DNA of 64,000 nucleotides from Rhodobiaceae bacterium. Its GTDB lineage: Bacteria > Pseudomonadota > Alphaproteobacteria > Rhizobiales > JAKPQE01. Shown piece by piece: positions 1 to 64,000 of the stretch. The DNA lies in the NCBI GenBank assembly GCA_028278505.1, contig JANQEG010000074.1, positions 3,175 through 67,174 on the forward strand, read 5' to 3'. Numbering within the stretch: position 1 is the first letter of the stretch; each line of letters begins with the position of its first letter. The translations under genes and the position numbers were made by a program. The notes below the pieces were generated by a model that saw only the letters and a program-made list of their open reading frames with translations, made no database searches and was not told the origin of the DNA.

Positions 1-66
1 GCGCTCGTCATCGCCTGGGTCGCCGATGTGCGGGTGGTTCCCCGCCAGGCTATACGCAAAAGCTGA
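1..66 (+). CDS. 3-prime end of a CDS that runs off the left edge (unknown, hydrophobic tail)
   Basis: Frame 1 is open from base 1 to TGA at 64-66 (ALVIAWVADVRVVPRQAIRKS*). It occupies the same position relative to a CrtC-like gene as the membrane protein at 43660-44352. Confidence 0.25.
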   Translation, partial: ALVIAWVADVRVVPRQAIRKS

Positions 67-134
67 TCTGGTATCGTTATCTTGATCGCCGCAAAGCAAC
101 CTTTTACAAAAATTGAAGCGGGACGATACGAGGG

Positions 135-1379
135 ATGTTCGGTTTCGGGGGGGCAATGGAAGGGGTGATATCGAGCTCGCGACAGTCTCCCGACTTGTCG
201 CCGCATGAAACCTTTCCTGTCGAATGGTGGTTCATTCAGGGCTATTTCGAGGGCAAGCGGCTCGGTCGGCGGAATTTCATGACCGCGCTTTTCCGCGCCG
301 GCAATTCCACCAACGCGAGAACTGCCGATCCGGGGGCGATGCTGCTCGTCTCCACGCTTGACCCGGCGATCGGTCGGCACACATATCACAGCCGGATCTC
401 GCCCGCGATCATCGCCAATTACCGCGACATGGCGCGGCAGTTCGGCAACGCCAGATTCTCGCCGCTGCTGGCAAACACCGTCGTCAACGGCCATCTGAAG
501 GACGCCTTGGCCGATATCGATGCCGGCCGTGTGCAGCTTGACGGGCACGAACCGTCCTTCTCGGCCTATCCCTTTCGGTTTCAGTGGAATGGCTTCTCGT
601 TCCGCCAGCACGATGGCATGGTCGATCTCGACTTTGCCTTGCCGGGCAACGAACCGGCCTGTTCATTCAGATTAAGCCCCCGGACGCCATGGATGAACGA
701 ACAGGACATCAGCCTCAACAATCACGGCCCGGTCGCCTATGTGGTCTGCCCCCGGCTGGAGATTGCCGGAACGGCCGGAGACGAAGAAGTCAGCGGACGA
801 GCCTGGATCGATCATCAATGGGGCGGGTATATCGGCTGGCTGATGGCCGATCATAACGACGACTACCATCCTATCGGCTGGGACTGGTTCGGCGTCAATC
901 TCGATGACGGCACGGATCTGCTGCTCATGGTCTACCGCCATGTCAACACAAACAAAACCATCGCCAACCTTGCCTATATCTTCGAAGAAGACCGCGTCGT
1001 CCGGCCGCAGCAAGGCTTCTCGGTCCGTCCGACCGGCTATTGGCGCAGCCCTCATACCGCACAAAAATACCCCGTCGCCTGGCGGATCGACATTCCGCAA
1101 GCTCAGATTGGGCTCGATTTCACGCCGCGTTCATTGGATCAGGAAATCCCGGTGTTCGGCATGAACGCCATATGGGAAGGCGCGGGCTGTGTGACGGGCA
1201 CGCATAAAGGCAGGCCCGTCACCGGCGAGGCACGTCTTGAATTGCACGGCTATGGCTATGTCCTGACCCTGCGGGACTTTCTCGCCCGTCGCCTCAAACG
1301 CTTTTTCAATCGCCATCGCCCGGCATTTGTGGCGAAAGATCGCTTCTCCCGGACGGTGCAGATATGCGACCGCAATTGA
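135..1379 (+). CDS. CrtC/AttH-like protein (hydroxyneurosporene-synthase-like N-domain plus lipocalin-like C-domain family)
   Basis: ATG at 135, 414 aa. Motifs EWWFIQGYF and IDHQWGGY..W.GWDWFGVNLDDG, and tail IWEGAG..ELHGYGY, are typical of this family. Paralogue of 44349-45522. Confidence 0.7.
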   Translation: MFGFGGAMEGVISSSRQSPDLSPHETFPVEWWFIQGYFEGKRLGRRNFMTALFRAGNSTNARTADPGAMLLVSTLDPAIGRHTYHSRISPAIIANYRDMARQFGNARFSPLLANTVVNGHLKDALADIDAGRVQLDGHEPSFSAYPFRFQWNGFSFRQHDGMVDLDFALPGNEPACSFRLSPRTPWMNEQDISLNNHGPVAYVVCPRLEIAGTAGDEEVSGRAWIDHQWGGYIGWLMADHNDDYHPIGWDWFGVNLDDGTDLLLMVYRHVNTNKTIANLAYIFEEDRVVRPQQGFSVRPTGYWRSPHTAQKYPVAWRIDIPQAQIGLDFTPRSLDQEIPVFGMNAIWEGAGCVTGTHKGRPVTGEARLELHGYGYVLTLRDFLARRLKRFFNRHRPAFVAKDRFSRTVQICDRN

Positions 1380-1382
1380 ACG

Positions 1383-1808
1383 TCATTTGCTCAGGTTGAA
1401 GCGGCCCCAGCCCTTGGTGCTTTGCATGCTGACCGACTGCTGCTGCCCCCTGACGGAAACGGAAACGCTGACGGGAACATGGTTCTTGTCGTCGGTAAAC
1501 CGTCCGGAATAGCGGTTGCGACCACTTCTTCTGACCGTGAAATTCTGATCTCCGGCGCCATGGGTCCGGCTGACGCAGCGAAAACTGACATCATAGGTAT
1601 TCCGGCCCCGTAACCGATAGGTCGCGCGGCATTTGACCCGCTCGGTCTCGCCTGTATTTGCGTTGAGTGTTCCGCTGCCGCGCCACGAGCCCGACAGCTC
1701 CGCGGCCTTGCCGCTTTTTGCCTTGGCAGAATTCGTCATGAATGGCGTTGCGGAAGCGGCAATCATCGCAAGTACAAAAAACAAGAAGTAATTAATACAT
1801 CGGGTCAT
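1383..1808 (-). CDS. small exported hypothetical protein
   Basis: Internal ATG (1808) gives MTRCINYFLFFVLAMIAASA, a signal-peptide-like N-terminus. No recognisable domain; local GC is lower than the surroundings. Confidence 0.45.
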   Translation of the reverse strand: MTRCINYFLFFVLAMIAASATPFMTNSAKAKSGKAAELSGSWRGSGTLNANTGETERVKCRATYRLRGRNTYDVSFRCVSRTHGAGDQNFTVRRSGRNRYSGRFTDDKNHVPVSVSVSVRGQQQSVSMQSTKGWGRFNLSK

Positions 1809-1850
1809 GTGAATTTTGCCCATATTCCAAATCCCTTTTGATAACACCAA

Positions 1851-2066
1851 TTAAATTTTCAGCGTAGTTAAGTTTTGTTTCCCAGGAGTAGCAATTGTTG
1901 GACTTTCCTTAGGTCTTTCAGGGCGGATGCCCATGCAGTCGTCGACGATCAGCATCCGGATCATCGGTTTCGCGTCGATGGAAAACCGACCGCTGGAACT
2001 ATAGAACGGGTCAAAGTGATCACGAATACCCGACAGACCGGCAAAGCGATCGATCGCCCGCAACAT
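1851..2066 (-). pseudogene. IS5/IS1182-type transposase N-terminal (DUF772-like) fragment
   Basis: 71-aa ORF. FAGLSGIRDHFDPFYSSSGRFSIDAKPMIRMLIVDDCMGIRPER matches the conserved 'FYS..GRPSIDPELMIRMLLVGY..GIRSER' block of these transposases. No catalytic domain follows. Confidence 0.55.
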
Positions 2067-2207
2067 ATGAGCGGTCTGTCCCTCGAATCAACGAGGAAAC
2101 CGAACCAGCCCCGTGTGAATCCCCCGATTCAGAAAAACCCTGACCCCTATATAGCTCGCGTAGTATTTCCCTTCGACGTTAACGGCCCGAAAACGTAACC
2201 GATTGAT

Positions 2208-2460
2208 CACACTACACGACACAGCAGCGTATTTCCGTCCAGCCGGGTTTGTCCTGCTTTAAGCGTCTTGGATGGTTTCGATCCCTCCTCGGTCGTCATT
2301 GCCCGCTTCATGCGGGCAATCCAATGGCCTATCGGCGCTCGGAAGCGCTTGAGTTCTTTCACCACTGCGTTGGCAGGTTGACGGGCCAATGGACCACAAG
2401 GACAAGCCGGGTGGAGACGAGGGAGAGGTCGCGGTGATGATGTTTGTGTCGTGTAGTGTG
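2208..2460. mobile_element. MITE-like element, family A, complete copy (253 bp)
   Basis: Perfect 16-bp terminal inverted repeats: cacactacacgacaca (2208-2223) and tgtgtcgtgtagtgtg (2445-2460). The interior is about 80 percent identical, in inverse orientation, to 60541-60804. No ORF of coding quality. Confidence 0.8.
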
Positions 2461-2671
2461 GTTCGAACCCGGAGGGTTCGAAAGGGCGAACGGCGGTCGC
2501 GCGGGCCGCAAGTCGGATGTTTCCGACTTGCTCATTCTTGACCGGCGGCGCGGGAACACCCGCGCCGGGGGCGCCCCCGCGGAGACGATGAGCGAAGCGA
2601 ACTCGGCGTGAGACGGAAAAAGGTCCAACCCGCATATGAGTTGGCCCGCTTTCGTTCCGCGCTTTCACTTC

Positions 2672-2783
2672 GTTACAGCGCAGTCACGACAGCGCGGCAT
2701 CCGTTTCACACGCTACACCGCTAATCGCGCTGTAGCTAAATTTTGCTGAAAGCAAAATCAGCGAAAGCGGATGGTGGGCGCGA
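2672..2783 (-). repeat. tRNA-trailer structured repeat, copy a (ends in 12 nt identical to the tRNA-Val 3-prime end)
   Basis: Same architecture as 2860-2959 and 35172-35271: long stem ...acagcgcg/cgcgctgtagc plus hairpin aattttgc-tgaa-gcaaaat. It ends gcggatggtgggcgcga. Confidence 0.7.
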
Positions 2784-2860
2784 GTGAACGCATTTCGAAC
2801 TGTTCCTGAAATGGGGGTGTTGATTTCGAACCTGTCTCTAGCCCGCTTGCGCCCTTCGGG
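2772..2860 (-). pseudogene. decayed tRNA-like remnant
   Basis: The minus strand reads gggcgca...(two gttcgaaat T-loop-like motifs)...cgcgcccacca. It keeps the acceptor ends of tRNA-Val, but no cloverleaf can be folded by eye. Confidence 0.3.
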
Positions 2861-2959
2861 CTACAGCGCGGCATCCGTTTCGCACGCTACATCACGCTTG
2901 GGTTTCACCCAATCGCGCTGTAGCTGAATTTTGCCGAAGGCAAAATTAGCGAAAGCGGA
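2860..2959 (-). repeat. tRNA-trailer structured repeat, copy b (abuts the CCA end of tRNA-Val)
   Basis: About 95 percent identical by eye to 35172-35271. Stem gctacagcgcg (2860-2870) pairs with cgcgctgtagc. Second hairpin aattttgcc-gaa-ggcaaaatt. Confidence 0.8.
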
Positions 2960-3034
2960 TGGTGGGCGCGACTGGGATTGAACCAGTGACCCCTACGATG
3001 TCAACGTAGTGCTCTCCCGCTGAGCTACGCGCCC
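2960..3034 (-). tRNA. tRNA-Val (anticodon GAC)
   Basis: Minus strand gggcgcgtagctcagcgggagagcactacgttgacatcgtaggggtcactggttcaatcccagtcgcgcccacca. Hand-folded cloverleaf with anticodon loop ttGACat and an encoded CCA. Confidence 0.95.
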
Positions 3035-3070
3035 TTCAAGGGCCGCCGCGCGGCCCGCAAAGTAGGAGGC

Positions 3071-3099
3071 ATATAGCGGGGTTTTGGCGGCGGTGCAAG
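3071..3099 (-). promoter_or_regulatory. sigma70-type promoter for tRNA-Val
   Basis: Minus strand CTTGCA-N17-CTATAT, about 35 nt upstream of the tRNA 5-prime end. It matches the alphaproteobacterial CTTGAC-N17-CTATAT consensus. Confidence 0.5.
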
Positions 3100-3220
3100 G
3101 GGCGCGGGGACGGCCGAAATGGGCCCGGCACAGCGACACGGGCGTCGGTGCGACCATGGCCGCATCGTACGATTTTCTCATGTTTATGGGAGGTTGGGCC
3201 GGCCCTTGAGCGGCCGCCGG

Positions 3221-3580
3221 TCACGCCGCAAGCAGCTTTTCCACCTCGTCGACGAGGTCGCGCAGATGGAACGGCTTGGAGAGGATCTTGGCTTCCTTAG
3301 GCGCCTTTGAATCCGGATTGAGGGCGACGGCGGCAAAGCCGGTGATGAACATGACCTTGAGGTCGGGATCGAGTTCGGTCGCGCGCCGCGCCAGCTCGAT
3401 GCCGTCCATTTCCGGCATGACGATGTCGGTCAGGAGCAGCGTGAACGGTTCCTCGCGCAGCCGCTCATAGGCACTCCGCCCGTTGTCGAACGAAATCACG
3501 TCATATCCCGCATTGGTGAGTGCCTTGGCGAGAAATCGACGCATGTCGTTGTCGTCTTCGGCGAGCAGAATTCGCGACAT
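3221..3580 (-). CDS. cpdR: single-domain response regulator CpdR
   Basis: MSRILLAEDDNDMRRFL...LLLTDIVMPEMDGIELARRATELDPDLKVMFITGFAAVALNPDSKAPKEAKILSKPFHLRDLV is near-canonical CpdR sequence. Start moved to the internal ATG at 3580. Confidence 0.85.
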   Translation of the reverse strand: MSRILLAEDDNDMRRFLAKALTNAGYDVISFDNGRSAYERLREEPFTLLLTDIVMPEMDGIELARRATELDPDLKVMFITGFAAVALNPDSKAPKEAKILSKPFHLRDLVDEVEKLLAA

Positions 3581-3806
3581 TATCCCTACCATTCCGAACC
3601 CACGATCAGATTGCCCTATCAGTGTCATAGACCGCGGTTCTGGTAAAGATCACGTGAACTTCAGGGTAAATTGACGGCCGGTTCCGCGCCGCTATGTCAC
3701 CCGCAAGGCGGATGGACGCGGCTGGCGATCTTTGGCAACATCCGGATTCGATCAGCCAGGTTCCGCCTGCCGCCGAAAGACGCCGATCGCGCACGTAAAC
3801 CCGACC

Positions 3807-4697
3807 ATGGATGCAGAAGCCGAATTTCCTCTCGATCAGTCCTTTGCCATCGAAGCACCGGACGTGCAGACGATTCCGTTCGTTTTCAACAGCCCCCATA
3901 GCGGCCGCACCTACCCGCGCGCCTTCATCGAGGCGTCGCGGCTCGATCCGATGTCGATCCGCCGCTCCGAGGACGCCTTCGTCGACGAGCTGTTCGCCGG
4001 GGTGCGGGACCGCGGCGCGCCGCTCCTGCACGCGCTTTTTCCGCGCGCCTTTCTCGATCTCAACCGCGAGCCCTACGAGCTCGATCCAAAACTCTTCTCC
4101 GGCCGGCTACCGCAATTCGCCAACAGCAGTTCGGCCCGGGTCGCCGGCGGGCTCGGGACGATCGCCCGGGTGGTCGCCGAATCCCAGGAGATCTATTCCG
4201 GCCGGATATCGATCGAAGACGCCCTGTCGCGCATCCGCCGCCACTACCGTCCCTATCACGACGCGCTGCGCCGGCTGCTGGCGAAAACCCACGTCGCCTT
4301 CGGCTGCGCGGCGCTGATCGATTGCCATTCGATGCCGACGACGATCCGCGTCATATCGGGCCGGACCCGGGCCGATATCGTGCTCGGCGACCGGTTCGGC
4401 AACGCCTGCGCGCCGATCATCATGGAAACCGCCGACCGCGCGCTGTCGGCGCTCGGCTACAAGGTGGCGCGCAACAAGCCCTATGCCGGCGGCTTCATCA
4501 CCGAGCATTACGGCCGGCCGGAGCGCGGCCTGCACGCGCTGCAGATCGAGATCAATCGCGGGCTCTATCTCGACGAAATCCGCTTCGTCAAGCGGCCGAG
4601 CTTCGACACGCTCGCCCGCGATCTCGGCTTCATGGTCGACGCGCTGGCGACAATTCCGCCGCAAGACCTGCTGCCGACCCGCGCCGCCGCCGAATAG
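3807..4697 (+). CDS. N-formylglutamate amidohydrolase family protein
   Basis: FVFNSPHSGRTYP, DLNREP and IDCHSMP motifs of the FGase family. Start taken at ATG 3807 because the ORF-track start at 3732 is TTG. Confidence 0.75.
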   Translation: MDAEAEFPLDQSFAIEAPDVQTIPFVFNSPHSGRTYPRAFIEASRLDPMSIRRSEDAFVDELFAGVRDRGAPLLHALFPRAFLDLNREPYELDPKLFSGRLPQFANSSSARVAGGLGTIARVVAESQEIYSGRISIEDALSRIRRHYRPYHDALRRLLAKTHVAFGCAALIDCHSMPTTIRVISGRTRADIVLGDRFGNACAPIIMETADRALSALGYKVARNKPYAGGFITEHYGRPERGLHALQIEINRGLYLDEIRFVKRPSFDTLARDLGFMVDALATIPPQDLLPTRAAAE

Positions 4698-4751
4698 TCG
4701 AGTGCGAAGAAAAGTCCTCCGCTGCGCCTGAGTGTACTTTCTTCACGGCCC

Positions 4752-4900
4752 TGAAAAGAAAAGGGGCCGCACTCGCGAGCGAGGCGGCCCAAGTCTAGGG
4801 AGGAAACGCCCAAGGAGGGCAGCGATATGACGGAACCGCCATATCGCACCGCAATAAGATGGCATCGGGTACCCCCCTGGTCAACCCCCAACGTCTTCGC
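4752..4900 (-). ncRNA. candidate trans-acting sRNA with two CCUCC anti-Shine-Dalgarno motifs
   Basis: Minus strand has TTGCCC-N17-GGTATA (4935-4907). A perfect 8-bp hairpin gcgatatg/catatcgc follows. A single-stranded gCCCUCCUUgggcguuuCCUCCCuag stretch comes next. It ends in terminator gggccgc-N13-gcggccc plus CTTTTCTTTTC (4790-4752). Confidence 0.35.
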
Positions 4901-5008
4901 TTTTCGTATACCCGCCATGCGCAGATTGCGGGCAAACCCCTGAATATTATGCGACATTGCGCCACATAGATCGTTTTTCACGATTTTTTGCATTGCAGCA
5001 ATAGTGCG

Positions 5009-6328
5009 TCAACGCGGTCGACCGGCCGTATCGAAATGGCGCGCTGACGGATCGCCCGCCCGCAGATAATTGATCAGCGCCACCGCCAGATAGAGCGCCA
5101 GGACGGCGAAAATCGCCTTGTAGGCCGTCTCCGGCAGGGCGATGCCGACTGAATCAGCGGATGCGAACCGGCCGGCGACCAGCCCGGTCAGGGCCTGGCC
5201 GACAAAGACGCCGCCCATCGTGCCGACATTCATCATGGTGATGCCGCGGCCGACATAGCGCTCATCGAACAAGCCGCGGCCATGGGCGACCAGCACCGGC
5301 GAGGCGGCAATCAGGAAGCCGAACAGCGGAAACCACAAGGTCAGCGCCCATAAGGGCAGCTTGCCGGCGATCGCCACCACCACAAGCAGGGCGATCGAGA
5401 CCGCCGCGCTCACCACCACCGGCATCTTTCGCGAACCGAACAGCCGGTCGCTCGGCCCCCACACGAAGAGACCGGCGATCTGGCCGGCGGCGAGCAGAAA
5501 CAGGAACTGGCCGCGGCCGGTCAGGTCGATGCCGTAAACGTCGGTGAGGTAAGGCCCGCCCCACAGGCCGAGCACGGTGGCAAAGCACGAATAGAGCGCC
5601 AAATGCATGCCGAACACCGGCCAGAAGAAGCGGGTCCGCGCCACCCGGACGAGGCCGATCATGCCGGCGAGGAAGCTCTCCTGCGCGCGTTCCGCGACGC
5701 GCGCGCCCGGCGGCCGGTCGCGCACGAACAGGATCACCAGCACGCCGGCAATAACGGTGAGCGCGCCGAAGGCGAGGAAGGCGGCGCGCCAGCCGAGCGT
5801 TCCCGCCGCGTAGGCGAGCGGGCCGGTGGCGAGCAGCGTGCCGAAACTGCCGAAACCGAGCTGGATCCCGGTCAGCGTGGAAAACCGCTCCGGCGCGAAC
5901 CAGTGGCTGAACAGCATCAGCGGCGCCATGAAGAAGCTGGAGCAGCCGAGCCCCATCAGCACCCGCGCCAGCACCAGCTCGGTGAAGCCGCCGGCCCAGG
6001 CGAAGACCAGGCAGCCGGCGACCGCCAGCCCGATCGAGGCGAGCATGCAGGCTTTCGGCCCCCACCGGTCGAGCGCGACGCCGAGCGGAAACTGGGCGGC
6101 GGCGAAGACGAAAAAGAAGATGCCCGACAGCAGGCTCAGGCTTTCCGGATCGAGCGCCAGTTCCGCCGCAAGGTCGGGGGCGATCACGCCGATCGAATTG
6201 CGCAGGAACTGGCTCACCACATAGGTCAGGCACACCGCGCCGATCAGCAAAATGACCGCGAACGGCCAGCCGCTGACATGAGCCGCGCCCTCAGCCGGCG
6301 TCGCGCGCGTGTCGTCGTTGCGGTTCAT
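5009..6328 (-). CDS. MFS transporter
   Basis: 439 aa, about 12 hydrophobic segments, with the MFS loop motif GVALDRWGPK. Confidence 0.8.
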   Translation of the reverse strand: MNRNDDTRATPAEGAAHVSGWPFAVILLIGAVCLTYVVSQFLRNSIGVIAPDLAAELALDPESLSLLSGIFFFVFAAAQFPLGVALDRWGPKACMLASIGLAVAGCLVFAWAGGFTELVLARVLMGLGCSSFFMAPLMLFSHWFAPERFSTLTGIQLGFGSFGTLLATGPLAYAAGTLGWRAAFLAFGALTVIAGVLVILFVRDRPPGARVAERAQESFLAGMIGLVRVARTRFFWPVFGMHLALYSCFATVLGLWGGPYLTDVYGIDLTGRGQFLFLLAAGQIAGLFVWGPSDRLFGSRKMPVVVSAAVSIALLVVVAIAGKLPLWALTLWFPLFGFLIAASPVLVAHGRGLFDERYVGRGITMMNVGTMGGVFVGQALTGLVAGRFASADSVGIALPETAYKAIFAVLALYLAVALINYLRAGDPSARHFDTAGRPR

Positions 6329-6450
6329 CAGGAGTCCTCGCGGCCCGGCGCCGGGGCCGGTATCGGTAAAACATCGCGCTTACCCGATTACGGTATTGGC
6401 GCGGCAAAGGCTACGGTCTATTGCTGCGGTCTGCGCCACGAGGAGCGACC

Positions 6451-7245
6451 ATGCCGAATTCCGCCGCCCACGACTATCACGCCTTCTTCGATCGCCTGGC
6501 CGATGCCGCAGCCGAAGCGATCCTGCCGCATTTCCGCGAGACCATCGATGTCGAGAACAAGAAAAGCGGCGGCTTCGACCCGGTCACGGCAGCCGACCGG
6601 GAAAGCGAGGCGGCGATGCGCGCCCTGATCAACGCGACCTTCCCCGATCACGGCATCGTCGGCGAGGAATATGGCAGCGAGAACGAGACCGCCGACCACG
6701 TCTGGGTGCTCGATCCGATCGACGGCACCCGCTCGTTCATTTCCGGACTGCCGGTCTGGGGCGTGCTGATCGGTCTCCTCGTCGAGGGCCGGCCGCGCTA
6801 CGGCATGATGAGCCAGCCCTTCACCGGCGAACGGTTCTTCGGCGACGGCCGACAAAGCCGCTATCAGGACCGCGACGGCGCGCGCCTGATCCGCACCCGC
6901 CCCTGTGGGAGCGTCGCCGAGGCCTCGCTCTTCACCACCTCGCCCGACATGTTCGAGGCGAGCGATCTCGCCCTTTTCGAACGGCTGTCGGCGCGAACGC
7001 GGCTGCGCCGGTTCGGCATGGACTGTTACGCCTATTGTATGCTCGCTGCGGGATTCATCGATATCGTCGCCGAGACCGGGCTGAGCAGTTTCGACATCCT
7101 GCCGCTGGTCCCGATCGTCGAAAGCGCCGGCGGCCGCATCGTCTCCTGGACCGGCGACGACGATCTCGCTTCCGGCCGCGTTGTGGCGCTCGGCGACCCG
7201 GCGCTTCACGACGACGTGGTCGCGATCCTGTCGGGCCGGGGTTGA
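6451..7245 (+). CDS. inositol monophosphatase family protein (HisN-like histidinol-phosphatase candidate)
   Basis: WVLDPIDGTRSFISGLPVWG and EE..G motifs of the IMPase family. ATG 6451 is preceded by aggagcg. Confidence 0.75.
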   Translation: MPNSAAHDYHAFFDRLADAAAEAILPHFRETIDVENKKSGGFDPVTAADRESEAAMRALINATFPDHGIVGEEYGSENETADHVWVLDPIDGTRSFISGLPVWGVLIGLLVEGRPRYGMMSQPFTGERFFGDGRQSRYQDRDGARLIRTRPCGSVAEASLFTTSPDMFEASDLALFERLSARTRLRRFGMDCYAYCMLAAGFIDIVAETGLSSFDILPLVPIVESAGGRIVSWTGDDDLASGRVVALGDPALHDDVVAILSGRG

Positions 7246-7261
7246 GCTGGCCTCTTCCCTT

Positions 7262-7700
7262 CTTTTCGTCATTGCGCTTGAAGCAATTGCTGTTCGGTTA
7301 GAGCGGCTTCTGGGATGGCTCGACTTCCCCTCCATCGTCATTGCCAGCTTTGTGCGGGCAATCCAATGGCCGTATCGAATGCGCCGGATTGCCCATTTGC
7401 CTACCGACACGCACCTTCCCCGCGTGAAGCGGGGAACCATTGGCATGGGCGACAAGCTTCTGGTTCAATTGATGAATTCGAGACATCGCCGGATCGCTAC
7501 CGACAAACCGTGTTGAGCGGGGCAATAGGTTCCCGCTTCCGCGGGAACGGTGGGTGGTGTGGGCGTTTGCGTGAACGCCACCGCCCCACCACCGGCGTCA
7601 TTGCCGGGCTTGTCCCGGCAATCCAAACTGACTTTGTTTTCAACCGGCTAGGTCCTATGGATCACCGGGACAAGCCCGGTGATGACAGGGGAGAACAGCG
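7262..7700. repeat. intergenic mosaic repeat cluster
   Basis: Shares modules with other loci. ccttccccgcg-tgaa-gcggggaacc also occurs at 28334 and 43190. accgtgttgagcgggg...ggtgggtg (7507-7565) also occurs at 28217-28315 and 46366-46422. A 28-bp imperfect inverted repeat lies at 7597-7624 / 7659-7686. Confidence 0.75.
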
Positions 7701-7749
7701 GCGAAACGGAGCGCAAGAGCGTCGACCGGACGGTAGGGGAACAAGCCCG

Positions 7750-8736
7750 TCATTCCCCTTTGTCCGGCCCGCCCGGAATGAAGGCGTCGAACGCGGCGAA
7801 GAACTGCTCGCGATAGATATCCCGCTCCATCAGAATTTCGTGGCGGGCGCCGGGGATCACCAGATTGGTGCCGATCCGCATCGCCGCCACGAACTGCTCG
7901 ATCGCCGGATTGCTGACGACCGTTTCCGAACCGGCCGACACGACCAGTGTCGGGATCTTGATGCCGAAGGCGAAATCCTCCGTGGCGATGTCGCGAAGCG
8001 CCCGCACTGCGGCGTGGATCCAGCCGATCGTCGGCGAACCGAGCGCCAGCCACGGCGCCGCCTCGATAATGGCGTTGGTGCGCTGATAGCGATCCGGATC
8101 GGAGGTCAGCGGGTTGTCGGCGAACGGCGCGGTGTTGACCGCGGTCGCGCCGCCGGTCGGGACATAGCGGTCGCCGAGGCCGAAATAGTTGAACAGCGTC
8201 GCCGCACCGACGACGAGCTGGCGCTGCAGCGGTGTCATGTGGAGATCGATGAACGGCGCCACGAGCACCATGCGGTCGAACAGCGTCCGGTCATGGCCGA
8301 CGCGCAAAAGCACATGCCCGCCCATGGAATGGCCGAGGGCGAAATGCGGCGGCGGGCAGTCCGGCAGCACCACCTCGCGCAGGAAGGCCCTGAGATCGAG
8401 CACGTACTGCTCGAAACCGTCCGCATATCCCTTTCGCGGATCGACGAGCAGCCGCTCGGAGCCGCCCTGGCCGCGCCAGTCCATGGTCACAACGTTGAAA
8501 TTGCGCGCCCTGAGGTCGTCGATGGTCTCGAAATATTTCTCGATGAACTCGGCGCGTCCGTGGAACAGGCAGACCGTGCCGCACCCCTGCGCCTCGGGCG
8601 CCGACCAGCGCGCAAAGCGAAGCCGGATCCCGTCCTTGGCTCTGAATTCGCCGCAGACGGCACCTTCCGGTATCGGATTTTCCGGGAGTCCGACAAGTTC
8701 CATCACCGCCGTCCGGATGACCCCGTGCCCCCGCAC
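7750..8736 (-). CDS. alpha/beta hydrolase (lysophospholipase-like)
   Basis: HGRAEFIEKY...DWRGQGGS and nucleophile elbow GHSMGG. The start may be the internal ATG at 8703. Confidence 0.75.
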   Translation of the reverse strand: MRGHGVIRTAVMELVGLPENPIPEGAVCGEFRAKDGIRLRFARWSAPEAQGCGTVCLFHGRAEFIEKYFETIDDLRARNFNVVTMDWRGQGGSERLLVDPRKGYADGFEQYVLDLRAFLREVVLPDCPPPHFALGHSMGGHVLLRVGHDRTLFDRMVLVAPFIDLHMTPLQRQLVVGAATLFNYFGLGDRYVPTGGATAVNTAPFADNPLTSDPDRYQRTNAIIEAAPWLALGSPTIGWIHAAVRALRDIATEDFAFGIKIPTLVVSAGSETVVSNPAIEQFVAAMRIGTNLVIPGARHEILMERDIYREQFFAAFDAFIPGGPDKGE

Positions 8737-8892
8737 GGCAAATCAATATCGACCGGTCATAGCTCAACGGCGGTGTCGTCTTCAAGCCGGAGCGGCATCG
8801 GTGCATGAGAAGTAATGTGGCCGGCAACACCGTTTCTTGCGTTGCCGGCCGAATTACGAGCGCCCGAGGGGGGCTTGAAGACGCTCGTAAAC

Positions 8893-9162
8893 TTATACCA
8901 ACCGTCGTGGGATTTGACCCCTCTGACCGGGATGATTTTTCGCCGTGGCACGAAGCGCCCGAGCGTGGTGATGCCGGGCATCACGAGCGAGGCGCGACAA
9001 AGCCACGGCGGAAAAGCACCCGGCCTTTCGGTGGGCCAAATCGGTCCATCGGGTGCGTTGCGGCGCTTGCCCGATGCCCCACATCGCGCTGCGCGCCGCG
9101 CCTGCCCGAGTGAACCGATTTGAGCCCATCAGAGGAGTCAAATCCCACGACGGTTGGTATAA
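8893..9162. mobile_element. MITE-like element, family B (270 bp)
   Basis: 34-bp terminal inverted repeats: ttataccaaccgtcgtgggatttgacccctctga (8893-8926) and tcagaggagtcaaatcccacgacggttggtataa (9129-9162), with 1 mismatch. GC-rich hairpin-prone interior and no credible ORF. Confidence 0.75.
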
Positions 9163-9198
9163 CCAGTCACCAAGTCCACCGGAACGGAATGGACAGCG

Positions 9199-10368
9199 AT
9201 GTTGGATGGCGATCCGCAACGACGGCGGACCAAACTGCTTATTGTCGACGACGATCCGCTGTTGGCGGACATCGTGCGCGCCAGGCTCGATGGCTGGAAT
9301 TGGGACATCGCCAGTTCGCCGAACGGTGCGAAAGCGGTCGAATTCCTGAAGAACAACGCCGTCGACCTCGTCGTCTCCGACCTGGAAATGCCGGTGATGG
9401 ACGGCTACCGGTTCATCGAGGTGTTGCGGGCCGATCCCGACCTTACCCACCTTCCCGTCGTGGTGATCACCGGCAGCGAGGACGCCGATGCCTGCGAACG
9501 GGCATTGGCCTGCGGCGCCAACGCCTTCCTGACCAAGCCGCTCAACTGGTCGCTGTTTTCGCACAATATCAGCTATGTGCTCAACAATGCGCGGCGCGAG
9601 GAAGCGCTCCGGGAGGCACGGCAAAGGGCCGAATCGGCGAGCCGGCAGAAGGACTATCTGCTCGCCGTGGTCTCCCATGAAATGCGCACGCCGCTCAATG
9701 CCATTGTCGGCTTCTCCCGGATCCTGAACGGCCAGGTCGCCGGTCCGCTCGGCAATTCCACCTATCTGGACTGCGCCCGCGAGATCGAACAGGCCGGCAG
9801 CGCGCTCGGCGACATGATCTCCGACATGTTCCTCTATTCCGGCATCCTCGCCGGCACCAAGACGATCGAGGTCGACGACTATCCGGCCAGCGACGTGATC
9901 CTGCCGGTGATCGACGATGTGGTGGCCGAGGCGCGGGCGGCAACCGTCGACCTCAGCATCGAGGTCGACGACGGCATCCCCGATCTGCAGCTTGATCGAT
10001 CGCTGGTGCGAAAGGCGGTGCGGGAAGTGCTGCGCAACGCCATTGCCGCCTCTCCGGCCGGCGCCACCGTCAACCTCCATGCGCAAGGCGCGGACGAGAT
10101 TCTGAGGATCAGCGTGACCGACCGGGGACCGGGCGTTTCCGCCGAACAGGCCGAGGCGATGTTCGATCCGTTCTTTCAGGTCGACACCGATACCGGTCGA
10201 AAGGCGAGCGGGGTCGGCCTGGGTCTGTCGGTCGCCCGCGCCATCGCCCGGGCCCATGGCGGCGACTGTTCCCTCAAATCTGAGCCGGACGGCGGCACGA
10301 CGGCGCTGCTTTGGCTTAGGGCGCCGGCATCGGTGCCGGGCATGGCCGCCAAGGAGAGCATCGCTTGA
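9199..10368 (+). CDS. histidine kinase with N-terminal receiver domain (REC-HisKA-HATPase)
   Basis: REC: LLIVDDDPLL...DLEMPVMDGYRF...KP. H-box SHEMRTPLNAIVGFS. G-box GVGLGLSVARAIARAHGG. Confidence 0.8.
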   Translation: MLDGDPQRRRTKLLIVDDDPLLADIVRARLDGWNWDIASSPNGAKAVEFLKNNAVDLVVSDLEMPVMDGYRFIEVLRADPDLTHLPVVVITGSEDADACERALACGANAFLTKPLNWSLFSHNISYVLNNARREEALREARQRAESASRQKDYLLAVVSHEMRTPLNAIVGFSRILNGQVAGPLGNSTYLDCAREIEQAGSALGDMISDMFLYSGILAGTKTIEVDDYPASDVILPVIDDVVAEARAATVDLSIEVDDGIPDLQLDRSLVRKAVREVLRNAIAASPAGATVNLHAQGADEILRISVTDRGPGVSAEQAEAMFDPFFQVDTDTGRKASGVGLGLSVARAIARAHGGDCSLKSEPDGGTTALLWLRAPASVPGMAAKESIA

Positions 10369-10588
10369 CCAGGACAAGCCCGGTCGCACGCGATATCGGC
10401 CGCCATTAGGAATTATTTACCGAACGCAAAAAAACACGCCGGAAATGGCATTTTCCCGCTCGGCGCGGTCTGCCGGATTTAGAATTGATTTAACAAGGTC
10501 GCGTACGCTCGGCGGGTTCGAGCGAAGACCCTTTACCGCTCGATCCAGCATCGGAGCCGTGGTGAAGGCGGGAGCAGATGTCGTGATC

Positions 10589-11923
10589 ATGCAATTCTTT
10601 TCGACACTTGCCAGGTTCTGGCGTTCCGGAAAGGGCAATGTCACGATCGTGTTTTCGATCGCGTTGCCGGTCATTATCGGCTCCATTGCGGTTTCCGTCG
10701 ATATCTCGAACCTCTATATGCGGCGCGCCGAACTGCAGGGCGCGGCCGATTCCGCCGCGCTCGCCGCGGCCAAAGAGCTCTATATGGCCGGCGCCGATCA
10801 GAAGGTGATCGCGGCCGTTGCCGAAAACTACGCCCGAACGAATATCGGCACCGGACGCAAGCTCAAGATCGGGACCACCCTCATCGACGACGACACCGCC
10901 GTCACCGTCGAGATCGTCGAGGAAACCAAGCTTTATTTCGCCAGCTTCCTCGTTTCGGAGCTTTCGCCGATTCACGTCTCCGCGACGGCGCGGGCCGCCG
11001 GCGGCGGGCGGATTTGTGTCGTCGGTCTGGCGGAAACCGACGAACACACGGTTCTCTTGGATTTTTCGGCGAAACTGACGGCCCCGACCTGTGCCGTCTA
11101 TTCCAACTCGATGTCGAAATACGGCCTCGTAACCTTCCTTAAATCGACGATAGAGGCCGAACTGATCTGTTCGTCCGGCGGTTACTCGGGCAAGGATGCG
11201 AGTTTTCAACCCTCTCCGATCGTCGACTGCCCGCAACTTCAGGACCCGCTTTCGGACCGCAAAGCCCCGTCCTATTCGGGCTGCGACTACAAGGATTTCA
11301 AGGTCAGCGCAGGCGACGTCACGATCTATCCCGGCGTCTATTGCGGCGGCCTGACGATAGGCGGAACGGCCAATGTGTTCGCGCAACCGGGCGTGTACGT
11401 GATCTCCGGCGCGCCGTTCGGCGTCCTCGATGAGGCCAAGCTGCGTGGCGAATATGTCGGCTTTCACCTCGTCAAGGGCTCGAAAATCCACTTCATGCGG
11501 GACACGACGATTGATCTGGGCGCGCCGAAGAGCGGCCCGATGGCCGGGATTCTGATCTATGAAGGCCCGGTCGACGGCAACACCTATAGCGATGATGATG
11601 ACGACGAAGACGACAATGAACGGAAATTTTCAACTGCCAACTTCTTGTCCGCGTTGTCGATTACGCACAACCCGAACCAGCATGAGATTCGCTCGAACAA
11701 CGCGCGCAACCTGCTCGGCACGATCTATCTTCCGCATTCCAAGCTTTTCATCCACGGTGAAAACAAGATCGCGGACAAGTCTGCCTATACGGCAATCATC
11801 GTGCGGCAATTGGAAATGCGCTCCGGGCCCGATCTCCACCTGAATACCAACTACACGTCCACCGACGTGCCCGTGCCTGAGGGCATCACGCCGGTCGGCC
11901 GGAACGTCTTCCTGGAGCGCTGA
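10589..11923 (+). CDS. TadE/TadG-like (Flp pilus assembly N-terminal domain) protein
   Basis: ATG 10589 gives MQFFSTLARFWRSGKGNVTIVFSIALPVIIGSIAVSVDISNLYMRRAELQGAADSAALAAA, typical of the Tad_N family. Contains the acidic run DDDDDEDD. Confidence 0.65.
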   Translation: MQFFSTLARFWRSGKGNVTIVFSIALPVIIGSIAVSVDISNLYMRRAELQGAADSAALAAAKELYMAGADQKVIAAVAENYARTNIGTGRKLKIGTTLIDDDTAVTVEIVEETKLYFASFLVSELSPIHVSATARAAGGGRICVVGLAETDEHTVLLDFSAKLTAPTCAVYSNSMSKYGLVTFLKSTIEAELICSSGGYSGKDASFQPSPIVDCPQLQDPLSDRKAPSYSGCDYKDFKVSAGDVTIYPGVYCGGLTIGGTANVFAQPGVYVISGAPFGVLDEAKLRGEYVGFHLVKGSKIHFMRDTTIDLGAPKSGPMAGILIYEGPVDGNTYSDDDDDEDDNERKFSTANFLSALSITHNPNQHEIRSNNARNLLGTIYLPHSKLFIHGENKIADKSAYTAIIVRQLEMRSGPDLHLNTNYTSTDVPVPEGITPVGRNVFLER

Positions 11924-11982
11924 AACCAGCGGCACTTAATGCTGACTCCCGACGACGCGCCACGCGCAAAGCGCCCGTTGCT

Positions 11983-12077
11983 CGTCATTGCGACCCCGGC
12001 GGAAGCCGGGGGAAGCAATCCAGGGCGGCTTGCTCAGCTTGGATTGCCGCGCTCACTGGCGTTCGCTCGCAATGACG
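11983..12077. repeat. palindromic repeat, family C (copy 1)
   Basis: cgtcattgcgaccccggcggaagccgggggaagcaatccag...ttggattgccgc...ctcgcaatgacg. Nested inverted repeats. Same element at 35012-35106 and 46489-46591. Confidence 0.8.
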
Positions 12078-12166
12078 AACCGATAGATTTCCGACCGTAT
12101 AAATTGGGTCGATAATTTCTGCCCCTGGTATAACGTGTCGGCGACCGCAGCGACGGGAGCCGATGC

Positions 12167-13237
12167 ATGATCCGGTGCCGAGACCTTTCGCCTTTCCGCC
12201 TTGCCCGCTTTGCCGCATCGGCGGCGCTGACTTACGCGCTTCTCGGCGCGGCGGCCTTCGCGGCCGAGGTCACGCTGCGCCTCCACCATTTCCTCGGGCC
12301 TGAGTCGATCGCCCACCAATTGCTGATCGAACCCTGGGCGGCGCGCATCGAACAGGCCTCCGGCGGACGTATTGCGATCGAGATCCATCCCGAGATGGGC
12401 CTTGGCGGCAAGGCGACCGAACTCGTCGATCAGGCGCGCGACGGCACCGTCGACATTGTCTGGACGGCCGCGGCCTATACGCCCGGCGCTTTTCCGCGCG
12501 CCGAAGTCTTCACCCTGCCGCTCTTACACGAAAAGGGCGCGGCCGCCACCAACCGGGCGATCGCCGCCGTGATGGAAAGCGAACTGCAGGCCGAATTCGC
12601 CGGCCTTCACCCGCTGCTCGTCCACGTCCATCCGGGACACGCGCTGCTTCTCGGCAACACGCCGGTCGACGGGCTTGACGACCTTTCCGGGCTGACGCTG
12701 CGGCCGCCCGGGCGCGGCATCGGGCTTTTCACCGTCGAGGCGCTCGGCGCCGCGCCGACCAAAAAGCGGCATCCGCGGCTCGGCCGGGCGCTGGAGCGCG
12801 GCGATCTCGACGGCGTGCTGATGTCGCTGGAGCTGGCGCGGTCGCTTGGGGTCACGGGCGCGGCCAAGTCGGTGGTTCTCTTCGGCGACGGGCGCCATTT
12901 CGGCACCAGCCTCTACCTCTTCCTGATGAACCGTGAACGCTATCAAGCGCTACCGGCCGATCTGAAGTCGGTGATCGATGACAATTCGGGACTGGCGCTC
13001 GCCGCCGAGATGGGCCGGGCCTGGGAAGCGGCCGGCGCCGATGCGCTGGCCGAGGCCCGGGCCGGCGGCGCCGCAATCGTCATGCTCACCGGCGCCGAGG
13101 AAGACAGGATACGCGCCGCCCTCGAAGCGGTCATTGCCCGATGGAAGACGGCGGTTACTGAGAAAGGCATTGACGGCGCGGCACTCGTCGCCGCGGCCCG
13201 CGCGGCGATTGCGCGGCACGCCGAGGCTGCGGACTGA
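12167..13237 (+). CDS. TRAP-type periplasmic solute-binding protein (DctP family), orphan
   Basis: Signal peptide followed by LRLHHFLGPESIAHQ..EPWAARIEQASGGRIAIEIHP. No DctQ/DctM genes are adjacent. Confidence 0.7.
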   Translation: MIRCRDLSPFRLARFAASAALTYALLGAAAFAAEVTLRLHHFLGPESIAHQLLIEPWAARIEQASGGRIAIEIHPEMGLGGKATELVDQARDGTVDIVWTAAAYTPGAFPRAEVFTLPLLHEKGAAATNRAIAAVMESELQAEFAGLHPLLVHVHPGHALLLGNTPVDGLDDLSGLTLRPPGRGIGLFTVEALGAAPTKKRHPRLGRALERGDLDGVLMSLELARSLGVTGAAKSVVLFGDGRHFGTSLYLFLMNRERYQALPADLKSVIDDNSGLALAAEMGRAWEAAGADALAEARAGGAAIVMLTGAEEDRIRAALEAVIARWKTAVTEKGIDGAALVAAARAAIARHAEAAD

Positions 13238-13404
13238 GCCGGGCGGCGTTTTTGCGGACCGACCTCCGGAACCTCGGTTGTCATTGCGAGCTTGGCTTTC
13301 GCCATGGCTGGTTCTATTCGATGCCATCGTCGTAGGCTATTGTGTCAATGCCGCTTTCCTAGCCGGATTTGTCGCTGGACACGGGTTTCCCTCCGCATCC
13401 CGAC

Positions 13405-13620
13405 GTCACCAACCAACCTCTATTTCGTCACCACCCGGTTTATCCGGGTGGTCCATTGGCTCGTCGACTTGTCAACGCATTGGTGAAGGAATTCGAGCGC
13501 TTCTGGATGCCGGACCGCCATTGGATTGCCCGCATGAAGCGGGCAATGACGACGGAGGAGGTGTCGAAACCATCGAAAAACGCTTTAACCGGTCAGCATT
13601 GGAACAAGCCCGGCAATGAC
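13405..13620. repeat. family A internal fragment (no TIRs)
   Basis: Collinear with the interior of 60541-60804 (gtcaccacccgg.t.tccgggtggtccattgg...ccattggattgcccgcatgaagcgggcaatgacgacggaggagg). It generates the pseudo-peptide HWIARMKRAMTTEE. Confidence 0.7.
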
Positions 13621-13696
13621 GCCGGCGGTGGGGCGCAATCCGTCTCGCAAACACCCAGCCGATCCAACGGACCAAAGCCTGGAGCCTGCGACCCGC

Positions 13697-14875
13697 CTAT
13701 CCGCCGCCGAGCTTTTTGTAGATCTTGCCGCCGGGGCGGCCGGTCGGTTTCATGCCGAACGCCTGTTCCGCCTTTTTGATCGCGGCGCGGGTGATCGGGC
13801 CGATCTTGCCGTCGGCCTCGCCGATGTCGTAGCCCTGGGCGATCAGCAATTCCTGCAGATGCAGGCGCTCGGCGCGCGACAGCGGCGGATCGTCCGTCGG
13901 CCATGGGGTCCGCAAGGCCGGATAGCCGGCAATGCGGTCGGCCAGGTAGGAAATCGCCAGCGCGTAGGATTCGGCGTGATTGTAGGCATAGATCGCGTTG
14001 AAATTGCGGAAGACGAGAAAGCCCGGACCGCGCGACCCGGCCGGCAGTAATAGCGCCGCATTGGTGCCGCCGGAGAGCCGCTTGCCGTCGGCGCGGACAA
14101 CGCCGCGCTTGGCCCAGCTTGCCAGCGAAGCCCGGTTCCGGCGCCCTTTCGGTCCCTTATAGCCGCGCGGCGCCTTGACCTCAATCATCCAGGATTCGCC
14201 GCGTTTCCAGCCGGCGCGCTTCAGATAATTCGCCGTCGAGCCGAGCGCATCGGCAACCGAATCGACGAGGTCGCGGCGGCCGTCACCGTCGAAATCGACC
14301 GCAAGCCGCAGATAGGTGGAGGGGATGAACTGGGTCTGGCCGAAAGCGCCGGCCCAGGAGCCATAGAGCTTGTTCATCCGCAGATCGCCGCGGTCGACGA
14401 TCTTGAGGGTCGCCAGCAATTCGCCGCGCCAGAATTTTGTACGGCGGCCGCCGGCGCAGACGAGATTGGCGAGCGCGTGCGGCAGAAAGAATTTGCCGGT
14501 GTCCTGGCCGTAATTGGATTCCACGCCCCAGACCGCGGCGATGACGTAGCGGTTGACGCCGAAACGATCCTCGGCCGCCCGCAATATCCGGTCGTGTTCG
14601 CGCATCACGGCCCGGCCGTCTTCGACGCGCTCCTCGTCGACGAGGAAACCGAGATAGTCCCAGATCGGCGTCTTGAATTCCGGCTGCGATCGCGACCGGC
14701 GCAGCACTTCTTCGTCATAACGGACACCGTCGAGCGCCTCGGCGACGACCGCGCGGCTGATGCCCGATTTCCGCGCCGCCGCCTTCAGCCCGTTGACGCA
14801 AGAAGAGAAGTCGGCAACCGCGGGCGTAATGGTCGCGATCGACATCAGCGTGGCGGCGAGAAGGAGATTGCGCAT
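13697..14875 (-). CDS. lytic murein transglycosylase (MltB family) with C-terminal peptidoglycan-binding domain
   Basis: GSWAGAFGQTQFIPSTYL motif. C-terminal LQELLIAQGYDIGEADGKIGPITRAAIKKAE is a PG_binding_1-like repeat. Start at the signal-peptide ATG 14875. Confidence 0.8.
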   Translation of the reverse strand: MRNLLLAATLMSIATITPAVADFSSCVNGLKAAARKSGISRAVVAEALDGVRYDEEVLRRSRSQPEFKTPIWDYLGFLVDEERVEDGRAVMREHDRILRAAEDRFGVNRYVIAAVWGVESNYGQDTGKFFLPHALANLVCAGGRRTKFWRGELLATLKIVDRGDLRMNKLYGSWAGAFGQTQFIPSTYLRLAVDFDGDGRRDLVDSVADALGSTANYLKRAGWKRGESWMIEVKAPRGYKGPKGRRNRASLASWAKRGVVRADGKRLSGGTNAALLLPAGSRGPGFLVFRNFNAIYAYNHAESYALAISYLADRIAGYPALRTPWPTDDPPLSRAERLHLQELLIAQGYDIGEADGKIGPITRAAIKKAEQAFGMKPTGRPGGKIYKKLGGG

Positions 14876-14973
14876 CGTCAGGAAGGCCCATGCCGTTTCG
14901 GTGATTCGCACGTTGATTCTAGCGGATTCGCCGATTCCGGCGAGCATTGAATTGTGAAGGTCCGGCAACGCCC

Positions 14974-16170
14974 TCAGTTCGCCTGCCGCTCAAGGCGACC
15001 GAGACCGAGTCCGGCGAGCATTGTGGCGGCGGCAAGCGGCAGCAATACGGCAAGGGCGCCGGTCCACGATCCGGAGAGATCGACGATATAGGAGGTCAGC
15101 GCCGGCCCGACCAACTGGCCGAGGGCGACGCCCTGAAGCATCAGCCCGTTGACCGAGGCGATGTGCAAGGGGGTCGGCGCGTGCACCGGCACGCCGGAAA
15201 AGAGCACGCCCGGGATGAGCCCGCCGACCGCGGACAGAAGCGCGGCCGCGGCAAGCCGTATGGCGATCGGCGCAAAGCCGCCCATCACCACGATCGCGCA
15301 CGCGGCCATCGTCACGGCGACCGCAATGATGATCGCGGCGCGGGTTCGGCCGCCGTCGAGCAGCGGTCCGGCGGAAAAACAGCCGATGATGTTGAGGATG
15401 ATGACGAAGGCGCCGGCGACGCCGGCCGCGGCCGGGCTCCAGCCGGCATTCTCCACCAGGATCAGCGGCACGAAGGCGGTGACGATCAGGAATTGCGCAC
15501 CATAGGACCCGAAAGAGAGCGCCAGCAGCAGCGGTCCGGGCTTGAGGATTTCGGCGACCGCGCGCAGCGGGGGAAGCGGTGCTCGGCGCTGTTGCGGCGG
15601 CGACAGCGGCGCAGCCGCAATGAGGGCCAGCACCGCCACGGCGGCAACGAGGCCGGCGTTGAGGAGCCACACGCCGCGCCAGCCGAGACCGTCGACGAGC
15701 AGGCCGCCGGTCAGCATCATCAGGCCCATGCCGGCGGGCATGTAAGCGCTCCACAGCCCCATCACCCGGCGCATGTCGGACAGCCGGGCGGCGCGCAGCA
15801 TCAGTGCCGGCATGCTGATGACCGTGAAAAAGAAGCCGAGGCCTTCAACCGCCCGCGTCGCCAACAGCAGGACCGGGCCCTCGGCGAAGGCGCCGACAAG
15901 GCTCGCGCCGGCGGCGAGCGCCATGCCGAAAATGCCGATCCGACGCTGACCGGCGCGGTCGGCAAGCATGCCGCAGAAAAGCCCGAACGTGCCGGAGACG
16001 AGGCTGTAGATGGAGATGACGAGCCCGGCCTGGAACAGCGACAGGCCGAGTTCGGTACGCAACAGCGGCAAAGCGGGCGGCGCCTTGCCGACGAGAAAGG
16101 ATACGGCGATGCCGGCGAGGAACAGCGCCAGGATGCGGGCCCACGCCGTGGACTTCGGATGCTCGCTCAC
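14974..16170 (-). CDS. MFS transporter
   Basis: 398 aa, 12 hydrophobic segments, with the motif GMLADRAGQRR. Confidence 0.8.
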   Translation of the reverse strand: MSEHPKSTAWARILALFLAGIAVSFLVGKAPPALPLLRTELGLSLFQAGLVISIYSLVSGTFGLFCGMLADRAGQRRIGIFGMALAAGASLVGAFAEGPVLLLATRAVEGLGFFFTVISMPALMLRAARLSDMRRVMGLWSAYMPAGMGLMMLTGGLLVDGLGWRGVWLLNAGLVAAVAVLALIAAAPLSPPQQRRAPLPPLRAVAEILKPGPLLLALSFGSYGAQFLIVTAFVPLILVENAGWSPAAAGVAGAFVIILNIIGCFSAGPLLDGGRTRAAIIIAVAVTMAACAIVVMGGFAPIAIRLAAAALLSAVGGLIPGVLFSGVPVHAPTPLHIASVNGLMLQGVALGQLVGPALTSYIVDLSGSWTGALAVLLPLAAATMLAGLGLGRLERQAN

Positions 16171-16191
16171 GACGGTGCCGATCGGCCGCGC

Positions 16192-16746
16192 TCAGTCGAT
16201 CCGGTCCAGATGCCCGGTGATGAACTTCAACTGTTCGCCGTCGCGGATTCGGGTGAATTCGATGTCCATATTGCCGTCGACAAGCCGGCGCTTGTAGACC
16301 TGCAGTTCGTAGCCGCCATATTCGGCGATATAGAGCCCCGAAACGGTCAGCGTATCACCGGAAAGCCCGGCCCAGAAATATGGTTCGCCGCTTAAGGGAT
16401 CGACCGCGTCCATGCCGCCGAACATGTTGCGCCGGACGGCGGAATAATAAAGGCCGACGCGCTTGCGATAGGGCATGAACGGGATCGCATGGGTGGTCTT
16501 TTTCGGCTTACGGTCGGTGTAGCGGATGATGGTCGTCCATTCGATGGTGAATCCATCGTCCTTGAACGGCGTGATCATCACCCCGAGGTCGCGCTCCGAA
16601 AGCCCCTCGCCGACGACCGAAATCGACCGGCCGATATAATTGCCGAAGAATTTGCTGATATCGAAATCATCAGCGGCGGCCGGTCCGGCGCCGAGCACTA
16701 CAAAAAGCCCGGCAATCGCGAGGGTCAGGCGCTTCAACGAGATCAT
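16192..16746 (-). CDS. exported hypothetical protein
   Basis: Signal peptide MISLKRLTLAIAGLFVVLGAGPAAA. Codon usage fits the genome. No recognised domain. Confidence 0.5.
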   Translation of the reverse strand: MISLKRLTLAIAGLFVVLGAGPAAADDFDISKFFGNYIGRSISVVGEGLSERDLGVMITPFKDDGFTIEWTTIIRYTDRKPKKTTHAIPFMPYRKRVGLYYSAVRRNMFGGMDAVDPLSGEPYFWAGLSGDTLTVSGLYIAEYGGYELQVYKRRLVDGNMDIEFTRIRDGEQLKFITGHLDRID

Positions 16747-17012
16747 GGTGCGGTCTCCCAGAGTGGATTTGCCAGACTATAGCCTTTCACGGTTCGCTTG
16801 AACCATTCGGGTTCCCGAGCGTCAGGTCTGCGATTCCTGTCTATGTGCCATTGAAGGCGAATATAGGGCTGTCCGCTGCCACTCCTGCTGCTATGCGGAT
16901 GCACTCACCGCTGCCCGTTGAAATTCGATACCTGCACCATAAGTCATTATTTCGACGTCGTTTTCCCGATTGAAGTGACGTTTGGACAAAGACTTCGCAA
17001 ACACGTCCTGGC

Positions 17013-17200
17013 GTCACCACCCAACCCCTCCTTCGTCACCACCCAACCCCTCCCTTGTCACCACCCGGTTTATCCGGGTGGTCCATCGGCCTGTCGGTTT
17101 GATCAAGGCATTCGTCAAGAAACTCAGGCGCTCCCGATTGCCGATGGGCCATTGGATTGCCCGCTTGGGAGCGGGCAATGACGACGGAGGAGGTATTGAG
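17013..17200. repeat. family A internal fragment with two 22-bp units
   Basis: gtcaccacccaacccctcc(t)t occurs twice, followed by gtcaccacccggtttatccgggtggtccatcgg...ccattggattgcccgcttgggagcgggcaatgacgacggaggagg. Confidence 0.7.
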
Positions 17201-17228
17201 AAGGGCTGCGAAACGGAGTGTGGGAGCT

Positions 17229-20200
17229 TCAACCAGATGGCAGGGCCGCCGCGCCGGACTCCGCCGTTACCCCGTCGTCCTCGTCCTCTTCCAGCCGGCG
17301 CAGTCCGAGATCATCGAAAATGCAGTAGACCGCCGGCACCACGAGCACCGAGATGATGCTGGCAACCGCCAGTCCGTAGGCAAGGCTCGTCGCCAGCGGG
17401 ATCAGCACCTGCGCCTGCAGGCTGGTTTCCGACAAGAGCGGGATGAGGCCGGCGACGGTGGTCGCCGTGGTCAGCACGATCGGCCGGAAGCGCCGGCGCG
17501 TGGCTTCGCCGGCCGCCTCGGCGGCGGAAGCGCCGCGGGCGCGGGCGCCGTCCATGAACTGGACCAGCAGGATCGAATTGTTGACGACGACCCCGGCCAG
17601 CGACGCCACGCCGACAATGCTCGGCATCGACAAATTGAGGCCGGTCAGCCAGTGGCCGAGGAAAGCGCCGACGACGCTGGAGGGGATCACCACCATGACG
17701 ATCACCGGCGCGAAATAGCCGCGGAACTGAAAGGCGAGCAGCAGGTAGACGCCGATCAGGCCGAAACTGATATTGCGCAGGATCGAGGCGCTGGTGACCG
17801 CGCCCTCCTTGTTCTGGCCCTCGACCGCATAGTCGATGCCGGGATAGCGGGCGATGAGATCGGGCAGAAACTGCGCCTGGGCTTCGCCGACGATCTCGTT
17901 GGCGTTGGCGATCCTGCCGTCGACGTCGCCGATGATGCCGACGGCGCGGCGGCCATTGACGCGGTTGATGCGGCCCCAACTCCGGCGTTGCTCGATCGTC
18001 GCCACCGCTTCGAGCGGCACCAAATCGCCGCCCGGACCGATCAGGGTGAAGCGGTCGAGGTCGGCGAGTTCGTCGCGGGCGCCGGCCATGGTCCGCACTT
18101 CGATCTCGTAGGATTCCGGGCCGATCTGCAGATCGTCGACCTTGACCCCCTGAAACGCCGCCTGCAATTGCTGGGCGATCATGCGGCTGTCGAAGCCGAG
18201 CGCGCCGGCGCCGTCCTTGAGCGTGATCGTGACTTCCGGCTTGCCCGGGCGCAGATCGTCGGAAAGATCGAAAACACCCTTGAAACCGGCCAGATAGGAC
18301 TTGAATTCGAGTGCGGCGCTTTTCAACTGATCGAGATCGTCGCCGCTCAGCCGCAGATCGATGGCGCGGCCGCCGGGGCCGATCGTCGATTCAGTGAATT
18401 TGAGCGAGATGGCGTCGGCGATCTCTCCGGTCTCACGCCGCCACAGTGCGATGATGTCGTCGGTGGTGCCGGTGCGCAGTTCGGCGCTCAACAGGTCGAC
18501 GATGACGCGGACGACATGGGGGCCGGTCTCGAACGCGTCCGGGTTCTGGCCGTAGAGCACGGTCACCGCCTTGACGAGCTTCTGTCCGTCCGGCTGTCGC
18601 GGGGTGAATTCGGCATCGACGGCGGCGATCCCGGCATCGATCGCGGCCACGGCCGCTTGCGTGCGGCCGAGCGGCGTGCCCTGCGGCAGGATCAGCCGCG
18701 CCTCGACGATGTCGCCGTCGATCTCGGGAAAGGCGACGAATTTCAGGAAACCGCCGGCGGGCAGCGCCAGCGTTAAAAGCAGAAGCAGAAAGGAGAGGCC
18801 GAGGGTCAGATAGCGCCAGCGCACCGCAAGGTCGGCAAGCCGGCCGAAAATGCCGACGCCATAACGCTGGAAGCCTTTGTCGAAAGCGCTCCGGAACCGG
18901 GATTGCCTGGTCGAGGCGTGGTGCAGGGAGTGCGACAGATGGTTCGGCAGGATCAGGAAGGCCTCGATCAGGCTGACCGCGAGCGTGAAGATCAGCACCA
19001 CCGGGATCACCCGCAGGATCTGGCCGATATCGCCGGAAATGAAGGCGAGCGCGCCGAACACGAACATGGTCGTGATGAACGAGGCGGCGACGCCGGGCAG
19101 CACCTCCAGCGTGCCGTTGACCGCCGACTTTATCCGGTTCTCGCCGCGGCGCAGATGCACGGCGATGTTTTCGGAGATGACGATCGCGTCGTCCATCAAC
19201 AGGCCGATGGCGACCAGCAGACCGACCATGGTCAGCATGTTGATGGAATAGCCGATCAACCACATTGCGGCGATGGCGCCGAGGAAGGAGACCGGCAGCC
19301 CCATCGCCACCCAGAACGAAAACCGCAGCGAAAAGAACAGCCATAAGACCAGGAAGACGAGCACCAGGCCCTGGGCGCCATTGCGCAGAAGCAGGTTCAG
19401 CCGGTTGCGGACGATGGTCGCGGAATCCCGCGCCACGTCGATTTCCGCCCCGGCGGGCAGGCGCTTGCGCTCGGCCGCGACGAAGGCGGCAATCGCATCG
19501 GCGACATCGAGGGTATCCTCGGCCTTGGTCTTTTCGACATCGAGCACGGCGGCGCGCCGGCCGTTGAACAGCACCATGTCCTCCGGCCGGTCGAACAGAT
19601 CGGTCACGGTTGCGATATCGCCGAGGCGGATGTTGGCGCCGGCATCGCTGGTGACGACGACGAGATCGGCAAACGCCCGGACATCGGTGCGCTCGTCGTC
19701 GATGCGCAACAGGAAGTCGCCGTTGCCGCCCTCGATCAGCCCGACCGGCTGGCCGATCGAGAGCCGGCCGATCCGGTCGGCAAGCTCGCTGACCGAAAGC
19801 CCGTAGGCGCGCAGCCTTGCGGCGGAGACGGAAATGCGGATCTGGCGGTCTGAAAACCCGCCAATGGTGACCTTGGAGGCGACGCCGGCGCGGATCACCC
19901 GGTCCTTGATGTCCTCGGCGAGCGCCTTCAGATCGGTCGGCGATCGCGGCCCGGTGACCATGACCGAGGCGACGAATTCGGTGCGGCCGACCTCGCGGAC
20001 CACCGGTTTTTCAATGTCGTCGGGGAAGTCGTCGATACCGTCGATGGCGCTCGACACGTCGTCGAGGAAGCGCACGATATCGCCGGTCTCCTCCATCTCG
20101 GCGGTGGCAATCGCGATATTCTCGCGGGAATCGCACTGGGTCTCGACGAGATCGACGGTGCCCTCGAGCGCGTCCTCGATGCGGGCGCAGATGGCGCCCT

Positions 20201-20372
20201 CGATCTCGACCGCGGTGGCGCCGGGATAGGCGACGGTGATTTCGACCGTGTCGTTCTTCAGATCGGGAAAGGTCGCCCGCTTCAGCGCCGGATAGGCCGC
20301 CAGGCCGATCACGAAAATCGCGATCATGGTGAGGTTGGCGGCGACCGGATGGCGCGCGAAATAGCCGATCAT
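17229..20372 (-). CDS. RND efflux permease (AcrB/AcrD/AcrF family)
   Basis: 1047 aa, with 12-TM and two-large-loop architecture. Overlaps the upstream adaptor gene by 4 nt. Confidence 0.9.
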   Translation of the reverse strand: MIGYFARHPVAANLTMIAIFVIGLAAYPALKRATFPDLKNDTVEITVAYPGATAVEIEGAICARIEDALEGTVDLVETQCDSRENIAIATAEMEETGDIVRFLDDVSSAIDGIDDFPDDIEKPVVREVGRTEFVASVMVTGPRSPTDLKALAEDIKDRVIRAGVASKVTIGGFSDRQIRISVSAARLRAYGLSVSELADRIGRLSIGQPVGLIEGGNGDFLLRIDDERTDVRAFADLVVVTSDAGANIRLGDIATVTDLFDRPEDMVLFNGRRAAVLDVEKTKAEDTLDVADAIAAFVAAERKRLPAGAEIDVARDSATIVRNRLNLLLRNGAQGLVLVFLVLWLFFSLRFSFWVAMGLPVSFLGAIAAMWLIGYSINMLTMVGLLVAIGLLMDDAIVISENIAVHLRRGENRIKSAVNGTLEVLPGVAASFITTMFVFGALAFISGDIGQILRVIPVVLIFTLAVSLIEAFLILPNHLSHSLHHASTRQSRFRSAFDKGFQRYGVGIFGRLADLAVRWRYLTLGLSFLLLLLTLALPAGGFLKFVAFPEIDGDIVEARLILPQGTPLGRTQAAVAAIDAGIAAVDAEFTPRQPDGQKLVKAVTVLYGQNPDAFETGPHVVRVIVDLLSAELRTGTTDDIIALWRRETGEIADAISLKFTESTIGPGGRAIDLRLSGDDLDQLKSAALEFKSYLAGFKGVFDLSDDLRPGKPEVTITLKDGAGALGFDSRMIAQQLQAAFQGVKVDDLQIGPESYEIEVRTMAGARDELADLDRFTLIGPGGDLVPLEAVATIEQRRSWGRINRVNGRRAVGIIGDVDGRIANANEIVGEAQAQFLPDLIARYPGIDYAVEGQNKEGAVTSASILRNISFGLIGVYLLLAFQFRGYFAPVIVMVVIPSSVVGAFLGHWLTGLNLSMPSIVGVASLAGVVVNNSILLVQFMDGARARGASAAEAAGEATRRRFRPIVLTTATTVAGLIPLLSETSLQAQVLIPLATSLAYGLAVASIISVLVVPAVYCIFDDLGLRRLEEDEDDGVTAESGAAALPSG

Positions 20373-21706
20373 TGCCCTGCTCCGGCCTCGGCGGCGAGTG
20401 CCGATTGCGCGTCTTCGTCGGTGACCGGGTTAAGCAGCATCCCGTCGACCGCCGGGATGAGATCGGAGACGACCAGGGTTTCGCCGCCGGCAAGGCCGTC
20501 GACGACCGGAACAATGCCGTTGGTGTGCGGTCCTGTCCGGACGCTGCGGATGTCGAGGCGGTTTTCGTCGTCAACCAGATAGACGGCCGCGCCGTGCAGC
20601 GCCGTCCGCGGTACGACAATGCGGCCGGGTTGCGCCTTGCCGCTGATCTCGACCTCGACGAACATGCCGTTGACCAGCGGCGGCCGCGCGCCGCCCTTGA
20701 TGTCCTCATAGGGCCGGTCGACGGCGATGACGACGCCGACGGTCCGCGTCTTCTGGTCGAGGGCGCCGGCTATGCGCAGGAACTCGCCGGGCCATTCGAT
20801 GCTGTTGTTGCCGATATCGAGCCTGACCACCGGCCGGAAGCCGGCGCGCTCGGGCAATTCCTTCGACGATTTCAGCGGGTCGATGACGAAATCGGGATCT
20901 TGCGGAAACAGCGAGGCGAGCCGGTCGATCGACAGCGGCACGGTGATTTCGACCCGGTTGATCGAATCGCCGACGAACAGGGTCTGACCGGTGCTGACGA
21001 ACTGCGCCAGCTCGACGGCGACCTCGCGTACGCGGATATCGAACGGGGCGCGGATCACCGTGTTGTCGAGATCGAGCCGGGCACTGGCGATCTGCGCCTC
21101 CAGCACGTTGATCTGGGCCGGGATCAGCGCCAGCTTGCTGCGCTCATTCTGCACCGCCTGGCGCGAGGCAAGCACCGTGCGTTCGGCGGCGTCGACATTG
21201 CTCTGCGCCGTCGTTCCGCGGGCGGCGAGGTTCTTCTTGCGCTCCAGATCGGCTTCAACGAGCGCCAGATTGCGCTCCTCGATCGCCAGCGAAGCCTTGC
21301 CGTTCTCGTTCTCGATCTCTTTTTGTGCAAGTTGCGCCTGCAATTCTGCAAGCGCGAGTTTAAAGGCGGCGGGATCGATTTTGATCAGGACTTCGCTCTT
21401 GGCGATGATCGAGCCGTCGCGCAAGAGCGGGTGAACCTCGATGATCCGGCCCGGGACCTCCGCGACCGCGTTCCACGAATGCTCCGGCTTGACCGTTCCG
21501 AAACCGTTGACGCGGGGGACGAGATCGAGCTTCGGCACCTCTATAACCCGCACCTTGCGGCCGATTTCGGCGGCCTCGGTGCGTTCCGGTCCGGGTTTGC
21601 TGCCGGCCGCCATCACCAGCACGGAAATGCCGAGCGCAATGGGCGCGGCGACGGCGATGAGCCGTCCGGCAATCGTCAGTATTCCCGCCATCTCCGGTCC
21701 CTTCAC
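20369..21706 (-). CDS. RND efflux periplasmic adaptor (MFP/HlyD family)
   Basis: N-terminal anchor, coiled-coil (LAELQAQLAQKEIENENGK...), then a beta-barrel region. Translationally coupled to the RND permease. Confidence 0.85.
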   Translation of the reverse strand: MKGPEMAGILTIAGRLIAVAAPIALGISVLVMAAGSKPGPERTEAAEIGRKVRVIEVPKLDLVPRVNGFGTVKPEHSWNAVAEVPGRIIEVHPLLRDGSIIAKSEVLIKIDPAAFKLALAELQAQLAQKEIENENGKASLAIEERNLALVEADLERKKNLAARGTTAQSNVDAAERTVLASRQAVQNERSKLALIPAQINVLEAQIASARLDLDNTVIRAPFDIRVREVAVELAQFVSTGQTLFVGDSINRVEITVPLSIDRLASLFPQDPDFVIDPLKSSKELPERAGFRPVVRLDIGNNSIEWPGEFLRIAGALDQKTRTVGVVIAVDRPYEDIKGGARPPLVNGMFVEVEISGKAQPGRIVVPRTALHGAAVYLVDDENRLDIRSVRTGPHTNGIVPVVDGLAGGETLVVSDLIPAVDGMLLNPVTDEDAQSALAAEAGAGQ

Positions 21707-21921
21707 ACCCCGTCACAACGATCGCAAACAGGGTGTCTATAGTCGCTTCGTTTCGCGGTGACAAAAAAACGGCAAATTGCTCAAACTTTTGCCATGAGGG
21801 TGTAAAGCGATTGACCGAACGCCATACATCCATCACATTCCGCCCAGTCTGAATGCTGACGGACTGTAATCGGCGGCGGCAGCGGCCGCCAGTGATCTTC
21901 CGCAAACTGTTGGGAACGCCT

Positions 21922-23709
21922 ATGCCGGCAGATATCACGGCAATTCTCGATCGATACGGTGCCGACCGGACCCGACTGCTCGACATGTTGTGGGCGGTCC
22001 AGGATGCCGACGGCCACATCACTCAGCCGGCAATCGAAGGCCTGGCCGCCGGGCTTTCGCTGTCGCGCGCCGAGATCGAGGAAACCGTCAGCTTCTACCA
22101 TTTCTTTTCGATGCAGCCGGCCGGCCGCCACCGCATCTATCTCAACAACGATGTTTCGACGCAGTTAAGCGGTCGCTACGAGGCGGTCCGCGACGCCTTC
22201 GAGGAGGCCTGCGGCTGCACTTTCGGCACGGTCAGCGCCGACGGCCGCTTCGGCCTTTACGACACCGCCTGCATCGGCATGTGCGACCGCGAACCGGCGG
22301 CGCTGATCGATTTCGTTCCGTTCACCGATCTGACGCCGGAGCGGGTGGCGAAGATCGTCGCGAGCCTCAAGGACGGTGTCGCGACGAAATCGCTCGCGGC
22401 AGCATTCGACAGCGGCTGCGATGTCGTCACCACCAGATGGCAGCGGACCGGACCGGTGTTCGATCCCAGAACCGCCGCCGGGCCGTCGCTGGAGGCGCTG
22501 TTTTCACTCGCCCCCGGGGAAATCCTCGAGGCGGTGGCCGCATCGGGCCTGCGCGGGCGCGGCGGCGCCGGTTTTTCGACCGGGCTCAAATGGCGCCTCT
22601 GCCGCGAGACGAAGGCGGCAACCCGCTATGTCGTCTGCAACGCCGATGAGGGCGAGCCCGGAACCTTCAAGGATCGCGCCCTGTTGACCGATATGCCGCA
22701 TCTGCTGATCGAGGGCATGGTCGCAGCGGCTTACGCGATCGACGCCAGCGCCGGCGTCATCTATCTGCGCGCCGAATACCGCTATCTGTTCGATCGCCTG
22801 GACTCGCTCATCGCCGACTACCGCAAGGCCGGCTGGCTCGGCCACAACATCGCCGGCAGCGGCTTTGATTTCGACCTCCGCCTTCAGCTCGGCGCCGGCT
22901 CCTATGTCTGCGGCGAGGAATCGGCGCTGATCGAGTCGATGGAAGGCAAGCGCGGCAGCCCGCGCAACCGCCCGCCCTTTCCGGTCGAGGCCGGTTTTTG
23001 CGGCATGCCGACGATCGTCAACAATGTCGAAACGCTGGCCGCGGTGCCGCGCATCCTCAAAGAGGGCGCCGATTGGTATGCCGGTTTCGGCACCGAGAAA
23101 TCGCCGGGCACCAAGCTGTTGAGTGTCGCCGGTGATTGCGCCCGCCCGGGCATTTACGAGGTGCCTTTCGGCATCACCGTCGGCGAATTCCTCGACATGG
23201 TCGGCGCCGAGCCGGCGCTGGCGCTGCAGGTCAGCGGCCCCTCGGGCGAATGCATCAATGCGGCGCAATCCCGGCATCGCCGGCTTTGCCACGAGGATCT
23301 GTCGATCGGCGGCGCCATGACGGTGTTTTCCGCAGAGCGCGACCTGCTCGACCATATGAGCCGGTTCCTGTCCTTTTTCATCGCCGAATCCTGCGGCATC
23401 TGCACGCCATGCCGGTCGGGCAATGTGGCAATGAAGACGCTGCTCGAACGGCTCCGCGACGGCCGCGGCGAACAGCGCCATCTGGCCGACCTCGAACGTT
23501 GGGGCCATATCATCGCCGAGACGAGCCGCTGCGGGCTCGGGGCGTCGGCTCCCAATCCGGTGCTGTCGAGCCTGCGCGAATTCCCCGATCTCTATGCGGC
23601 GCTCGTCGACGGCCGCGAGGCGGAGATGTTCGTGCCCGGCTTCGATCTCGATGCGAGCACCGGCGACTATCGCCGCATCGTCGAAAGGGCGCGCAGCAAT
23701 GGCCGATGA
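21922..23709 (+). CDS. hoxF: NAD-reducing [NiFe]-hydrogenase diaphorase subunit HoxF (fused NuoE-like and NuoF-like domains)
   Basis: NuoE-like N-terminus (LLDMLWAVQD...VSFYHFF). NuoF-like GRGGAGFSTGLKW and CNADEGEPGTFKDR. Cluster motif ESCGICTPCR. Confidence 0.85.
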   Translation: MPADITAILDRYGADRTRLLDMLWAVQDADGHITQPAIEGLAAGLSLSRAEIEETVSFYHFFSMQPAGRHRIYLNNDVSTQLSGRYEAVRDAFEEACGCTFGTVSADGRFGLYDTACIGMCDREPAALIDFVPFTDLTPERVAKIVASLKDGVATKSLAAAFDSGCDVVTTRWQRTGPVFDPRTAAGPSLEALFSLAPGEILEAVAASGLRGRGGAGFSTGLKWRLCRETKAATRYVVCNADEGEPGTFKDRALLTDMPHLLIEGMVAAAYAIDASAGVIYLRAEYRYLFDRLDSLIADYRKAGWLGHNIAGSGFDFDLRLQLGAGSYVCGEESALIESMEGKRGSPRNRPPFPVEAGFCGMPTIVNNVETLAAVPRILKEGADWYAGFGTEKSPGTKLLSVAGDCARPGIYEVPFGITVGEFLDMVGAEPALALQVSGPSGECINAAQSRHRRLCHEDLSIGGAMTVFSAERDLLDHMSRFLSFFIAESCGICTPCRSGNVAMKTLLERLRDGRGEQRHLADLERWGHIIAETSRCGLGASAPNPVLSSLREFPDLYAALVDGREAEMFVPGFDLDASTGDYRRIVERARSNGR

Positions 23710-24397
23710 GGTAACCTTCTTCATTGACGGGCGCCCGTGCACGGCGGCGGCCGGCGACAATCTGGTCGAGGCGGCGGCGGACAACGGCGTCTACATCCCG
23801 ACGCTGTGTCATTACAAGGGCCACAAGCCGCTCGGCACCTGCCGCGTCTGCATGGTGCGGGTCGACGGCCGCGAGGCGGCGGCCTGCACCTTCGGCGTCC
23901 GTGACGGCATGCGCGTCGATGTCGACGCGCCGGAGCTCGCCGATGCCCGCAAGGCGCTGATCGAGTTGCTTTTCGTCGAGCGCAATCATTTCTGCCCGGC
24001 GTGCGAGAAGAGCGGGCGCTGCGATTTGCAGGCGGTCGCCTATCACATGCATCTGACGGTGCCGCGGTTTCCCTATCGCTACGTTCCGTTCACGGTGGAG
24101 AATTTCGCCGGCAAATTGCTCATCGATCACAATCGTTGCATACTGTGCGGGCGCTGCGAGGAATTCGTCCGCCGCGGCGACAGTAAGGTGTTCGCCATGA
24201 AGCAGCGCTCGTCGGAGGCGCGGATCACCGTCGATCTGGCGCTGCTGGCGGAAATGAGTGCGAACGAAATCGCGCATGCCGTGCATGTCTGCCCGGTCGG
24301 CGCGATCCTGGCGCCGGGACAGGGCTTCGACACGCCGATCGGGCGGCGCAAATACGACACGCACCGGATCGGAGAAATCACCGATGGACGGGACTGA
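23699..24397 (+). CDS. hoxU: hydrogenase diaphorase iron-sulfur subunit HoxU (NuoG N-terminal-like)
   Basis: VTFFIDGRPC...LCHYKGHKPLGTCRVCMV, HFCPACEKSGRCDLQ and CILCGRC. Overlaps the hoxF stop by 11 nt. Confidence 0.85.
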   Translation: MADEVTFFIDGRPCTAAAGDNLVEAAADNGVYIPTLCHYKGHKPLGTCRVCMVRVDGREAAACTFGVRDGMRVDVDAPELADARKALIELLFVERNHFCPACEKSGRCDLQAVAYHMHLTVPRFPYRYVPFTVENFAGKLLIDHNRCILCGRCEEFVRRGDSKVFAMKQRSSEARITVDLALLAEMSANEIAHAVHVCPVGAILAPGQGFDTPIGRRKYDTHRIGEITDGRD

Positions 24398-24950
24398 GGC
24401 GCCGCACAAGAAGCCGATCCTGGCGACGGTATCGCTTGCGGGATGTTTCGGCTGCCACATGTCGCTGCTCGACGCCGATGAGCGCATTCTCGATGTGCTG
24501 GCCGCGTTCGAACTGCACCGCTCGCCCCTGACCGACATCAAGCGCTTCGCCAAGCGCTGCGATGTCGGGCTGATCGAGGGCGGTTGCTGCAACGACGAAA
24601 ATGTCCACGTGCTGCGCGAATTCCGCGAGAATTGCGACGTGCTGGTCGCCGTCGGCGCCTGTGCCATCAATGGCGGCCTGCCGGCGCTGCGCAACGAGAT
24701 CGGCCTGGAGGCCTGCCTCACCGAGGCCTATCTGGAGATGCCGACGGGCGCCGGCGCCGAGGGCATCATTCCCGCCGACGCCGACATCCCGAAGCTGCTC
24801 GACCGGGTCTATCCCTGCCACGAGGTGGTAAAAATCGATTATTTCCTGCCCGGCTGCCCGCCCCCGGCAGATGCCTTTTGGGCGCTGCTGACGGCGCTGG
24901 CGGCCGGACGCGCCCCCGATCTGCCGACGGAGCTGATCCACTACGATTAG
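24384..24950 (+). CDS. hoxY: [NiFe]-hydrogenase small subunit HoxY (group 3)
   Basis: ILATVSLAGCFGCHMSLLD...GGCCNDENV...VGACAINGG...LPGCPP. Overlaps hoxU by 14 nt. Confidence 0.85.
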   Translation: MDGTEAPHKKPILATVSLAGCFGCHMSLLDADERILDVLAAFELHRSPLTDIKRFAKRCDVGLIEGGCCNDENVHVLREFRENCDVLVAVGACAINGGLPALRNEIGLEACLTEAYLEMPTGAGAEGIIPADADIPKLLDRVYPCHEVVKIDYFLPGCPPPADAFWALLTALAAGRAPDLPTELIHYD

Positions 24951-25111
24951 CGCCGTTGCCGAAGCGACGGTTCGCGTTCGCGAAAAGGGGGGAACCGGTT
25001 TTCGAATGGGAATACGCGATCTAGATAAGGGGAGGGAGCGCTTTTTAAGGGTTTCGATCCAAGCAAGGAGCGCTCTCGCCGGACAAGCCAGAAAAGCCGC
25101 GGGGCAACGCC

Positions 25112-26572
25112 ATGAACACTGGGCAGAAAATCGTCATCGATCCGGTCACCCGCGTCGAGGGTCACGGCCGCATCACGGTTCATCTCGACGAGAACCATCA
25201 CGTCGAGGAGGCACGGCTGCACATCGTCGAGTTCCGCGGCTTCGAGAAGTTCGTGCACGGCCGGCCCTATTGGGAGGTGCCGGTGCTGGTCCAGCGGCTG
25301 TGCGGCATCTGCCCGGTCAGCCATCATCTCGCCGGCGCCAAGGCGATCGACGAAATCGTCGGCATCAGCCCCGGCAGCGACCACACGCTGACACCGACGG
25401 CGGAGAAGATGCGCCGGCTCATGCATTACGGCCAGGTGTTCCAGTCGCACGTGCTGCATTTCTTCTATCTGTGCTCGCCGGACCTTCTGTTCGGCATCGA
25501 CGGCGAGGTGGAAAGTCGCAACATTGTCGGCGTCGCCATGGCCGAGCCGGAACTGGCCAAGAAGGCGATCCTGATGCGCAAGTTCGGCCAGGAGATCATC
25601 CGCGCGACGGCGGGCAAGAAGGTGCACGGGATTTCCGCCGTGCCGGGCGGCATCCACAAGACGCTGTCGGCGGAGGAGCGCGACTATTTCCTCAACGGCA
25701 AGGAAATTCCGGCGATCGACACCATGATCGACTGGGCGCTCGAAGGGCTCGACTTCTTCAAGAGCTTCCACCGCGACAACCGCGAATGGCTCGACGGTTA
25801 CGCGGCGGTGCCATCGAGCCATATGGGCATGGTGCGCAAGGACGGAGCGCTCGACCTCTATCACGGCGACCTCAAAGTGGTCGACGCCGAGGGCACGCTG
25901 CTGCAGACCTTCGACTATCACGACTATCTGAACGAGCTCGGCGAAGAGACCAAGAGCTGGTCCTATATGAAATTCCCCTATCTGCGCAGCCTCGGCCGCC
26001 AAGACGGCTGGTACCGGGTCGGGCCGCTGCCGCGCCTCAACGTCTGCGAGTTCCTGCCCTCGCCGCTGGCGCAGAAGGAATTCGAGGCGTTCCGCGCCTA
26101 TACCGGCGGCCGCGCCAACAACATGTCGATGCACTATCACTGGGCGCGGCTGATCGAGGTCGTGCACGCAGCCGAAGTGATCCGCGACCTGCTGGCCGAT
26201 CCCGATCTGCAGAAGGACAATCTGATTGCCCGCGGGACGGCGGCGGGCGAGGGCATCGGCGTCGTCGAGGCGCCGCGCGGCACGCTCTTCCACCACTATA
26301 AGGTCGACGATGCCGGCCGCATCAATTTCTGCAATCTGATCGTCTCGACCACCAACAACAACACCGCCATGAACCGGGCGGTGGCGGCGGCGGCGGAGGA
26401 TCTGATGGAGGGCGTGCCCGAAGTCACCGAAGCGATGACCAATGGCGTCGAGGTGGTGCTGCGCGCCTATGATCCGTGCCTGTCCTGCGCCACCCATGCG
26501 GTCGGCCAGATGCCGCTCAGGATCGAGCTCTACGATGCCGGGGGTACGCTCCGCGATGTCCGGGTCAGGTGA
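25112..26572 (+). CDS. hoxH: [NiFe]-hydrogenase large subunit HoxH (group 3d-like)
   Basis: N-terminal RVEGHGRI and RLCGICPVSH. C-terminal DPCLSCATH followed by a cleavable extension. Confidence 0.9.
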   Translation: MNTGQKIVIDPVTRVEGHGRITVHLDENHHVEEARLHIVEFRGFEKFVHGRPYWEVPVLVQRLCGICPVSHHLAGAKAIDEIVGISPGSDHTLTPTAEKMRRLMHYGQVFQSHVLHFFYLCSPDLLFGIDGEVESRNIVGVAMAEPELAKKAILMRKFGQEIIRATAGKKVHGISAVPGGIHKTLSAEERDYFLNGKEIPAIDTMIDWALEGLDFFKSFHRDNREWLDGYAAVPSSHMGMVRKDGALDLYHGDLKVVDAEGTLLQTFDYHDYLNELGEETKSWSYMKFPYLRSLGRQDGWYRVGPLPRLNVCEFLPSPLAQKEFEAFRAYTGGRANNMSMHYHWARLIEVVHAAEVIRDLLADPDLQKDNLIARGTAAGEGIGVVEAPRGTLFHHYKVDDAGRINFCNLIVSTTNNNTAMNRAVAAAAEDLMEGVPEVTEAMTNGVEVVLRAYDPCLSCATHAVGQMPLRIELYDAGGTLRDVRVR

Positions 26573-27068
26573 GGCCGGGGCGAAGCGAATCCTGGTCTGC
26601 ACGATCGGCAATCCCGGGCGCGGCGATGACGGCCTCGGCTGGGCGTTCGCCGATGCGCTCGAAGCGCAATGCGGTGACACGCTCGACATCGAGCGCTGCT
26701 ATCAACTCGCGCCGGAAGACGCCGAGCGGTTCGCCCGCCGCGAACACCTGGTTCTGGTCGACGCCACCGTCGCCGCCGATGTCGAGACATTTCGCCGGCG
26801 TATGATTGTACCCGACGACGCCAATACGGCGGCGATTTCGAGCCATCGGCTCGATCCGGTCGCCGCCGTCACGCTCGCCGCCCGCCTCTACGGCCGGGCG
26901 CCGCGGACCGAACTCATCGAGATCCGCGGCTATCGCTTCGAACTCGATATCGGTCTGTCGGAGGCGGCTGCCGTCAATCTCGACCTTGCGCTTGCCGCCG
27001 CCGCCGACCTTGCCGGCGGGGAAACCGCGGCGATGTCACGCGACGACGCACCGATCGTCGAATCGTGA
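26556..27068 (+). CDS. hoxW: hydrogenase maturation endopeptidase HoxW
   Basis: RILVCTIGNPGRGDDGLGWAF motif. ATG 26556 overlaps the hoxH end by 17 nt. Confidence 0.75.
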   Translation: MSGSGEAGAKRILVCTIGNPGRGDDGLGWAFADALEAQCGDTLDIERCYQLAPEDAERFARREHLVLVDATVAADVETFRRRMIVPDDANTAAISSHRLDPVAAVTLAARLYGRAPRTELIEIRGYRFELDIGLSEAAAVNLDLALAAAADLAGGETAAMSRDDAPIVES

Positions 27069-27160
27069 TTGTGCGGCGATTGTCGGCGACGCATTAAGGG
27101 CTTATGTGAGGGAAAACGGCCGCTCCGAATGGCGTGCGGCCCGGATTTCGGAGGTCGGCG

Positions 27161-27475
27161 GTGTTTCGGTTCTTTTTCCGGTTCTTCGGCGTGTGGCTGC
27201 TGGCGCTCGGCTTCGTTCTGCTGGTGGTCGATGGCTCCCGGTCGATCGCCGACAACGAACTGGCGATGGCGCCGCTCGGCGAGCTTTTGTTCGATCTCGA
27301 TCCGGCACTCCTCAACCAGATGCAGGCGGGGATCGAGCGCAATCTTCACCCGGTCGTCTGGGACCCGATCGTCCAATCGCTGCTCCTGTTGCCGGGATGG
27401 ATCGTCGTCGGCGGGCTCGGTGTCGCGCTCATGATGCTCGGCCGCAAACGCGAGCCGATCGAACTCTCCGTTTAG
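27161..27475 (+). CDS. small membrane protein, unknown function
   Basis: GTG 27161 lies 7 nt after ggagg. Two hydrophobic segments (FFGVWLLALGFVLLVV and LLLLPGWIVVGGLGVALMML). Confidence 0.5.
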   Translation: MFRFFFRFFGVWLLALGFVLLVVDGSRSIADNELAMAPLGELLFDLDPALLNQMQAGIERNLHPVVWDPIVQSLLLLPGWIVVGGLGVALMMLGRKREPIELSV

Positions 27476-27487
27476 AGCGAGACGCAG

Positions 27488-28135
27488 ATGTTCCTGCTCA
27501 ACATGTTCAACAACAAGCTGAAGATGCCCGATGCGGCAAACGCGCTGCCCGGCCGGGAGGCGCCGATCGCCACCGCCGAGACCCATTTCGTCAACGGCCG
27601 GCCGCTCAAGGGTCCGGTCCCGGACGGCTTTGGGACGGCGATCTTCGGTCTCGGCTGCTTCTGGGGGGCGGAGCGCCTGTTCTGGGAGCTTGCCGGCGTT
27701 CACGTCACCGCCGTCGGCTATGCCGGCGGGCTGACCCCCAATCCGACCTACAGGGAGGTCTGCACCGGGCTCACCGGCCACAATGAGGTGGTCATGGTCG
27801 TCTACGATCCCGCGATCGTGTCTTACGACGAGCTGTTGAAGCTCTTCTGGGAAAGTCACAATCCGACCCAAGGCATGCGACAGGGCAATGATGTCGGCAC
27901 CCAGTACCGGTCCGGCATCTATGTCGGCTCGCCGGAACAGCGGGTGGCGGCCGAGGCGTCCCGCGACGCCTATCAGGCGGCGTTGACGAAGCGCGACCGC
28001 GGCACCATCACCACCGAAATCGTCGATGCGCCGGAATTCTTCTACGCCGAGGACTACCACCAGCAATATCTCGCCAAGAACCCGAACGGCTATTGCGGGC
28101 TCTCCGGCACCGGGGTGACCTGCCCGACGCCATAA
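27488..28135 (+). CDS. msrA: peptide-methionine (S)-S-oxide reductase MsrA
   Basis: [13 protein letters not shown] active-site motif and [10 protein letters not shown]. Confidence 0.9.
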
Positions 28136-28210
28136 CGTTTGGACCGATACGCCGGTTCCGCTGGGGCAATTGCGGTCCGCAGACTTTGCCGCCACGACAC
28201 GACCCGCCGC

Positions 28211-28522
28211 CGACATACCGTGTTGAGCGGGACAATGGGTCCCTCACAAAAACCATTCCAGCAGGCTTGAAAACACAGTTGCCCGCTTCCGCGGGGACGG
28301 TGGGTGTTGTTGGCGTTTGCGTTTCAATTCAAACCTTCCCCGCGAAAGCGGGGAACCATTGGCGGTCGGGCATTCAGGAGCGTTCGAATGCCTTCACGAA
28401 TGCGTTGGCAAGTCGACAAGCCAATGGACCTCCCGGACAAGCCGGGCGGTGACGAGGGAGGGGTTGGGCGGTGACGAGGGAGGGGTTGGGTGGTGACAAG
28501 GGAGGGGTTGGGTGGTGACGCC
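28211..28522. repeat. mosaic repeat cluster including a 3 x 22-bp tandem repeat (28447-28512)
   Basis: The module shared with 7507-7565 lies at 28217-28315 and carries a roughly 40-bp insertion. It also has hairpin ccccgcgaaagcgggg and a reversed family A interior. Units cggtgacgagggaggggttggg x2, then tggtgacaagggaggggttggg. Confidence 0.8.
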
Positions 28523-28710
28523 GAGGCGAGAGGCCAACCTTTTGTCCAAGCCCCGTTCAGTCGAAAAAAGACGTCATCACGACAATAGCCAGTGGCGATC
28601 TTGGCCAATTGGATCGGATAGCACTGGTCCCAGGCCGGCCTGCGGCATTCTGTTGCACATTGCGGAAAACGCGGAATTCCGATTGCTGCGTAACGGCTTC
28701 CGGCCGCCGC

Positions 28711-28724
28711 TTGATATGCGTCAA
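28711..28724. promoter_or_regulatory. FNR/FixK-type box TTGATATGCGTCAA
   Basis: Fits TTGA-N6-TCAA and 9/10 of TTGAT-N4-ATCAA. Centred 55-76 bp upstream of the two candidate hynD start codons. Immediately followed by a 28-nt pure A/T run (28729-28756). Confidence 0.45.
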
Positions 28725-28771
28725 GGCGTTTTATTATTTATTATATTAATATATTAGTCGATAAGAATGAC

Positions 28772-29296
28772 ATGCTTTCGGGACTCCGGAATATGAACCG
28801 GGAAGACGAAGCTTGCCTTGAACACCGCCAGGCGAAAGTCCTGGTTCTCGGTGTCGGCAATATCCTCTACCGCGACGACGGGATAGGCCCGGCGGCGGTC
28901 TCGCAACTGGGCGCCGAGGGCATTCATGCGTCGTGCGCCGATTTCCTCGACGGCGGCACGATTGCGCTCTCGCTCCTGCCCGAGATCGAGGATCGCGACG
29001 CGTTGATCGTCGTCGATGCGGCGCGGCTCGACGCGCCGCCCGGAACGATCTGCATATTCGAAGGGATCGAGATGGATTCGCGGCTGACCGGCAGCCGGCG
29101 AAGCGTCCATGACGTCGCCGTCGCCGACGCCATGACGGCGGCGCAGCTTGCCGGGACCCTGCCCGAGCGGCGGGCGCTCGTCTGCGTCGCCCCGGAGACG
29201 GTCGATCTCGGCCTCGGCCTCAGCCCGGCGGTCGCTGCGGCGCTGCCGGAAACCTGCCGCACGATCGGCGGTCTGATCGAGAGGTGGTCGTCATGA
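28772..29296 (+). CDS. hynD: [NiFe]-hydrogenase maturation endopeptidase (HyaD/HupD/HynD family)
   Basis: VLVLGVGNILYRDDGIGPAAV, DGGT and ALIVVDAA motifs. An alternative start is ATG 28793. Confidence 0.8.
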   Translation: MLSGLRNMNREDEACLEHRQAKVLVLGVGNILYRDDGIGPAAVSQLGAEGIHASCADFLDGGTIALSLLPEIEDRDALIVVDAARLDAPPGTICIFEGIEMDSRLTGSRRSVHDVAVADAMTAAQLAGTLPERRALVCVAPETVDLGLGLSPAVAAALPETCRTIGGLIERWSS

Positions 29297-29730
29297 GCCG
29301 GTTCGCCAGGCCGCATTGGGTGGAGAAGATGTCGTCCGGCATGGCGAAGCCGCTCATCGGCGAGATTTCCGCAGCGCTCGACACGCTGGCCGCGACCGGC
29401 GTTGCCGGCGCCATCGATCTCTCCGGCCTGCCGCTGACCGCGACCGACCGCGCCGAACTTGAGGTGGCCCTCGGCAGCGGCGAGGTCGAAGCGAAAGTGA
29501 CGGCGGCCGGCACCAGCGAAATCCGCGAGACCGGCTTTGCCGGGGTGTGGTGGGTCCGGCATTTCGACGCCGGCGGCCGCGTGCTTGCCGAGATCCTTGA
29601 GATTGCGTTCGTGCCGCAACTGCTCGGCGCGCAAGGCGACGACATCGACGCTGCGGCAAGGCGGCTGCGCACGGAATTGGCGCGAACACCGGAACGAGAA
29701 ACCGGTCGGGAGACGGTTCATGCAGATTGA
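29293..29730 (+). CDS. HupH/HyaF C-terminal-domain-like hydrogenase accessory protein (single domain, 145 aa)
   Basis: LSGLPLTATDRAELEVALGSGEV...ETGFAGVWWVRHFD...LEIAFVP resembles the HupH_C/HyaF signature. ATGA overlap with hynD. Confidence 0.55.
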   Translation: MSRFARPHWVEKMSSGMAKPLIGEISAALDTLAATGVAGAIDLSGLPLTATDRAELEVALGSGEVEAKVTAAGTSEIRETGFAGVWWVRHFDAGGRVLAEILEIAFVPQLLGAQGDDIDAAARRLRTELARTPERETGRETVHAD

Positions 29731-30856
29731 CGAGACGACACCGAATGCGGCGCGGTCGGCCGCTTCAGGCGATGACCGGACGCTGGGCGCGCTGCTTGCC
29801 GCGCGCGGCGTATCGCGGCGGGCGTTCCTGAAATATTCGAGCTATCTCGCCTCGCTGCTGGCGCTGCCGGCGTCAATGGCGCCGGCGATGGCGGCGTCCC
29901 TGGCCAAGGCGCAGCGCCAATCGGTGATCTGGCTGTCGTTCCAGGAATGCACCGGCTGCACCGAATCGCTGACCCGCTCGCTGAGCCCAACGCTCGACGA
30001 CCTGATCTTCGACTTCATCTCGCTCGACTACCACCACACCCTGCAGGCCGCCTCCGGCCACGCCGCCGAAGAGGCGCGCATGCAGGCGATGGAGGCGCAT
30101 AAGGGCAAGTACATCGTCGCCGTCGACGGTTCGGTGCCGGTCAAGGATGGCGGCATCTATTCGACCATCGCCGGGATGAGCAATCTCGACATCTTAGAGG
30201 AAACCACCAAGGACGCCTTCGCCGTCGTGGCGATCGGCTCGTGTGCGGCGTTTGGCGGCCTGCCGCTCGCCGATCCCAATCCGACCGGCGCGGTGCCGGT
30301 CACCGAACTGGTCACCGACAAGCCGGTCATCAACATTCCCGGCTGTCCGCCCATCCCCGAAGCGATGGCCGCCGTGCTCGCCCATGTGCTCACTTTCGGC
30401 ATTCTGCCCGAGCTCGACAGCCTCGGCCGGCCGAAATCCTTCTATGGCGAATCGGTCCATGACCGCTGCTACCGGCGGCCGTTCTACGACCGCGGCGAGT
30501 TTGCCGAGAGCTTCGACGATGAAGGCGCGAAGAAGGGCTGGTGCCTCTACAAGCTCGGCTGCAAGGGCCCGGCCACCTCCAATGCCTGCGCCACGGTCAA
30601 GTGGAACGGCGGCACGAGCTTCCCGATCGAGGCCGGCCATCCCTGCCTCGGCTGCTCCGAGCCGGGCTTCTGGGACATGGGCGGCTTCTACAGGGCGCTG
30701 TCGGTGCCAACCGGGGACGTCGCCAGGATCGCCGCGGTCGCGGCCGGGGCCGGCGTCGTCGCCGGGGCGGCCGCCGGTGCGCTGCACCGGGCGACCAAGA
30801 GTGCGGCACGCGGCAAGCACCACACGGTCACGGTCGAGGAGCTGGAGGAAAAATGA
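29720..30856 (+). CDS. hynS: [NiFe]-hydrogenase small subunit, Tat-exported (Isp-type, group 1e-like)
   Basis: Twin-arginine signal GVSRRAFLKYSS, then WLSFQECTGCTESL, GSCAAFGG, PGCPP and C-terminal cluster cysteines plus a hydrophobic tail. Overlaps the upstream gene by 11 nt. Confidence 0.9.
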   Translation: MQIDETTPNAARSAASGDDRTLGALLAARGVSRRAFLKYSSYLASLLALPASMAPAMAASLAKAQRQSVIWLSFQECTGCTESLTRSLSPTLDDLIFDFISLDYHHTLQAASGHAAEEARMQAMEAHKGKYIVAVDGSVPVKDGGIYSTIAGMSNLDILEETTKDAFAVVAIGSCAAFGGLPLADPNPTGAVPVTELVTDKPVINIPGCPPIPEAMAAVLAHVLTFGILPELDSLGRPKSFYGESVHDRCYRRPFYDRGEFAESFDDEGAKKGWCLYKLGCKGPATSNACATVKWNGGTSFPIEAGHPCLGCSEPGFWDMGGFYRALSVPTGDVARIAAVAAGAGVVAGAAAGALHRATKSAARGKHHTVTVEELEEK

Positions 30857-31515
30857 TGACTGCGGTCGACTTCCTCGCCTTCACCCGCGGCCCGCTGTTC
30901 GACGTGGCGCTGATCATCTTCATCGCCGGCCTGGCGATCCGGTTCGTCGAGATCCTGGTGCTCGGCCGACGGCGCGATTTCTCCGAACCGCGCCGGGGCG
31001 GGTTCGGCAGCGGGCTCCGGACCATGTTCAGCCGGACGCTGCCCGAGACAGGCACCATGAAGCGTGCGCCGACGACGGTGGTCGCCGGCTGGGTGTTTCA
31101 TATCGGCTTCCTGGTGACGCTCCTGCTGTTCGTCCCGCATATCGAGATGTTCCAGGCGGTGCTCGGTTTCGGCTGGCCGGGCCTGCCGACGCCGATCATC
31201 GACTTTGCCGGCATCCTGGCGATGGTGGCGATGGTCGTGGTGCTGATCAACCGGCTGCGCAATCCGGTGATGCGCTTCCTTTCCGGCTTCGGCGACTACC
31301 TGCCGTGGCTCTTGACGTTCCTGCCGCTGATTACCGGCTGGCTCGTCTTCCACCGGCTGCTGCTGCCCTATCCCGCCATGCTCGGCCTGCACATCCTGTC
31401 GGTCGAGCTTTTGATGATCCTATTTCCCTTCACCAAGCTGATGCACACCTTCACCGCGTTCCTGGCGCGCTACTACACCGGTGCTGCTTTCGGCCGAAAG
31501 GGGGTGCAGTCATGA
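30853..31515 (+). CDS. isp1: Isp1-like integral membrane cytochrome b (NarI/DsrM-like)
   Basis: 220 aa with about 5 TM segments and conserved His residues in the helices. ATGA overlap with the hynS stop. Lies between the small and large subunit genes, as in Isp-type operons. Confidence 0.7.
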   Translation: MMTAVDFLAFTRGPLFDVALIIFIAGLAIRFVEILVLGRRRDFSEPRRGGFGSGLRTMFSRTLPETGTMKRAPTTVVAGWVFHIGFLVTLLLFVPHIEMFQAVLGFGWPGLPTPIIDFAGILAMVAMVVVLINRLRNPVMRFLSGFGDYLPWLLTFLPLITGWLVFHRLLLPYPAMLGLHILSVELLMILFPFTKLMHTFTAFLARYYTGAAFGRKGVQS

Positions 31516-32786
31516 GCGCGAATGTCGAGCGGGCGGTCAATGCCTTCAAGGAACAGATCGACGCGTCGACCGCGGCCTTCTTTTCGTCCTGCGTGCATTG
31601 CGGCCTATGCGCCGAGGCGTGCCTGTTCTACCTGGAGACCGGCGACCCGAAATATACGCCGATCCACAAGCTGGAGCCGCTGCGCCGGGTGTGGTGGAGC
31701 AGCTACACCCTGTTCGGCCGGCTTGCCTCGCTGATCGGCCTTGCGCCCAAGGTCACCGACGATCTGCTCAAGGACTGGAAGGAGCTGGTCTACGATTCCT
31801 GCTCTATGTGCGGCCGCTGCTCGATGGTGTGCCCGGTCGGTAACGACATTACCGGCATGATCCGTAAAGAGCGCGAGGGCATGATCGCCGCCGGCCATGC
31901 GCCGGACGGTCTGAAGGGCGCGTCGTCGCGTGCCATCAAGATCGGCAGCCCGATGGGCGTCACCCTGAAGGCGGTGAAGGCGCAGATCGGGCACCTCGAG
32001 GCCGATACCGGCATGACCATCCCCGTCAATGTCGAGGGCGCCGAATATCTGGTGCTGATGTCGTCGATGGAGATCATGAACTACCCGGAATATCTCGAAG
32101 CGATCGCCCGCATCTTTGAAGCGGCCGGGGCGAGCTGGACGATCGCCAGCGACGCCTTTGAGGCAACCAATTCCGGCATCCAGATCGGCGCCTCCGACAT
32201 CGCCCGGGAACTGGTCATGCGCATCGTTGCGGCGGCGGAGCGGCTCAAGGTCAAGACGGTGATCAGCCCCGAATGCGGCCACGCCTATACGGCGCTGCGC
32301 TGGGAAGGGCCGAACCTGATCGGCCGGCCGTTTCCGTTCAAGGCCCGCCACATCCTGGAAGTGCTCGACGAATTCCGCGCCGACGGCCGGCTTCAGACCG
32401 AAGGCTTCGAAGAAGACCGGCTGACCTTCCACGACCCGTGCCAGATCGTGCGCCGCGGCGGCGTCATCGACGAGCCGCGCCGGCTGATCGACATGGTCGC
32501 CAAGGACTTCGTCGAGATGGACGACAACGGCCGATACAATTGGTGCTGCGGCGCCGGCGGCGGCGTCAGCGCCATCGAAGAGGCGCACGATTTGAAGCTG
32601 ACCGCGTTCCTGAAGAAGAAGAAGCAGCTCGATGCGGTGAAACCCGAAAAGCTGATGACCGCCTGCGCCAATTGCCGCATCCAGCTCGAAGAGGGGATGG
32701 AGGAGACCGGCATGGACATCCCGGTCATCGGACTGACCGAGACACTCGCCGAACATTTGAAGACCCCGGAGACCGCGAAAGGATGA
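31512..32786 (+). CDS. isp2: Isp2-like iron-sulfur protein (HdrD/DsrK-like, 2x[4Fe-4S] plus CCG domains)
   Basis: CVHCGLCAEAC and CSMCGRCSMVCP ferredoxin motifs. CCG-type motifs HDPCQIVRRGG and NWCCGAGGG. ATGA overlap with isp1. Confidence 0.8.
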   Translation: MSANVERAVNAFKEQIDASTAAFFSSCVHCGLCAEACLFYLETGDPKYTPIHKLEPLRRVWWSSYTLFGRLASLIGLAPKVTDDLLKDWKELVYDSCSMCGRCSMVCPVGNDITGMIRKEREGMIAAGHAPDGLKGASSRAIKIGSPMGVTLKAVKAQIGHLEADTGMTIPVNVEGAEYLVLMSSMEIMNYPEYLEAIARIFEAAGASWTIASDAFEATNSGIQIGASDIARELVMRIVAAAERLKVKTVISPECGHAYTALRWEGPNLIGRPFPFKARHILEVLDEFRADGRLQTEGFEEDRLTFHDPCQIVRRGGVIDEPRRLIDMVAKDFVEMDDNGRYNWCCGAGGGVSAIEEAHDLKLTAFLKKKKQLDAVKPEKLMTACANCRIQLEEGMEETGMDIPVIGLTETLAEHLKTPETAKG

Positions 32787-33241
32787 CGACGATGGCGCAG
32801 ATCACGGATGACGGCGCCTTCCGCGCGGCGCTGGACGGATTGCCGATTGCCGATCAGCGCGCGGTCGGCGCGAAATTCGTCGAATCGGTCCTGCCCTTGA
32901 ACGATGACGGCCGCGTTCGCCGCGTCGTCGAGGCGGCGGCAAGCGGTGCGGCGGACACGCTCGACGATGCCTTCCACAACGCCCGGCGGGCCAGCATCGA
33001 CAGCCATGCGCGCTGCGGTTCGGAAGGCGATTGGCGCGCGCAGGCGGCCTATTTCGTCGCCCGCGCGGCGACCGCGATCGTCACCCCGGAAGGGCACGGC
33101 AAGACGGGCAACCTCGCCTGGGAGGCGGCAGCGGCGAGCCGCATGGCGCGGACCTGCAGCCTGATCGATGACGAGGCCGATCCGGGCGAGCGCGAGGCGC
33201 TGCGCCAGTATCGGATTCTGAACGACTACCTCGAACGGTGA
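32783..33241 (+). CDS. uncharacterised 152-aa protein embedded between isp2 and hynL
   Basis: ATG 32783 overlaps the isp2 stop (ATGA). Stop lies 14 nt before the hynL ATG. Codon usage is genome-like. Predicted soluble and Ala-rich/helical. No signal peptide and no metal-cluster cysteine motif. Confidence 0.6.
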   Translation: MTTMAQITDDGAFRAALDGLPIADQRAVGAKFVESVLPLNDDGRVRRVVEAAASGAADTLDDAFHNARRASIDSHARCGSEGDWRAQAAYFVARAATAIVTPEGHGKTGNLAWEAAAASRMARTCSLIDDEADPGEREALRQYRILNDYLER

Positions 33242-33255
33242 GGAGCGAGGCGGAA

Positions 33256-34974
33256 ATGACGGAACGTGTCGTAGTCGATCCCATTACCCGAATCGAGGGG
33301 CATCTGCGCATCGAGGCGCAGATGGAGGGCGACAAGATCGCCGAGGCCTATTCCTCCGGCACCATGGTGCGCGGCATCGAGATCATCCTCAGGGGCCGCG
33401 ACCCGCGCGACGCCTGGGCGTTCGCCCAGCGCATATGCGGCGTCTGCACGCTGGTCCACGGCATCGCCTCGGTGCGCGCGGTGGAAAACGCGCTCAACTA
33501 TCAGGTTCCGCCGAACGCGCAGATGATCCGCAATCTGATGATCGCGGCGCAATATGTGCACGACCACGTCATGCACTTCTATCATCTGCATGCGCTCGAC
33601 TGGGTCGACGTGGTCTCCGCGCTCGATGCGGACCCGAAGGCGACCTCGGAACTGGCCCAGGCGATCAGTTCCTATCCGAAATCCTCGCCTGGATATTTTG
33701 CCGACGTAAAGACCAAGCTGAAGGGCTTCGTCGACGGCGGCCAGCTCGGCATCTTCGCCAATGGCTATTGGGGCCATCCGGCCTACAAATTGCCGGCGGA
33801 AGCCAATCTGATGGCCGTCGCCCACTATCTGGAGGCGCTGACCTGGCAGCGCGACGTCGTCCAGATCCACACCATTTTCGGCGGCAAGAACCCGCATCCG
33901 AACTTCCTCGTCGGCGGCGTGCCGTCGCCGATCGACCTCAATTCGGATTCGGCGATCAATTCCAGGCGGCTGGCCGAGGTGCAGAACATCATTTCGCGTA
34001 TGCGCGCCTTCGTCGACCAGGTCTACGTTCCCGATACGCTGGCGATCGCGGGCTTCTACAAGGATTGGGGCGCGCAGGGCGAGGGCGTCGGCAATTTCCT
34101 CACCTATGGTGACTTCCCCGAAAAGGGCATGGACGATCCCTCGACCTATCTGGTGCCCTCCGGTGTCATCCTCAACCGCAATCTCGACGAGGTGCACGAG
34201 GTCGATTTGCACGCCGACGACCAGATCCAGGAGTTCATCGCCCATTCCTGGTACGATTACGAAAAGGGCGACAAGGCCGGCCTGCACCCCTATGCCGGCG
34301 AGACCGCGTTCAACTATACCGGCCCGAAGCCGCCCTTCGACCAGCTTGATGTCGGCAACGCCTATTCCTGGCTGAAATCGCCGCGCTGGCGCGGCCTGCC
34401 GATGGAGGTCGGCCCGCTTGCCCGGGTGCTGATGCTCTACGCCAAGGGCCATGACCAGACGCGCGAGCTCGTCGATATGACGCTGTCGCACCTGAACGTG
34501 CCGCCGGCGGCCTTGTTCTCAACGCTCGGGCGCACCGCGGCGCGGACGCTGGAAACGAAAATCTTCGCCGACACTATGCAGACCTGGTTCGACAATCTGG
34601 TCGCCAACATCAAGGCCGGCGACACCAGGACCCACAACGGCGCGAAATGGGAGCCCTCGACCTGGCCGGCGACGGCCCGCGGCGTCGGCATCATGGAGGC
34701 GCCGCGCGGCGGGCTCGCCCACTGGATCGTGATCGAGAACGGTAGAATCGCCAATTATCAGGCGGTGGTGCCGTCGACCTGGAACGCCGGCCCGCGCGAC
34801 GACAAGGGCCAGCCGGGGCCTTACGAGGCGGCGCTCGCCGGACATACGCTGCACGATCCCAAGCAGCCGATCGAGATCCTGCGCACGATCCACAGCTTCG
34901 ATCCCTGCATCGCCTGCGCCGTGCACGTCAATGATCCCGACGGCAACGAGCTGATCCGGGTCGATGTGAGTTGA
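33256..34974 (+). CDS. hynL: [NiFe]-hydrogenase large subunit (Isp-type, group 1e-like)
   Basis: ITRIEGHLRIE and RICGVCTLVHG. C-terminal DPCIACAVH followed by a 15-aa extension. RBS gaggagcgagg upstream. Confidence 0.9.
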   Translation: MTERVVVDPITRIEGHLRIEAQMEGDKIAEAYSSGTMVRGIEIILRGRDPRDAWAFAQRICGVCTLVHGIASVRAVENALNYQVPPNAQMIRNLMIAAQYVHDHVMHFYHLHALDWVDVVSALDADPKATSELAQAISSYPKSSPGYFADVKTKLKGFVDGGQLGIFANGYWGHPAYKLPAEANLMAVAHYLEALTWQRDVVQIHTIFGGKNPHPNFLVGGVPSPIDLNSDSAINSRRLAEVQNIISRMRAFVDQVYVPDTLAIAGFYKDWGAQGEGVGNFLTYGDFPEKGMDDPSTYLVPSGVILNRNLDEVHEVDLHADDQIQEFIAHSWYDYEKGDKAGLHPYAGETAFNYTGPKPPFDQLDVGNAYSWLKSPRWRGLPMEVGPLARVLMLYAKGHDQTRELVDMTLSHLNVPPAALFSTLGRTAARTLETKIFADTMQTWFDNLVANIKAGDTRTHNGAKWEPSTWPATARGVGIMEAPRGGLAHWIVIENGRIANYQAVVPSTWNAGPRDDKGQPGPYEAALAGHTLHDPKQPIEILRTIHSFDPCIACAVHVNDPDGNELIRVDVS

Positions 34975-35011
34975 GGGTGTTGGTGTTCGGGTCGGGGCGG
35001 GTGGCGGCGTG

Positions 35012-35106
35012 GCGCTGTCATCGTCATTGCGACCCCGGCGGAAGCCGGGGGAAGCAATCCAGTTCATTGATTTATTTTCTGGATTGCCGCGTCGCCTTCG
35101 GCTCCT
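35012..35106. repeat. palindromic repeat, family C (copy 2)
   Basis: cgtcattgcgaccccggcggaagccgggggaagcaatccag...ctggattgccgc...ctcgcaatgacg, immediately downstream of hynL. Confidence 0.8.
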
Positions 35107-35171
35107 CGCAATGACGACGCCGAGATCGTTGTTGCGCCCGCTTTCATCCGCTTCCGCTGCGCGTCAGCGGA

Positions 35172-35361
<190 letters not shown>

Positions 35362-35519
35362 GTATCGAAAACTCCGGCCGTTTTCGAGGCGGGCGGACCA
35401 TACACGCTCGACCTGTTGGCGGCAAGCGCGGAGCGGCGCCGGAATCCCGGCTTTTTCGCCCTTGTCGGCGGCCGGTCGGGCGGCGCGACATCAATCGCCA
35501 AAGGGACGAATCGCGCGCG

Positions 35520-35547
35520 TTGACTTTGCCCGCCGCAAACGTATAGT
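35520..35547 (+). promoter_or_regulatory. sigma70-type promoter of rplU-rpmA
   Basis: TTGACT-N16-TATAGT, about 150 nt upstream of the rplU ATG. Confidence 0.55.
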
Positions 35548-35695
35548 GCCGCCGATCCGGCGTGGGGCCATTTTGCTCCGCGCGGCAAAACGCTGTCCGA
35601 GGCTGTTCCGCGCTCTATAGCGCGATTTGAACCGAAAGTCCGCGACGTGACCGCCGCGGCGCCGAAGGGCGCGACAGGAACCAAGGATTAAAACC

Positions 35696-36052
35696 ATGTT
35701 CGCAGTCATCAAGACGGGCGGAAAGCAGTACCGCGTTGCCGTCGACGACGTCGTCAAGGTCGAAAAGCTCGCCGGCGAGGCGGGTGATGCCGTCGAATTC
35801 CCCGAAGTGCTGATGGTCGGCAACGACGAGGATTTGTCGGTGGGCGCGCCCTTCGTCGAGGGTGCCGCGGTCGCCGGCGAGGTCGTCGGCCAGGGCCGCC
35901 ACCGCAAGATTATCATCTTCAAGAAGAAGCGGCGCCACACCTATCGCCGCCGCAACGGCCACCGCCAGCATTTCACCGAAGTGCGGATCACCGACATCGT
36001 CACCGGCGGCAAGAAAGCGGCAAAGCCCGCGGCCAAGGACGCGGACGCCTGA
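35696..36052 (+). CDS. rplU: 50S ribosomal protein L21
   Basis: [14 protein letters not shown]... canonical N-terminus, with a C-terminal Lys/Ala-rich tail. Confidence 0.95.
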
Positions 36053-36081
36053 GCGGCGCGGCCATAACGAGGAGCTGAACC

Positions 36082-36351
36082 ATGGCACACAAGAAAGCAG
36101 GCGGTTCGTCCCGTAACGGTCGCGACACCGCCGGCCGCCGCCTCGGCATCAAGAAATCGGGTGGCCAGGCGGTCATCGCCGGCAACATCATCGCCCGCCA
36201 GCGCGGCACCAAATGGCATCCGGGCGAGAACGTCGGTATCGGCAAGGATCACACGCTTTTTGCGCTTATCGACGGCAATGTGGCGTTCCGCACCAAGGCG
36301 AACGGCCGTACCTACGTCTCGGTGATGCCGACGGCAGGTACGCCCGACTAG
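36082..36351 (+). CDS. rpmA: 50S ribosomal protein L27
   Basis: [24 protein letters not shown]... canonical. Confidence 0.95.
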
Positions 36352-36413
36352 CGCCGGCCTATCCGCCGGCGTCCTGGTTGACCCGGCGGAGCGAAAACCT
36401 CCGATCAGCAAAA

Positions 36414-36442
36414 GGGGAGACCGGACGCCGGCTCCCCTTTTT
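36414..36442 (+). terminator. rho-independent terminator after rpmA
   Basis: ggggagaccgg-acg-ccggctcccc followed by TTTTT. Confidence 0.7.
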
Positions 36443-36462
36443 CGTTGCATCGGAGAAATAAA

Positions 36463-37056
36463 ATGTCGGATCAGACCGAATGCGAAGCCGAAAGGGCCGG
36501 ACGCGCATCGGCCATCGTTCTCGCCTCCGAACGGCTTGAGTTGCGTTCGCCGCGGATCGCCGATGCTGCCGCGATCGCCGAGCGCCTTGCCGACCGCCGC
36601 ATCGCCGAGATGGCCGCGACCATCCCCTATCCCTACAGGCTGGCCGATGCGCATGCCTTCATCGAGAAGGTCGCGGATGACGGCCCGGACGCCGCCACCT
36701 TTCTCGCCTTCTCCGCTGACGGCGCCCTTGTCGGCTGCTGCGGCTTTCGGGGCGAAGAGAACGGCGAGACCCATATCGGCTATTGGGTCGGCGTGCCGTT
36801 CTGGGCTCGCGGCTTTGCCACCGAAATGGCGCGCGCGGTCATCGACCACGGCTTTGCGGTCACCGACAATGCGCGGCTCTGGGGCAATTGTCGGATCGTC
36901 AATCCGGCCTCGCGCCGGGTGCTCGAAAAGTGCGGGTTTCAGTATCGCGGCGAGACCATGCGTCCTTCGCTCGGCGCCGGCGGCGTGGTCGCGGTCGCCC
37001 GCTTCGTCCTGGAGCGGTCGATCTGGACCGGGCTGAAGGCGTGGCGCGATGATTGA
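36463..37056 (+). CDS. GNAT family N-acetyltransferase
   Basis: RimJ/RimL-like: LELRSPRIADA...IGYWVGVPFWARGFATEMARAVIDHGF. ATG 36463 follows ggagaaataaa. Confidence 0.7.
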   Translation: MSDQTECEAERAGRASAIVLASERLELRSPRIADAAAIAERLADRRIAEMAATIPYPYRLADAHAFIEKVADDGPDAATFLAFSADGALVGCCGFRGEENGETHIGYWVGVPFWARGFATEMARAVIDHGFAVTDNARLWGNCRIVNPASRRVLEKCGFQYRGETMRPSLGAGGVVAVARFVLERSIWTGLKAWRDD

Positions 37057-37066
37057 GGAAACGGCG

Positions 37067-37723
37067 TCAGTCGGCGGATTTCGTTGCGGCCGGGCGCAAG
37101 GGCGCGCGGGCGAAGAATCCGGTGAGCGCCGTCGCGCCGTCCTCCTCGACGATCAGACGGCCGTGCAGGGCGGCGCAGGCTTCGCCGCCGTCCGGCCAAA
37201 ACGCGGCGGCCCGGAACACCCGGCTTTCTCCCGCAGCGAGCGGCGCCTGCGGCGAGGTGATCGTGCAGGCATGGGCTTGCACGCAATCGGCCGGCACGTC
37301 GAGCCCGACCGGCAGCCAGCCGAACCGTTTCAGCGCCGTCGCGCATCCTTCGGCGGCCGTCGGCAGCGCGTGCAGGATGAGGCGGAAGCCGTCGAGATCG
37401 CCGCCGCTGCGATTGTCGACCTCGACCGCGATCTCGGTCAGCCCGGCCTCGGCATTGCCGTCAAGCTGCAGCCGCCAGACGACGCCGTTGCGGAAGGCGT
37501 GATCGATGACCACCGGCTCGCGGCCGGCGACGAGGCGAGCGGTGACGAGGAGGTCGCGCTCGCGCGGATCGAGCGATTGCGTATAGGCTTCGCCGCCATC
37601 GGGCATCGGCGCGGCCTCGCCGTCTCCCGCGCGCCCGGGCGTCGACGCCGCCGCCATGACCACGATGACCGCGGCGCAAAAGCCGCCGACAGCGAGCGGC
37701 AACCGGACTCCGGTACGGGACAT
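37067..37723 (-). CDS. exported hypothetical protein
   Basis: Internal ATG gives MSRTGVRLPLAVGGFCAAVIVVMAAAS, a signal-like N-terminus. No recognised domain. Confidence 0.45.
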   Translation of the reverse strand: MSRTGVRLPLAVGGFCAAVIVVMAAASTPGRAGDGEAAPMPDGGEAYTQSLDPRERDLLVTARLVAGREPVVIDHAFRNGVVWRLQLDGNAEAGLTEIAVEVDNRSGGDLDGFRLILHALPTAAEGCATALKRFGWLPVGLDVPADCVQAHACTITSPQAPLAAGESRVFRAAAFWPDGGEACAALHGRLIVEEDGATALTGFFARAPLRPAATKSAD

Positions 37724-37900
37724 CTGCGCGGTGATCCTTTCTGCCGCCGGGGCGTGCGCGGGGCGGCGCCGCAGACTCGGTCTCCCGCTCCCCGGCGTCA
37801 AGCAAAACCTTGGGCAAAGAGGCGAATGGCCGCTGGATGCGGCGGCGGCGGTAGGCGCGCGACCCTTTCAAATCGTCCAAGTACAGGATATTGAGGCGTC

Positions 37901-38944
37901 ATGAAATTCCTCGATCAGGCAAAGGTCTATGTCCGTTCCGGCAATGGCGGTGCCGGCTGCGTCTCGTTTCGCCGCGAGAAATATGTCGAGTTCGGCGGGC
38001 CGGACGGCGGCGATGGCGGCCGCGGCGGCCATGTCTGGGCCGAATGCGTCGACGGGCTGAACACGCTGATCGACTATCGCTACCAGCAGCATTTCAAGGC
38101 CGGCACCGGCGGCCACGGCAAGGGCCAGAACCGCAGCGGCGGCAGCGGCGCCGACATGGTGCTGAAGGTGCCGGTCGGCACCCAGATCTATGACGAAGAC
38201 GGCGAGACGCTGATCGCGGATTTCACCGAGGTCGGCGCCCGGATCAGGCTTGTCCGCGGCGGCAATGGCGGCTTCGGCAACGCCCATTTCAAATCCTCGA
38301 CCAACCAGGCGCCGCGCCGGGCCAATCCCGGTGCGCCGGGCGAGGAGCGCTGGCTGTGGCTGCGACTGAAGCTGATCGCCGATGCCGGCCTCGTCGGCCT
38401 GCCCAATGCCGGCAAATCGACCTTCCTTGCCGCGGTGAGTGCGGCGAAACCGAAGATCGCCGACTATCCCTTCACCACGCTTCACCCCAATCTCGGCGTC
38501 GTCCGCCTCGATGATCGCGAATTCGTGCTCGCCGACATTCCCGGGCTGATTGAAGGCGCCCATGTGGGCGTCGGCATCGGCGACCGCTTCCTCGGCCATG
38601 TGGAACGGTGTCGGGTGCTGCTGCATCTGGTCGACAGCAGCCATGAGGATGTCGCCGCCGCCTATCGCACCGTGCGCGGCGAGCTCGCCGCCTACGGCCA
38701 TGGACTGGAGGACAAGCCGGAAATCGTCGCGCTCGCCAAGGCCGATTTGCTTGACGAGGCGGCACGCAAGGAGAAGCGCGCGGCGCTGGAGGCGGAAGCC
38801 GGCCACACTGTGCTGGTGGTCTCCGCGGCCACCGGCGACGGTGTGCGCCCGGCGCTCGGTGCGCTTCTCCGCGCTATTGACGACGTCACTGCTGCGGCCG
38901 AAAACGCCTATCCAGCCGAGGAAAAGGTCTGGACGCCATGGTGA
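37901..38944 (+). CDS. obgE: GTPase Obg/CgtA
   Basis: [28 protein letters not shown] and G-domain GLPNAGKST. Confidence 0.95.
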
Positions 38945-40068
38945 AGCGCCGGCTCAATTCCTATCGCCGTATCATCGTCAAGATCGGCTCGTCGCTGCTC
39001 GTCGACGCCGCCAAGGGGATGCTGCGGCGGACCTGGCTTGAAAGCCTCTCCGACGATGTCGCCGAACTGCGCGAGCACGGCAATGAAGTCGTGCTCGTCT
39101 CGTCGGGCGCGATCGCGCTCGGCCGCTCGGTGCTCGGGCTGAAACGCAACGCACTGAAGTTGGAGGAGGCGCAAGCCGCCGCCGCCGTCGGCCAGATCGC
39201 GCTCGCCCGGGCCTATACCGAAAGCCTGAAAGCGCGCGGCATCGATGCCGGCCAGATCCTGCTGATCCCGGCCGACACCGAGGAGCGACGGCGTTATCTG
39301 AACGCCCGCGCGACGATCGGCACGCTGCTGCAGTTCGGCGCCGTTCCCGTCGTCAACGAGAACGACACGGTGGCGACCGCCGAAATCCGCTATGGCGACA
39401 ACGACCGGCTGGCGGCCCGAGTCGCCTCGATGATGGGAGCGGACCTGCTGGTGCTGCTGTCCGATGTCGACGGGTTTTATACGGCGCCGCCCGACGAGAA
39501 CCCGGATGCGGAATTCCTACCCGTCGTCGACAAGATCACGCCGGCGGTGGAGGCAATGGCGGGTTCGGCCGGCTCGGACCTTTCGCGCGGCGGCATGAAG
39601 ACCAAAATCGAGGCCGCCAAGATCGCCACCGCCGGCGGCACCTCCATGGTGATCGCGTCCGGCAAGGTGCTGCACCCGCTGGCGGCGATCTCCCATGGCG
39701 GCCGCGCCACCTGGTTCCCGGCCGCCGCCTCGCCGGTGACGGCGCGCAAGAAGTGGATTTCCGGCACGCTGAAGCCGCGCGGCGCGGTGCGCATCGATGC
39801 CGGTGCGATCAAAGCGCTGCGCGCGGGCAAGAGCCTGCTTTCGGCCGGCATGCGCTCGGTCGAGGGCGGCTTTTCCCGCGGCGATGCGGTTGCTATCCTG
39901 GACGAGGACGGCCGCGAGGTCGGCCGTGGGCTGATCGAATACGACTTCGCGGAGGCAAAGCTGATCGTCGGCCGCAACAGCCGCGAGATCGAAAATTTGC
40001 TCGGCTATCCGGGTCGGGCCGAGGTCATCCATCGCGACGACATGGCGTTGTCGATCGCCGAGGAGTGA
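38938..40068 (+). CDS. proB: glutamate 5-kinase
   Basis: IVKIGSSLL...VLVSSGA...NENDTV... plus a C-terminal PUA domain. Overlaps the obg stop. Confidence 0.9.
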
Positions 40069-40073
40069 AAAAC

Positions 40074-41363
40074 ATGTCGAGCGAGGCGAAAGCCGAAACC
40101 GAAATCTCGATCGAGGCCGAAATGCACGAGATCGGCCGCCGCGCCCGCGCCGCCGCGCGGCGGCTTTCGATCGCGACGACCGCGGAGAAGAACGCCGCGC
40201 TGATGGCGATGGCGAACAATATCCGCTGCTCGGCCGCCTCGATTCTGGCCGCCAACGCGCTCGATGTCGCCGACGCCAAGGCCGGCGGCATGACTTCCGC
40301 CTTTGTCGACCGGCTGACGCTGACGCCGGAGCGGATCGAGGCGATGGCCAGGGCGGTCGAGGAGATCGCCGCGCTCGACGATCCGGTCGGCACGGTGATC
40401 GCCGCCTGGGAGCGGCCGAACGGCCTTCAGATCGAACGGGTGCGGACGCCGCTCGGCGTTGTCGGCATCATCTATGAAAGCCGGCCGAACGTCACCGCGG
40501 ACGCCGGCGCGCTTGCGCTCAAGGCCGGCAATGCGGCGATATTGCGCGGCGGCTCGGATTCGTTCCGCTCGGCAGGGGCGATCCATGCCTGCCTCGTCCG
40601 CGGCCTCGCTGAAGCAAAGCTGCCGGAGGCGGCGATCCAAAGGGTGCCGACACGCGACCGCGCCGCCGTCGGGACGATGCTTGCCGGGCTCGACGGGGCG
40701 GTCGACGTGATCGTACCGCGCGGCGGCAAGAGCCTGGTCGGCCGCGTCCAGACGGAGGCGCGGGTGCCGGTGTTCGCCCATCTGGAAGGCGTCTGCCACG
40801 TCTATGTGCACGGCCCCGCCGATCTCGACATGGCGCGCGATGTCACGGTCAACGCCAAGATGCGCCGGACCGGCATTTGCGGCGCCGCCGAGACCCTGCT
40901 CGTCGACCGGGCGATCGCGGCAACCCATCTGCGCCCGCTCATCGAAGCGCTGCAAGGCGCCGGCTGCGCCGTCCGCGGCGATGAAGAGGCCGTTGCCGCA
41001 GCCGACGGTGTCGCGCCCGCCTCCGCCGAAGACTGGCCGAAGGAATATCTCGACGCCATCATCGCGGTGAAAGTGGTCGACGGTCTCGATGACGCGATCG
41101 CGCACATCGAGGCTCATGGCTCGCACCACACCGAGGCGATTGTCACCGAGGATGCGGAGGCCGCCGAGCGGTTCATGGCCGAAGTCGACAGCGCGATCGT
41201 GCTCCACAACGCCTCGACCCAGTTCGCCGATGGCGGCGAGTTCGGCATGGGCGCCGAGATCGGCATTGCTACCGGCCGCATGCACGCCCGCGGGCCGGTC
41301 GGCGTGGAGCAGTTGACGAGCTTTAAATACCGGGTCCGCGGCGCCGGCCAGACACGTCCGTGA
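40074..41363 (+). CDS. proA: glutamate-5-semialdehyde dehydrogenase
   Basis: [14 protein letters not shown] and [10 protein letters not shown].. motifs. ATG 40074. Confidence 0.9.
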
Positions 41364-41989
41364 ACGTTTCCAATCGGTTCGGTCCGCTGGTGCCGGAAAT
41401 GCGGCCGCCGCCGGCCTATCCGGGCATGCGGATCGGCCTTCTCGGTGGTTCGTTCAATCCGGCCCATGCCGGCCATCTGCATATTTCCCGGATCGCGCTC
41501 GCCCGCGCCGGCCTCGATCGCATCTGGTGGCTGGTGACGCCGGGCAATCCGTTGAAGGACCGCAGCGAACTCGCCAAGCTCGATCAGCGTATTACCGGCG
41601 CGCGGGCCGTCGCCGCCGATCCGCGCATCGTTGTGACGGCGTTCGAGGCCGCGATCGGCACGCGGTTCAGCGCCGACACGATCGATTTTCTCACCCGCCG
41701 CTACCCGCAAGTCCGGTTCGTCTGGATCATGGGCGCCGACAATCTCCTCGATTTCCACCGCTGGAACCGCTGGCGCCGGATCGCCGCGCTCGTGCCGATA
41801 CTGGTGATCGACCGGCCGGGCGCCGGCCTCGCCGCGCTGAAGGCGCCGGCGGCGGCGGCGCTTCGGGCCTGGCGCATCAGCGAGCACGATGCCGGGCTGA
41901 TCGCCGATCTTCAGCCGCCGGCCTGGGCGCTCGTCCACGGCCCCCGCTCGCCGCTGTCGTCGACCGCGATCCGGGCGGTTTCGGCGTGA
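41360..41989 (+). CDS. nadD: nicotinate-nucleotide adenylyltransferase
   Basis: [17 protein letters not shown] motif. GTG start overlaps the proA stop. Confidence 0.85.
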
Positions 41990-42184
41990 TTCGGGACGTG
42001 CCAACGCGCACGAGCAGTGGCGCCTTTGAATTTGCCCCGGAAACCCGCGGGTGCGCTACGTCTTGAAAACGACATCAAAAAGCACCTATGTTAGACATGT
42101 CTAAGGGAATAATCGTACCGGCACCGGGCGCGCCCGGCCTGCCGCTGACGATGGAGCTTATGGCGAGAGGAACTTCCCCTGACA

Positions 42185-42595
42185 GTGACACCTGATATCG
42201 AGGGCACGGCTCGCCGTGCGCCTCAGCGCGTCGCTGGCGACAGCACGGCCGGCGCGGCGGAAACGCTGAACACCGTCCTCACGAGCCTGGACGACTCTAA
42301 GGCCGAGGACATCGTCACAATCGATCTGGCGGGCAAATCCCTGATCGGCGACTACATGGTCGTGGCGTCGGGGCGGTCGCACCGTCATGTCGGCGCGGTC
42401 GCCGAGCGGCTGTTGCGGGCGCTCAAGGATGCCGGCCTCGGCTCGGCCAAGGTCGAGGGCCTGCCCCATTGCGACTGGGTGCTGATCGACACCGGCGACG
42501 TGATCGTCCACATCTTCCAGCCGGAAGTGCGCAGCTTCTACAATCTGGAGAAGATGTGGTCGATGGCCAACGCGACCGACCGCGCCCGCGCCTGA
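42185..42595 (+). CDS. rsfS: ribosome silencing factor RsfS
   Basis: LDDSKAEDIVTIDLAGKSLIGDYMVVASGRSHRHVGAVAE. GTG start. Confidence 0.85.
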   Translation: MTPDIEGTARRAPQRVAGDSTAGAAETLNTVLTSLDDSKAEDIVTIDLAGKSLIGDYMVVASGRSHRHVGAVAERLLRALKDAGLGSAKVEGLPHCDWVLIDTGDVIVHIFQPEVRSFYNLEKMWSMANATDRARA

Positions 42596-42604
42596 CGTCG
42601 TCCC

Positions 42605-43090
42605 ATGCGGGTGACGATTGCCGCAATCGGCCGGATGAAGGCCGGGCCCGAGCGCGCCCTGCTTGAGCGCTATCTCGACCGGGCCGGCAAGACCGGACGC
42701 GCAATTGGTCTGGGCCCCGTCGACATGTCCGAATTCGCCGAAGGGCGGGGCGAAACCGCGGAACTGCGGCGCAGCGCCGAAGCCGCGGCATTGACGCCGG
42801 TGCTTGCCGGCTGCGACCGCCTCATTGCCCTCGACGAGCGCGGCTCTTCCCTTTCCAGCACGGATTTCGCTACTCGCCTCGGCGCCTGGCGCGATGCCGG
42901 CAGCCGCCGGCTCGGCATCGTCATCGGCGGCGCCGACGGGCTCGATCCGGCTTTGCGCGACCGCGCCGATCTGGTGCTCGCTTTCGGCGCCATGACCTGG
43001 CCGCACCAGCTTGCCCGGCTGATGCTGGCCGAACAGCTTTACCGCGCGGCGACGATCCTGGCCGGCCACCCCTATCACCGGGAGGGGTAG
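42605..43090 (+). CDS. rlmH: 23S rRNA (pseudouridine1915-N3)-methyltransferase RlmH
   Basis: SPOUT family, with C-terminal TWPHQLARLMLAEQLYRA. Confidence 0.85.
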   Translation: MRVTIAAIGRMKAGPERALLERYLDRAGKTGRAIGLGPVDMSEFAEGRGETAELRRSAEAAALTPVLAGCDRLIALDERGSSLSSTDFATRLGAWRDAGSRRLGIVIGGADGLDPALRDRADLVLAFGAMTWPHQLARLMLAEQLYRAATILAGHPYHREG

Positions 43091-43218
43091 GGAATCGGCC
43101 TATCCATGTCGCCAGTATTTTCGCGGAACACATTCAGGCGCTTCCGCACATTGAAGGGGTGTTGAAATGCCTATATGCCTACCAACCCGCACCTTCCCCG
43201 CGAAAGCGCTAGAGCGTG

Positions 43219-43614
43219 TCACCTGTTTATGAATTCATAGCCAGAGGCCTTGAAATAGTTCCGGCATTCGTTTGGTGAGAAGAGGTCGCAGATCTGTCCG
43301 ATTGCCTTCCACACCTCGTCGAAGGTTCTTGCCGCGGCTTTTCTCAAATGCGCCTTGAGTTTGGCGAACGCCATTTCGATCGGGTTCAGATCAGGCGAAT
43401 AGGGCGGCAAAAACAGGAACCAGGCACCGACCTCCTTGAGGATTTGCGCCGCCTTGTCGCTTTTGTGTGACGACAGATTGTCGAGAATGACCACGTCACC
43501 CTTGTTGAGTGTCGGCGCCAGTTGGGTCTCGACATAGGTCTCAAAGGTTGCCCGGTAGAGGTTGGCGGGTTTTGTCATGGGGTGATCAACTGGACAGCAT
43601 GATCGGGCGACCAT
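43219..43614 (-). pseudogene. IS630-family transposase, C-terminal (DDE_3) fragment only
   Basis: [11 protein letters not shown]...[25 protein letters not shown]. The N-terminal DNA-binding half is absent. Lower GC. Its outer end truncates a host repeat at about 43208. Confidence 0.8.
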
Positions 43615-43659
43615 AAACTGCAGTCAGCGACTACCGGTTAAGGGGGGTGCGGGCCGCTA

Positions 43660-44352
43660 TTGGGGGAAGCATACCATTACCTAATCGGCACGTTGGTAAG
43701 CGTCGCGGCAGCCGTGGCATTCCTTGTGTTCATGCCACGAGAACGATGCTCTATGGCTTGGAGCGCGGTACTGCTGATACCATTCCTCATTATCCATGCA
43801 CCATTGTCTCAAGGCGCCTACTGGTCGCCGAAACGGGTCTTTGGCGGGGCCTTCGGCATCGAAGATGCCCTGTTCTGTCTCAGCTTTGGGGTGCTTGGCT
43901 GGGGCTTCGCAGCACTCTACAACCGCCATTTGCCGCAATTGGCGCCATTGAATCTGCGATTTGGTGGACGGGTATTGGCTGTCGGGCTCTTTGGCGGAGC
44001 AGTATTTGTAATCCTCGCGGCATTGGGGCTTTCGTTTGGAGTCAGCGCGTTTGTTTGTCAGTTCGCAGTTGCAGCGGTGCTTGTCGCGTTTCGTCCGCAC
44101 CGAGCCGCGCTAGCTGCCGTGACAAGCATAGCACTAACAATCTACTATATCGCCGGCCTTGGGCTGATGGTCATGTATTTCGGTGAGGAATATGCGATGA
44201 TGTGGTCGCGTGACGGAATACTTGGGCCGCTGATTTTTGGCATTCCAGTCGAAGAATATCTCTGGACAACCAGCTTTGGTGCCGCTTGGGTGCCGACGCT
44301 CCTGTTCGCCGCCGAGCCAATACAAAACAGCATATCTGAGAAGCCGGCATGA
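43660..44352 (+). CDS. lycopene-cyclase-domain-like integral membrane protein (two repeats)
   Basis: About 6-7 TM segments with two (I/P)E(D/E)xL(F/W) motifs (GIEDALF and GIPVEEYLW), like the CrtYc/CrtYd PxEE motif. TTG start is uncertain. ATGA overlap with the next gene. Confidence 0.45.
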   Translation: MGEAYHYLIGTLVSVAAAVAFLVFMPRERCSMAWSAVLLIPFLIIHAPLSQGAYWSPKRVFGGAFGIEDALFCLSFGVLGWGFAALYNRHLPQLAPLNLRFGGRVLAVGLFGGAVFVILAALGLSFGVSAFVCQFAVAAVLVAFRPHRAALAAVTSIALTIYYIAGLGLMVMYFGEEYAMMWSRDGILGPLIFGIPVEEYLWTTSFGAAWVPTLLFAAEPIQNSISEKPA

Positions 44353-45522
44353 CGGCGCTGCGCTTCCAGACGACAATTCCTGATTTGGCGCCGCATGATG
44401 ATTGCGATTTGGAATGGTGGTTTGTGCAAGGATGTGTATCTGCACAGGGCCGGGCCAAGCTGCATCTCATGGCGGCTCTGTTCGTGGTGCGCGGTTTCGA
44501 TGCAGCCGGCCCACCCGGAGCGATGCTCATACAGCATGTTATGGACGAGGCCACGGGAAGCTTCTGGGTCGACAGTCGACTAACCCCGACTGCCGTTGCG
44601 CATCATAATCGAATTGCCGAATTGGTTGCCGCTGGCCATTTTCGACCCGCGTTGAGAGGCCTAGCACTATGGCGGCACCGCAAGGACATGCTGGCTTGGG
44701 CAGACAACGCCGGTGTGATCATAGATGCCAGCGAGCCAGAATTCAGCATCTATCCATTCTGCGTTGCATGGAATGGCTTTGGACTGGCGAGGGATGGCCA
44801 GGAATTACATTTGCGACTTGCGCTTGGTCATGAAAACGGAACACTACGATTGACGCTGAAGGCAGAGACGCCCTGGTTGGACGAAAAGAGCACTCGCCTG
44901 AATGCTGGTTTCGGAGACTGTTTTGCTTATCAGTGCTGCCCGCAGATGATTGGACGGGGCGAGCTAAACGGCACAGCGATCGACGGTAGCTTCTGGATTG
45001 ACCGGCAATGGGGAGGCTACAACGGCTGGCTTCTCGATCACTCCGAGACGAGTTGCCGGGTACTCGGTTGGGACTGGTTTGGACTTAATCTCAATGACGG
45101 ACGCGACATGCTGGTGCTTCGCCATCGGCCGCTCGGAAAGCGGGATCGCCAGAAGAGTTTTGCGGTTCTATTCGACAGTGAAGCACCCAGGCTTGTCGAA
45201 AATCCGGAGATCAGACCGCTGCACCATTGGACAAGCCCGAAGTCTGGCGCTCGTTATCCGATAAGTTGGCGGTTAGCCCTTCCCAGACCTCGATTTTTCG
45301 GCTGAGGTCGCGCCGCTGGTGCTTGATCAGGAGATCCCGATCTTTGGCACAACCGCAATCTGGGAGGGTGCAGCCTTCGTAAAAGCCGAGCAATTTGGAC
45401 AAACCATCAATGGACGCGCACGGATGGAATTGGTCGGATATGGGACTATATTGACAATTCGTCAGCACCTGCATCACAGCCTGCGTCGGTTCGGAGCCGG
45501 CTTGCCCCGATTTGGTCGCTAG
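44349..45522 (+). pseudogene. CrtC/AttH-like gene, split by a +1 frameshift
   Basis: ORF 44349-45305 (LEWWFVQGC, IDRQWGGYNGW, GWDWFGLNLNDG) continues in the +1 frame at 45277-45522 (DLDFSAEVAPLVLDQEIPIFGTTAIWEGA...ELVGYG). It is collinear with 135-1379. Confidence 0.7.
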
Positions 45523-45654
45523 AGTATCGGGCATGAAAATCGAATTGTGTGGGATTGAAGGAAGCCGCTCGCGCGGCATGGGGGTGTGGATCGCGGATTG
45601 GTGCCTGATCTGAGACGATGTTGCTTTGGCAACCTCAGATCAGGAGATCTTTCA

Positions 45655-45711
45655 ATGACCCGGATGAGCCCTTTACGCGCCCGCATGATCGAAGACATGA
45701 CGATCCGCTGA
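45655..45711 (+). pseudogene. 18-codon remnant of a tyrosine recombinase/integrase N-terminus
   Basis: MTRMSPLRARMIEDMTIR* resembles the conserved M..LRQRMIEDM.(I/V)RN start of a widespread integrase family. Preceded by an 11-bp inverted repeat, cctgatctgag/ctcagatcagg (45604-45644). Confidence 0.35.
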
Positions 45712-45774
45712 ATGCCTGGTTCTGGCACTTTTTTCACATTTGCTTTGGGTCGCTTTTTGAACGGATTAATAAGA

Positions 45775-46226
45775 ATGCAATGTCTGCTTTCAAAGTTCTT
45801 TTGGCGCGTGTCGTGACCGACGCTGCGCCGTCCCGAACGGGTCCAGATGCGCCCCGACGCCAGCCCCAGACAGCCGCCGGTCTCCGCGTCCATCGCCAGC
45901 ATCGCATGCAGCACCAGGCCCCGGCCGACGCCCTTGCCGATCGCGCCCAGGCCGCGACGCCGTGGTGCGGAAGTTGAAATCGCTGCTGTCCTGGATCGCC
46001 AGAACATGACGACCCGCGCACACCACCGCGGTCCGCTCGCCCCAGCCCGCGATCAGACCGTCCACCGTGACCCGCGGGTTCGCCAGGAAACGGCCGAAGC
46101 GGACAATCTCGCGCCGACGCCCGCCCGCCAACCGCCGCAGGCACACGCTCTCGCGCGCGACCATGCGCTTGAGCAGCAGCGCGCCCCCTTTTCCAGGCGC
46201 CGGTCGCCAAACCGCCGAAGTTCCAT
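45775..46226 (-). pseudogene. IS4/Tn5-like transposase N-terminal fragment with frameshifts, 3-prime truncated
   Basis: Pieces lie in three frames: MELRRFGDRRLEKG..., MVARESVCLRRLAGGRRREIVRFGRFLANPRVT...VLAIQDSSDFNF, and GLGAIGKGVGRGLVLHAMLAMDAETGGCLGL..IWTR...ESRH. Similarity stops at about 45775, where GC drops. Confidence 0.65.
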
Positions 46227-46365
46227 CGCCGCTCCTCGCCGATCAACCGAACCGACGCAAGCGAATCACGACAACCGGCCAAAGGGAATCCCTTTCCCCC
46301 CCAATCCGAAAAGACCTGTGCATCCCCTGGCGTGAAAACGGGGAAGGTGCAGATTTGTGCTCTGG

Positions 46366-46422
46366 CGCCAACAACACCCACCGTCCCCGCCAAAGCGGAT
46401 CCATTGCCCCGCTCAACACGGT
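46366..46422. repeat. mosaic module (reverse copy of 7507-7565)
   Basis: Its reverse complement reads accgtgttgagcggggcaatggatccgctttggcggggacggtgggtgttgttggcg. Confidence 0.7.
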
Positions 46423-46488
46423 ATGTCGCCGACTTTCGACGTTTTGACGCCGCATCACCCCCTCCGTCGTCACCGCCAACACCATCCC

Positions 46489-46591
46489 CGTCATTGCGAC
46501 CCCGGCGGAAGCCGGGGGAAGCAATCCAGGGCGGGACCTTCCTTCATGTGCAGGCTGGATCGCCACGGCCGCTTCGTGGCCTTGCGATGAC
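46489..46591. repeat. palindromic repeat, family C (copy 3)
   Basis: cgtcattgcgaccccggcggaagccgggggaagcaatccag...gctggatcgcc...cttgcgatgac. Confidence 0.8.
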
Positions 46592-46765
46592 ATCTTTCTT
46601 TGGTCCATCGCCTAAAGGTGAGGGATTTACGGATCCCTTATCGAGGACTTTCGGCCGAACAGCAGCGGGGCGGGCCTACCGACGGCAAGAGACACATCCA
46701 GCGGCGTCAACCTGAAAGCAAGGAATACTAAGCCGGGTAATAAATCGGAGTTGCGCGACCGAATC

Positions 46766-47644
46766 TCAGTCGTCGAGGCGCCGGCAGATCTCGTCGAGCT
46801 GTTCGAGCGAGCGGTACTTTATCCGCACTTCGCCGCCCTTGGCCTTGTGCCGGATATCGACCACCAGGCCGAGAGCCTCGCCGAGGCGGGCTTCAAGCGC
46901 GCGCGTATCCGCGTCCTTCTCCACGGCCCTCCTCGTGCCGCTGCCCGCTTTACGCTTTTTCGCCAAAGCTTCCGCGTTGCGAACATTAAGATTTTGATTT
47001 AAAATGATTTTGGCTATTTCTTCCGGATCCGAAACGGAAACCAGTGCGCGCGCATGTCCGGCCGACAGCCGGCCTGTGGTGATCTCCGCCTTGACCGACT
47101 CCGGCAGTTTCAAAAGGCGCAGCGTATTGGCGACGTGGCTGCGGCTCTTGCCGATGCTCTCGGCCAGTTCGGCTTGGGTATATGTGAACTCATCGATCAG
47201 CTGCTGATAGCCCATCGCCTCTTCCAGCGCATTGAGGTCGCTGCGCTGGACATTCTCGATAATGGCGAGTTCCAGCGCCTCCTGGTCGGAGACCTCCTGG
47301 ATGTAGACCGGGATCTCGTGCACCCCGGCGCGCTGGGCGGCGCGCCAGCGCCGTTCGCCGGCAATGATCTCGAAGCTCTCCGATTCGCCGGCCACCGGCC
47401 GCGCCAGCACCGGCTGCACCACGCCGCGCTCGCGGATCGAATTGGCGAGCTCGGCAAGCTCCTCGGCATTGAACGTCTTGCGCGGATTTCGGGGATTGGG
47501 CCGCAGGAATTCGACCGGCAGCCGGCGCTGGGTGCGGGCCCGGTCGATCGCGCCGACTTCTGAATCCACATCGCCGATCAATGCCGCCAGACCGCGGCCG
47601 AGTCGCCGTCGGGGGTTTTCCTCTGCCATCGCTGCCATTTCCAC
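46766..47644 (-). CDS. parB: chromosome partitioning protein ParB
   Basis: RRLGRGLAALIG, GERRWRAA and an HTH region. Confidence 0.95.
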   Translation of the reverse strand: MEMAAMAEENPRRRLGRGLAALIGDVDSEVGAIDRARTQRRLPVEFLRPNPRNPRKTFNAEELAELANSIRERGVVQPVLARPVAGESESFEIIAGERRWRAAQRAGVHEIPVYIQEVSDQEALELAIIENVQRSDLNALEEAMGYQQLIDEFTYTQAELAESIGKSRSHVANTLRLLKLPESVKAEITTGRLSAGHARALVSVSDPEEIAKIILNQNLNVRNAEALAKKRKAGSGTRRAVEKDADTRALEARLGEALGLVVDIRHKAKGGEVRIKYRSLEQLDEICRRLDD

Positions 47645-47708
47645 CTCTATATTTCGGGTGCGAATCGATTCCCGAAATCCCTGGGTTTGAACAGGTTTTC
47701 CCGGGCCA

Positions 47709-48530
47709 TCAGGCCGCCCGCAGCTTTTTCTCCCGCTGGATGATCTCTGAGGCGAGTTTCAGATAGGACTGGCTGCCGGGACAGTTCAGATCGTAGAGCA
47801 GAACCGGCTTGCCGTAGGACGGCGCCTCGGACACCCGGACATTGCGCGGGATCACCGTCTCATAGACCGCCTTGCCCAGATAGTCGCGGACATCGGCAAC
47901 GACCTGGTTGGCGAGATTGTTGCGGCCGTCGAACATGGTGAGCACCACGCCGTGGATCGACAGAGGCGGGTTGAGCGCCGTCTTGACCTGCTCGACCGTC
48001 TGCAGAAGCTGGCTCAGGCCTTCGAGCGCGAAGAACTCGCATTGCAGCGGCACCAGCACCGAATGGGCCGCGGCCATGGCGTTGATCGTCAACAGGTTCA
48101 GCGATGGCGGGCAATCGACCAGCACATAGTCGAAATGCTGGGCCCGATCATCGACCATCCGCCCCGCATGACGGGAAATCGCATTGCGCAGCTTGGTCGC
48201 ACGGTCCGGCTCTTCGGCGATTTCCAGTTCGACGCCGAGCAGGTCGAGGGTCGACGGCGCCACCGAAAGCCGCGGCACCGCGGTCGCCATCGCCGTCTCG
48301 GCCAGGCTCGCCTGCCCGGTCAGGACGTCATATGTCGAGACCTTGCGGTCGCGCCGGTCGATGCCGAGACCGGTCGACGCGTTCCCCTGCGGATCGAGGT
48401 CGACGACGAGAACCCGCTCACCGATCGCCGCAAGCGCGGTGCCGAGATTGATCGCGGTGGTCGTCTTGCCGACACCGCCTTTCTGATTGGCGATCGTGAT
48501 CACCCGGGGATGCTGCGGCAGCGCGTTCAT
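47709..48530 (-). CDS. parA: chromosome partitioning ATPase ParA
   Basis: VITIANQKGGVGKTTTAINL deviant Walker A. Start at the internal ATG 48530. Confidence 0.95.
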   Translation of the reverse strand: MNALPQHPRVITIANQKGGVGKTTTAINLGTALAAIGERVLVVDLDPQGNASTGLGIDRRDRKVSTYDVLTGQASLAETAMATAVPRLSVAPSTLDLLGVELEIAEEPDRATKLRNAISRHAGRMVDDRAQHFDYVLVDCPPSLNLLTINAMAAAHSVLVPLQCEFFALEGLSQLLQTVEQVKTALNPPLSIHGVVLTMFDGRNNLANQVVADVRDYLGKAVYETVIPRNVRVSEAPSYGKPVLLYDLNCPGSQSYLKLASEIIQREKKLRAA

Positions 48531-49216
48531 GGACCAGGCCTCGGCACAAGCGGTTGAAGATCTGCGATTCTGATAATGGTGCCGCCGGAATCGACGGCAC
48601 TTTCGGTTTTTAACAGATCGAGCGCCCAATATTTAGTGCATTCTCGATACTCGACCTCAAAATCTTGACCTTTGTGGAAAACCGCGACGGCACCTCGCCT
48701 GATCAGCGGATAGCTCCAGTCGCACAAGGTTTTGAGGGGCGCGAGCGCTCTTGCGGTCACCACATCGGCCGGTTTCGGCCAGTTCGGGACCAGGTCTTCG
48801 ATCCGCCCGCAATGAACCTTGGCCGGAAGCCGCAATTCGGTGACGACGGCGCGCAGAAACGCCGCCTTCTTGCCGTTCGATTCGATCAGGTCGACCCGGG
48901 CACCGGGGCGATCCGCAATCAGGATGGCAATGACGATCCCGGGAAACCCGCCGCCGCTGCCGAGATCGACCCATCGCTTCGCCTCGGGTTCCATAGGCAC
49001 GATCTGCGCCGAATCGGCGATGTGCCGCGACCACACCTGATCGAGCGTTTTCGCCGAGACAAGATTGTGGGTGCGCTGCCAGCGCCGCAAAAGCGCGACG
49101 AAGCGTTCGAGCTGCTCCACTGTTTCACGTGAAACAGTGCCGAGGCCGGCCACCGCGGAGAGGATGTCGGGGCCCTCCTTCGCCCCATCGATTTGTGTCG
49201 TGCAATCAGTAGACAT
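48527..49216 (-). CDS. rsmG: 16S rRNA (guanine527-N7)-methyltransferase RsmG (GidB)
   Basis: VDLGSGGGFPGI SAM motif. Overlaps the parA start. Confidence 0.9.
   Translation of the reverse strand: MSTDCTTQIDGAKEGPDILSAVAGLGTVSRETVEQLERFVALLRRWQRTHNLVSAKTLDQVWSRHIADSAQIVPMEPEAKRWVDLGSGGGFPGIVIAILIADRPGARVDLIESNGKKAAFLRAVVTELRLPAKVHCGRIEDLVPNWPKPADVVTARALAPLKTLCDWSYPLIRRGAVAVFHKGQDFEVEYRECTKYWALDLLKTESAVDSGGTIIRIADLQPLVPRPGP
49121..49136. promoter_or_regulatory. parS site (perfect TGTTTCACGTGAAACA), inside rsmG
   Basis: Exact 16-bp palindrome matching the canonical parS consensus. Confidence 0.85.
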
Positions 49217-49262
49217 CAGGAAATACGGCCATCATTCCGGCTTCGAATCGAATCCTGCTCGC

Positions 49263-51149
49263 TCACGCCGGCGTCTTCGCCCGCCCGCCGCGATCGCCGC
49301 GGACATGGGCGAGCAGCACCGATATCGCCGCCGGCGTCACCCCCTCGATCCGCGCCGCCTGGCCAAGGGTGGCCGGGCGTATCGCCGCAAGCTTCTGCCG
49401 TGTCTCGATCGACAGGCCGGGCAGCGCCTCATAGGCCAGATCGTGCGGCAGCAACCGGCCTTCATCCTTGCGGAACGCGGCAATGTCCGCCGCCTGCCGA
49501 TCCAGATAGACCGCGTACTTGGCTTCGATCTCGACCTGGTCACGGCACCATTGCGGTACGCCGGCGAATTCGGGCCAGATCTCGATGATCTTCGCCCACG
49601 CCGTATTCGGCATGCCAATCAAGTCAAATGCGGTTCGCCGCACCCCATCGCGGTTTATTTCGAGTCCGAATCGACGCGCGCCGTCCGGCGTGATATCCCG
49701 CGCCCTGGCCAGCGCGATCGCGCTCGACAAGGCGGCCCGGCTCTTGTTGTAGGCCGCCATTCGCTCGGCCCCGACGATCCCCGCTGACCGGCCGAATTCG
49801 GTCAGCCGCTGGTCCGCATTGTCGGCCCGACAGGTCAGCCTATATTCCGCCCGCGAGGTAAACATGCGGTAGGGCTCCGACACCCCCCGCGTCACCAGAT
49901 CGTCGACCATCACCCCGAGATAGCCGCGCGCCCGGTCGATCGTCATCGGATCGGTGCCGCCCGCTCGGCGGGCCGCGTTCATCCCGGCGAGCAGGCCCTG
50001 CGCCGCCGCCTCCTCATAGCCGGTGGTGCCGTTGATCTGGCCGGCGAGAAAAAGCCCCGCCACCTTCATCGTCTCAAGGCTCGGGTTGAGCCGGCGCGGA
50101 TCGACATAGTCGTATTCGATCGCGTATCCGGGCCGGATAATCCGAACCTGCTGAAGGCCCGGGATCGTTCGCACGAACGCCTCCTGAACATCTTCCGGCA
50201 GCGACGTGGAAATACCGTTCGGATAGACCGTGTGATCATAGAGGCCTTCTGGTTCGAGAAAGATCTGATGGCTTTCACGATCGGCAAACCGCACGATCTT
50301 GTCCTCGATCGAGGGACAATAGCGCGGGCCCCGGCTTTCGATCTGCCCCGAATAGATCGGCGACCGCTCGACATTGCGGGCAATCAGTCCATGGGTCTCC
50401 GCTGTCGTCCGTGTGATATGGCAGTCGACCTGGGGCGTCTCGATCCGATCCGTCACCGCCGAAAACGGGACCGGGATCAAATCGCCCGCCTGTCGCGCCA
50501 GCACCGAATAGTCGATGCTGCGCCCGTCGAGCCGCGGCGGCGTACCGGTCTTCAAGCGACCGAGCGCGAAGCCGAACCGGTCCAATGTCGCCGACAGGCC
50601 GAGCGCCGGTGCCTCGTCAATACGGCCCGCCGGCCACGACTTTGCACCGATATGGATCGTGCCGCGGAGAAACGTCCCCGTGGTCAGCACGACGGCGCCC
50701 GCGCCGATCCGCCGGCCGTCCGCCAGCACCACGCCGCAGGCCCGGCCGGCATTGTCGATCTCGATATCCTCGACCTCCGCTTCAAGCACCGTCAGTCGGC
50801 AAACTTGCCGAAGCGCTTGCTGCATTTCCCGGCGATAGAGATGACGGTCGGCCTGGCCGCGCGGGCCCCGCACCGCCGGACCCTTGCGGCGGTTGAGCAC
50901 CCGGAACTGGATGCCGGCCTTGTCGATCACCCGACCCATCAGACCGTCGAGTGCATCGACCTCGCGCACGAGATGGCCCTTGCCGAGACCGCCGATCGCC
51001 GGATTGCACGACATCGCCCCAATCGTGTCGAACCGATGGGTGATCAAGGCGGTCCGGGCACCGAAGCGTGCGGATGCGGCCGCGGCCTCGCAGCCCGCAT
51101 GGCCGCCGCCGATCACCACCACATCAAATCCGATAAAACCCTTATCCAT
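49263..51149 (-). CDS. mnmG: tRNA uridine-5-carboxymethylaminomethyl modification enzyme MnmG (GidA)
   Basis: [19 protein letters not shown] motif. 628 aa, full-length family match. Confidence 0.95.
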
Positions 51150-51198
51150 TTCGTCCCGTTGTCATTCCGCCTGCGAATCGATCGGCACTATCCCTCAA

Positions 51199-51214
51199 TG
51201 TTTCACGTGAAACA
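51199..51214. promoter_or_regulatory. parS site (perfect TGTTTCACGTGAAACA), mnmG-mnmE intergenic
   Basis: Second exact copy of the 16-bp palindrome. Confidence 0.85.
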
Positions 51215-51230
51215 TCGAACGCTCCAGCGG

Positions 51231-52571
51231 TCACTTGCCGATACAGAACTCCCGGAATATCTCATCGAGGATATCCTCGACGTCGATCTTTCCGGTAATC
51301 CGGCCGAGCGCATCGCTCGCGCGGCGCAGCTCCTCCGCCTTCAATTCCCAGCCCTCCGCGCGTCCAAGACCGAGCGCCGCCTTCAGATTATCCCGACAGT
51401 TCTCAAGCGCCAGCCGATGCCGTTCCCTGGTAATCACCGGGGAGGAGTCGCTCCCCATCGTTTCGCCAACGAATCGACCGATGTTTTCCGTCAGCCTGTC
51501 GAGCCCCTGTCCGGTCTTTGCCGATATCATATGGAGGTTTTCCCCGGAATATCGACGACCCGACTCTTTTGCCGACGCCAGATCGACCTTGTTTATCACG
51601 GTCCAGACATTCGGCCCGGCTTCCTCCGGCGGAGCTTCCTCCGCCATATCCCAGCCATTCATCCATAACACGAGATCGGCACCTGCGCCCGTCGCCAGCG
51701 CTCTCGATATCCCCTCCGCCTCGATCCGATTCTCCGGCGCCCTGATCCCGGCCGTGTCCATCACATCGACCCGATAGCCGCCGAGATTCATCCGCACGCT
51801 GAGCACATCCCGCGTCGTCCCGGCTTCTTCGGTGACGATGGCGACATCCGAGCGGGCCAGACGATTGAGCAGGCTCGACTTGCCGACATTGGGCGGGCCC
51901 ATCAGCGCGATCCGGAATCCGTCCCTGATCCGCTCGCCGATCCGCCCCCGATCGAGCTCCGCGCCAATCTCGCCTAACAGCCTCCTGATATCCCCTTCTA
52001 GCGCCTGCTCGGCTACGTCGATCCCGTCCTCTTCCTCGGCAAAGTCGAACGCCGCCTCGAGCGCCGCCCGCAGCTTGACGATGCGCGCGCGCCAATCGGC
52101 GTAGACCGCACCGGTTTCCCCCTCCAGCTCTAGCAGCGCCTGGCGCCGCTGCGCCTCGGTCTCGGCCTCGATCAGATCGGCGACCCCTTCGACCATGGTC
52201 AGATCCATCTTGCCGTGCTCAAACGCCCGCCGCGTGAACTCTCCCGGCTCGGCCATCCGAAACCCGTCAAGGTGCCCGAGCACCGCCAGGACGCGTCCGA
52301 CCACGGCAACACCACCATGCAGATGGAACTCAACCATGTCCTCGCCGGTGAAGCTCTTCGGCCCCGGGAACCACAAGACGATGCCCTCGTCGATAGCCGT
52401 GCCGTCACCCGGATCATTGAACCTTGTCCGCTCCGCCTTCCGCGGCTCCGGCATCTTTCCGATCATCGTTTCGATGGCGAATCGACAGCCCGGCCCGCTC
52501 AGCCGCACGATTGCGATCGCTGCCGGCAGCCCTCCCGTTGCCACCGCATAGACGGTTTCCGTCGAGAGCAT
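51231..52571 (-). CDS. mnmE: tRNA modification GTPase MnmE (TrmE)
   Basis: TVYAVATGGLPAAIAIVRLSG, GPPNVGKSSLLN and C-terminal FCIGK. Start at ATG 52571. Confidence 0.9.
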   Translation of the reverse strand: MLSTETVYAVATGGLPAAIAIVRLSGPGCRFAIETMIGKMPEPRKAERTRFNDPGDGTAIDEGIVLWFPGPKSFTGEDMVEFHLHGGVAVVGRVLAVLGHLDGFRMAEPGEFTRRAFEHGKMDLTMVEGVADLIEAETEAQRRQALLELEGETGAVYADWRARIVKLRAALEAAFDFAEEEDGIDVAEQALEGDIRRLLGEIGAELDRGRIGERIRDGFRIALMGPPNVGKSSLLNRLARSDVAIVTEEAGTTRDVLSVRMNLGGYRVDVMDTAGIRAPENRIEAEGISRALATGAGADLVLWMNGWDMAEEAPPEEAGPNVWTVINKVDLASAKESGRRYSGENLHMISAKTGQGLDRLTENIGRFVGETMGSDSSPVITRERHRLALENCRDNLKAALGLGRAEGWELKAEELRRASDALGRITGKIDVEDILDEIFREFCIGK

Positions 52572-52707
52572 GTCGGCGCTTCCCTTCGCTTGAAAGGCCC
52601 GGATGATATCGTTGATGTCGGTTCGGAGCCGAATCAAATCCGTCCTTTTTCCCAGAACGGAATTCAGACTTTTCCATCAACTCAGATAACACAATATTTT
52701 CAATATA

Positions 52708-53973
52708 TTATGTATTCATAGAATCAAAAAACTCGGAATTGCCCTTGGTCTGCTTCAGCTTGTCGATGAGGAACTCGATCGCATCCACCGTGCCCATCGG
52801 ATTGAGGATCCGCCGCAGCACGTACATCTTCTTCAGCTCCGCCGGCGGCACCAGCAGTTCTTCCTTGCGCGTGCCGGAACGCTGAATATCCATCGACGGG
52901 AACACCCGCTTGTCCGACACCTTGCGATCGAGGATGATTTCCGAATTGCCCGTTCCCTTGAACTCTTCGAAGATGACTTCGTCCATGCGGCTGCCGGTAT
53001 CGATCAGCGCCGTGGCGATGATCGTCATCGAGCCGCCTTCCTCGATGTTACGCGCAGCGCCGAAAAAGCGCTTCGGACGTTGCAGCGCATTGGCATCAAC
53101 GCCGCCGGTCAGCACCTTGCCCGACGACGGCACGACGGTGTTGTAGGCGCGGCCGAGCCGCGTGATCGAATCGAGGAGGATGACCACGTCACGACCGTGC
53201 TCAACCAGCCGCTTGGCCTTTTCAATCACCATCTCGGCGACCTGGACGTGGCGCGCCGCCGGCTCGTCGAAGGTTGACGATATGACCTCGCCGCGGACCG
53301 AGCGCTGCATGTCCGTCACTTCTTCCGGGCGTTCGTCGATCAGCAGCACGATCAGATAGCACTCCGGGTGATTCGAGGTGATCGAATGGGCGATGTTCTG
53401 CAAAAGCACCGTCTTGCCGGTCCGCGGCGGTGCCACGATCAGCCCGCGCTGGCCCTTGCCGAGCGGCGCTACCAGATCGATCACCCGCGCCGACAGGTCC
53501 TTCACCGTCGGATCCTCCAGCTCCATGCGGAACCGCTCGTCCGGATAAAGCGGCGTCAGATTGTCGAAATGCACCTTGTGCCGGGCGTTCTCGGGGTCTT
53601 CGAAATTGATCGAGTTCACCTTCAGAAGCGCGAAATAGCGCTCGCCGTCCTTCGGGCTGCGGATCTGCCCCTCGACGGTGTCGCCGGTGCGCAGCGAAAA
53701 CCGCCTGATCTGCGACGGCGACACATAGATGTCGTCCGGCCCGGCGAGATAGTTCGCATCCGGCGAGCGCAGAAACCCGAAGCCGTCCTGCAGTACTTCG
53801 ACGACGCCTTCACCGATGATTTCGACATCATTCAGCGCCAGCTGCTTCAATATGGCGAACATCAGCTCCTGCTTGCGCATGGTGCTGGCGTTTTCGACCT
53901 CGAGTTCCTCGGCGAAGCTAAGCAGCTCGGTCGGAGATTTGGATTTGAGTTCCTGAAGTTTCATTTGTCGCAT
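52708..53973 (-). CDS. rho: transcription termination factor Rho
   Basis: GFGFLR, Walker A APPRTGKT and the full 421-aa family pattern. Confidence 0.95.
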
Positions 53974-54222
53974 CTACGCGAATTGGTGCAAGGATCACCG
54001 ATGATCCTGACGATATGGAGGGATGGAGCAGATCTTTGCCGCCGTTCGGATGGAACAAAAGCGAGCGGCGTCCCGTTTGCGACCGCATCGCCGCGTAACG
54101 CCCGTCTGCACGTGAGAGAAGTCTTACATAATATCTTTATCGATCAGCCACAAGCGTTTCTGTGTTCAATATCTCCGACAGATCGAATTCTTTCGCATTG
54201 AGTGTGAAGATGCCCTTACCGT

Positions 54223-54648
54223 TCAAAACGGCCTGACGACAACCATGATCACGATCACGATCATCAATATCGTCGGAACCTCGTTGATTACCCGATAAAA
54301 GCGCCCGGTGTGCGGGTTCCGGTCCTCGGCAAACAACCTGACCCAGCGCGCAAGCGCCATATGGTACCAGGTCAAGGCCGCCACGAGCGCGAGTTTGATG
54401 AGAAACCAGATATCGGTGAGGACGGCGATATCCCAGGCGACGTAAAGCCCGACCGCCCAGGACACGATCATCGCCGGATTCATGATCGCCTTCAGGAGCC
54501 GGCGCTCCATCACCTTGAACGTTTCCGACTGGACCGAACCGATCTCCGCATCGGCGTGATAGACAAAAAGCCGCGGCAGATAGAATATGCCGGCCATCCA
54601 GGCGATGACCGCCATGATGTGCAACGCCTTGAGGTAAAGATAGAGCAT
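54223..54648 (-). CDS. hemJ: protoporphyrinogen IX oxidase HemJ (UPF0093/CopD-like)
   Basis: MLYLYLKALHIMAVIAWMAGIFYLPRLFVYHA is a canonical HemJ N-terminus. 4 TM segments. Confidence 0.8.
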   Translation of the reverse strand: MLYLYLKALHIMAVIAWMAGIFYLPRLFVYHADAEIGSVQSETFKVMERRLLKAIMNPAMIVSWAVGLYVAWDIAVLTDIWFLIKLALVAALTWYHMALARWVRLFAEDRNPHTGRFYRVINEVPTILMIVIVIMVVVRPF

Positions 54649-54662
54649 GTCGCGGTTCCCGT

Positions 54663-55712
54663 TCAGTGCGCCCGGTCGCGCACCCGGGAGATCAGACGCT
54701 CGACGTTCTCGATCTTCGCTTCCGGCGTAATGCCATGACCCAGATTGACGATCAGCCGGCCGCCGCCGAGCGTCTGAAGCAGATCGTCAACATCCCGGTC
54801 AAGCGCCTCGCCGCCGCTGATCATCAGCATCGGGTCAACATTTCCCTGCACCGTGACCTTGCTCTGAAGATTGGTTCTCACCCAGTCCCGCGGCGTCGCC
54901 CAGTCGATGCCGATACCGTTCACCATCGTTTCGTTGACGAATCTATCCGCCTGCAGCGCCCCACCTTTCGGAAATCCGATGATCCGCGCATTCTCCACCT
55001 GCTGCCGTACCCCGGAAACGATCCTCTTCGTCGGCTCCGTCACCCAGCGCGCGAACTGCTCGGCGTTCAGCACGCCGGACCAGGTATCGAATATCTGAAC
55101 AGCCTCCGCCCCGGCCTTAAGCTGCGCCACGAGATATTCGATCGAAACCGCAACGAGCTTGTCGATCAGCGCATTCATGTCGTCCGGCCTCTGATAGGCA
55201 AAGACCCGCGCCGGCGCCTGATCGCTGGTGCCGTGGCCGGCGATCATATAGGTCGCCACCGTCCACGGCGCGCCGCAGAACCCTATCAGCGCAACCTCGT
55301 CCGGCAGCGCCTCCCTGATCCGCCCGACGGTCTCGATCACCGGGGCGAGATGCTCGACCGCGTTTCCTTCCTCAAGCGCTGAAATGCCTTCGCCATCGCG
55401 GATCGGCTGGAGAACCGGTCCGCGCCCTTCTTCAAAGGCAACGTTCTGTCCCATCGCATGCGGCACCACCAAAATGTCGGAGAACAATATCGCCGCATCC
55501 AGTCCGAAACGGCGTATCGGCTGCAGCGTCACCTCGCAGGCCAGTTCCGGCGTGTAGCAGAGATCGAGGAAGCCTTGCACTTCCTTCCTGACCGCCCGGT
55601 ATTCCGGAAGATAGCGGCCCGCCTGGCGCATCAGCCAGATCGGAGGAACGTCGAAGGATTCCCCGTCAAGCACGCGCAGCAGTTTCGGTTTTTCACCCGA
55701 CCGGTTCGACAC
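54663..55712 (-). CDS. hemE: uroporphyrinogen decarboxylase
   Basis: PIWLMRQAGRYLPEYR signature. Confidence 0.95.
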   Translation of the reverse strand: MSNRSGEKPKLLRVLDGESFDVPPIWLMRQAGRYLPEYRAVRKEVQGFLDLCYTPELACEVTLQPIRRFGLDAAILFSDILVVPHAMGQNVAFEEGRGPVLQPIRDGEGISALEEGNAVEHLAPVIETVGRIREALPDEVALIGFCGAPWTVATYMIAGHGTSDQAPARVFAYQRPDDMNALIDKLVAVSIEYLVAQLKAGAEAVQIFDTWSGVLNAEQFARWVTEPTKRIVSGVRQQVENARIIGFPKGGALQADRFVNETMVNGIGIDWATPRDWVRTNLQSKVTVQGNVDPMLMISGGEALDRDVDDLLQTLGGGRLIVNLGHGITPEAKIENVERLISRVRDRAH

Positions 55713-56120
55713 GGGAACACCTCTTATAAAAACAAGAATCTGGATTCTGATTTCTTCTTTTTCTTATTGCCGGTGGATTACCGTCATTCCCGGATTTCTA
55801 CAATGGGACGGCTCGATTTTCGATCCGTTTCAGCGGATTCCGCCAATTCCGGATCTTTTCCCCGGATTGGTTTCAAAAGAAACCATCCAATTTCTTCAAT
55901 ACCTTAAACCGAATCGAAGCCGACGTTTTTATCGATATCCTGTTGACATCCCTTGCAAATCTTTGTCCGGGCCGTCATATCCCCACACTTCTCAAGACCG
56001 GCTTGCCCGGTTCACAGAAAATAATTTTGTTGATTGAATCTGATTCAGATGGATCGATAGGTCGCACCGCAGATTCCCGGCGGTGTTTTCGACTCTCATC
56101 CACAAAACCGGAGTGCGGCT
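55713..56120. other. putative chromosomal replication origin (oriC)
   Basis: 408-bp gap, visibly AT-rich, at the conserved alphaproteobacterial hemE | DUF299-maf-aroE-coaE-dnaQ junction. It holds 8 GANTC sites. DnaA-box-like TCATCCACA lies at 56096-56104 and TAATCCACC (reverse strand) at 55772-55780. Four NATCCGG repeats. A/T-rich run at 55724-55768. Confidence 0.6.
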
Positions 56121-56954
56121 GTGAACAAGGTGGAGGATGGTTTCCATCTGCATCTGATTTCCGATGCGACCGGCGAAACGCTGTTGACCGTCGCCCGCGC
56201 CGCCGCCGCTCGCTACCCCTCGGTGCGGCCGATCGAGCACGTCTATCCGCTCGTGCGCAGCAAAAAGCACATCATGCGCATCTTCCGCGAGATTCAGAAC
56301 CTGCCCGGCATCGTTCTCTATACCCTGGTCAACCCGCAGCTCGGCGAGTTCGTCGAGACCATATCTCACGATGCCGGCATACCCTGTGTGTCGATTCTCG
56401 AGCCGGTGCTGTCCACCTTTCGCGCCCATCTCGGCGCGCCGGTGACGACCGAAATCGGCGCCCAGCATGCGCTCGATGCCGACTATTTCCGCCGCATCGA
56501 CGCTCTCAACTTCACCATGATGCACGATGACGGCATGCTGCCGCAAAACCTCGAAGAGGCTGATCTGATCATCGTCGGGATCAGCCGGACCTCAAAGACG
56601 CCGACGTCGATCTATCTCGCTAACCGCGGAATTAAGACGACGAACATTCCGATCATTCCCGAAATCCCGCTTCCCGAAAAGCTGTTTTCGGTCAAGCGGC
56701 CGCTTGTCGTCGCCCTCATCGCCACGCCGGAACGTATTGCTCTCATCCGCCAGAACCGCCTGCTCGCGCTGAATGCCGCCGACAGCGAATCCCCCTATGT
56801 CGACCGCAATTCGATCGCCAGCGAGATCGCCTTGACCCGCAAGCTCTGCGACGATCATGGCTGGCCGATCATCGATGTCACCCGGCGGTCGATCGAAGAA
56901 ACGGCTGCAGCAATCTATGCCCTCTACCAGGAGCATCGTGCTAACCTGCACTGA
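56121..56954 (+). CDS. pyruvate,phosphate dikinase / PEP synthetase regulatory kinase-phosphorylase (DUF299 family)
   Basis: FHLHLISDATGETL and P-loop-like GISRTSKTPTSIYLANRG. GTG start. Confidence 0.85.
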   Translation: MNKVEDGFHLHLISDATGETLLTVARAAAARYPSVRPIEHVYPLVRSKKHIMRIFREIQNLPGIVLYTLVNPQLGEFVETISHDAGIPCVSILEPVLSTFRAHLGAPVTTEIGAQHALDADYFRRIDALNFTMMHDDGMLPQNLEEADLIIVGISRTSKTPTSIYLANRGIKTTNIPIIPEIPLPEKLFSVKRPLVVALIATPERIALIRQNRLLALNAADSESPYVDRNSIASEIALTRKLCDDHGWPIIDVTRRSIEETAAAIYALYQEHRANLH

Positions 56955-57015
56955 ACAATCACCCGGCCGAAACCGCTCCCGATTCCTGACCCGCGACAGA
57001 CGGAACCCCGCGACG

Positions 57016-57627
57016 ATGACCGACAAAGAGGATGTCGATATCATTCTGGCGAGCAGAAGCCCGTCGCGCCAGGCGATTTTGAGCAATGCCGGGATCCCGT
57101 TTTCGGTCCATGTCTCCAATATCGACGAGCGCGCTGTCGAGGCGCCGCTGCTTGAGGCCGGATTTCCCGCCGACGACATCGCCCTTCTTCTCGCTGAGGC
57201 GAAGGCCGAAAAGGTCAGCATCGATTTTCCCGGGGCCTATGTCATCGGCGCCGATCAGGTGCTTGCCTTTGAGGACGACCGGTTGGTGAAACCGGAAACG
57301 ATGGAAGATGCCCGCCGTCAATTGCTGCGATTGCGCGGCCGCACCCACAGTCTTCATTCCGCGGTGGTCGTCGCGCGCGACGGCGAAACCAAATGGCACG
57401 AAATCTCCACCGCCCACATGACGATGCGCGATTTCGGACCGGAATATGTCGGCCGCTATCTCGCCAGCGCCGGCGAAGACGTGCTCGCGAGCGTCGGCGC
57501 TTACCGGCTCGAAGGGCTGGGCGTCCAGCTCTTCGACGAGATCGATGGCGACTATTTCACCATTCTCGGCCTGCCGCTCCTGCCCCTTCTCGGCTATTTG
57601 CGCGCCGAGGGGATCATCGAGGCATGA
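57016..57627 (+). CDS. maf: Maf-like nucleoside triphosphate pyrophosphatase
   Basis: IILASRSPSRQAIL...GADQV...SVGAYRLEG. Confidence 0.85.
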   Translation: MTDKEDVDIILASRSPSRQAILSNAGIPFSVHVSNIDERAVEAPLLEAGFPADDIALLLAEAKAEKVSIDFPGAYVIGADQVLAFEDDRLVKPETMEDARRQLLRLRGRTHSLHSAVVVARDGETKWHEISTAHMTMRDFGPEYVGRYLASAGEDVLASVGAYRLEGLGVQLFDEIDGDYFTILGLPLLPLLGYLRAEGIIEA

Positions 57628-58472
57628 ATAGCGGCGCGCCGCCGAAGGCCTTCGTCGTCGGCTGGCCGATCGCCCAATCGCGCTCGCCGCTGATCCATCG
57701 CTACTGGCTTCAGAAATACGAAATCGCCGGCAGCTATGACGCCATTGCCGTCGAGCCCGACCGGATCTCCGCCTTCCTCGCCGGTTTCGGCGATGACGGA
57801 TTTGTCGGCGGCAACGTCACCATTCCGCACAAAACGGCTGCCTTCAACGCTGCGGACGAGACCGACGACACGGCAAGATTCCTGAATGCCGTCAATACGC
57901 TATGGCGGGAGGGGGATCGCCTTTGCGGAACCAACACCGATGTCTGCGGATTCTTGCAGAACCTCGATGAGACCGCACCCGGATGGGCTGACGATCCGGG
58001 TGCGGCGACCATATTGGGCGCCGGCGGTGCCGCCCGCGCCGTCGCCTATGGCTTGATCGGCCGCGGCTTCGCACCGGTCCGCATCGTCAACCGGACGATT
58101 TCCCGCGCCGGCGAACTCGCTGCGCTCTTCGGGCCGCCGGCGACCGCTCATTCCTTCAAAGAGCTCGCCGGCCTTCTCGGTGATACCGCGCTCCTCGTCA
58201 ATGCGACGTCGCTCGGCATGATCAACCACGACCCGCTCGACATCGATCTAGCGTCCCTGCCGCTGGACGCGCTCGTCACCGACATCGTCTACGTTCCCGT
58301 CGAAACGGGTCTTCTCGCCGCCGCGGCGAGGCGCGGAAACCCGACCGTCGACGGTCTCGGCATGCTGCTGCATCAGGCCGTGCCCGGATTTCAGAAATGG
58401 TTCGGCGTCCGGCCGCAGGTCGACCAGCGCTTGCGCGCGCGCTTGCTTGCCGATATCGGAGCCGCCGGATGA
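57624..58472 (+). CDS. aroE: shikimate dehydrogenase
   Basis: SRSPLIH...GGNVTIPHK...NTD..G...[12 protein letters not shown] overlap with maf. Confidence 0.85.
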
Positions 58473-59059
58473 TCGTCATCGGCCTCACCGGATCGATCGG
58501 CATGGGCAAGTCGACGACGGCAAGGATGTTCGCCGAGGCCGGCATTCCGGTCCACGATGCGGACCTGGCGGTCCATCGGCTTTATCGCGGAGCGGCGGTC
58601 GCCCCGGTCGAGGCGGCCTTTCCGGGAACCGTGCGCGACGGCGAGGTTGACCGCATGAAGCTTGCCGCCCATGTCGTCGGCAAGCCCGAGGCGATGCGCC
58701 GCCTGGAGGCGATCGTCCATCCGCTGGTCCGGGAGTGCGAACGCGACTTCCTGAAAGCGGCTGCCGCCGACAACCATTACCTGGCCGTGCTCGACATCCC
58801 GCTGCTGTTCGAAGCCGGACGCGCGGGTGACGTCGACGCGGTCCTGGTGGTCAGCGCCGACGCCGAAAGACAAAGGTCCCGGGTGTTGTCCCGACCGGAA
58901 ATGACCGAGGAGAAGTTCGACGCCCTGATCGCGGCGCAAATGCCGGATGCGGAAAAGCGCCGGCGGGCCCATTTCCTGGTCCTCACCGACTTCGATTTCG
59001 ATGCCGCCCGGCGCCAGGTTGCCGGAATCATCCGGGTGGCGGCGGCGATGCGTGGATAA
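58469..59059 (+). CDS. coaE: dephospho-CoA kinase
   Basis: [14 protein letters not shown]-loop. ATGA overlap with aroE. Confidence 0.9.
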
Positions 59060-59130
59060 ATGCAACGGACCGTCGCACGCTGAAAGAAATCGGATAATAT
59101 TACGGACCCGAATCCTCATCCGGAACGACC

Positions 59131-59847
59131 ATGCGCGAAATCGTCCTCGACACCGAAACGACCGGCCTCGATCCGAAGACCGGCGACCGCATCGTCGAGA
59201 TCGGCGGCGTCGAACTGATCGACCATTTCCCCACCGGGAAATCGTTTCACACCTACCTTAATCCCGAGCGCACCATGCCGGCCGAAGCCTATGCCGTGCA
59301 CGGGCTTTCCGATGATTTTCTCGCCGACAAGCCGCGCTTTGCCGAGATCGCCGATGATTTCCTGAAATTCATCCAAGCCGATCGGCTGGTCATCCACAAC
59401 GCCGGCTTCGATCTCGGTTTCCTCAACGCCGAGTTGGCGCGGCTCGACCGGCCGGCGCTCGGCTGGGACCGGACGCTCGATACGCTGATGCTCGCCCGCC
59501 GCCGCCATCCGGGCGCCGGCAACCGCCTCGACGATCTGTGCAGCCGCTACGGCATCGATGCGCGCCGGCGCACCAAGCATGGCGCATTGCTCGACGCCGA
59601 ACTGCTGGCCGAGGTCTATATCGAACTGATCGGCGGCCGCCAGGCGCATCTGACCCTGGTCGACATGACCTCTCCGGCACGCGACGCGACCGACACGGCC
59701 GAAGCGAGCGTTTCGCGCCCGCAACCGCTGCCGCCGCGCCTGACCGAGACTGAGCGCGCGGCACACCGGGCGTTTGTGGAAAGCCTTGGCGAAAACGCGC
59801 TCTGGCTGCGCTACGGCGATGACGGGCGGTCCGCGCCGGATAATTGA
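59131..59847 (+). CDS. dnaQ: DNA polymerase III subunit epsilon
   Basis: Exo I IVLDTETTGL, Exo II HNAGFDLGFL and Exo III HGALLDAELLAEVY. Confidence 0.95.
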   Translation: MREIVLDTETTGLDPKTGDRIVEIGGVELIDHFPTGKSFHTYLNPERTMPAEAYAVHGLSDDFLADKPRFAEIADDFLKFIQADRLVIHNAGFDLGFLNAELARLDRPALGWDRTLDTLMLARRRHPGAGNRLDDLCSRYGIDARRRTKHGALLDAELLAEVYIELIGGRQAHLTLVDMTSPARDATDTAEASVSRPQPLPPRLTETERAAHRAFVESLGENALWLRYGDDGRSAPDN

Positions 59848-59961
59848 TCCGGAACCGAATCGAAATTCGGGATTTTTGGGGAATCCGACCTTTCTGCTCC
59901 CCTGCCAACGGGATAAGCCTTGCCCGTCAGCAGGCCGAACACGGTCATTCAAGACAGGACT

Positions 59962-60345
59962 TCAGCTTTCCGCAGCCGGTGTCATCCAGCCGATCATTGC
60001 GCCGCCGGGCGTCTGCACTATGGCGATCCGACCTATCCCGGGAACGTCGAACACCGGTCGCGCCAGATTTGCCCCCGCCGCGACAGCCTTTTCGATGCGG
60101 GCGTCGATATCGTCAACCGCGAGATAGGCGAACCAGTGCTCCGGCATCGCCTCGAATTCGGCACCTTCCATGGTCAAAATGCCGCCGACCGGCTGGTCCC
60201 CGATCTTGCACACCCAGTACATCGGTCCCCCGTCCATCTGCATGCCTTCGAACGACCAGCCGAGCGTGTCGCCGTAAAAGGCTTTGGCCTTTTCCGCATC
60301 CTGCGTCACCAGCTCGTTCCAGTAGAAGTGTCCGTGCGACCACAT
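59962..60345 (-). CDS. VOC (glyoxalase/bleomycin-resistance) family protein
   Basis: MWSHGHFYWNELVTQDAEKAKAFYGDTLGW. ATG 60345 is preceded by aagggagg. Confidence 0.75.
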   Translation of the reverse strand: MWSHGHFYWNELVTQDAEKAKAFYGDTLGWSFEGMQMDGGPMYWVCKIGDQPVGGILTMEGAEFEAMPEHWFAYLAVDDIDARIEKAVAAGANLARPVFDVPGIGRIAIVQTPGGAMIGWMTPAAES

Positions 60346-60540
60346 GGCGACCTCCCTTAAATTGCAATTTGCAAGTTTAAGGACCTGGTTCGCAGATTCG
60401 AGTGACGATTTCGTGAAATGCCGCAAATGGCAACGCCGTCGGACAGCCGATCTCAAGCCAAGGGAATTCGATATCGACCCCTTCCGATCAGGAAATCATA
60501 AGGAAGATCAGCGATTTCCGTCGTCTGCAACGTCACGTGC

Positions 60541-60804
60541 CACACTACACGACACAAATGTCATCACCACCACCCCTCCTTCGTCACCACCCGGCTTGTC
60601 CGGGTGGTCCATTGGCCTGTCTGCTTGCCAACGCCTTCGTAAAGGAATTCAAGCGCTTCTGAATGCCGGACGGCCATTGGATTGCCCGGATCAACCGGGC
60701 AATGACGACGGAGGAGGGATCGAAACCGTCCCAAAATGCCAGAACCGGCCAGCAGTGAGACAAGCCCGGCAGTTCGGAAATATCCTGTTGTGTCGTGTAG
60801 TGTG
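60541..60804. mobile_element. MITE-like element, family A, complete copy (264 bp, inverted relative to 2208-2460)
   Basis: The same perfect 16-bp TIRs, cacactacacgacaca / tgtgtcgtgtagtgtg. One 22-bp internal unit. Confidence 0.8.
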
Positions 60805-60827
60805 GTCGAGTGCAAATGCCGCCGGGA

Positions 60828-61541
60828 TCAGACGCTGCGATCGACGGTCTTGCCCGGCGCCGATGAGCCCGGCTCGGGCATCTCGGCAGCGGCGGCAGCG
60901 TGATCGTCAGACTCGGCCGCCGGTTCGCGCGGCACCTCTTCGCCCTCATTCGGTTTCGGCCCGCCCTTGGCAACGCCGACCAGCGCTGGGCGCAGCACCC
61001 GCTCGCCAATGAGGTAGCCTGACTGCACGACCTCGATGACCGAGCCGTGCGCGGCATCGGGATTGGGCACCTCGAACATCGCCTGATGGAAATTCGGGTC
61101 GAACTTCTCTCCCTTCGGATCGATCCGCTTGACGCCGTATTTGTCGAGCAGATTCAGCATGTCGCGCTCGGTCATCTCGACGCCTTCGAGCAGCGATTTC
61201 AGCGCCGGATCGGCATTTGCCCGGGCATCCTCGGAGATTGCGGAAAGCGCGCGCTGCAGATTATCGCTGACCGAGAGCATGTCGCGGGCGAAATTCGCGA
61301 CCGCATACTGCTTGGCATCGGCAACTTCGCGCTCGGTGCGCCGCCGCAGATTTTCCATATCCGCCATCGTTCGCAGCGCCCGGTCGCGCATGTCCGCGGC
61401 TTCAATGCGCAGCCGCGAAAGCTCGTCGATTTCCTCGGCCGCGGCCTCCGCGGGCGCCCCCGTTTCGGCGCCGCCGATCTCGGCGTCGTTTTCGGCCTCG
61501 CTGCCGTCATTGGCGTTCAAATCTTCCGGCTTGCCGGTCAT
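60828..61541 (-). CDS. grpE: nucleotide exchange factor GrpE
   Basis: [15 protein letters not shown]...[14 protein letters not shown]...HQAM family pattern. Confidence 0.9.
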
Positions 61542-61661
61542 GGCTCCTCGCCTGCAGATAAGTGTTCGGGAAAGTCGATCACGATATCTGAATTCGGGCG
61601 GGAAAAATCAAGTCTTTTCCGGGCACGCCGTCACGCTTCGCCAGCGGCGAAAAGGTGCTTT

Positions 61662-63896
61662 TCAAGCGGTGCGGATGTCAACACGCCGTGCCGGCGGTTC
61701 CGTCCACTGCGCAACGATCGCGGCCAGCGCGGACGGGTCGACCGGCTTGGTGATGTAGTCGTCGAGACCGGATTTCAGCGCCGCATCGCGCTCCTCGCCG
61801 AGCGCGTTGGCGGTCAATGCGATGATCGGGATTCGCGCGGCGTCGGGCGTGGCTGTCTCCAGGCGGCGGATTTCCGCAGTCGCCTGAAGACCGTCGAGCA
61901 CCGGCATGTGTAAATCCATCAGCACGAGATCGAAGGCCTCGTCGCCGCCGGGCGCGGCCAAATAGGCGCGGACCGCATCCACGGCCGATCTGCCGTCGGC
62001 AACCGTTGTGGTCCGGTGGCCCAGCCTCTGCAAGACCGATTTCACCAGCAACGTATTGATTTCATTGTCTTCAGCTAGAAGGACATGGCGCTGCGCGGTG
62101 TCCGAAACCGGCTGCGGGACCGGCGCGGATTCCTGCGGGTCGGCGATGAACGTATCGCCGGCCAAAACCGCCGCCAGGATCGAATAGAGCGAACGCGGCC
62201 GCACCGGCTTGATCAGATAGGCGGCAAAGCCGGCCTGTTTCAGGGCATCGAGCTCGTCGCGCTCGCCGGGAACGATCATGACGATCGGCCGAACGGTCCG
62301 GGGCGCGGCACCGAGGGCGGAGGTCACGGCCCGGCCGTCGCCGGCGCGGCGATCGAACAGCACCGTGTCGATTCCGCTCTTGGAATCGGCGAGCAGGGCC
62401 TCGGCGGCCACCACGTCATCGAGGATCTCCGCCCGCCCGCCGGCGTCCGCGATCGTCCGTGCCAGCATCGGCGCTTCGATCGTCGAGGTCGAAACAATGA
62501 GAATGTTGCGGCCGGAAAGCGACGGCAGGTTTGGCGTTTCGGCACCGGCGTCGACATCAAGATCGAAAGTGAAGGCGCTGCCGCGGCCGGGTACGCTGTC
62601 GACCGATATGCGCCCGCCCATCAGGCTGACGATCCGCTGCGAGATCGCAAGGCCAAGACCGGTACCGCCGCGATTGGCGGGAGCGCTTGGGTCGGTCTGC
62701 TCGAATTCGGCGAATATCCGGGCGGCGGCGTCGCGGGAAATGCCGATGCCGGTATCGCGAACGGCAATCGAAAGCGGGAATTTGTCGCCTTCGCCGCCAC
62801 CCGTCCGGGACCCGATCTCGATGGAGACGCCGCCGGTGTCGGTGAATTTCAGCCCGTTGCCGGCGAGATTGAGCAGCACCTGGCGCAGCCGGAATCCGTC
62901 GACCATCACGGTTTCCGGGACCTCGGGCGCGACATGGCCGGCGATTTCGATGCCCTTTTCGTGGGCGCGCGGCGCTAGCAATTCGCAAACCTCTTCGATA
63001 AGACCGCGAATGTCGGTCGGCACCGGCGAGATATCGAGCTTGCCGGCCTCGATCTTGGAGAAATCGAGGACATCGTCGATCAGCGACATCAGCGCCCGTC
63101 CCGATGTGGCGATCGCCGTTGCATAGGTCTTCTGCTCGGCGCTTTGCGGGGTGTCGGAAAGCAGGCCGGCCATGCCGAGAATGCCGTTGAGCGGGGTGCG
63201 GATTTCGTGGCTGATGGTCGCCAGGAACCGCGATTTCGCCCGGCTCGCTTCTTCGGCCTGGTCGCGCGCCTCGCGCAGCGCCGCCTCGATCTCCTTGCGT
63301 GCGGTGACGTCGCGGCCGACGCTTTGCACCTCGACGAGGCCGCGGCTGTCGTCGCGGATGAGAATATCGAGCCAGGAATACCAGCGCCTGCCCGACGCCG
63401 TCGACATCAGCAGGTCGTAGGGCCGTTCGCGACCGACTTCACCATGGGTTTCAAGGATTTGCGGCCGGTAGGCGGTGCCGAGAATATCGCTCCCGGCGAT
63501 GTCAAAAGTCTGGCAGAACGCCTCGTTGACAAAGGTCAGCCGGCCGTTGCGGTCGCGCCGGATCACGAGATCTCCGTTCGCTTCGACGAGGCTGCGATAG
63601 CGCTCCAGGCCTTCGCGGAGCTCCCAATTGGCATCCTCGAGACGCTCGATCCGTTCGCCGGACGATCGTGCCGCCGCGCGGCCCTCGCTTTGCGTCCGCA
63701 TCGCCCGGCGGAACGCGGCAAGCTCGGCCAGGCCGAAGCCGGCGACGAGGCCGAGACCAGCGGAAAGGCCGGCCGGCGCGCCGACTAAAACGGCGAAAAG
63801 GCATAGACCGCAGAGCAACGCCGCGACCGCGACGGCCACGCGCATATCGGACACCGTTTCGGCGCCGAAATCATGCTTTCGCAGCGTGTTCGTCAT
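61662..63896 (-). CDS. hybrid sensor histidine kinase/response regulator (TM-PAS-HisKA-HATPase-REC-REC)
   Basis: H-box [14 protein letters not shown] and G-box [13 protein letters not shown]. Two receiver-like regions; the distal one has [14 protein letters not shown]...KP. Confidence 0.85.
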
Positions 63897-64000
63897 TCAC
63901 CCTTCCCGATGCGGATTTGCGATCGTCCCGGCGCCCGCCGGCGCCGAATCTTCCACCCGCCTCGGCGCGCGCCGGCAGTCGGCTTCCGCGCCAAGATCGA

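Follow-up and report, generated by a model that had tools for sequence, protein, structure and literature searches.

Seven co-directional genes on the forward strand form a compact operon within the analysed window, a 64-kb stretch of DNA from a Rhodobiaceae bacterium (Table 1). They run in the order hynD, a hupH_C-like gene, hynS, isp1, isp2, a gene for a 152-residue protein and hynL. The 152-residue gene is referred to here as the fifth gene, the other four being the hynS-isp1-isp2-hynL core. An open reading frame listing and direct reading of the sequence agree with the genes and junctions given by an earlier, sequence-only reading: four junctions are ATGA overlaps, the hupH_C-like gene and hynS overlap by 11 nt, and a 14-nt gap precedes hynL. 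GC content at third codon positions (GC3) lies between 0.79 and 0.89 across all seven genes, and each of the six internal genes is preceded by a Shine-Dalgarno-like purine run. Pfam and NCBIfam back the identities of six of the seven.

Table 1. Features of the hydrogenase operon, with positions in the window.
Feature	Position	Strand	Product	Family matches or basis
AT-rich block	28731..28771	none		3' end of 636-nt intergenic region before hynD; sequence reading
hynD	28772-29296	+	174 aa	Pfam HycI 7.5e-19; TIGR00072 3.1e-36
HupH_C-like gene (hupH/hynH)	29293-29730	+	145 aa	Pfam HupH_C 7e-28
hynS	29720-30856	+	378 aa	TIGR00391 3.9e-130; Oxidored_q6 and NiFe_hyd_SSU_C
isp1	30853-31515	+	220 aa	NCBIfam TmcC 4.6e-38, HmcE 5.8e-28
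isp2	31512-32786	+	424 aa	NCBIfam DsrK 1.5e-68, HmcF 3.2e-59, TmcB 5.7e-54; Pfam Fer4_8 and CCG
Fifth gene	32783-33241	+	152 aa	no Pfam/NCBIfam match
hynL	33256-34974	+	572 aa	Pfam NiFeSe_Hases 3.4e-240

Reading on from the preceding stop codon in the hynD frame, the first start codon is ATG 28772, where translation of hynD is assigned. Position 28711, previously taken as the beginning of the operon, is out of that frame, and 28711-28771 belongs to the intergenic region that ends AT-rich; the operon start is corrected to the hynD ATG. The AT-rich block is likely a promoter or regulatory region. A consensus scan of its + strand found no sigma-70-like site, and promoter and terminator scans at the operon ends gave nothing exceeding shuffled expectation. 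Farther upstream, at 28444-28520, a 22-bp unit is repeated 3.5 times in tandem. Downstream of hynL are a tRNA-Ser gene and then rplU. A tblastn search with HypA-E queries from locus L002 returned no hypA-E homologue within the 64-kb window, and the hyp genes for maturation must be located in another part of the genome. The Isp-type operon has a Hox-type hydrogenase as its neighbour, and the host probably belongs to the Hyphomicrobiales.

The large subunit HynL carries Ni-Fe motifs at residues 59 (RICGVC) and 549 (DPCIACAVH) and ends in a 15-residue C-terminal extension. The hynD product is predicted to be the endopeptidase that removes this extension. The N-terminus of HynS contains the Tat signal SRRAFLK, from which export of the HynSL dimer is predicted once it has been assembled in the cytoplasm. 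HynS contains 10 cysteines in total and a hydrophobic C-terminal segment at residues 334-355. Its proximal cluster motif, ECTGC, is of the standard four-cysteine type with glycine at the extra-cysteine position, and the cluster is accordingly predicted to be of that kind rather than the six-cysteine O2-tolerant kind. The gene at 29293-29730 encodes a short accessory protein made up of a HupH_C domain only. It shares 30% identity (E 9e-22) with the plasmid-borne HupH of Alteromonas, which is required for maximal HynSL activity (PMC3102683).

Isp1 has about five hydrophobic segments, and four of its histidines (H83, H96, H180 and H198) are kept in 97% or more of 78 sequences, a number sufficient to bind two b haems. 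Its features are those of a b-type cytochrome in the membrane, akin to NarI, HmcE, TmcC and DsrM. Isp2 lacks a transmembrane segment; it combines two CX2CX2CX3C motifs with the CCG-type cysteines C310, C345, C346, C385 and C388, all conserved in 81 sequences. We read it as an iron-sulfur protein of the HdrD/DsrK type that resides in the cytoplasm and has a pair of 4Fe-4S motifs and a single CCG motif. The DsrMK, HmcEF and TmcBC modules, membrane redox systems found in sulfate reducers and sulfur oxidisers, pair cytochrome b and CCG iron-sulfur subunits homologous to Isp1 and Isp2, and they share the haem histidines and CCG cysteines found here. In those modules the electron donor is a cytochrome c, whereas in this locus it is a directly attached [NiFe]-hydrogenase. 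All scores against these modules fall well under the NCBIfam equivalog cut-offs, both for Isp2 (DsrK 231.5 against 400, HmcF 200.9 against 750, TmcB 183.3 against 735) and for Isp1 (TmcC 130.9 against 240, HmcE 98.1 against 275), which places Isp1 and Isp2 in a separate subfamily. The closest Isp2 among GTDB species representatives stands at 77%.

To place the locus among its relatives, species-representative genomes (GTDB) were surveyed with Isp2 as query, yielding 80 loci. Of 71 related loci from Alpha-, Beta- and Gammaproteobacteria, 68 have the hynD-hupH_C pair upstream of hynS. In 34 of 76 loci isp2 and hynL enclose the fifth gene, and in a further 7 it comes directly after hynL. All seven genes are found in the same order in Rhodobium orientis, in Thiothrix, T. 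lacustris among them, in Thiobacillaceae, Gallionellaceae and a Solemya symbiont, as well as on many metagenomic contigs. The operon thus reads as an ordinary further example of a known and common type, widespread in sulfur-oxidising bacteria.

The reference Isp-type (group 1e) enzymes are HynSL (HydSL) of Thiocapsa roseopersicina / T. bogorovii and HydSL of Allochromatium vinosum. They share with this locus the hynS-isp1-isp2-hynL core, a small subunit exported by the Tat route, an Isp1 with b haems and an Isp2 resembling HdrD. In Thiocapsa, hynD and the hyp genes are presumably downstream or elsewhere, unlike here, where hynD and hupH_C lead the operon. The four structural genes are consecutive in Thiocapsa and lack a fifth gene (PMC10892978), in agreement with the sequence-only reading on the textbook Thiocapsa/Allochromatium operon, whereas here the 152-residue gene separates isp2 from hynL. 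The group 1e cluster of Acidithiobacillus ferrooxidans ATCC 23270 (AFE_3281-3290) is published as hynD-hynH-hynS-isp1-isp2-hynL-hypABCD (PMC5021923). There, as here, hynD and hynH/hupH lead, and the isp genes stand between hynS and hynL (PMC5021923; PMC2621215). Because its locus tags are consecutive, no further gene can separate isp2 from hynL, and hynL is followed by hypA-D rather than by tRNA-Ser and rplU with no hyp genes in the stretch. Alteromonas macleodii has a published hynD-hupH-hynS-hynL arrangement without isp1 and isp2 (PMC3102683). It shares the leader order with this locus, and its HynL is about 61% identical, but it has no homologue of the 152-residue gene. Its Orf2 was considered as a counterpart of the fifth gene and ruled out, being 407 residues long; no plasmid carries a fifth-gene homologue.

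Taken together, the locus very probably represents an intact operon for a periplasmic Isp-type (group 1e) [NiFe]-hydrogenase, in an arrangement common among proteobacterial sulfur oxidisers. The class assignment, first proposed from the sequence alone, is based on the best PDB match of both subunits and on synteny with the 80 Isp2-bearing loci. The Isp-type structure of A. vinosum tops both subunits by a wide margin: HynL matches HydL (PDB 3MYR_B) with 985 bits and 74% identity, and HynS matches 3MYR_A with 461 bits. The next-best structures for HynL belong to group 1d, led by Salmonella Hyd-5 at 745 bits, and speak for an alternative in which a respiratory uptake hydrogenase of the O2-tolerant group 1d, or else a group 1c enzyme resembling Hyd-2, lies beside unrelated iron-sulfur genes. 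That reading is scarcely credible. The Isp-type structure scores 240 bits higher, the ECTGC proximal motif is not the six-cysteine one of group 1d, and the operon contains neither a HyaC/HupC-type cytochrome b gene nor HybA/HybB genes. Moreover, isp1 and isp2 are translationally coupled within the operon, they lie between hynS and hynL with the expected cofactor motifs, and their position is conserved in the 80 genome loci. It is also very improbable that the operon defines a distinct alphaproteobacterial subtype with a lineage-specific gene order, as the sequence-only reading had proposed. In the Isp2 tree this locus does form a separate branch that also contains Rhodobium orientis and two further MAGs, of which one carries the label Hyphomicrobiales, and the textbook Thiocapsa operon has neither the leader genes nor the fifth gene. 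However, the identical seven-gene order occurs in Beta- and Gammaproteobacteria, and an alphaproteobacterium already reported to carry group 1e, Methylovirgula HY1 (PMC9371685), is ordered differently (isp2-hynD-hupH-hynS-isp1-hynL). The leader order, which had been called non-canonical, is the prevailing one among the related loci and is the one published for A. ferrooxidans. The seven-gene order is therefore common, but it has been characterised for only six of its seven genes.

By analogy with Thiocapsa and with the homologous DsrMK, HmcEF and TmcBC modules, HynS would hand the electrons released by H2 oxidation in the periplasm to the haems of Isp1. These would deliver them to quinone or, alternatively, through the membrane to Isp2, which would use them to reduce a thiol, a disulfide or a sulfur carrier in the cytoplasm, and the electrons could flow in both directions. 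Thiocapsa mutants in isp1 and isp2 keep their in vitro activity but lose it in vivo. By extension from reports on Thiocapsa and A. ferrooxidans, the enzyme may act bidirectionally in connection with sulfur or quinone metabolism.

The fifth gene belongs to an unnamed family that, judging from its genomic distribution, is tied to Isp-type hydrogenase operons, and it is the modestly interesting part of the locus. The 152-residue protein has 114 homologues, every one annotated as hypothetical; the NCBI-derived entry for the gene itself begins at the second ATG and is 149 residues long. In a set of 1.84 billion proteins clustered at 50% identity, the family accounts for about 212 clusters, with members of about 150 residues. 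When its profile was searched against metagenomes, isp2 and hynL flanked the gene in 70 of 80 loci, and 8 more were consistent but located at contig ends. About half of the sampled Isp operons are without the gene, which the Isp2 tree indicates was lost in several lineages. Divergent stand-alone paralogues are present outside hydrogenase loci, and in four loci a DsrC-like gene follows the fifth gene.

The fifth-gene protein is predicted to be small, soluble, acidic and cytoplasmic. AlphaFold2 modeling predicts an all-helical fold of seven helices (pLDDT 91.9). C78 and W84 are invariant in the family, and C125 is nearly so. Neither this protein nor 30 family members has a Pfam or NCBIfam match, and no PDB sequence match emerged from single-sequence and profile searches. 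A Foldseek search with the predicted model found no fold relative (best E 0.09, TM 0.37). Comparison with the known hydrogenase accessory proteins HypA-F, HyaE/HybE and HupF/G/H/J/K revealed no sequence or fold similarity. As for TmcD as a possible analogue, there was no NCBIfam match, and a literature search gave nothing usable; nothing describing the fifth gene was found in the papers searched. Two apparent leads were discarded. RecA matches in the PDB sequence search came from artificial multi-copy fusion chains and left zero passing stretches, and the JGI label "PAPS 3'-phosphatase" on some family members is spurious, tracing to a weak TIGR01331 match (E 0.0044).

Our best guess, offered tentatively and a little short of an even call, is that the 152-residue protein is a partner of the Isp1/Isp2 module at the cytoplasmic face. 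Several observations were counted for this role: the gene is tightly linked to Isp operons, it overlaps isp2 through ATGA, and it is absent from the HynSL plasmid operons that lack isp genes (Alteromonas, Glaciecola, BTAi1). Its pairwise distances also track those of Isp1 and Isp2 more than those of HynL (r 0.57, 0.51 and 0.23, respectively, over 56 loci), a comparison made with no significance test and confounded by shared phylogeny. Hydrogenase operons commonly carry enzyme-specific chaperones, and the protein could instead be a cytoplasmic assembly or proofreading factor for HynL or the HynSL precursor, in a role comparable to HyaE/HybE or HupG/HupJ, rather than a partner of Isp2. We consider this rather unlikely. 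Within Isp operons the gene always adjoins hynL, on its upstream side in most loci and downstream in one clade, an adjacency that fits an assembly factor as well as it fits an Isp partner. The size, solubility and acidity of the protein suit such a factor too, and its loss in several lineages is what accessory chaperones often show. Nevertheless, the protein resembles no known hydrogenase chaperone in sequence or fold, the closely related isp-less HynSL operons keep hynD and hupH without it, and HynL is the subunit with which its distances correlate least. A more specific version of the Isp-module role is that the family is a previously unrecognised cysteine-bearing cytoplasmic partner or adaptor of the DsrK-like Isp2, possibly passing a thiol, persulfide or DsrC-like substrate. 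This is an improbable but conceivable extension of the evidence.

The operon itself adds little beyond one more Isp-type hydrogenase. The survey, by comparison, corrects a common picture, as the four-gene hynS-isp1-isp2-hynL arrangement with downstream maturation genes, familiar from purple sulfur bacteria, is atypical of sequenced genomes. Most relatives place hynD-hupH first, and many have an extra unnamed gene adjoining hynL. The fifth-gene family, which is small, shows good conservation and rarely occurs outside Isp operons, is a concrete candidate for the way in which Isp1 and Isp2 may link hydrogen to sulfur or quinone chemistry, and the DsrC-like genes inside some Isp operons fit the same question. 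If the family does prove to be a partner of Isp2, it would point to the cytoplasmic electron acceptor of the Isp-type hydrogenase class.

The seven plus-strand genes of the operon have the sizes and junctions that the sequence-only reading gave them, by ORF listing and direct reading: four ATGA overlaps, one 11-nt overlap and a final 14-nt gap. GC3 is 0.79-0.89 across all seven reading frames, and each internal gene is preceded by a purine-rich ribosome-binding sequence. The start formerly placed at 28711 is out of the hynD frame; hynD begins instead at the ATG at 28772, and the 636-nt intergenic region before it has an AT-rich end. This region holds a 22-bp tandem repeat (GGGCGGTGACGAGGGAGGGGTT; 3.5 copies, 94% matches) and, directly before the hynD start, a ~40-nt block of nearly pure A+T, both of which may be regulatory elements.

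Features of the window and of related loci (L handles)
Feature	Locus	Position	Strand	Basis
AcrB-family transporter and HlyD-family adaptor genes	window	17229-21706	-	
hoxF, hoxU, hoxY, hoxH, probable hoxW	window	21853-27068	+	
22-bp tandem repeat	window	28444-28520		
A+T block	window	28731-28771		
hynD	window	28772-29296	+	ORF listing
145-aa HupH_C-only gene	window	29293-29730	+	ORF listing, Pfam HupH_C
hynS	window	29720-30856	+	ORF listing
isp1	window	30853-31515	+	ORF listing
isp2	window	31512-32786	+	ORF listing
152-aa fifth gene	window	32783-33241	+	ORF listing, no family match
hynL	window	33256-34974	+	ORF listing
tRNA-Ser(CGA)	window	35272-35361	-	
Stand-alone fifth-gene relative	L088	1038-1523		
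Stand-alone fifth-gene relative	L089	584-1081		
Stand-alone fifth-gene relative	L090	711-1208		
Stand-alone fifth-gene relative	L163	5977-6468		
DsrC-family gene	L084	4063-4452		
DsrC-family gene	L011	11571-11870		
DsrC-family gene	L038	9225-9512		
DsrC-family gene	L042	11385-11657		
DsrC-family gene	L076	11560-11904		
Methylovirgula sp. HY1 pHY1 operon	L091	2459-8746		

Pfam and NCBIfam assign a HycI-type protease, HupH_C and the [NiFe] small and large subunits. Sequence comparison gives good support to the earlier assignment of the enzyme to the Isp-type, group 1e [NiFe]-hydrogenases. Among all PDB chains, HynL scores highest with 3MYR_B, the large subunit of the Allochromatium vinosum Isp-type enzyme (985 bits; 74% identity over 561 aligned columns), against 745 bits for the best group 1d structure and about 570 bits or less for Hyd-2 and Desulfovibrio enzymes; the best match of HynS is the corresponding small subunit, 3MYR_A. 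HynS combines a Tat motif (SRRAFLK), ten cysteines and a hydrophobic C-terminal stretch with the standard ECTGC proximal-cluster motif, not the six-Cys O2-tolerant version. HynL contains RICGVC and DPCIACAVH, and the 15 residues beyond the latter identify it as the predicted substrate form for HynD. Isp1 matches the cytochrome b anchors TmcC (4.6e-38) and HmcE (5.8e-28) in NCBIfam, and Isp2, with Pfam domains Fer4_8 and CCG, matches DsrK, HmcF and TmcB (1.5e-68 to 5.7e-54). Every one of these matches lies under its equivalog cut-off, and the two proteins are therefore homologues of those families that make up a subfamily of their own. Across ~80 orthologues, Isp1 keeps H83, H96, H180 and H198 in hydrophobic segments, and Isp2 keeps two CX2CX2CX3C motifs and the CCG-type cysteines.

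The sequences predict Tat export for HynSL, a membrane location and two sets of haem ligands for Isp1, and a cytoplasmic location with a CCG-type site for Isp2. By analogy with Thiocapsa and the DsrMK, HmcEF and TmcBC homologues, H2 would be oxidized in the periplasm and the clusters of HynS would hand electrons on to the haems of Isp1. Quinone would take them up from there, or they would cross the membrane to Isp2 and on to an acceptor in the cytoplasm (a thiol, a disulfide or a sulfur carrier); the path would be reversible. HynD would trim HynL, and the short HupH may help maturation, as in Alteromonas.

The genes directly upstream encode HoxF (618 aa, with a fused HoxE-like/NuoE-like 2Fe-2S domain), HoxU (267 aa), HoxY (230 aa), HoxH (486 aa) and a probable HoxW protease, which has the GNxxxxDDGxG motif and no Pfam match at 1e-3. 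This enzyme looks like an NAD-linked bidirectional group 3-type hydrogenase, a type likewise present in Thiocapsa. A small membrane protein gene and msrA follow the hox genes; the RND transporter (1047 aa) and adaptor genes before them are unrelated to the operon. The tRNA gene ~300 nt past hynL marks the operon end, beyond which lie rplU, a GNAT gene, obg, proB and proA. When the 64-kb window was searched by tblastn with the proteins of a related locus, no homologue of hypA, hypB, hypC, hypD or hypE came up; both hydrogenases must rely on hyp genes elsewhere.

The gene order, once taken as non-canonical and perhaps a distinct alphaproteobacterial subtype, belongs to an operon type that is both known and common. 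One genome per GTDB species was scanned with Isp2; this yielded 567 relatives, of which the best 80 loci were scored by tblastn with the seven window proteins. The hynD-hupH_C pair directly precedes hynS in 68 of the 71 loci with enough upstream sequence. The fifth gene, present in the window as described, lies between isp2 and hynL in 34 of 76 determinable loci, directly after hynL in 7 and is absent from 35. A neighbour-joining tree of Isp2 shows the 'between' state in Alphaproteobacteria (Rhodobium orientis, Hyphomicrobiales MAGs, the window), Betaproteobacteria (Thiobacillaceae, Gallionellaceae, Burkholderiales) and several gammaproteobacterial clades (e.g. Thiothrix, Thiolapillus and a Solemya symbiont). 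Absence falls mostly in one heavily sampled Sedimenticolaceae/Thiodiazotropha/tubeworm-symbiont clade, with scattered losses, and the 'after hynL' state is essentially a single clade. The Solemya pervernicosa symbiont has a seven-gene order identical to that of the window. A proteobacterial-type Isp operon also occurs in a MAG labelled Candidatus Bathyarchaeota archaeon (L082; identity to the window 68% for Isp2, 79% for HynL), most likely as a binning contaminant.

Published relatives include the cluster of Acidithiobacillus ferrooxidans, hynD-hynH-hynS-isp1-isp2-hynL-hypABCD (AFE_3281-3290; PMC5021923; PMC2621215), and Thiocapsa bogorovii BBS, where hydS, isp1, isp2 and hydL have consecutive locus tags without the fifth gene (PMC10892978). 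The Alteromonas macleodii operon is published as hynD-hupH-hynS-hynL (PMC3102683), a layout borne out by an Alteromonas plasmid. Group 1e was already known in an alphaproteobacterium, Methylovirgula HY1 (PMC9371685). Its plasmid pHY1 carries isp2-hynD-hupH-hynS-isp1-hynL, again without the fifth gene, a permutation indicating that group 1e gene order is fluid. Given these orders and the 'between' arrangement in Beta- and Gammaproteobacteria, the proposed subtype fails. Literature searches on 'isp3', or on hynS, hynL and isp2 with 'hypothetical protein', turned up nothing on the fifth gene, which is the sole undescribed component of the operon.

The 152-aa protein has no match in Pfam or NCBIfam, and its 114 homologues (41-62% identity) are all annotated as hypothetical. 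An exhaustive profile search of 1.84 billion proteins gave 212 clusters at 50% identity, nearly all of them single-domain proteins of ~150 residues. When 30 members are aligned, C78 (RCG motif), W84 and several arginines prove invariant and C125 (RMARTC) nearly so. C78 and C125 are the only cysteines of the window protein, whose pI is 5.0 and which lacks hydrophobic segments. AlphaFold2 with this alignment predicts seven helices (mean pLDDT 91.9), for which the best Foldseek match in the PDB reaches only E 0.09 and TM 0.37.

Linkage to the operon is close. A metagenome scan, unbiased toward Isp2 because it was seeded with the family's own profile, gave isp2-X-hynL (X, the fifth gene) in 70 of 80 loci; eight more run off a contig end in a way that fits this arrangement. 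Of the other two, one reads hynL-X and the second (L163) has aminotransferase, GGDEF and radical SAM genes, all unrelated, as its neighbours. The position between isp2 and hynL holds even for the operon member with the greatest divergence among those checked (43% identity). The other stand-alone relatives (L088, L089, L090), more distant paralogues that likewise occur away from hydrogenase genes, are 30-34% identical and lack C78 while keeping RMA(R/Q)TC; those of L089 and L090 lie between trpS and arfB. PLSDB plasmids hold no homologue, including the HynSL operons without isp genes of Alteromonas, Glaciecola and Bradyrhizobium BTAi1.

The fifth-gene protein quite possibly acts together with the cytoplasmic Isp module, a tentative reading favoured by restriction of the gene to isp-containing operons, its ATGA overlap with isp2 and a pair of cysteines conserved amid arginines that are conserved as well. 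DsrC-family genes with two C-terminal cysteines, absent from the window, also favour it: one immediately follows the 152-aa gene in four 'after hynL' loci, and another lies between hupH_C and hynS in a Sedimenticolaceae genome. Such operon-internal genes are in keeping with a DsrC-like protein as the substrate of the DsrK-like Isp2. Fifth-gene pairwise distances over 56 loci correlate better with Isp1 (0.57) and Isp2 (0.51) than with HynL (0.23), values confounded by phylogeny and without a significance test. The constant adjacency to hynL, the small, soluble product and the repeated losses would equally suit an assembly factor for HynL or HynSL, a somewhat less likely role; other functions take the remaining probability. 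Whether Isp partner or otherwise, the modest novelty of the operon is an unnamed 152-aa gene family tightly linked to Isp operons.

Follow-up and report, generated by a model that had tools for sequence, protein, structure and literature searches.

The hydrogenase operon of the window analysed here (the whole 64,000-nucleotide stretch of a Rhodobiaceae contig) includes a conserved fifth gene that is translated together with the structural genes of Isp-type (group 1e) operons and is undescribed in the literature searched, in which only isp1 and isp2 are placed between the subunit genes and this one is nowhere described or named ('isp3' gave no match). The operon is itself of the Isp type, with a Tat-signal small subunit and a large subunit whose genes are separated by isp1 and isp2 (Table 1). 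The identities that a sequence-only reading of the window had given to hynS, isp1, isp2 and hynL agree with Pfam, NCBIfam and PDB matches: Isp2 scores best against DsrK, HmcF and TmcB in Pfam and NCBIfam scans, and the closest solved structure to HynL is that of the A. vinosum membrane-bound hydrogenase (3MYR_B; 985 bits). No terminator-like site was found on the + strand between 28300 and 35400, a region which spans the operon, no RNA element was found in the region of the new ORF using Rfam, and no HyaE/HybE-type gene was seen in the hyn cluster.

Table 1. Features of the hyn operon and its fifth gene, with positions in the window.
Feature	Position	Strand	Remarks
hynD-like maturation endopeptidase (HycI family)	28772..29296	+	opens conserved cluster
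HupH_C-domain accessory gene	29284..29730	+	conserved upstream of hynS
hynS, [NiFe] small subunit	29720..30856	+	twin-arginine signal SRRAFLK; C-terminal hydrophobic anchor
isp1, membrane protein, NarI/TmcC/HmcE type	30853..31515	+	by family b-type cytochrome; ATG overlaps hynS stop (ATGA)
isp2, cytoplasmic HdrD/DsrK-like Fe-S protein, 424 aa	31512..32786	+	CCG and Fer4 domains; ATG overlaps isp1 stop (ATGA)
Shine-Dalgarno-like GAAAGGA	32777..32783	+	8-9 nt upstream of ATG 32792; within last isp2 codons; read directly
ORF (conserved hypothetical protein of Isp-type hydrogenase operons)	32783..33241	+	between isp2 and hynL
Motif 1, R-C-G-x-x-G-D-W-x-x-Q-A-x-Y-F-V-A-R-A-A, residues 77-96	33011..33070	+	loop before helix 5
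Motif 2, A-W-x-A-A-x-x-x-R-M-A-R-T-C, residues 112-125	33116..33157	+	helix 6
hynL, [NiFe] large subunit, 572 aa	33256..34974	+	NiFeSe_Hases 799 bits

The ORF encodes 152 aa if it begins at the ATG at 32783-32785, which overlaps the isp2 stop TGA (32784-32786) as ATGA, or 149 aa from a family-conserved ATG at 32792, 5 nt past the isp2 stop. Since the start Met at 32792 is common to all homologues and an identical protein (P0001, from a protein collection with NCBI and Logan as sources) is 149 aa long, the true start may lie there, 9 nt downstream of the one originally chosen, although 32783 stays plausible because ATGA overlaps are also found at hynS/isp1 (30853-30856) and isp1/isp2 (31512-31515). 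Tight coupling results from either start. At its other end the ORF stops with TGA (33239-33241) and is separated from the hynL ATG at 33256 by a 14-nt spacer opening with GAGGAG; both the isp2 overlap and this distance, as first noted, can be read directly from the sequence. The 152-aa product agrees with the sequence first quoted for it. It is acidic, contains 20.4% Ala and 10.5% Arg, and has Cys at positions 78 and 125 only; neither its N-terminus, M(TTM)AQITDD, nor its C-terminus carries one. Its maximum 19-residue hydropathy of 0.64 leaves no TM segment, and a twin-arginine motif was looked for and is absent, in keeping with its initial description as a soluble, Ala/Arg-rich protein lacking TM and Tat features.

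The ORF is a genuine gene and evolves under purifying selection. Its in-frame GC3 is 0.846, compared with 0.85-0.90 in the neighbouring genes, and its median dN/dS is 0.174 over 109 pairs (Isp1, 0.148; Isp2, 0.087; HynL, 0.071). Homologues fall into 114 clusters at 41-62% identity and 214 representatives at 50% clustering, a relative is encoded in 259 species genomes, and among >140 syntenic orthologues 19 positions are at ≥95% identity. The sequence-only reading had named a lack of conservation, together with the absence of any Ka/Ks or codon-bias signal, as what would speak against the gene, and the opposite was found in each respect (dN/dS of 0.17, GC3 of 0.846 and conserved synteny). Spurious long ORFs are many in high-GC DNA and several overlap this region on both strands, but the codon and selection signals, the syntenic orthologues and a confident AlphaFold model refute a chance open frame or untranslated spacer, which we regard as virtually impossible.

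In all 80 genome loci examined, from Alpha-, Beta- and Gammaproteobacteria, the ORF lies within a hynD-hupH-hynS-isp1-isp2-ORF-hynL cluster, and linkage to hyn genes extends to divergent members of the family and to Rhodobium orientis. Its coupling to both neighbours is conserved across loci, with 42 of the 90 loci scored showing an isp2-stop to ORF-start spacer of -4 or -1 nt, and 79 of 95 an ORF-stop to hynL-start spacer of either -4 nt or 10-16 nt, and the overlap and conserved spacers support the earlier expectation that the protein would be made together with the structural subunits. Carriers among the matches include Thiothrix, Thiobacillus, Sedimenticolaceae, Solemya symbionts, Thiomargarita and purple bacteria, and cultured hosts include Rhodobium orientis, Thiothrix spp. 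such as T. lacustris, T. caldifontis and T. fructosivorans, and Ectothiorhodospiraceae BW-2. As to co-occurrence, analysis of which had been proposed at the outset, isp2 and hynL accompany the ORF in every one of those 80 loci, and about 75% of the closely related Isp-type operons sampled from sulfur bacteria carry it. It is absent from 19 of 75 informative metagenome loci, belonging to at least six lineages, and from Thiocapsa and Ca. Thiodiazotropha, and one ORF-less operon encodes an Isp2 96% identical to that of an ORF-bearing operon. Because Thiocapsa, a model organism, and around a quarter of the closely related operons do without it, the ORF is dispensable; it behaves like an accessory gene and has been lost repeatedly, in at least six lineages.

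Searches for relatives of known function gave no assignment, which agrees with the initial impression that the product matches no Hyp, Hup or Hya accessory family. Neither the ORF product nor 49 aligned family members gave anything above threshold in Pfam and NCBIfam; a profile search of PDB sequences returned, at best, a designed helical protein (E 0.021; rejected), and Foldseek against the PDB gave a best E of 0.17 with a TM of 0.37 (rejected), with none of the matches from TorD/DmsD/NarJ. HyaE/HupG (PF07449), a clear match to which had been cited as the observation that would overturn that impression, was not matched in Pfam scans at E≤1 by the ORF or the 49 members, and the predicted fold is all-helical whereas that of HyaE is thioredoxin-like. 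Also rejected were HybE/HupJ (PF11939; no Pfam match), HyaF/HupH (PF04809; ORF unmatched, and the cluster has its separate HupH_C gene), HypC/HupF (PF01455; no Pfam match, N-terminal Cys2 absent), DsrC/TusE (PF04358; no Pfam match, the Cys of the C-terminal arm absent and only C78 invariant) and TorD/DmsD/NarJ (no Pfam match, and no Foldseek match in the PDB at E<0.1). DUF1266 (PF06889) was sub-threshold in 7 of the 49 members, at best 24.5 bits against a cut-off of 27, with the window protein unmatched, and hhalign against E. coli YbeR and YbeU returned a probability of 0.1, a weak test given its single-sequence templates; this lead was given up. The sole fold resemblance, from Foldseek against BFVD (TM 0.58-0.64, rmsd 3.7-4.0, marginal E of 0.025-0.039), was to small helical Imm-5-like domains, a name which marks an immunity-protein family, in the form of an Imm-5-like domain protein and an unnamed phage protein; Pfam Imm5 itself was not matched. 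Imm-5-like domains and DUF1266 are the only similarities obtained, both weak, and no assigned biochemical function was found for either. A wider profile that included distant paralogues (A2) retrieved only further unannotated proteins of ~163 aa. Judged by these searches, the ORF product belongs to no known family.

AlphaFold predicts a seven-helix bundle of ~150 aa (pLDDT 91), so that the original guess of a helical protein is upheld by the model. Conservation is concentrated in two motifs (Table 1), the first of which holds, in its R-C-G loop, the sole invariant Cys, C78 (codon 33014-33016), whilst R120, M121 and A122 are invariant in the second. At position 125, 64% of members have Cys, and 50 of the 137 unique sequences have Ser or Ala instead; position 119 is Cys in 22% of members, and H75 is variable. 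The 'only two Cys' of the sequence-only reading are therefore correct for this protein but are not a conserved pair, and a C78-C125 redox dithiol is ruled out by the Ser/Ala substitutions and by the 39 hyn-linked members with Cys at neither 119 nor 125. A set of at least three conserved Cys/His ligands, as in an Fe-S or metal-binding subunit, was likewise not found, C78 alone being conserved, which is consistent with the lack of Fe-S features already remarked upon. Since the protein lacks both a cofactor motif and a conserved pair of Cys, an electron-transfer subunit is disfavoured.

Of the roles first suggested, a large-subunit-specific chaperone, an adaptor between Isp2 and HynSL or a regulator of complex assembly, our comparisons favour none over the others. 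We tentatively prefer the reading in which the ORF product is a non-catalytic cytoplasmic assembly or holding factor for HynL, or for the HynL/HynS pair, accessory to Isp-type (group 1e) operons. We infer the binding partner and the chaperone role, as well as the cytoplasmic location, the last because there is no signal peptide or TM segment. The protein would be made with the structural subunits through translational coupling to isp2 and hynL and would bind the HynL precursor, or the HynL/HynS pair, in the cytoplasm ahead of Tat export; the invariant Cys of the R-C-G loop and a conserved Arg/Trp/Gln surface would form the contact surface, and its effect would be to raise yield or robustness without being indispensable. 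Other accessory genes (hynD, hupH) are found in the same cluster, and in four rearranged loci (L027, L087, L110 and L128) the ORF lies just downstream of hynL and keeps adjoining it, no longer isp2. In ORF-less operons, moreover, HynL changes at otherwise conserved sites at 1.27 versus 0.35 per 100 columns, an excess which HynS, Isp1 and Isp2 lack. The HynL residues concerned (S131A, S143A and P175S/A) are likewise retained in E. coli Hyd-1 and A. vinosum. The Hyd-1 operon has no known homologue of the ORF, so that conservation of S131, S143 and P175 cannot stem from the ORF product, and the excess change may be taken as weak evidence of a partnership with HynL. Against an assembly factor, the ORF stays with isp2 in two Thiomargarita loci whose hynL is elsewhere, the overlap with the isp2 stop makes coupling to Isp2 as tight as that to HynL, and the fold did not match a known chaperone in the PDB sequence and Foldseek searches. 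Nor is the fold specific to hydrogenases, since stand-alone paralogues occur where no hydrogenase is encoded in the neighbourhood.

The split Thiomargarita operons, together with the position of the ORF directly after isp2 (with stop/start overlap in 42 of the 90 scored loci), count instead towards the main rival explanation, in which the product would belong with the Isp1/Isp2 module, as its thiol-based partner in the cytoplasm or as a third subunit. H2-derived electrons would pass via Isp1 to the DsrK/HdrD-like Isp2 and then reduce a persulfide or mixed disulfide on C78, or else the product would dock a DsrC-type substrate onto Isp2; in either form H2 oxidation would be linked to cytoplasmic sulfur chemistry. 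Isp2 has a CCG domain as well as its best scores against DsrK, HmcF and TmcB, and Isp1/Isp2 have been proposed to pass electrons to a DsrC disulfide (PMC5944118). The invariant C78 sits beside conserved arginines, and 12 of these hyn clusters contain a gene for a two-Cys DsrC-family protein, which in L128 directly follows the ORF. Of four contexts in which stand-alone paralogues are found, three have TauE, DsrE or rhodanese genes close by. These sulfur-gene neighbourhoods are loose and few, however, and the product has no similarity to DsrC, TusA, DsrE or rhodanese. Because 39 hyn-linked members have Cys at neither 119 nor 125, there is no conserved Cys pair and a DsrC-like dithiol mechanism is excluded, and since DsrC-like genes coexist with the ORF, its product is not a substitute for DsrC. 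Where the ORF has been cleanly lost, as has happened repeatedly, Isp2 is intact and its conserved sites are unchanged, which is unexpected if the product is its dedicated substrate. On this balance we consider a thiol-based partner or third subunit rather unlikely, and still less likely its more specific form, in which the product is the missing Isp2 partner, a single-Cys sulfur/thiol carrier or substrate-docking subunit whose C78 persulfide or mixed disulfide would be reduced by H2-derived electrons brought across the membrane via HynSL-Isp1-Isp2.

Two further roles fare less well. As a Tat proofreading (signal-peptide-binding) chaperone, functionally equivalent to HyaE/HybE or to the all-helical TorD/DmsD family, the product would hold the HynS precursor until HynL had been matured and docked. 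The twin-arginine signal of HynS, the apparent lack of a HyaE/HybE-type gene in the cluster and the small, acidic, predicted all-helical and cytoplasmic character shared with TorD-family chaperones would suit such a function, but neither HyaE, HybE nor TorD was matched in Pfam, no TorD/DmsD/NarJ-like structure was retrieved by Foldseek from the PDB, the ORF never adjoins hynS, and HynS is unchanged in ORF-less operons, making this role improbable. A regulator or sensor, for instance one that senses redox state through C78 and modulates the expression or activity of the hydrogenase, could be imagined from the single invariant Cys and from one stand-alone paralogue among PAS/GGDEF/CheR signalling genes, but it is very improbable given the lack of a DNA-binding or signalling domain in Pfam and a coupled placement between structural genes that implies near-stoichiometric synthesis, atypical for regulators.

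In many sulfur-oxidising bacteria, whether free-living or symbiotic, H2 is handled mainly by Isp-type (group 1e) hydrogenases. In the literature consulted their assembly is not addressed, and for the cytoplasmic acceptor of the HdrD/DsrK-like Isp2 DsrC is proposed there without demonstration. The ORF product offers a concrete candidate for either role that can be tested genetically, with relevance to heterologous expression of these thermostable hydrogenases. Were it a C78 carrier, the Isp-type hydrogenase would be an H2:protein-persulfide oxidoreductase, which would account for the connection with sulfur metabolism that has long been noted for Hyn hydrogenase.

Among known systems, the accessory proteins HyaE/HupG, HyaF/HupH, HybE/HupJ, HupF/HypC and HupK/HoxV resemble the ORF product in being small and cytoplasmic with no recognisable cofactor-binding motif, in having genes that lie within a Tat-exported group 1 hydrogenase operon and are expressed along with its structural genes, and in their variable presence between related operons. 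HypC and HupK each have a single invariant Cys, as does the ORF product. It has no sequence relation to any of these proteins, however, lacks the N-terminal Cys2 of HypC and, unlike them, has a predicted all-helical bundle unmatched in the PDB; its gene lies between isp2 and hynL, not in a downstream accessory block. The likeness to DsrC/DsrMK is that of a small cytoplasmic Cys-bearing protein beside a DsrK-like Isp2 and a DsrM-like Isp1, in hosts which are sulfur oxidisers and with DsrC-family genes in some of the same clusters, but the DsrC fold, Pfam match and two-Cys C-terminal arm are absent and one Cys is conserved. The operons of Thiocapsa roseopersicina/bogorovii, Allochromatium vinosum and Acidithiobacillus ferrooxidans share the four structural genes and their order with the window, and have been described with these four only (PMC10892978; PMC7735108; PMC3325256). 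Because its model organisms have four, the literature consulted treats the Isp-type operon as one of four genes, whereas a fifth is present in the window and in about 75% of the close relatives sampled.

The hyn cluster of the window is an unbroken run of + strand genes in which the 152-aa ORF lies between isp2, encoding the DsrK-like Fe-S protein, and hynL, encoding the hydrogenase large subunit. HynL most resembles the membrane-bound hydrogenase of Allochromatium vinosum (3MYR_B, 985 bits), and the operon is therefore of the Isp type, group 1e; nearest counterparts of the hyn genes occur in Hyphomicrobiales and Kaistiaceae records. Directly upstream lies a set of Hox-type NAD-linked bidirectional [NiFe] hydrogenase-like genes, itself preceded by an RND-type efflux transporter ORF with an adjoining membrane-fusion-like ORF. 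The window also carries two tRNA genes and an sRNA of the mmgR family, which is alphaproteobacterial; with the nearest hyn genes, this makes an alphaproteobacterial source of the window probable.

Features of the window in and around the hyn cluster
Feature	Position	Strand	Remarks
tRNA-Val(GAC)	2960-3034	-	close to window start
mmgR/suhB sRNA	4750-4827	-	Rfam RF00519, 66.5 bits
RND-type and membrane-fusion-like ORFs	17229-21706	-	1047 aa and 445 aa; judged by eye from translations
hox-like set	21853-27068	+	hoxF/U/Y/H-like ORFs and HoxW-like endopeptidase; judged by eye from translations
HoxH-like ORF	25112-26572	+	begins ...DPVTRVEGHG, ends ...DPCLSCATH
hynD-like endopeptidase	28772-29296	+	
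HupH_C gene	29284-29730	+	
hynS	29720-30856	+	twin-arginine signal present
isp1	30853-31515	+	TmcC/HmcE/NarI-like
isp2	31512-32786	+	CCG and Fer4 domains; top NCBIfam models DsrK, HmcF, TmcB
ORF	32783-33241	+	
hynL	33256-34974	+	NiFeSe_Hases, 799 bits
HynL S131 codon	33646-33648		conservation 97% or more in ORF-bearing operons
HynL S143 codon	33682-33684		conservation 97% or more in ORF-bearing operons
HynL P175 codon	33778-33780		conservation 97% or more in ORF-bearing operons
tRNA-Ser(CGA)	35272-35361	-	~300 nt downstream of hynL

The sequence-only reading had the ORF start overlapping the isp2 stop and a 14-nt gap before hynL, and both held: the ATG at 32783 forms an ATGA with the isp2 TGA, and the ORF TGA ends at 33241. 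The same ATGA overlap occurs at hynS/isp1 (30853-30856) and isp1/isp2 (31512-31515) as at isp2/ORF (32783-32786). The pattern suggests that translation is coupled from hynS through the ORF as one unit, and it leaves the upstream ATG a plausible start. An in-frame ATG at 32792 is the start position in every homologue, and a 149-aa entry of the protein collection (P0001; sources NCBI and Logan) is identical to the ORF from there, so that the start is ambiguous by 9 nt; coupling is not in doubt for either start. Close spacing with both neighbours is kept across loci: 42 have a spacer of -4 or -1 nt between the isp2 stop and the ORF start, and 79 have one of -4 nt or 10-16 nt between the ORF stop and the hynL start.

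In-frame GC3 of the ORF is 0.846 (0.85-0.90 in neighbouring genes), and its median dN/dS of 0.174 (109 pairwise comparisons within six clades) is near that of Isp1 (0.148) and about twice those of Isp2, HynS and HynL (0.07-0.09). A search of 5.8 billion proteins gave 114 homologue clusters, 41-62% identical to the ORF and 142-168 aa long bar one 112-aa fragment, labelled 'hypothetical' and nothing more, apart from three that bear a spurious PAPS-phosphatase name, whilst an exhaustive HMM search gave 214 family representatives at 50% clustering. Across 137 unique sequences, 19 positions are at least 95% identical and fall in two motifs, R-C-G-x-x-G-D-W-x-x-Q-A-x-Y-F-V-A-R-A-A and A-W-x-A-A-x-x-x-R-M-A-R-T-C. 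These signals establish the ORF as a real gene, and we give a spurious open frame virtually no credence.

The product had been described as an Ala/Arg-rich, probably helical soluble protein with two cysteines, and this stands: Ala makes up 20% of its residues and Arg 10.5%, the cysteines are at 78 and 125, it lacks both a TM segment and an RR motif, and it is helical by prediction. An AlphaFold2 model (49-sequence alignment; pLDDT 91.3, pTM 0.88) has seven helices, and the family median pI is 5.0. That it matches no Hyp, Hup or Hya accessory family was likewise borne out, since Pfam and NCBIfam, neither of which holds a model for it, were empty above threshold. Nor was a relative seen among solved structures, either by Foldseek against the PDB (top match E 0.17, TM 0.37) or by a profile search of PDB sequences, which was empty. 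Marginal BFVD matches (TM 0.58-0.64, E 0.025-0.039) were to an unnamed phage protein and an 'Imm-5-like domain' protein. Sub-threshold Pfam matches to DUF1266 in 7 of 49 members were not backed by hhalign. C78, in the loop before helix 5, is the sole invariant one of the two cysteines (134/134 hyn-linked sequences); at position 125, 87 sequences have Cys, 46 have Ser and 4 have Ala, 30 have Cys at position 119, and 39 hyn-linked members have Cys at neither. This variability excludes a conserved dithiol or metal-cluster site; C78, alone in its conserved loop, could serve as a reactive or a contact cysteine.

Scanning one genome per GTDB species found relatives in 259 genomes, the best 80 of which were surveyed for locus and taxon. 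These comprise Gammaproteobacteria (Sedimenticolaceae, Chromatiaceae, Ectothiorhodospiraceae, Thiomargarita, Thiogranum, Sulfuricaulis, Arenicellales, three cultured Thiothrix species and three Solemya symbionts), Betaproteobacteria (Thiobacillus, Hydrogenophilales) and one alphaproteobacterial Hyphomicrobiales MAG. The ORF sits in a hyn cluster at 80/80 of these best loci: it lies between isp2 and hynL in 75 and directly after hynL in 2, the contig stops before hynL in 1, and in 2, both Thiomargarita, unrelated genes come after hynS-isp1-isp2-ORF and hynL is located elsewhere. In the split Thiomargarita MAG operons (ORF at L069 7001-7441 and L082 5932-6375) the following genes are PTS EIIA, hpf and rpoN in one and a DAO-family oxidoreductase in the other, and hynL was not found within about 5-7 kb downstream. 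In loci L027, L087, L110 and L128 the order is rearranged to hynS-isp1-isp2-hynL-ORF, the ORF having shifted to directly after hynL. Rhodobium orientis has a homologue (52% identity), and the complete genome of Ectothiorhodospiraceae bacterium BW-2 a divergent copy. On one metagenome contig (L004) the hyn cluster is closely preceded by a reverse transcriptase of group II intron type (RVT_1, GIIM; 1224-2513).

Among 80 metagenome loci sampled by Isp2 (65-78% identity), the ORF was present in 56, hynL directly followed isp2 in 19, and 5 were uninformative. The ORF-less operons are spread over at least six separate lineages; Isp2 of one such locus (L145) is 96% identical to that of an ORF-bearing one (L068). 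Outside this sample, Ca. Thiodiazotropha endoloripes is also without the ORF (45-nt spacer). The ORF is thus common yet dispensable. At sites at least 97% conserved in ORF-bearing operons, HynL deviates 3.6 times more often in ORF-less ones, an excess not seen for HynS, Isp1 or Isp2, and S131A, S143A and P175S/A recur in several independent ORF-less lineages. E. coli Hyd-1 and the A. vinosum enzyme keep these residues to the same degree, so their conservation cannot stem from the ORF protein, and the deviation is a weak signal for telling a HynL-directed role from an Isp2-directed one.

A sister subfamily of ~162-182 aa in Halieaceae, Thiohalocapsa and others (loci L088-L091; P0203, P0268, P0293, P0297) lacks C78, has Y-C-R-M-A-R-T-C in its place, and stands alone, unlinked to hydrogenase genes, with TauE/DsrE/DUF302, housekeeping genes (rhodanese ~7 kb off) or PAS/GGDEF/CheR signalling genes nearby. 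Its metagenomic members number hundreds, all without annotation, and a profile including its sequences retrieved only further unannotated proteins. Stand-alone paralogues in such unrelated neighbourhoods indicate that the fold is a general module, recruited into hyn operons by one lineage.

Two models are compatible with the data, of which we tentatively favour an assembly or holding factor that would act on HynL, or HynL/HynS, before Tat export. Repeated clean losses and a dN/dS above those of the catalytic subunits are accessory-like, the cluster also holds the accessory genes hynD and hupH, the ORF still adjoins hynL in the four rearranged loci, and the protein has no cofactor motif. Small uncharacterised genes in hydrogenase operons have mostly proved to be maturation factors, which we counted towards this role. 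The other, somewhat less likely, is a thiol-based partner or docking subunit of Isp2: the ORF is coupled straight to isp2 and kept with it in Thiomargarita, its invariant cysteine is flanked by arginines, DsrC-family genes lie inside 12 hyn clusters, once directly after the ORF, and the DsrC disulfide has been proposed to be reduced by Isp1/Isp2 (PMC5944118). These genes fit a DsrK-like Isp2 acting on a DsrC-type protein, and the ORF may possibly belong to the electron- or sulfur-acceptor side of Isp2. We consider a Tat-signal chaperone of HynS improbable and a regulator more improbable still; part of the probability is assigned to no named role.

The DsrC-family genes are at L002 4071-4454, L128 6603-6899 (directly after hynL-ORF) and L087 8223-8504, and in L003, L035, L036, L043, L053, L054, L059, L061 and L076; in Chromatiaceae-like loci they lie between hupH and hynS, and the copy inspected (L002) has two cysteines at its C-terminus.

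Assembly factor or not, the ORF should be of note to hydrogenase and sulfur-metabolism specialists, and its cultured carriers make direct testing possible; the acceptor-side reading would be the more interesting one, if true. The family is uncharacterised, though it sits inside a well-studied operon type and in most sampled relatives; it is not mentioned in the literature searched, where 'isp3' also gave no match. It is best placed as a new family within 'hydrogenase operon accessory protein'. The locus tags of the four structural genes run consecutively in Thiocapsa bogorovii BBS (PMC10892978), and in T. roseopersicina, A. ferrooxidans and tubeworm symbionts only isp1 and isp2 are described between the subunit genes.
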